Shown: positions 1 to 24,949, numbered from the stretch's first letter. The stretch: 24,949 nt of DNA from Neoechinorhynchus agilis (GCA_051530055.1 JBMGUZ010000038.1:1-24949); one strand, 5' to 3'. The notes: generated by a model not told the origin, from the sequence alone. Program-made: numbers and translations.

Positions 1-1114
1 ACTCAACGTTAAAAATTTCTAACAAACGACAACCTACGAAGTTAAAAAAACACATCTTAATTATAAAAAAAGCGTTATCTGAAAAGTTACAATTTCAGCA
101 AATGCACAACGGAGACTAAAGTTAAAGATTAAAACGTAAAAACGACTTTCAAGACAAAACTTTAAGACACATCAAAATTGCTTTGGACGCCGAGTCCAAT
201 TTCGAAAAAACAAACGAGAAATTGGCTCAATCGCTTAGAGAATCTATAGGTTCAATGTTCAATTTTCTTGCTGTTAGAGCTGGTGAAATTTCTAAATTAG
301 AAGCGCAAAATGAAAACGCAACCATTTAAATTACGTTAATCTGTGCCAGAACCGAATCCATTGAAAATGCAACAATAGAATGGAAAAAACATTTTGTTAA
401 ATGTCATTTACTGTAATTTTATAAATAAAATGGAAATCGACGGCGACTTCGCAAAAACTTGCATGAAGTCTTCGGTCACAATACCAACTATTCTCTTGTC
501 TCAATTTAACCGAATAAAAGTAACTCGCCCCTTTTAGTTCCCTTTTCGTCGCCTTGAAAAACCGTGTTTTTGAATATTTGAACGCGTTTCCTCAACTGTT
601 TCTCTCGTTATTATTGTATCAGTAACTTCCTTTAGATGACTTTTTTCTTTGTCTATATCCTTGGTGTGTTAATTGGCGGTCCCTTATCTTATTGACAATC
701 AATCGATCTTATTTTTTTCATTATATTCCGGAATAAATGACTGACGCTCCATTTTTTTAAAATTCACCCTCTATCATTCTACGCGACTTTAGTCGCAGAT
801 GAAAATTTAATTCTAAGAATTTGTTTATGAAATCGGCAAATCATCTTCGATTAAGACTCCTTTTTAAGTCATCTTCTCTGAGTAACAAAATCCGCAGAAG
901 TTTAGACCATGAATGTATTCTTCGATCGATATTGATAGCTTCGAGAATTTACCCAATTTTTATTGGAGAAACAATCACTAGCTGTGCCCTCTGACAGCAA
1001 CCTTCTTGGAAGCTCCCCTTGGATCGCAGTTATATTGCTAAGTTGTTCAGGTTCGGAGGATGCAATGTAGATGTTAGTTGAATTATTGTTCAGTTCTTAG
1101 CTCGGTTAATAACT

Positions 1115-1156
1115 TTTTATTAAAAACGTTCCTAACCTCGTCTGGTTCATCATCAG
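1115..1156 (-). ncRNA. Degenerate PLE-type hammerhead ribozyme-like motif
   Basis: Minus strand reads CTGATGA-TG-AACC-agacga-GGTT-AG-GAAC-GTTTTT-AATAAA. The CUGAUGA box, a stem II and a downstream AATAAA are present as in PLE tails, but the GAAA box is mutated. Confidence 0.3.
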
Positions 1157-1199
1157 TTTGTAGGTTCGAAACGTAGCCTAGAACTGGTATGGACAAGAG

Positions 1200-1560
1200 A
1201 ATCCAACTGTTTAATTAAAACAAAGCATTGCGATAGCTGTAATCAGTGTTGCTGCACTATGACTTCTGCCCAGTGCTCTGAATGTTAAAGTGAAGAAACT
1301 CATTGAAGCGCGAGTAAACAGCGCAGGGTTTTCACAAAGAAGATAAGCAGCGAGCCCCGCTTTCACCTTTTCTATTTGCTCTATGCCTGGATTACCTAGC
1401 CAAATCCTTACATGATTCTAAACTCGACTGCACCTTCGGCGAGGGAGGAGAAGCTATCGTACTTCTTCCATGAAGACGACATCGTTCTTTTAGCGGATCA
1501 CAAAGACGATCTACAGAGAACGACGATCTCTTCTGCAAATTTATATATAATAAATCCTTG
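1200..1560 (+). pseudogene. Highly degenerate non-LTR reverse transcriptase remnant
   Basis: 1460-1519 translates YFFHEDDIVLLADHKDDLQR, resembling the (Y/F)ADD-VLLA..DLQ catalytic block. Frameshifted traces of KAFDS and a QG...SP.LF-like block lie upstream. Confidence 0.4.
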
Positions 1561-1835
1561 ATGTATATGTGTGGCATGAGAGTACTTAAATTCTCATTAA
1601 AGGAGATACGCATCTCTGTTGCCTCTTCGAATTCTTAGATTCGTATAAAACAGGCCAGAAATGTTATCCCTTAACCACAATAAGGTATCGCTTTTCAATA
1701 CGATGCTTTACGTGCGGGATAGCAACAAAACTGTAATAATGTAGTAATATAACGATTGACGGTGTCGTCACATGGTAATTATTTGGCACTTGGTGCCTTG
1801 TTATACTGTGAGCGTGTGTTCGTTGTTAAATATAT

Positions 1836-2660
1836 ATGCGTTCACCTAACACAGATCAGAGCACGACATTTGATGACGAGAGTAGGATCTCAATGATGCA
1901 GTCCCTCATAGAGAAGCAACATGAGTTGCTGGAATTGATGATTAAACCAATGGGACAAACAAAGCTGGGCGAAAATAGAATCGAGCAAAAGCATAGAGAT
2001 ATACAAGTGTTTCGGTCTTTCGATCTTGATAGTGAGACGTGGGATGATTATGAGGTCAAAAGATTTAGAATTGTGCGGGGTTGAAACCTAAGACGTAATG
2101 CAGGCTTGCTTGTTGGCGTGGACCAGTCCGCAGATTTATGCAAAGGTTCGGAAAAGTTTGGGCACGAGAAAACCCAGTGATTGCTCTTTCGAAGAGTTGA
2201 AACAAGTACACGAGGTAGCTGCACGATATCGTTTTAGTAAGACCCAAATGAAACCAGGACAAGGTTATAAGGATTGGATATCAGAGCTATGGGACGTGTC
2301 AATAGGATGCAATTTTTTTAAATCGGAAGTGCAAGATGAGCAAAAAGCTACCGAGATGCGGATTCGTGATACAGTAATATTAAACATCCCACATGAGCGA
2401 AATACGAAGATCTGCCTTCCAACATAAGAACCTGGCACTCGAAAAGCTGGGAACCATCATCAACAGCCCACCACCATGTTGAATTTGCACCTGAACGAAT
2501 TTTGGAGGAAAGGAAGTGGGCAACAAGTATTTTGTGAAACAGTAATTTTTAAACGGGTAAAGTCAATAGATTTATTGCGATTTGCATTAGAATCTTGATT
2601 TTGAAGGAGTTTCAAGATGGAGGTTGTCCATGGTGCGTCACGATTGGATGTCCGGATGAA
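1836..2660 (+). mobile_element. Ty3/gypsy LTR retrotransposon gag plus degenerate aspartic protease remnant
   Basis: ORFs 1836-2084 and 2098-2427 contain F..FD..SETWDDY, LLAW.SPQIYAKV....KPSDCSFEEL, ARYRF....MKPGQGYKDWISEL...SIGCNF and RIRDTVIL, typical of the invertebrate gypsy gag region. About 2608-2640 reads FKMEVVHGAS, a decayed MEVDTGAS protease motif. Confidence 0.65.
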
Positions 2661-2899
2661 TTTCTTGGGTATTGTTGAAGTTACAGAATATTTTATGTTC
2701 GTGCGAAGCCAATTAAATATTTTGCTCTTCCTAACGCCCAACTGCCAACCGTCATTTTGTACTCTGTGACTCTTGACATCGCGGAATCCATATGCGGCTC
2801 GGGTAGAATAATAAATTTTCACCGGTTCACCTTTTTGAAACTCCGGGAAACCATCTTCGATTACACCATGACTATTTTCTTAGATATGTTTTATTATGC

Positions 2900-2960
2900 T
2901 TCAGCATGCGAACATGAACCTAGGTGTCTACTTTGCATCGGGACTCACGTCAAACCGAAG
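2900..2960 (+). pseudogene. Zinc-knuckle remnant, probably LINE ORF1
   Basis: CEHEPRCLLCIGTH within ORF 2757-3032 resembles the PRC..C...H knuckle of Jockey/I-group ORF1. The match is short and isolated. Confidence 0.3.
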
Positions 2961-4258
2961 TACTCCAATACTTTAGCCATTATATGTACGAATTTTTTAG
3001 CTTGTTGCAATCATACGAAAAACCATTTTTAAAGAAAGCCTAAAAGCAGTGACTTTAATGTGATCCGCGCCCTGCCTCATGTCTTGTAAAGCGTTGCTGC
3101 GCCAAGAAGCTCCAAATGATCCATTTAGGGAATAATTCAATGATCCCCATTAATCGGTCCTTAAACATTTGACACAGTCATCGGGATTTGCATCCCCTAC
3201 TAAAAATGCATCTACAGTCAAAGCAATTGATAGCATCCTTAGATGGATTATGGAACAATTATGAAAACTAGTGGCCTCCAACAGTCGAGCGGGACCTTCC
3301 CGGTCCTCTATTTAGACTCCTTTATACCCCCTTCCCTACCATGGATATGTGAATCGCTTGAATTCGCACGATCTAGAGGTTTTTGTTGTATGTTCCCGAG
3401 GTGTTCATGACGCAATTCAGGAATGAAAGGTCCATCCATGTATTTGTCCGTATCCATTAATTCCGTCACTTGGTCGTTTTAACGAGTTTAATTCATCGTT
3501 TGAACATTAATTTCTGGTCGACATGAAAAAATGCAAAAATAATGATTTGTTATTGATTTGGTTTCGATCTGTAGAAGGATAATAAGGCTTTTTATTAATA
3601 ATTCGTTAAAATTGGCATAAATTTTTATTCATGGTACACTCGAAAGCGTTCGAGCGGAGGAAATAATGTATTTTTTTAACAGCAGCAAATAACTTTAGCA
3701 CTAAATTGTAAGGACCTTTAGAGTTTGTTGAAGAAGCAAAGTCAAATGAAACGTTAATGTAATCGCTCTGGCGAAAAGCTAAAGCTATAAAACTTTTTGC
3801 ATAAATGCAAGAATTGGTTTTTGGAAATGTAAATTCATTTCCTTCAAGATGTCGATGCTTCGCGATCACATTGACATCTTCAAAGTCCATTTTCATCCCC
3901 AATCGTGGTATTGAAACAAACAAAAATCTTCATCGATGGATACAAAAAATTTCTTTAATCTTTTTCGTCGCCCTCTGAAGCGTCCGATCGGACACTGTAC
4001 TCGTCATTGGGCTTTGGCCTGAGGCCGGAACTTACTGTAAATTGTTTCGAGATAGAAGTGAAAGTTAGAAAGCTGTTTTTCGCAGTGAGAGTTCGTTAGC
4101 GAAAATCGATACTGTTTTGATGTTCTTTTAAAAGTGAGCCTTACCTTAACTCACGGATAGAAACTTCTTGCGCTCTTCGCTATCTATAATCTCATCAATA
4201 AACACCCGTTATTAGCACAATCGCTCTCAGAAGCACATTCAAGAAGGGTAAAATTGAG

Positions 4259-5315
4259 ATGTGGACAATGTATTCATTCTGACTGATTCTGACTGATTCA
4301 AACAACAACAGAGATTCTCTAAATGGTGAACTTAACAGTCAAGATCCACACATACAGTTTACAGTCAATGAAGAGGACATAAATGATGAAGTCTCGTTCC
4401 TGGACGTCCTTGTCAAGCTTTCTGCACAAGGCAAAGTTAGCACTTCACTTTATCGCAAGGAGAACTTACCATAGGGACCACCACACTGGTCAAGTCACCA
4501 ACCGATGAGGTATAAAATCTCGGCTGTCACGTCCTACTTCCGAAGAGCTACTCTTATCTCATCTACTCGATTTGCATGGATTAGGGAAAGGGAGAGGATA
4601 GTACAGAAGTTGAAAATGAGGGTACATCCCAAATGGATTATAGACCGGGAAATCAGAGGCAGTAAGTACCATCCGCATAACAACAACAAATCTTCTGCAG
4701 AGCCTGTATGCTTCGAAAGAGTGCACTTCATTGATGATGACAGGAATCAAATGATTTACTCCATTATGAATAAGAAGGCTGGAATTCGTCTATACAATAC
4801 TAAAGGAATCGCTCTCAGAAGCATTTTCAAGAAGAAGGGTAAAATTGAGCCGACTAGTCTATCGGACAGGTTCGCTCAACTTAAGCAAGTTTGTAGTCGA
4901 TTTGAGCATTCGTCGATAATCTCTAATCATCAAACGACATGTAAGCATCGAGCGGATTTTGGTGGCACCCACTTTATAGAAATAGAGCAAAACTTAAAAA
5001 GACGGCTTGTTTTGGAGGCCTTACATATCGTTGTGTCCAACACAATGGAAGCAAATAAAGCTAATATTAGCTTGAAACTTCTAGCCATCGACGTGTTAAA
5101 AATCAATGCTAAAATCATGGGAAAAAAGTAGTACAGCACAGGGGGGTTCTAGCGGATAATTGGTCCCCGAACTTCGGGTTTGGCGATCCCGCGCACTCGA
5201 GCTTAAAACCTTAATGTGTAAAACTCATTTTTAGATGACTGATGATACGAGGTTACCTTGCGAAATATTTCCAATAAATCAAAATCAGATAAGTCATGAC
5301 CGGGAGTATGTTCAC
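4259..5315 (+). mobile_element. 5'-truncated Penelope-like element A1: RT C-terminus, thumb/linker, partly deleted GIY-YIG endonuclease and 3' tail
   Basis: Translation gives (Y)VDNVFIL, LNSQDPHIQFT, VSFLDVLV, STSLYRK, HWSSHQP.RYKISAV..YFRRA, then SIISNHQTTCKHRADF....IEIEQNLKRRLVLEALHI, all PLE hallmarks. There is an in-frame TAG near 4470. A hammerhead-like motif and AATAAA follow the stop at 5131. Confidence 0.85.
5239..5272 (+). ncRNA. Minimal PLE-type hammerhead ribozyme motif
   Basis: CTGATGA-TA-CGAGG-tta-CCTTG-C-GAAA-TATTTC followed by CAATAAATC. GAAATATTTC is a perfect palindrome, consistent with the dimerising minimal hammerheads known from PLEs. Stem I pairing is poor. Confidence 0.6.
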
Positions 5316-5620
5316 CAAAATTATACTTTGACTAACGGGAAGGATTTTCTATCGATCTTAATTTATCACTTGATACGTTTTAATCATTTGCAACTATTGT
5401 AGTGATCGTATAATTTTCGGTCTTTTAAAATTACACAAACAATATTGTAATATTTCCAATATTTTTTATCGTTGTCAACCCAAAAAGCGTCCAATAAAAA
5501 CTATTAACGTTTTGTAAGAAAAAAGGTTTCATATAAATTATTTTTTTAAGATGAACGGATCGTTTTGTAATTCTTGATCATTAAATCACTTTAAGTATTG
5601 CCAGTAAATAAGGATACGAG

Positions 5621-5729
5621 TTCAATTCACTTTCGGAGAATTTGTGCTTAGATTTATTCACGATGTGACCATGCCGTTCGACTGCTTTAGGCTATAATTG
5701 TTCAAGTTTACTGGTGTAGTTGGTTTATA
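5621..5729 (+). repeat. 109 bp dispersed repeat, also at 14347-14455 (+) and about 18557-18665 (-)
   Basis: TTCAATTCACTTTCGGAGAA...CTGGTGTA(G/T)TTGGTTTATA is seen in three near-identical copies. Confidence 0.9.
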
Positions 5730-5967
5730 TATATTGTTCACCAAGTGAGATTTGTAAATTGGCGTACTGATTAACTCTTATGATATCTTCTAAGTTACGT
5801 ATCGCAAATCCACGTAATGAAGCTAATTGTCTCTTGTATTTTTCGATACGTTTCCTCATTTCTTGAATCTCGAATATGATCATTTTCTTAGAAAAGAACT
5901 TATGAAGTTTAGAATCTTTGAACCCGAAGATTTCGGATCTGATTATTGCACACTGGAGGAGTACCAC
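5621..5967 (-). pseudogene. Probable PLE N-terminal region remnant
   Basis: Minus strand: ORF 5725-5967 is followed by TSKLEQL*PKAVERHGHIVNKSKHKFSESEL, resembling the PLE V.NLS...L(S/T)..E..LL block. The 18557 copy extends this to FSESELDLLNE. Confidence 0.4.
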
Positions 5968-6154
5968 AAAAAAAAGAATTTGATCACTCTAAAACTGTAT
6001 ATTAATGTTTTTGAGTAACTTTATCAAATGCCTGGGTGAATGTGAATATTTTATTCCGAAATTACCTTTACTACTGAAATGTCTAACTTAATGGATTTTC
6101 TGTCAATAAGTTCCGTTCCCTTATCCACTTTCGAATGTATTGTAAGATCGTATT

Positions 6155-6269
6155 GAGCTGTTGCAACATTCTCAATGAGGCGGGCGATTGTGACAAGCCG
6201 ATTAAATACCAAGTGTAATTTAACATGGCTTCATTTTTAATATTGTTATTGCTCATCGTTATTGATGGC
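6155..6269 (+). repeat. Diverged 115 bp direct repeat, second copy 7067-7181
   Basis: GAGCT...CAACATTCT.AAT.AG.CG..CGATTGTGACAA.CCGATTAAATAC.AAG.GTA.TTT...GCTCAT.G..A.TGATGGC is colinear in both copies without indels, roughly 75% identity by eye. Confidence 0.8.
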
Positions 6270-6560
6270 AGATTAAGATGAGTTTGTTCCTTTATAATCT
6301 TAGATTTTTTTGTTTACCGGTTGTTTCAAGTGATTGTTATTGATTTTTCGTTCTCTAATACCGGCCGTCATCTTGTCATTAAACTAACTCTTCATTGCCG
6401 AGGTTTTTCGTTTCCTTCTTACAGATCTTTTCGTGATCGTCCAGAATGTAGTTTACCGAAAACATTGAAGTCAACGATCTTCCCTAAATCGTCCTTAAGC
6501 TTCGTCGTAGCTGTTCTTTCCATTTGATCGGTGGCAGGAATGCTACTTAATAATTCCGGA

Positions 6561-6655
6561 TTACTGCTAATAAATGCTTGTAAATCAAAGGGCGAAGGAG
6601 ACATCTGCTTTAAGGTGACTTTGTTTGGTTCGGTTTTATCGTTCATGATCCTTCA
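6561..6655 (+). repeat. 95 bp near-identical direct repeat, second copy 16116-16210
   Basis: TTACTGC(T/G)AATAAATGCTTGTAAATCAAA(G/A)GGCGAAGGAGACATC...GTTCATGATCCTTCA, with two visible mismatches. Confidence 0.92.
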
Positions 6656-7529
6656 TAATATCTGAATAGAGCTGAGATTTATAATTTGGAAACAGTTATT
6701 TGGAAGACTTAACTGCAGGATCAATTGAGGATTTAGTTATAAAGTTATAAAGATGCGAGTAATCACGAATATTTTGGTGCCTAATATTTGTTAAGTAAAG
6801 CTATATTTTGCGATCGAACCTAAAATATTTTGCCATTTAGTAAATGATCGACTGAAACTAATATCTGCAACGGTAATATCGATTATTTATGTGGTTTGTT
6901 TAATATTTCCTTGATTGAAGCTCTTTCTATGGATCGTTGATACTTTATTGGAACAAATAGTACATTACCGTTGTCTTTATTTCTCAGATCTTCGAGTTTA
7001 ACTTTAGTTTTGTATGAATTCCGAGTAACGAAGTGCAGCACCCCGGTCCTCTTTCGGATCGATTTTGAGCTATTTCAACATTCTTAATAAGACGTTCGAT
7101 TGTGACAAACCGATTAAATACTAAGCGTATTTTTACATATATTTACCTTGAACTCTGTTGTGGCTCATTGCCACTGATGGCGACCATTAATAAGCCAGGT
7201 AGGGAAAAAAGGTAACTCCCATTATCGATATTGTTTTTCTGTTGCTGGTCATTACAGATATATTTTATTACTAATTGGTTTAATAACCAAAGCAGACTTT
7301 AGAATTCCAAACAAAATGATCACCGGAAATCTTAATCCAAGATTTCTAAAGATCGAAAATGGTACTTTATGCTAAGAAACAAAATTAGACAATTTGAATA
7401 GTGAAAGTATACATCATGTTGTTCGTGAACATAAGACGTTAAGTGTCCGCCCTCCTTATCCCTGGTTACATTTTCGCTTTCTTCTTTATATATTAGAAAA
7501 TAGTTAAACAATCGCTACTTTATAACAAT

Positions 7530-8848
7530 GTTCAACATTGCCAAAAGTCATCAGAAGTTGAACACGGCAAAAATAGATTTGTCTGTGCAACAACTCGGTC
7601 ACTTCCATTCATTTGACATTTCAACAATGAGCACAACAAGAAGTGGTTTGTCGTCATGGATGCGGTGGACGGAGACCGGGGAAGGAAAGAGAACGAAGGA
7701 CTCGGCAACGAGCTGTCGACAGGCGATGTTAAGGTGATGAATGTAGTGTTTCTGAATGTCTAATTTGGATAATGTTATGATTTCGGGAATCCATGAGATG
7801 AAGATGTGTATGGCCATACTGTGCTGAATTTCCGAATAACCTTTTCTTGATCAACTTTTGAAGCTGATTTCATTTGCATAAACTGTTTTGGTGGCTTCTT
7901 TAATCTCTACATTTAGTTTGAACACTGAAGTTCATAAAAAAACACCCGAATTTAATCAAAAGTGCGATACGAGTTGTTTCGGGGCAGTTTTCACTGTAAT
8001 GTTCCTCTGCACAGAAGGGGCAAATAGTTCGCTTGATAGGGCATTTCTGCGCCCAGTGACCCCATTTCTGGCAGCAATTGCACCTTGGATAGTGGTAATC
8101 ATCATAGTTCGAAATTTGATTGGCGATGAACTTAATTTGCATAGCTTGGAAGAAGCACCGTCTTGATGTTAGCTAATCCCAAACGTCCACTGCCGCTTTA
8201 ACGACGGAATGCGGGATAAGTGCTCCTGATTTTCTTGATTTTAGAAAGAACAGAATCTTACATCCAAATTTTCGCTCGGAATCCTATCGATCTTCGGAAT
8301 CAATATGTGGTGATAGGCCGGACACTAGGAAGGTGAACAATTTTATCGCAGTGTTTGTCAACGAAATCCACGAACTGTTTTTCATAGTTGTTACCGACGA
8401 AATGAATTTTGATTTTGCCGGCGAAATAGGAGATGGACTTTATTCGTTCTCGGTCGTCTTTAATCGTTCTGAGCCAAGGAGTTATGAGTCTTTGATGCAT
8501 TATTTCTCTGGACCAGATTGGGTTTGATGTTAGAATGACCGTGTGAAGCCATCTTTTTGTAGGTCGATCTATATATTTGGGGTCGTCTTGATCGCTTGAA
8601 AGAGTTTTAGTTCTCTCAGTCGAAGATAAGTCATGAGTATTGGGTGGCCATATGCACCCTCCTCCGCAGCAACAGGTTGCGAAAACATTGAAATTGAGCA
8701 TTGATTGATTGCGTGTGCGTGGGTGTGATAATCGCCCATCGATCGTTTGCAGGCTCTCGTGACAATCTTCATGCGACACAATTTGACAATTTTCTAGAAA
8801 AGCAATTTTCTTAATATTCTCACTTAATTGGTCAGAATTATCCCCCAT
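7530..8848 (-). mobile_element. Decayed LINE (I/Jockey/R1-group-like): ORF1 with CCHC knuckles, followed by a possible APE endonuclease remnant
   Basis: ORF 7900-8142 contains PRCNCCQKWGHWAQKCP...ICPFCAEEHYSENC, the tandem zinc knuckles of LINE ORF1. Downstream (7540-7817, minus) a degraded segment ends in IFAVFN (GDFN-like). ORF 8300-8848 is probably the upstream part of ORF1, with weaker support. Confidence 0.6.
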
Positions 8849-10169
8849 TGCTTCTATAATTCGTTTTAGTCTGCTCCGGACAAGTCTAGTGGAACTTTGA
8901 CAGTCAAATTTCGTTCAGGCTCAAAAATTGACAGGGCGCTTAAATTTTGCTTCGGCGCATTTCGTACATCTTCTTGAAGAACAACTTCCTTAATAGAAGT
9001 GTTCGCAATTGATCGCAATCAATTATCCGCAATTGATTGAATCAGTTTGCCTACTTTTGAACGACTTGATTAGTTCTTTGCGAATACAGTTGGCGGATAA
9101 TCAACAATGCAATCTTCATTAACTTCTAACTTTTGAGTAGAGGGGCAATGCTGCCAGCGTGATGGCGACGGTCGAGGAAGGACAAAAGCTGGAATTTGGT
9201 GGGAGGTGGTGAATGTAAAGAAAAGTAACCAAATAGAAAACTGTATGACAAAAAAAAAATTTAGACTTGTTCATTCAATTTATTAGTTTATTATGTTTCG
9301 ATGCCAATCGTGCATATTCTTGCTAAGCAATTTGCTTTTCTTAAGTTTCGAAAAAATGGAGGCTTTTAGCAGCCAATTTTTCTAAAAATAACACTTCAAC
9401 GACGGAATGTTTAATAGATCCCACGATGTTTTTTAAAATTCAATTTCTCCATTTGATTGATTAGAATTAACGTGTTCTGTAAGATTTCCGGTATTTTCGA
9501 GTAATGAAGCCAAAAAACGGGAATTCGTTTCCTCGGATACATTTTAAAGAAGAAGAGGCACAATGATCCGATATACGAGGTATACAGAATTCAGTGCTTT
9601 CTGTCTAACAGGGAGCATTTAGCACATCGATGCAGGACACCAAGAAGTGAATCGTTCAAAATAAGACCGTCTGTCGCCGACTTGAACACTCCTCCGTTTG
9701 TAATAAAGCACGAGAGCTTGTGCAAGAATAAATGTAGATCTCTTTTATGTAAGAAAGATTTAAACCACGAATAATTCAGAATGCAAACTCACTTTCGAAG
9801 AACATTTAAGCTAAAAGTTTGTAAAGTTGTCCTGCTTAATTATAAAAATGCTGAACCTTTCAACTTTTCTACAATTTAAATCTTTGACGATTTATTAAAA
9901 TTTTTTGTTAACATGCAACTAAAGCCAAGCAATGTAAATAATGAGTATGAAAATGAAAAAATTAAAAACAAATTGCTCAGAAACTTTTAAAGAATCTACT
10001 CAAAACGTTAGCTAAAACATTCATTTTTGATTTTTCTTTGTGAGTATTTGCTTATTTGTTGCTATTTTGATTAGAGAGAAATATTCAATAGTTTTTAATT
10101 CCAAAACGTTATAACAACGGTCGATTTGACTTCGTTCAAATTCGGCAACCCTAAGCGAGCAGCCGTTTA

Positions 10170-10726
10170 ATGGACACGAAAGCCAGCTACACACAAAAAC
10201 GAGAATGTCAATCGAAGCGTTCCGAATTCTTAGCCCTTCAACAAAGACTTCTTCGTCTATTAGACAATCAGCGAAGGGCTAAGAGCGTTGAACTGGTCAA
10301 TAGCGTTTTATGCGAGATGTTATCGTGTAAAACGAATCCGAATGAAGTAATAGAATCCGGACTAATCAATATTCTGTTCGAGATGGCAAATAATCTGTCG
10401 AATGCTCAAAAAGGTCCTCATACCCGTCCAATGAAATCGAATTGAGTACCAAAGACCTCTGCTGCCGGTTAAAAATTATTATCGGTAAAAAATACGCCAC
10501 TCCCAAACACCCGATGATTAATAGGATATTGATTTCGATGATTCAAGGAGAAATTTCGAGAAGTGATGTTCGAAACTATAATTTGGATGGAAACATTGAA
10601 AGCGATCGAAAAAATCCGGAAAATATAAGAAACACGGGTCGTGTCGATAAATTATTTAAGAAAATGGAGGACTTTATTCCGATTGGACAATCCAGAAAAC
10701 GTGCTGTTTTCTTTGGCAGCAAATAG
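10170..10726 (+). other. Two adjacent ORF fragments found only in the left arm, possibly a frameshifted Polinton/Maverick-type ORF
   Basis: LQQRLLRLLDNQRRAKSVELVNSVLCEML and DLCCRLKIIIGKKYA...INRILISMIQGEISRSD recall the RL.LL.G...AGN...I..IL..L...G.IS motif I associate with Maverick/adintovirus ORFs. This is recollection only. Confidence 0.3.
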
Positions 10727-10917
10727 AGTGGTAAAATGTTAACCACGGAGGAAACAAATCAAGGAAAAGCCGATTTAAAATCTGCGGTAAAAGCTTCACA
10801 AAAAAGAAGGGTAATGTCCGAAGAAAAGAAGAACGTGGTCGCTATGACAAGTTTTCATCAATTTATTAAAATCAACCTAAGCTTTGAAAGTTTCAAAGGA
10901 GCGACAAATATAACTAC

Positions 10918-11111
10918 GGATTTCTCAGGATGCCGTATTCTTGGGCATCCCAATCCTTCGTTGGGGTGGGGGGATTCTTTGAAACGAAGGATTTGTCGGG
11001 ATGCCGTTAATGTGGTACACACCATTCCATCGTTGGGTTATAGAAGGATTTCTCGGTATGCCGTAGTCGTTGTACATCCAAATCATCCGTTGAAGGATTC
11101 TTTAAAACGAA
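10918..11111 (+). repeat. Three degenerate 57-71 bp tandem units, mirrored at about 24460-24650
   Basis: Units anchored by GGATTT.TC.G.ATGCCGT start at 10918, 10989 and 11046. Unit 1 contains the hairpin GGATGCC-n9-GGCATCC. Confidence 0.75.
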
Positions 11112-11584
11112 GAATTTCGTGAGATAACGTCAAGCTAAAGGCAATAAATCAACTTATTTCGATCATTTATTCTTATGAGAATGTCGCGTTTTGTGAAAGA
11201 TTTGGTACAATTCTTCGCAATGTTATAAAGCTACGTTCTGTACTTTTAGTTTCCAGGACTAATATGATCCAGGCTTTTTTTAATGGATTGCAGACGTTTT
11301 TTGCAATTTTTTTAAACCAAATGCCTTTTGTAGGTTTTAGACGTCGGATTTTACGATTCGCATTATACCCGTGAAAAATCATTGAATCGATCTAAATATG
11401 CCACCATTATGACATCGCTCCTTACTTTCAATCTTCTTCACTAAAAATTGTACATTTTTTATCATTTTCAATCTAAAAAGTAAAAACATTGATTTTCAAT
11501 AGAATTTTTATCATGCAGTCACGTTATTTTTCATCAATACAAATTTCTCCTTGCAAAATTGTTTATTCATAGTTGCAACCATAT

Positions 11585-12215
11585 TAACCTCCCCGATGAC
11601 TGATTTATTTGTACGAATTTTCGTCTGTATGCAGACCTCTTCAGGTATCTAGAATAGTACGTGGTGAGTGTGGCTTGGGCAGAACTCTGGTGCCCGGGGT
11701 TGTTAGGCCCGCGGGTGATCTGTCACCCCCTGGGCAGGTCTTAGTTTGTATGGAATCTTCAGCTTCCAGCTTGGGGTATTCCCCTCCATACAGTTGTTGT
11801 TTATCATTACCGCTTTTTTGATTGCCCTCCTTTTCCAGTCACTCTCGATCATGATCTGATGAACATCCTCAAATCCGATTTCATGATTCGTTTTTACAAC
11901 ATGATTACTGATGGCGGACGACGTATCTGCTCTGCGCACACAATATTTATGCTGGTCAATACGCTTTTTTAGTCCTTGACTTGTTTGTCGAACATAATAT
12001 TTTCCGCATTGTCTGCATGGTTACTTTATAGATTATAATTTTTATCTTCTTGTTTTGGTTTCTTTTTGAATATACCCACCAACTTCGTTGCTGCTTTAGA
12101 ATATATTGACACCGAATGGGTCTTGCATCTTCTTATAAGATGTTGTAATTTGTTCAGAGTTGCTTCATTGATGAATTTTGATTCCAAGAATATTTTCTGA
12201 TTGGCGGTGGGTTTC
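11585..12215 (-). mobile_element. PLE A2 3' fragment: linker, GIY-YIG endonuclease and tail (left arm, empty CRE site)
   Basis: Minus strand: KL.GIFKKKPKQEDK, then frameshifted IIYKV.CRQCGKYYVRQTSQGLKKRI.QHK...SSAISNHV..TNHEIGFEDV....ESDWKRRAIKKAVMI, which is a GIY-YIG domain of PLE type. Confidence 0.85.
11611..11644 (-). ncRNA. PLE-type hammerhead ribozyme motif (left-arm copy)
   Basis: Reverse complement reads CTGAAGA-G-GTCTG-cata-CAGAC-GAAA-ATTCGTA followed by CAAATAAATC. Confidence 0.6.
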
Positions 12216-12224
12216 GGGTTGTTT

Positions 12225-12830
12225 CATTCACCTCTCGCTGAAAACTCATCCTCGTCTTCATTAAGGACTAGCCCGGTCGACCTCGTCGCGCGAGCCTGAA
12301 ATTAGAGAACTATGAACTCGGGCGACTAAAGGTTTATCCCAGATGAACTGCTTTAGACCATTCACGGGAACTTGGTAATAACCCGTATTCTCCCACCATT
12401 TATGGACCGCTACTAGAAATTCGTCCGCTAAACAGAACATGGGTCACAATATACGCTTTACCAGATCCCAACTAAGTTCGAATGATCGAAAAAACGCTGG
12501 CAACGACACATCTACTGCTTTTAGAATACCTAAGCCACTGGACGATACAGGCAATGAAGCTTGTCGCAAGGCCTCGTCTGAAAGCTGGATATTTAAAATG
12601 TGTTCGAGACACGCCTTCACAATGTCATCGAGCTTCTTTAACTTATCGACGTGCTTGAAGAAGGAAGCCGTGAGCAGTATATAAAGTAGTTTCGGGATGA
12701 AGAGGATATTCTTGATCAGGAATAGAGCCTCGTGTGACGAAAGTTCATGGACTCTATCGCACAGCATCGTGATGTTCAGGAATAGATGGTCGATTTCATA
12801 TGGACCCACGTTTGCGATTGAGATCTAGAA
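12225..12830 (-). pseudogene. CRE-clade non-LTR fragment, family 2 (post-RT thumb region), left-arm copy
   Basis: LCDRVHELSSHEALFLIKNILFIPKLLYIL...QASLPVSSSGLGI...SLPAF...QFIWDKPL is colinear with the equivalent part of the longer CRE at 22350-22800 but clearly a different sequence. Confidence 0.75.
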
Positions 12831-12842
12831 AATTAACGTTAA

Positions 12843-13324
12843 GCACTACAAAATATTTACGGCTGATGTGAACGCTCTGTTCACCAATGTCCCGTTGACT
12901 AATACGATCGAATTATCGGCTACGTTACTATCGAAGAATTGTAGTGAACCACTTTTGGACCTTGGCACGTAGCAGAAATGTACACGGCCCTTGAACTTGC
13001 CTGGATCTACAACGATTTCCAATACGAAATCACTTGGTTGACTCAGGTGTATCAGCACCATTTTGCGCTCTATGGAGATCGGTATGCCGACTATTTTGCA
13101 AAGTACCATTGGGTTGAATACTGGAATAAAATAGCTTTGTGGGCCATGGACGGAATGAAGGTCGGCTAAAATCGTAGCCTGACGCCTATGTCATAGTCAT
13201 TGCGATATTTTCAATAAAGTGTTATCTTTATTGCTTGATCGAATTCTTGTGTTACGCAGACTATAGAATCCAGGCCATTCGCTTTTTATTAATTTTAATA
13301 TAATCTTTTTAGCGCATGATTCTT
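12843..13324 (+). mobile_element. PLE B fragment: RT motif piece, aromatic-rich ORF and 3' tail
   Basis: ADVNALFTNVPLTNTIEL matches the PLE D(V)..LFTNVP motif. After a frameshift, EMYTALELAWIYNDFQYE aligns with the LLELCL..NYFQF block. The tail contains GCGATATTTTCAATAAAG, resembling the PLE A1 tail. Confidence 0.6.
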
Positions 13325-14455
13325 ATATCTAACATTTTGTTCGATCTGCGTTCTCGTCTATACATTCGAAATGTCCATTTTGTGCATTTGCACACTTAAT
13401 TACGTTCGTCGCAAACATTTGCTGTGATTTTAAGCTGCTCGAGACTCGGATTGCCTGAACAAATCGTGATCAAATCTCCTTTTCCATTGTTCTTCTTTTC
13501 TGCTTCTTTGATTGTATCAATCTGCTACTTACCAATAATCCAATAGAGAAGCCAATCGCGAACAACATAATTTCGGCCGATCCTCAAAACAACGAGTACT
13601 ATTCAGCAAATCCAATATTTTGAATCTTATGGAGGTTGATATTTTAGAAAATTGATTTGTGAGAAAAATGAAAATAATGTTTAATTTGAAAAATTTATTT
13701 TGCGTTTTGACGAAATATAAAAACGTCCTTGCCAAAAATTATAATGTTCTTGCTGTTCGCCGCTCTATTTTTCAATGCTGATTGTCGAGCGACGAACCAA
13801 TAATTGTTCCCGTCTCGCTCGAATGATCATCGAGTCGATTTCCTAGGAACGTTGTATTGAGTGAAACATTGCTATTTATTGAATATCACTGCCTTTTTAC
13901 TGTCGATACCCACAGAATCTCCAACGATGCAAATATTGAGGATTTTGGGACTTTAATAACGACGTTTCTGACGATGAAATTCCGATACATAACAAGAAAA
14001 TTGAGCATATAAATTTCCGCATATGATTTAAATTTCAGCAGCAGCGGTCTCGAAGACTTCATGCATCCTTTGAATTTTTAGGTCCGATGAAAGAGCCTAA
14101 TTGATATATTTATCCTTTTCGTCGACTTTTGCTGCTATACTATTTCCAATGTCTCTTAATCTCTGCGATTGATTCTCTCTATTTTACTACTTCAACCATC
14201 GCAAAATCGTTAACTGAACGTCCCCAGTGGTATTTATCTTCTTCGTCAATCGTTCCAACGTATCGTTTGCGAATTTCAACGATCTCTGTGAGTGATGTTC
14301 CCTCTATTCTTCAACTATAACATTATCGGGGATTTCGTTCGGTAAATTCAATTCACTTTCGGAGAAATTGTGCTTAGATTTATTCACGATGTGACCATGC
14401 CGTTCGACTGCTTTAGGCTTTAATTGTTCAAGTTTACTGGTGTATTTGGTTTATA

Positions 14456-15862
14456 CAGGGTGTAACACACCCTTAGTACTACCCTCTACAAGGAAAACTA
14501 TAACAGATATTCTGATGCGGTTTTCAGGGTTTGAAAGCTTATTTCAATACGCTTCTAACGATATACAGGGTGGATGGAACACACCCTTTACAACCCCCTC
14601 CACAGAAAGACACTGTTTCGCCCAATGCTGTAGAGGAAGCACTTCGTAGAAATTGATTCCCTGCGTATCTGCAAAGATACGTGATAAGCAAATACCATGG
14701 AAGTACTGCAGGGATCCGTTTGTCTAACGCCAAACCTTCAGAACCCATTAATTTCCTGAGAGAAGTAAAGCAAGGGGACCCCCTCTCTCCTTTGCTGTTC
14801 GCGCTGTGTGTAGACGATCCACTGCATGAGATCCGGAAACTTGATACGGGGTGCCAGCTAAAGAAAGACACTCGCTTGTCCGGACCTCCAAGCAATGATA
14901 GACACTCTTCACACTAAGCTCAAAGAATGCAAGCTTTTCTTGAGCCCTAATAAGTGTCAAACATACCATCATAGTTATAAAAGCTTTAAGCTCATGGTGG
15001 ACCGCGAATCTAGAATAAGGGTAAACGGTATAAAGCTAAAGGCCATCATGGAAGGAGACCCAGTAAAATACCTCGGGGCACTCCATGGAAGGAAACTACA
15101 GTGGAGGAGGGTTTTGATATTCTGGCGTCGCTTTTTGCTGCTACGGAGCGTGTCCAACTTACGCCAACTCAGGCCGCTCACTTGCTAAATGACTATGGGG
15201 TGCCATCCCTTGTTGCAAAGCTCGAAGCATCCTGGGACATATCGTCTACTAACTTGAGGCGTATCGACGATCAGTTGAGATCAAAACTAAAGAAACTCCT
15301 TCAACTGTAGAGGAGTGTTAACGATGGCGCCTTTTATCTGCCGTTCTCAAAAGGTGGGTTGGGATTTAGGTCCCTTGGCCATCAAGTACAAAGTACGAGG
15401 CTTCGAGCCGTGAGCGGTTATTGATAAATTCGGAGGCGTGATTGATCTCCACAAGGAAATCGGCACAATTCGCGAGTATTTCGACATGCTTGGTGACAAG
15501 TTCGAACTGGATCAAATCTCTTCAAATACCTCATTTCAACAGCAATATTTGAAAAAGTGGAGAGAGGAGACGACGCAATCGCCTGGAATCGACTGCTTTA
15601 CGAACGGAATGGTTGATCGAAGTCTCATAACTTTTCGCTATCGACAAGATCGTCATCGTTCTTATATAGAGCACGTAAAGCCAAGATTCCAAATCTTGGA
15701 AGTAGGCTCCGTTTGAGCCGAGTGAATCATCAGCGTGGTGGAGCATGTTGGCATTGCACCGCAGCGGTTGAATCACTAGACGGATGCGATTACACTTCTA
15801 CTGCAATGATCCGATGCCAAGATAAGGTGCGATCGCGTGTTGTGTGGACGTTGGCGAAGAGT
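14456..15862 (+). mobile_element. Truncated, frameshifted R2/NeSL-like (RLE-type) non-LTR retrotransposon
   Basis: DTVSPNAVEEALRR..P, VKQGDPLSPLLFALCVDDPL, LSPNKCQ, VKYLG, LYLPFSKGGLG, and a C-terminal CWHCTAAVESL..C......DKVRSRV zinc-knuckle remnant. Many stops and frameshifts. Confidence 0.8.
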
Positions 15863-15920
15863 CATCACCATTGGAAAGCTCATTTCAATACGGATTCAAC
15901 GGCATATCACACTATGACAT

Positions 15921-16115
15921 TCAATAATCAGTTGGGCCGCCATTGGCCTCCAGAACGGCCTTGATACGGGCAGGGTAGGAGCTCAAGAGGCGCTCGAACA
16001 GGCCGGTGTTTCCGCGCAGCCGGGTCAGCACGGCGTCGATGGCTCGACGCAGGGCTGCTTGGGAGTGGTCTCCGTCCTGCCGGAGATGCTCCTCGACCCC
16101 GTCCTTGATGATCGC
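15921..16115 (-). mobile_element. C-terminal fragment of a Tc1/IS630-family DNA transposase
   Basis: A 65-codon open minus frame (no ATG, so absent from the track): AIIKDGVEEHL...LFERLLSSYPARIKAVLEANGGPTDY*. This matches the Tc1 C-terminal L..S.P.R..AV..A.GG.T.Y* signature. Hand count 125/195 = 64% GC. Confidence 0.8.
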
Positions 16116-16384
16116 TTACTGCGAATAAATGCTTGTAAATCAAAAGGCGAAGGAGACATCTGCTTTAAGGTGACTTTGTTTGGTTCGGTTTTATCGTTCA
16201 TGATCCTTCAACGTGTGTACAAGTGTTTAGTTTTGTCAGTGTGTATTCTATTCAATAAAACCTTTTGAAAGTCATCACAATAAGCATAACCAATTTTTTT
16301 AAAAGCTTTTCGAGCACGATTCAACAAGTGCCAACGTCAACGTTTCAACACAAATAGTATTTTTCAAAAAAAAATGCATTAATA

Positions 16385-17050
16385 AAACAAGAATCAGAAG
16401 AAAATCATCATTCTAACTTTATTTCGGATGTCCATGTCTTTTGTTTAAAATTATCGCTCTTAATAAATATTTTAAAAAAACTGAACAAGTCTTGAAAAAA
16501 CATATAAAAAACTGATTGCAATAAATCGCCAATCAGAAAAAGACAAATCATCATCTCTTTAAATTGGATGTCAACGTCTTTTTGTTCATCATTTTCGCAG
16601 TTTTGAAATATTTGAATGATAGATAGCGACTCGTGCTTTTAAAAGCAATTAGAAAATGATTACAATAATTAACGAATCAGAAGACAAGTCATCATCTCGT
16701 TAAATCGAATGTCCCTATCTTTTGATAATAATTTTCGCCGTTAAGAAATATTTTAAAGAAACTGAACAAATTCTGTGCTACCATGGAATTAAAATCTGAT
16801 TACACTAATTCACGAATAAGAAGAAAACAAATTATCATCTCGTTAAATCGGATGCTACTGTCTTTTGTTCATCATTATCGCAGTTAAGAAATATTTAAAA
16901 GAAATTGCACAAATGCTGTGTTGCAAAGCAATTAAAAATGGTTATAATAATTCGCGAATCAGAAGAAGACAAATTATCATCTCGTTAAATCGGATGCTAC
17001 TGTTTTTTGTTCATCATTATCGCAGTTAAGAAACATTTAGAAGAAATTGA
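16385..17050 (+). repeat. AT-rich tandem repeat, about 141 bp period, about 4.7 copies
   Basis: The anchor GAATCAGAA(G) occurs at 16391, 16530, 16674, 16814 and 16956, each followed by ATCATCTC(G)TTAAATCGGATG...TTTTGTTCATCATT.TCGCAGTTAAGAAATATTT. Confidence 0.9.
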
Positions 17051-17587
17051 ACCGCCTCGAGTGCTTTTCGCTCCTGGCGATTGCAACAGAGACGTTTCCA
17101 GAAGAAGAAGTCTACTTGGATCGATAGAAAGCGGTTTTCCCTTGTTGAATGAATTCGCCTTCATATTATCCATCATTTTTACTGAAAAATAGTATTCTTT
17201 GATTGGTCCGAAAATCTCATCAACTTTTCCGATTTATTCTTTATTTTCCAAGTAGATTTGAGCATTGAAATAGAGGACGTGTGACTTGATCTCTACTCTA
17301 AGAACGAGTTGTCCCTCGCAAGGTTGTAGAATTTCTCCAGCAGGTTGGAAGGTATAAGGTTGTCCCATGTCAAAATCGCGCCCGCCTTTTAAAGATTAGG
17401 CCTCCGTGAATCTTTGCTGCCGTTGTGTTGATTTCGTTACTTCGCGATTTTCCGAAATTGTCGTTTGTTAACAGAATATCTCGTGTTGACTACGAGAAAT
17501 AATCTCAGCAGTATTATTGCTTCTTTGTTTAATGGGCCTAAATATACTTCTATCGAATTCGTTGCTGTCACCTCTTCGGTATGGCAT
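17051..17587 (-). pseudogene. GAR1: GAR1 (H/ACA ribonucleoprotein subunit 1) pseudogene
   Basis: Minus frame 17389-17051 reads [112 protein letters not shown]. This is the Gar1 core ([25 protein letters not shown]...YFSVK). A TAA at 17234-17236 replaces the conserved Q. An in-frame ATG at 17587 begins an eroded RGG-like N-terminus. Confidence 0.92.
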
Positions 17588-17930
17588 TGCTTATTTAAGT
17601 GTTTGTTTATCGTTACGCATTTAAATGTTTTCTGAACTTTTCCAACTTAATTTATCGCCTGATCGTAATTTTATTCTACGCTTGAGAAACCCAATTTTTC
17701 CTTAAAAAGATTTTCGTTTACGTCGTTATGAAGCATTATAAAGTTGTTCTAGTAAACGTGTTTGCTGATTAATTTTCGTGTTGTTGAACAAACTTTGAAC
17801 GCCTGTGTACTATTTTGTAGCTATGTTTACCATTCATAGTCTCCGTTTGTGCACTCGCTAAAGTCTACTTGGTTGGAGCGTCACTTCGTTTTCGATCCAA
17901 CGAACCATCTTCATCTCTCATCCTTGAAAC

Positions 17931-18315
17931 GAAATGTACACGGCCCTTGAACTTGCCTGGATCTACAACGATTTCCAATACGAAATCACTTGGTTGACTC
18001 AGGTGTATCAGCACCATTATGCGCTCTATGGAGATCGATATACCGAATATTTTGTAATGTACCATTGGGTTGAATACTGGAACCACATAGCTTTGTGGGC
18101 CATGAGCAGAGGCATAACAGAGTAGCTGCTTCTGCTCATGAAGGTCGGCTAAAATCGCAGACTTACCCTATGTCATAGTCATTGCGATATTTTCAATAAA
18201 GTGCTATCTTTACTGCTTGATTGAATTCTTGTGTTACGCAAACTATAGAATCCAGGACATTCGCTTTTTATTAATTTTAATATAATCTTTTTAGCGCAAG
18301 TTTGTTGTGATTCTT
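17931..18315 (+). mobile_element. Third, more diverged copy of the PLE B aromatic-ORF/tail module
   Basis: Matches 12975-13324 from GAAATGTACACGG to TTGTTGTGATTCTT. The upstream sequence is different and there is an insertion near the ORF end. Confidence 0.85.
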
Positions 18316-18556
18316 GGTATTTGCTTATCACGTATCTTTGCAGATACGCAGGGAATCAATTTCTACGAAGTGCTTCCTCTACAGCATTGGGCGAAACAGT
18401 GTCTTTCTGTGGAGGGGGTTGTAAAGGGTGTGTTCCATCCACCCTGTATATCGTTAGAAGCGTATTGAAATAAGCTTTCAAACCCTGAAAACCGCATCAG
18501 AATATCTGTTATAGTTTTCCTTGTAAAGGGTGGTACTAAGGGTGTGTTACACCCTG
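18315..18556 (-). pseudogene. Inverted copy of the 5' part of the R2/NeSL-like fragment
   Basis: Reverse complement of 14456-14697, cut off at 18315. Confidence 0.85.
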
Positions 18557-20153
18557 TATAAACCAACTACACCAGTAAACATGAACAATTAAAGCCTAAA
18601 GCAGTCGAACGGCATAGTCACATCGTGAATAAATCTAAGCACAAATTCTCCGAAAGTGAATTGGATTTACTGAACGAAGTCCCCGATAATGTTACAGTTG
18701 AAGAATAGAGGGAACATCACTCACAGAGATCGTTGAAATTCGGAAACGATACGTTGGAACGATTGACGAAGAGGATAAATACTACTGGGGACGTTCAGTT
18801 AACGTTTTTGCGGTGGTTGAAGTAGTAAAATAGAGAGAATCACCCGCAGAAATTAAAAGACATTGGAAATAGTATAGCAGCAAAAGTCGACGAAAAGGAT
18901 AAATATATCAATTAGGCTATTTCATCGGACCTAAAAATTCAAAGGATGCATGAAATTTCGAGACCGCTGCTGCTGAAATTTAAATCATATGCGGAAATTT
19001 ATATGCTCAATTTTCTTGTTATGTATCGGAATTTCATCGTCAGAAGCGTCGTTATTAAAGTTCCATAATCCTCAATATTTGCATCGTTGGAGATTCTGTG
19101 GGTATCGACAGTAAAAAGGCAGTGATATTCAATAAATAGCAATGTTTCACTCAATACAACGTTCCTAGGAAATCGACTCGATGATCATTCGAGCGAGACG
19201 GGAACAATTATTGGTTCGTCGCTCAACAATCAGCATTGAAAAATAGAGCGGTGAACAGCAAAAACATTATAATTTTTAGCTAAGACGTCCTTATATTTCG
19301 TCAAAACGCAAAATAGATTTTTAAATTTCTATATTTTTTTAATCGTTCTCACAATTCAATGTTCTGAAATATCAGCCTCCATAAGATTCCGAAAATTGGA
19401 TCTGCTGAATAATACTCGCTGTTTTGAGGGAACGCATTGCAATCACAACACTATCGACCCCAATCATATTGCTCGCCATTGGCTTCTCTATTTGATTATT
19501 GGTAATTAGCAGATTGGTATAATCAAAGAAGCAGAAAAGCAATGGAAAGGAGATTCTATCACGATTTGTTCAGCTCATCCGAGTGGCAGAAAGTGAGACG
19601 GAAATGGAAGGAACGGATGCGGAAAGTTTTCGGATCCACATAAAGAATTTAGGGAAAGCGGAATTGAAATGTAGGATTAAAAATTAATTTGAACGATCTG
19701 CAAAGAAGATGATGGAGGAAAGTTGAAATCAAATTGAAAAATGTTGGGTGGTGGCGGGCGAAGCTATAAACGGTGAGGAGTTATTTTTTGTGATTATGAA
19801 AAGAAAAAAGAAGAAACGAATGAAATTGAGATTGACGAAGAATTTGTAAAACATGAGATGCGAAATGCGAGCAATAAAGTGGAAATCGGGCGCTTAAACT
19901 GATATTGATCCGGATCAAATCCGCAAAACGTGTTTGGACGGCGATAAACACCACTGAAAAAAATTATAAGGTGTTTCGTGACTCCACTACCGCTTATTCA
20001 CGGTGCATTAAATATTCTTGATAGTCATTTTCGCATCGAGCAGCTTAAAATCACAGCAAATGTTTGCGACGAACGTAATTCGGTGTGCAAATGAACAAAA
20101 TGGACATTTAGAATGTATAGACGAGAACGCAGATCGAACAAAAAGTTAGATAT

Positions 20154-20644
20154 AAGAATTACAACAAGCTTGCGCTAAAAAGATTATATTAAAATTAATA
20201 AAAAGCGAATGGCCTGGATTCTATAGTCTGCGTAACACAAGAATTCGATCAAGCAATAAAGATAACACTTTATTGAAAATATCGCAATGACTATGACATA
20301 GGCGTCAGGCTACGATTTTAGCCGACCTTCATTCCGTCCATGGCCCACAAAGCTATTTTATTCCAGTATTCAACCCAATGGTACTTTGCAAAATAGTCGG
20401 CATACCGATCTCCATAGAGCGCATAATGGTGCTGATACACCTGAGTCAACCAAGTGATTTCGTATTGGAAATCGTTGTAGATCCAGGCAAGTTCAAGGGC
20501 CGTGTACATTTCTGCTACGTGCCAAGGCCCAAAAGTGGTTCACAACAATTCTTCGATAGTAACGTAGCCGATAATTCGATCGTATTAGTCAACGGGACAT
20601 TGGTGAACAGAGCGTTCACATCAGCCGTAAATATTTTGTAGTGC
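20154..20644 (-). mobile_element. PLE B fragment, right-arm copy
   Basis: Near-identical reverse complement of 12843-13324 (ORF 20318-20509). Confidence 0.65.
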
Positions 20645-20659
20645 TTAACGTTAATTTTC

Positions 20660-21270
20660 TAGATCTCAATCGCAAACGTGGGTCCATATGAAATCGACCA
20701 TCTATTCCTGAACATCACGATGCTGTGCGATAGAGTCCATGAACTTTCGTCACACGAGGCTCTATTCCTGATCAAGAATATCCTCTTCATCCCGAAACTA
20801 CTTTATATACTGCTCACGGCTTCCTTCTTCAAGCACGTCGATAAGTTAAAGAAGCTCGATGACATTGTGAAGGCGTGTCTCGAACACATTTTAAATATCC
20901 AGCTTTCAGACGAGTCCTTGCGACAAGCTTCATTGCCTGTATCGTCCAGTGGCTTAGGTATTCTAAAAGCAGTAGATGTGTCGTTGCCAGCGTTTTTTCG
21001 ATCATTCGAACTTAGTTGGGATCTGGTAAAGCGTATATTGTGACCCATGTTCTGTTTAGCGGACGAATTTCTAGTAGCGGTCCATAAATGGTGGGAGAAT
21101 ACGGGTTATTACCAAGTTCCCGTGAGTGGTCTAAAGCAGTTCATCTGGGATAAACCTTTAGTCGCCCGAGTTCATAGTTCTCTAATTTCAGGCTCGCGCG
21201 ACGATGTCGACCGGGCTAGTCCTTAATGAAGACGAGGATGAGTATTCAGCGAGAGGAGAATGATACGAAC
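20660..21270 (+). pseudogene. CRE-clade fragment, family 2, right-arm copy
   Basis: ORF 20678-21043 differs from its left-arm mirror by one residue (EA/ES). Confidence 0.75.
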
Positions 21271-22674
21271 ATTACATCGAAAAACAACCCGAAACCCACC
21301 GCCAATCAGAAAATATTCTTGGAATCAAAATTCATCAATGAAGCAACTCTGAACATATTACAACATCTTATAAGGAGATGCAAGACCCATTCGGTGTCAA
21401 TATATTCTAAAGCAGCAACGAAGTTGGCGGGTATATTCAAAAAGAAACCAAAACAAGAGGATAAAAAGGATATGTTGGGATTCGGAACGGGAGTGATGGG
21501 AATGAAGCTCGAAACCGAACTCGTTAATGTGGTCGATGAAATCATTAATGGACCTCTCCCACTTGAAGCAACGAATTTTCTATTCTCGGCATCTCTTTGT
21601 GCCCTTTCCAAATCAAACGGAGATATTCGGCCGATAGCTGTGGGCTGCACTCTAAGACGTTTGGCAGGGAAGATTTTGTGTAAGCGACTGAGCGAAGGTG
21701 TAGGTGGGCAACTCAGACCTTTTCAGTTGGGCTGCTGTACTCCATGTGGAGCAGAAGCGATAGTGCACTCCACACGTACCTATATCGACGCCTCTGCCAC
21801 CCCAACGGTCGTCCTAAAAGTCGATTTTTCGAACGCCTTTAATACAGTCGATCGGACAGCCTTGCTAAGTATTATTGCTCGAGAATTATCTGAAGCCTAT
21901 GAATACTTTGTGAAGGCGTATGGTTCTAAGACACCTCTACATTTCAACGAGCACGCCATTTGGTCCGAAACAGGTCTGCAACAAGGCGATCCTCTCGGCC
22001 CCATAGGATTTTCCTTAACAACCAATGGAATATATCGTAAGCTCAAGGCAAGTTTGAACGTCTGGTACTTGGATGACGCGACATTGGGCGGTGACCCAAA
22101 GACGGTTCTAGAAGACCTGCAATCCCCGCTTGTTTCTGCTGCGGAATTGGGCTCACGTGTCAACCCCGCGAAGTGTGAAGTATTGCCACTAAATATTTCA
22201 CATTCTCGCATGGCGGATACAATGCAGTCCTTCGAATCCTTTGCCCCAGGAATCCGATTAATCAACCGGCAAAGCTTCACTCTTCTCGGCAGTTGCGTCC
22301 TGGATGCGAACATATATCGCGAGATAGAAGAAGAGCTTCCTAAACTGGATGTTTTGTGCTCCCGCGTTCAAGAATTGAATGCACACAAAGCTCTCTTCTT
22401 GGTGAGAAACTGCCTATACATACCGAAGCTTATGTTCAAGATGAGAGCAGCCCCGTACTTCCGACACACCAAACGTCTCCTTGACTTAGATGGTTTGATG
22501 AAAAAGCATCTTGAAAAGGTAACGAACTGCGCCATCACTGATGAAGCTTGGCAACAAGCTGCCCTTCCGATCAAATACGGAGGTTTAGGCTTACGAAGTG
22601 TGGCTGGTTTGGCCCTTCCGGCATTCGTATCCTCGATGCACAAGACGGAGGAATTACAGGGGAAATTCTCTTAA
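21226..22674 (+). CDS. Chimeric 482 aa ORF: PLE linker (about residues 17-80) fused in frame to a CRE-clade reverse transcriptase
   Basis: The N-part KAATKLAGIFKKKPKQEDK mirrors PLE A2. From KDMLG onward come IRPIAVGCTLRRLAGK, QLGC, GAEAIVH, VLKVDFSNAFNTVDR, GLQQGDPLGP, WYLDD and LPIKYGGLGLR. Expression is not shown. Confidence 0.7.
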   Translation: MKTRMSIQREENDTNITSKNNPKPTANQKIFLESKFINEATLNILQHLIRRCKTHSVSIYSKAATKLAGIFKKKPKQEDKKDMLGFGTGVMGMKLETELVNVVDEIINGPLPLEATNFLFSASLCALSKSNGDIRPIAVGCTLRRLAGKILCKRLSEGVGGQLRPFQLGCCTPCGAEAIVHSTRTYIDASATPTVVLKVDFSNAFNTVDRTALLSIIARELSEAYEYFVKAYGSKTPLHFNEHAIWSETGLQQGDPLGPIGFSLTTNGIYRKLKASLNVWYLDDATLGGDPKTVLEDLQSPLVSAAELGSRVNPAKCEVLPLNISHSRMADTMQSFESFAPGIRLINRQSFTLLGSCVLDANIYREIEEELPKLDVLCSRVQELNAHKALFLVRNCLYIPKLMFKMRAAPYFRHTKRLLDLDGLMKKHLEKVTNCAITDEAWQQAALPIKYGGLGLRSVAGLALPAFVSSMHKTEELQGKFS

Positions 22675-23535
22675 ACAGAATGTCAAAGCCATTCAAACTA
22701 TTGAAACAGGGAGTCACATCATGGCTCTCGCAGACCGGTCTGCAACAAGCTCCAACCAACGCGCACGAACAATCTGCTTGGGATAAACCCTTAATCCTGA
22801 CGGCTCACAACAAACTAAAAGGCAAGATGGACGAGATGTCTCAAGCTAGACTTGTGGCCAGTTCCTCGAAGGAGTGAGGCGCATGGTTGAACGTTTTGCC
22901 AATCGGTACTCTGGGAACTTTGCTGGACGACTAGACAGTTCGAATAGCCGTCGCTCTACGCTTAGGACTTCCAACCTGTGCCCCACGCCAGTGCCGATGC
23001 GGAATAAAAGTTGACGTGCTCGGGAGACATGGACTCTACTGCAAGAGATCGAGCGGTCGTTTCCCAAGGCACGCAGAGCTCTGAACTCGATCCACGTTCC
23101 AACCATCCTGGAGCCCAATCACCTTCGGTATGACCGTTTTCCCTTGGAAAGAAGGGAAGAGTCTAATTTGGGACGCAACATGCGTGGACTCACTCGCCCT
23201 GTCCAACCGGCAAGATGCTTTAGCGGAGACGGGAGGAGCAGCGAGTGCCGCCGAAAGGAGGAAAGCGGAGAAATACAATGAGCTCAAACAAAATTACATT
23301 TTCCTTCCTTTCGGCGATGAAACACAAGGGGCGCTGAGATCTTCGGCACGAAGCTTTTGTGCCGAACTCGGACGACGACTTGCAGCACAAACAGGGGAGC
23401 GACGCGAGAGGATTTTCCTGATCCAAAGAATAAGCCTCGCAATCCAACGAGGAAATGCGGTTAGCGTCCGGGGGACGATCTCAGCTGTAAAGTAACTAAT
23501 TAACTTTCTTATAAAATAAAAATTAAACGAGAAAA
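21468..23535 (+). mobile_element. 5'-truncated CRE-clade non-LTR retrotransposon, family 1 (RT, CCHC, restriction-like endonuclease), right arm only
   Basis: RT as above, then [89 protein letters not shown] and QRISLAIQRGNA, with an A-rich 3' end. Lesions: frameshift near 22660, stops near 22875 and 22932, and the RPD motif is deleted near 23120. Confidence 0.88.
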
Positions 23536-23990
23536 TTATAATCTATAAGGCACCATGCAGACAATGCGGAAAATATTATGTTCGACAAACAAGTCAAGGA
23601 CTAAAAAAGCGTATTGGCCAGCATAAATATTGTGTGCGCAGAGCAGATACGTCGTCCGCCATCAGTAATCATGTTGTAAAAACGAATCATGAAATCGGAT
23701 TTGAGGATGTTCATCAGATCATGATCGAGAGTGACTGGAAAAGGAGGGCAATCAAAAAAGCGGTAATGATAAACAACAACTGTATGGAGGGGAATACCCC
23801 AAGCTGGAAGCTGAAGATTCCATACAAACTAAGACCTGCCCAGGGGGTGACAGATCACCCGCGGGCCTAACAACCCCGGGCACCTGAGTTCTGCCCAAGC
23901 CACACTCACCACGTACTATTCTAGATACCTGAAGAGGTCTGCATACAGACGAAAATTCGTACAAATAAATCAGTCATCGGGGAGGTTAAT
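23536..23990 (+). mobile_element. PLE A2 GIY-YIG domain and 3' tail, right-arm copy (separated from its linker at 21275-21467 by the CRE)
   Basis: IIYKAPCRQCGKYYVRQTSQGLKKRIGQHKYCVRRADTSSAISNH..., mirror of 11585-12038. Confidence 0.85.
23929..23962 (+). ncRNA. PLE-type hammerhead ribozyme motif (right-arm copy)
   Basis: CTGAAGA-G-GTCTG-cata-CAGAC-GAAA-ATTCGTA, with a perfect 5 bp stem II, downstream of the GIY-YIG stop. Confidence 0.6.
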
Positions 23991-24616
23991 AAGGTTGCAA
24001 CTATGAATAAACAATTTTACAAGGAGAAATTTGTATTGATGAAAAATAACGTGACTGCATGATAAAAATACTATTGAAAATCAATGTTTTTACTTTTTAG
24101 ATTGAAATGATAAAAAATGTACAATTTTTAGTGAAGAAGATTTAAAGTATGGAGCGATGTCATAATGGTGGTATATTTAGATCGATTCAATGATTTTTCA
24201 CGCGTATAATGCGAATCGTAAAATCCGACGTCTAAAACCTACAAAAGGCATTTGGTTTAAAAAATGCAGATAAGCGTCTGCAATCCATTAAAAAAAGCCT
24301 GGATCATATTAGTCCTGGAAACTAAAAGTACAGAACGTAGCTTTATAACATTGCGAAGAATTGTACCAAATCTTTCACAAAACGCGACATTCTCATAAGA
24401 ATAAATGATCGAAATAATTTGATTTATTGCCTTTAGCTTGACGTTATCTCACGAAATTCTTCGTTTTAAGAATCCTTCAACGGATGATTTGGATGTACAA
24501 CAACTACGGCATACCGAGAAATCCTTCTATGACCCAACGACGGAATGGGGTGTACCACATTAACGGCATCCCGACAAATCCTTCGTTTCAAAGAATCCCC
24601 CCACCCCAACGAAGGA

Positions 24617-24744
24617 TTGGGATGCCCAAGAATACGGCATCCTGAGAAATCCGTAGTTATATTTGTCGCTCCTTTGAAACTTGGGATGCCCAAGAATACG
24701 GCATCCTGAGAAATCCGTAGTTATATTTGTCGCTCCTTTGAAAC
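24617..24744 (+). repeat. Perfect 64 bp tandem duplication, right arm only
   Basis: 24617-24680 and 24681-24744 are identical. The left arm has a single copy. Confidence 0.95.
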
Positions 24745-24949
24745 TTTCAAAGCTTAGCTTGGCTTTAGGTTTTCGAATCCCTAGGATTTTTACATAATTA
24801 TTGCATGTTAACAAAAATTTTTAATAAATCGTCAAACCTTTAAATTGTAGAAAAGTTGAAAGGTTCAGCATTTTTATAATTAAGCAGGACAACTTTACAA
24901 ACTTTTAGCTTAAATGTTCTTCGAAAGTGAGTTTGCATTCTGAATTATT

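Follow-up and report, generated by a model that had tools for sequence, protein, structure and literature searches.

The stretch of DNA analysed here (the window) comprises 24,949 nucleotides from Neoechinorhynchus agilis (GCA_051530055.1 JBMGUZ010000038.1:1-24949), and all positions are counted from its first letter. Using a repeat search, gapped blastn and global alignment, we found two collinear inverted arms around a 3,617-bp spacer. The left arm (9770-14697; 4,928 bp) represents the ancestral copy and runs on without a break into the spacer (14698-18314). The spacer is single-copy, and of the two junctions at its edges one is ancestral and the other derived. The right arm (18315-24949) is an inverted copy that covers 6,635 bp inside the window and runs past the window end. 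These lengths bear out the sequence-only reading, in which an inverted duplication with arms of 4.9 and 6.6+ kb and a 3.6 kb spacer had been described.

The repeat search of the whole window yielded 15 inverted repeat pairs in collinear order, among them 12221-13327 with 20160-21266 (1107 nt, 99%), 14058-14697 with 18315-18954 (640 nt, 97%) and 9770-9918 with 24801-24949 (149 nt, 98%). Gapped blastn and global alignment of both arms resolved about 3.95 kb of common alignable sequence into five collinear blocks with 87-99% identity. From the outer end inward, left-arm positions 9770-9918 correspond to right-arm positions 24949-24801 (98.0%), 10887-12038 to 24683-23536 (98.3%), 12039-13442 to 21467-20036 (about 98.8%), 13443-13581 to 19585-19453 (87%) and 13582-14697 to 19429-18315 (95.3%). 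The arms thus mirror each other, with their content in the same order and with an identity far beyond chance; given the length and identity of the matches (blast E-values of 0), a chance origin within 25 kb is impossible. The outermost block still matches at 98% at the final base, 24949, as had been noticed before, which places the outer end of the duplication outside the window.

The arms are made up of retroelement remnants and unclassified DNA. The remnants are the end of a Penelope-like element with a GIY-YIG domain, part of the thumb of an R2-like (RLE-type) LINE, a repeat of 360 bp (X) and the initial 351 bp of an RT-bearing element (R). The remainder of R lies in the spacer, as do a 142-bp tandem array, a fragment of a Gar1 pseudogene and a third copy of X. 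Elements that have nothing to do with one another are repeated in mirror order at high identity, which supports an inverted duplication, and a fold-back or segmental palindrome, one of the origins proposed from the sequence, remains the best explanation of the arms.

Mobile-element fragments in the arms and spacer

The Penelope-like endonuclease domain was located by tblastn at 11658-12020 on the minus strand of the left arm, as a 5'-truncated copy whose 3' part extends to about 10887. Its right-arm counterpart lies at 23520-23867 on the plus strand, with the 3' part reaching about 24683. A phmmer search found 1,895 homologues of this piece (best E 6e-22). RVT_1 followed by a C-terminal GIY-YIG domain at the matched position was present in six of the eight RT-bearing homologues scanned; these six include all five of at least 750 aa except P0270. 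It is through these homologues that the piece is assigned to the endonuclease-positive Penelope-like elements; Pfam gave no direct GIY-YIG match to the window piece, even at E<=5. No Penelope-type RT was found in the arms by tblastn with the RT-bearing homologues, and the copy is therefore a 5'-truncated remnant and not a complete element. No hammerhead ribozyme family was detected anywhere in the window (Rfam, E<=1), nor was a pseudo-LTR.

In Penelope-like elements, the main copy is typically accompanied by a second one that is inverted, truncated at its 5' end and placed head to head with it (PMC8557442). The two fragments at this locus share that arrangement, one 5'-truncated GIY-YIG fragment per arm with the 5' ends facing inward, and the palindrome might on this account be a by-product of Penelope-like integration. 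We consider this very improbable. The mirrored sequence reaches 2.7 kb farther inward than the fragments, through the LINE fragment, X, the unclassified DNA and the 5' end of R with its flank, so that several unrelated elements and flanking DNA take part. Furthermore, 11.5 kb separates the two heads, which are not adjacent, and neither a hammerhead ribozyme nor a pseudo-LTR was found.

Both arms also contain T1, a fragment of an RLE-type LINE detected by tblastn (E down to 1e-25) at 12270-12803 (minus strand) in the left arm and at 20684-21217 (plus strand) in the right. It matches residues 303-487, the post-RT region or thumb, of homologues about 720 aa long. A second R2-like (RLE-type) LINE copy, T2, is present in the right arm only (21468-23535, plus strand; 2,068 bp; GC 49%). 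Its RT frame is open (a 482-aa ORF, 21226-22674) and matches RVT_1 at E = 8.8e-19 in Pfam. The C-terminal portion, with a zinc knuckle and a restriction-like endonuclease, carries one frameshift and three stops; the motifs CxC...H...C and RPD...D.T...E..K..KY are seen both in the family consensus and in T2. Positions 25-712 of the T2 family profile align to residues 409-1136 of R2 proteins in the PDB (E = 3.5e-29), whereas L1 ORF2p matches the profile in the RT part only. The closest T2 homologues in the public protein collections are about 40-43% identical. The transposon labels of the sequence-only reading could be kept in part. One Penelope-like endonuclease piece is present, and 'PLE B' and 'PLE N-terminal patch' found no support in tblastn; 'CRE2' and 'R2/NeSL' hold only at the level of an R2-like RLE-type LINE or a weak RVT_1 remnant.

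The start of T2 coincides with the onset of protein homology (21469), its 3' end is an A-rich tail (23535), AAAA is present at both junctions and its base composition is unlike that of the surroundings. For these reasons, T2 most likely entered the right arm after the duplication. A loss of these 2,068 bp from the left arm is less likely, since both ends of the difference coincide with the ends of the LINE and since the open frame upstream of T2 is more plausibly a remainder of the Penelope-like coding sequence. The host site of T2 is the Penelope-like fragment, neither rDNA nor a spliced-leader gene.

Repeat X, an unclassified sequence of about 360 bp, occurs at 12975-13333 (plus strand) in the left arm and at 20154-20512 (minus strand) in the right arm. 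A third and older copy, X3 (17931-18314, plus strand), is 86-87% identical to the arm copies. The Gar1 fragment has homologues that are about 50-55% identical and scattered across eukaryotes. A TAA at a conserved Q of Gar1 had suggested the ciliate genetic code; this was rejected, because code 6 lengthens frames indiscriminately and restores no element. The stop can be accounted for by one C-to-T change.

The sequence-only reading had also raised the possibility of a giant composite mobile unit, with the arms as terminal inverted repeats or paired ends of an element that moves as a whole. Its sole support is the size of the structure together with outer ends that lie beyond the window, and we find it hardly credible. 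Among stop-free segments of at least 50 aa from the left arm and the spacer, Pfam identified only RVT_1 and Gar1, and plus-strand segments from the pieces specific to the right arm gave RVT_1 alone; no transposase, integrase, recombinase or helicase domain was found. The arms consist of dead retroelement fragments, and no element ends at the left inner boundary, since R crosses there. Of the marks of a long-TIR DNA transposon or giant composite, a mobility gene was not observed, nor was a discrete repeat end on the left inner side; the outer ends and any target-site duplication would lie out of view. Exact patterns of X and of the R terminus gave no match in metagenome contigs (two scans), and neither did a scan for X in prokaryote genomes (one scan); no second copy of any arm sequence so tested emerged from these collections, which are unlikely to contain this animal and so provide weak evidence.

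Divergence between the arms

The outer blocks of the two arms are separated by a K2P distance of 1.3-2.0%. For the inner block the value is 5.8%, and within it a patch (left arm 13460-13850) diverges by about 13%. Over 3,948 aligned bases, the arms are separated by 109 substitutions (56 transitions and 53 transversions), and the alignment contains 11 small indels. When polarised with the element at 5621, derived changes are present on both arms. In addition, three large pieces of 0.45-2.07 kb are confined to a single arm. Besides T2, these are a left-arm piece of about 950 bp (from about 9931 to 10886), which is unique in the window and matched no family, and a right-arm piece of 450 bp (19586-20035), also unique in the window, which adjoins the divergent patch. 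No target-site duplications were found around the 450-bp and about 950-bp pieces, and a chimeric query of eight unassigned stop-free segments gave zero matches at E<=1e-3. The right arm alone also carries a perfect 64-bp tandem duplication (24617-24744).

Patchy gene conversion from arm to arm would best account for the uneven divergence, and the 13% patch may have been shielded from conversion by the 450-bp heterology beside it. A read-level fold-back or an amplification chimera is ruled out by the 109 substitutions, the three 0.45-2.07 kb indels and the 3.6-kb spacer, in keeping with the earlier remark that substitutions and large indels between the arms set them apart from a simple read fold-back.

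Element R and the origin of the right arm

The direction of the copy can be read from element R, a degenerate RT-bearing retroelement at 14347-16210 on the plus strand, whose RT is seen as a weak RVT_1 remnant in Pfam. R is complete across the left inner boundary, and both of its termini (14347 and 16210) recur at 97-98% in a second, 1,035-bp copy at 5621-6655. In the right arm, about the first 350 bp of R are present at 18315-18663 on the minus strand, cut within the RT region, and the reading frame common to both arms ('...VISKY') ceases to be shared exactly at 14697 / 18315. The right arm therefore has the 5' terminus of R and its upstream flank and lacks the 3' 1.5 kb. Because R is continuous at the left boundary and cut in the right arm, the right arm is the copy and the right junction is the derived one. 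The copying took place at the DNA level, since target-primed reverse transcription would not yield the 5' part of R with its flank in the absence of the 3' part; it postdates the insertion of R. The earlier proposals that the RT element crosses the left boundary and is severed at the right, and that the right junction is derived, are upheld by the termini fixed through the 5621-6655 copy and by the point at which the shared frame breaks off.

At the derived junction (18314|18315), R is severed at position 351 and joined to the end of X3, which forms the spacer side, with a microhomology of 1 nt. The partners, X3 and the reverse complement of R, are unrelated. The junction has the appearance of a breakpoint left by a rearrangement; it does not resemble an assembly path that switched within a repeat common to both sides.

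Taken together, these results suggest that the locus is probably a genuine inverted segmental duplication at the DNA level, a palindrome with a spacer in a transposon graveyard and without an evident function of its own. The ancestral order would have been a Penelope-like 3' fragment, T1, X, unclassified DNA, complete R, the 142-bp array, the Gar1 pseudogene and X3. At 18314, where X3 ends, DNA breakage or the stalling of a fork may have left a free 3' end that re-primed on the complementary strand within R, at the position equivalent to 14697, and copied outward again through the first 351 bp of R and all the sequence to its left. The route could be repair by fold-back or template switching, or an inverted copy could have been attached by end joining, leaving the inner junction of the right arm with only the single nucleotide of microhomology that is observed, which fails to discriminate between repair pathways. 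The arms would then have changed independently. In the right arm, T2 presumably landed within the Penelope-like open reading frame; the 450-bp and about 950-bp indels, the 64-bp tandem duplication and several small indels would also have arisen, and patchy gene conversion between the arms would have produced the uneven divergence.

Alternatively, the arms could be two haplotypes or paralogous loci, one of them having broken inside R and been joined tail to tail, in inverted orientation, to a contig that ended in X3. We regard such an assembly artefact as unlikely, although its probability is appreciable. A divergence of 1.3-2% combined with large, transposon-sized indels would suit alleles of a heterozygous invertebrate, and both sides of the derived junction lie within repeats (X and R), where contigs tend to end. 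Assembly problems have moreover been attributed to complex Penelope-like insertions (PMC8557442), and all palindromes reported for the 2013 assembly of Adineta vaga (AV13) vanished in the chromosome-level assembly AV20, their presence having been blamed on erroneous scaffolding of phased haplotypes (PMC8494291). The structure described here resembles those false palindromes in its inverted, near-identical arms, its allele-like level of difference and its repeat-rich setting. However, the artefacts in Adineta vaga came from scaffolding, whereas here no N bases are present at the junction or elsewhere in the window, which rules out a scaffold join, and the sequences that meet are unrelated. The junction also falls outside shared sequence, and a path switch through X would continue into the flank of X and not into the reverse complement of R. 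The 13% patch and the 5.8% inner block are high for alleles, and long reads easily span a 3.6-kb spacer. A heterozygous inversion collapsed into a single contig is rejected on geometry, because it cannot put forward X3 beside reverse-complement 14697 while 14697|14698 stays intact.

For the assembly, the structure matters mainly as a quality flag at the gap-free junction 18314|18315, which bears on repeat or copy-number analysis of the region. If the inverted duplication is real, it is a clean and datable example whose direction is readable from a truncated retroelement; with a later LINE insertion and an uneven divergence suggestive of gene conversion, it would be useful for teaching. It is a rearrangement of an ordinary kind and not a new phenomenon. 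For transposon biology, the locus contributes a Penelope-like fragment truncated at its 5' end and a family of short R2-like LINEs whose nearest public proteins are only about 40% identical.

Comparison with known inverted duplications

In maize, a Mu killer-type inverted duplication of transposon sequence reportedly gives rise to a hairpin RNA (Slotkin and colleagues, 2005). The present locus likewise has transposon fragments duplicated in inverted orientation over a long stretch, with a loop between the arms, and would be a perfect substrate for dsRNA if transcribed. By this analogy, there is a slim chance that transcribed arms form a hairpin with a stem of at least 4 kb and act as a source of small RNAs that silence the Penelope-like, R2-like, X and R families; if so, the locus would silence transposons naturally in an animal, in the manner of Mu killer. 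In contrast to Mu killer, hairpin RNA would here be a possible consequence of the structure.

Inverted duplications that contain a spacer arise by fold-back priming or by replicative template switching in yeast, in human genomic disorders and in tumour amplicons. The palindrome analysed here differs from those cases in that no short pre-existing inverted repeat is identifiable at its arm-spacer borders and in that its outer junction lies beyond the window, so that a terminal fold-back, an interstitial DUP-INV and an inverted insertion of a copy are not distinguished. It resembles them in the collinear inverted arms around a unique spacer, in having an ancestral inner junction on one side and a derived one on the other, with minimal microhomology at the breakpoint, and in arms that diverged later and were perhaps partly homogenised.

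Geometry and divergence of the two arms

The repeat search of the whole window returned 15 inverted pairs that chain into a single collinear mirror. Blocks were defined by gapped blastn and by globally aligning the left arm with the reverse-complemented right arm. From the outside inwards, 9770-9918 pairs with 24949-24801 (98.0% identity), 10887-12038 with 24683-23536 (98.3%), 12039-13442 with 21467-20036 (about 98.8%), 13443-13581 with 19585-19453 (87%) and 13582-14697 with 19429-18315 (95.3%). The inverted repeat is large and real. Its arms measure 4,928 bp (left) and 6,635 bp (right) and its spacer, 14698-18314, measures 3,617 bp, exactly the lengths claimed in a sequence-only reading of this DNA; as that reading also held, the match runs to the last base of the window, where identity is still 98%, and the outer end of the structure therefore lies beyond it. 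Pieces confined to one arm are 9931-10886 on the left (about 950 bp) and 19586-20035 (450 bp) and 21468-23535 (2,068 bp) on the right, where 24617-24744 also holds a perfect 64-bp tandem duplication.

Divergence between the arms is uneven. The three outer blocks differ by K2P distances of 2.0%, 1.7% and 1.3% and the inner block by 5.8%, with 56 transitions and 53 transversions overall. Scattered substitutions reach about 13% in one patch (13460-13850 versus 19270-19585), which lies directly beside the 450-bp right-only piece, between flanks that are 1-2% divergent. Derived changes, polarised with a related copy at 5621, are present on both arms. This pattern would fit patchy gene conversion between the arms, or conversion from a third copy; the divergent patch may have been spared by arm-to-arm conversion or overwritten from a third copy. 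The whole window shows no CpG depletion (observed/expected 1.17). Given the substitutions, indels and 3.6-kb spacer, a read-level fold-back (as the earlier reading had anticipated) or an amplification chimera can be ruled out. Two haplotypes mis-joined in inverted orientation would agree with both the level of divergence and the transposon-sized indels, although certain patches are very divergent for alleles.

Mobile elements within the arms

In the 2,068-bp right-arm-only piece, T2 (21468-23535, +), the RT frame is open over 482 aa (RVT_1, E = 9e-19), and the C-terminal part that comes after it is broken by one frameshift and three stop codons. Related proteins, about 720 aa long and no more than 43% identical, come from Lepidoptera, a tardigrade, sponges and many contigs. 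A profile built from 28 of these covers, in alignment with R2 proteins of the PDB, the RT, the C-terminal zinc knuckle and the restriction-like endonuclease (RLE; E = 3.5e-29), whereas its match to L1 ORF2p was limited to the RT part; T2 is therefore an R2-like, RLE-type LINE. It starts at the first residue of protein homology (21469) and ends with an A-rich tail after the stop codon (23535). Each junction carries AAAA, the left arm has GATAAAAA/TTATAATC at the empty site, and the GC content of T2 is 49%, versus 38-42% in the surroundings. We read T2 as a probable insertion into the right arm, a deletion from the left arm being a possible alternative. A second LINE fragment, T1, is present in both arms (12270-12803, -; 20684-21217, +) and matches residues 303-487 of the T2 protein family at about 35% identity, which places it, by protein similarity, in a different but related element.

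The stop-free segment 23520-23867 (+) and its left-arm twin 11658-12020 (-) had 1,895 homologues in a representative protein library (best E = 6e-22). In long homologues RVT_1 precedes a C-terminal GIY-YIG domain, which lies exactly at the position matched by the arm segment; the segment itself gave no direct Pfam match. This architecture defines canonical endonuclease-positive Penelope-like elements, found only in animals save for one transfer to conifers (PMC8557442), and accordingly marks the window as animal DNA. No Penelope-type RT was found in the arms and no hammerhead ribozyme across the entire window, so the piece is a 5'-truncated remnant. Of the Penelope-like labels assigned earlier, one GIY-YIG endonuclease piece per arm stands, and "PLE B" and "PLE N-terminal patch" find no support. 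For the 82 open codons upstream of T2 the best explanation is a putative remainder of Penelope-like coding sequence immediately preceding the endonuclease domain. Head-to-head inverted copies are typical of Penelope-like integration (PMC8557442); a by-product of such integration cannot account for the mirrored LINE, repeat X, unclassified DNA and retroelement sequence. Outside the duplication, 4202-5128 (+) holds a second, unrelated Penelope-like remnant, made up of the end of an RT and a GIY-YIG endonuclease; its tblastn matches reach E = 6e-20, and at the nucleotide level it does not resemble the arm piece.

Polarity of the inner junctions

In a degenerate retroelement, R, RT motifs B to E are weakly matched by RVT_1 at 14657-15185 (+). 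Both termini of R (14347-14455 and 16116-16210) are also present, 97-98% identical, at the ends of a 1,035-bp element (5621-6655, +), which fixes the extent of R as 14347-16210 (+). The first 109 bp and last 95 bp of the shorter element resemble the ends of R and its interior is unrelated; it may be a non-autonomous relative. Target-site duplication and poly(A) are absent at both elements. The unclassified repeat X, about 360 bp and without a family match, occupies 12975-13333 (+) and 20154-20512 (-) in the arms, and a third copy in the spacer, X3 (17931-18314, +), is 86-87% identical to these.

R runs unbroken across the left inner boundary, 14697/14698. The right arm has the upstream flank of R and, of the element itself, only the first 351 bp (18663 down to 18315), and the shared protein frame "...FPAYLQRYVISKY" continues into RT motif B in the left arm and into the reverse complement of X3 in the right. 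Target-primed reverse transcription cannot yield a copy with the 5' end and flank but no 3' end; the right arm was therefore copied at the DNA level, once R was in place, and 18314/18315 is the derived junction, as had been proposed for this element under the label R2/NeSL. At this junction the end of X3 abuts R in reverse complement; a single T is common to both, and there is no filler. Geometry excludes a collapsed heterozygous inversion, since 14697/14698 is also intact. Both sides of the derived junction sit in repeats, as a haplotype mis-join would allow, and Adineta vaga shows that palindromes of this kind can be assembly artefacts (PMC8494291). However, the junction lies outside any repeat common to its two sides and the sequence has no gap (N count 0), and we consider a mis-join less likely than a real duplication, though it is the main alternative.

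Surroundings and probable origin of the duplication

In the spacer, a fragment at 17000-17395 (-) spans the whole core domain of the H/ACA snoRNP protein Gar1 (Pfam Gar1, E = 1e-15) and has no intron. It shows about 50-55% identity to Gar1 of many eukaryotes, has an in-frame TAA in place of a conserved Q, and probably represents a processed pseudogene. At its end starts a tandem array (16396-17052) in which a 142-bp unit, about 75% alike between copies, is repeated 4.6 times, each unit keeping UGAUGA and CUGA boxes on the minus strand; one of them is similar to a C/D-box snoRNA, with an Rfam score (snoR44_J54, 26 bits, E = 0.54) that falls well short of the gathering threshold. In the left flank, 6146-6269 and 7057-7181 form an unexplained direct repeat (about 125 bp, 76% identity). 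An isolated 28S rRNA fragment lies in a non-rDNA context at 1203-1399 (+) (Rfam LSU_rRNA_eukarya, 77.9 bits, model positions 2134-2331), with about 120 nt well conserved and the remainder degenerate. It ends at about what we take, from the conserved 28S sequence, to be the insertion site of R2-type elements, and an rDNA-specific retroelement may have brought it along. No telomere-type repeats were found in the whole window. Most stop-free segments had no detectable homologue among 5.8 billion proteins, and the source animal is thus poorly represented in public data.

The earlier suggestion of a giant composite mobile unit finds no support, there being no mobility gene by Pfam in the left arm and spacer, no discrete inner end and no second copy in the metagenome and prokaryote sequences searched. 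A role of the arms as a hairpin-RNA source silencing the families within them seems improbable. The earlier alternative of a fold-back or segmental palindrome agrees with the collinear inverted arms, the spacer, and one ancestral and one derived junction. We favour, with reasonable confidence, a real inverted segmental duplication, in which fold-back or template-switch repair, or inverted end joining, would have produced the inverted right arm, and the arms would then have decayed independently. Inverted duplications containing a spacer are known from yeast, human and tumour genomes. The present structure resembles them in its arms, spacer and junction polarity, and is a further example of this known kind, in repeat-rich animal DNA.
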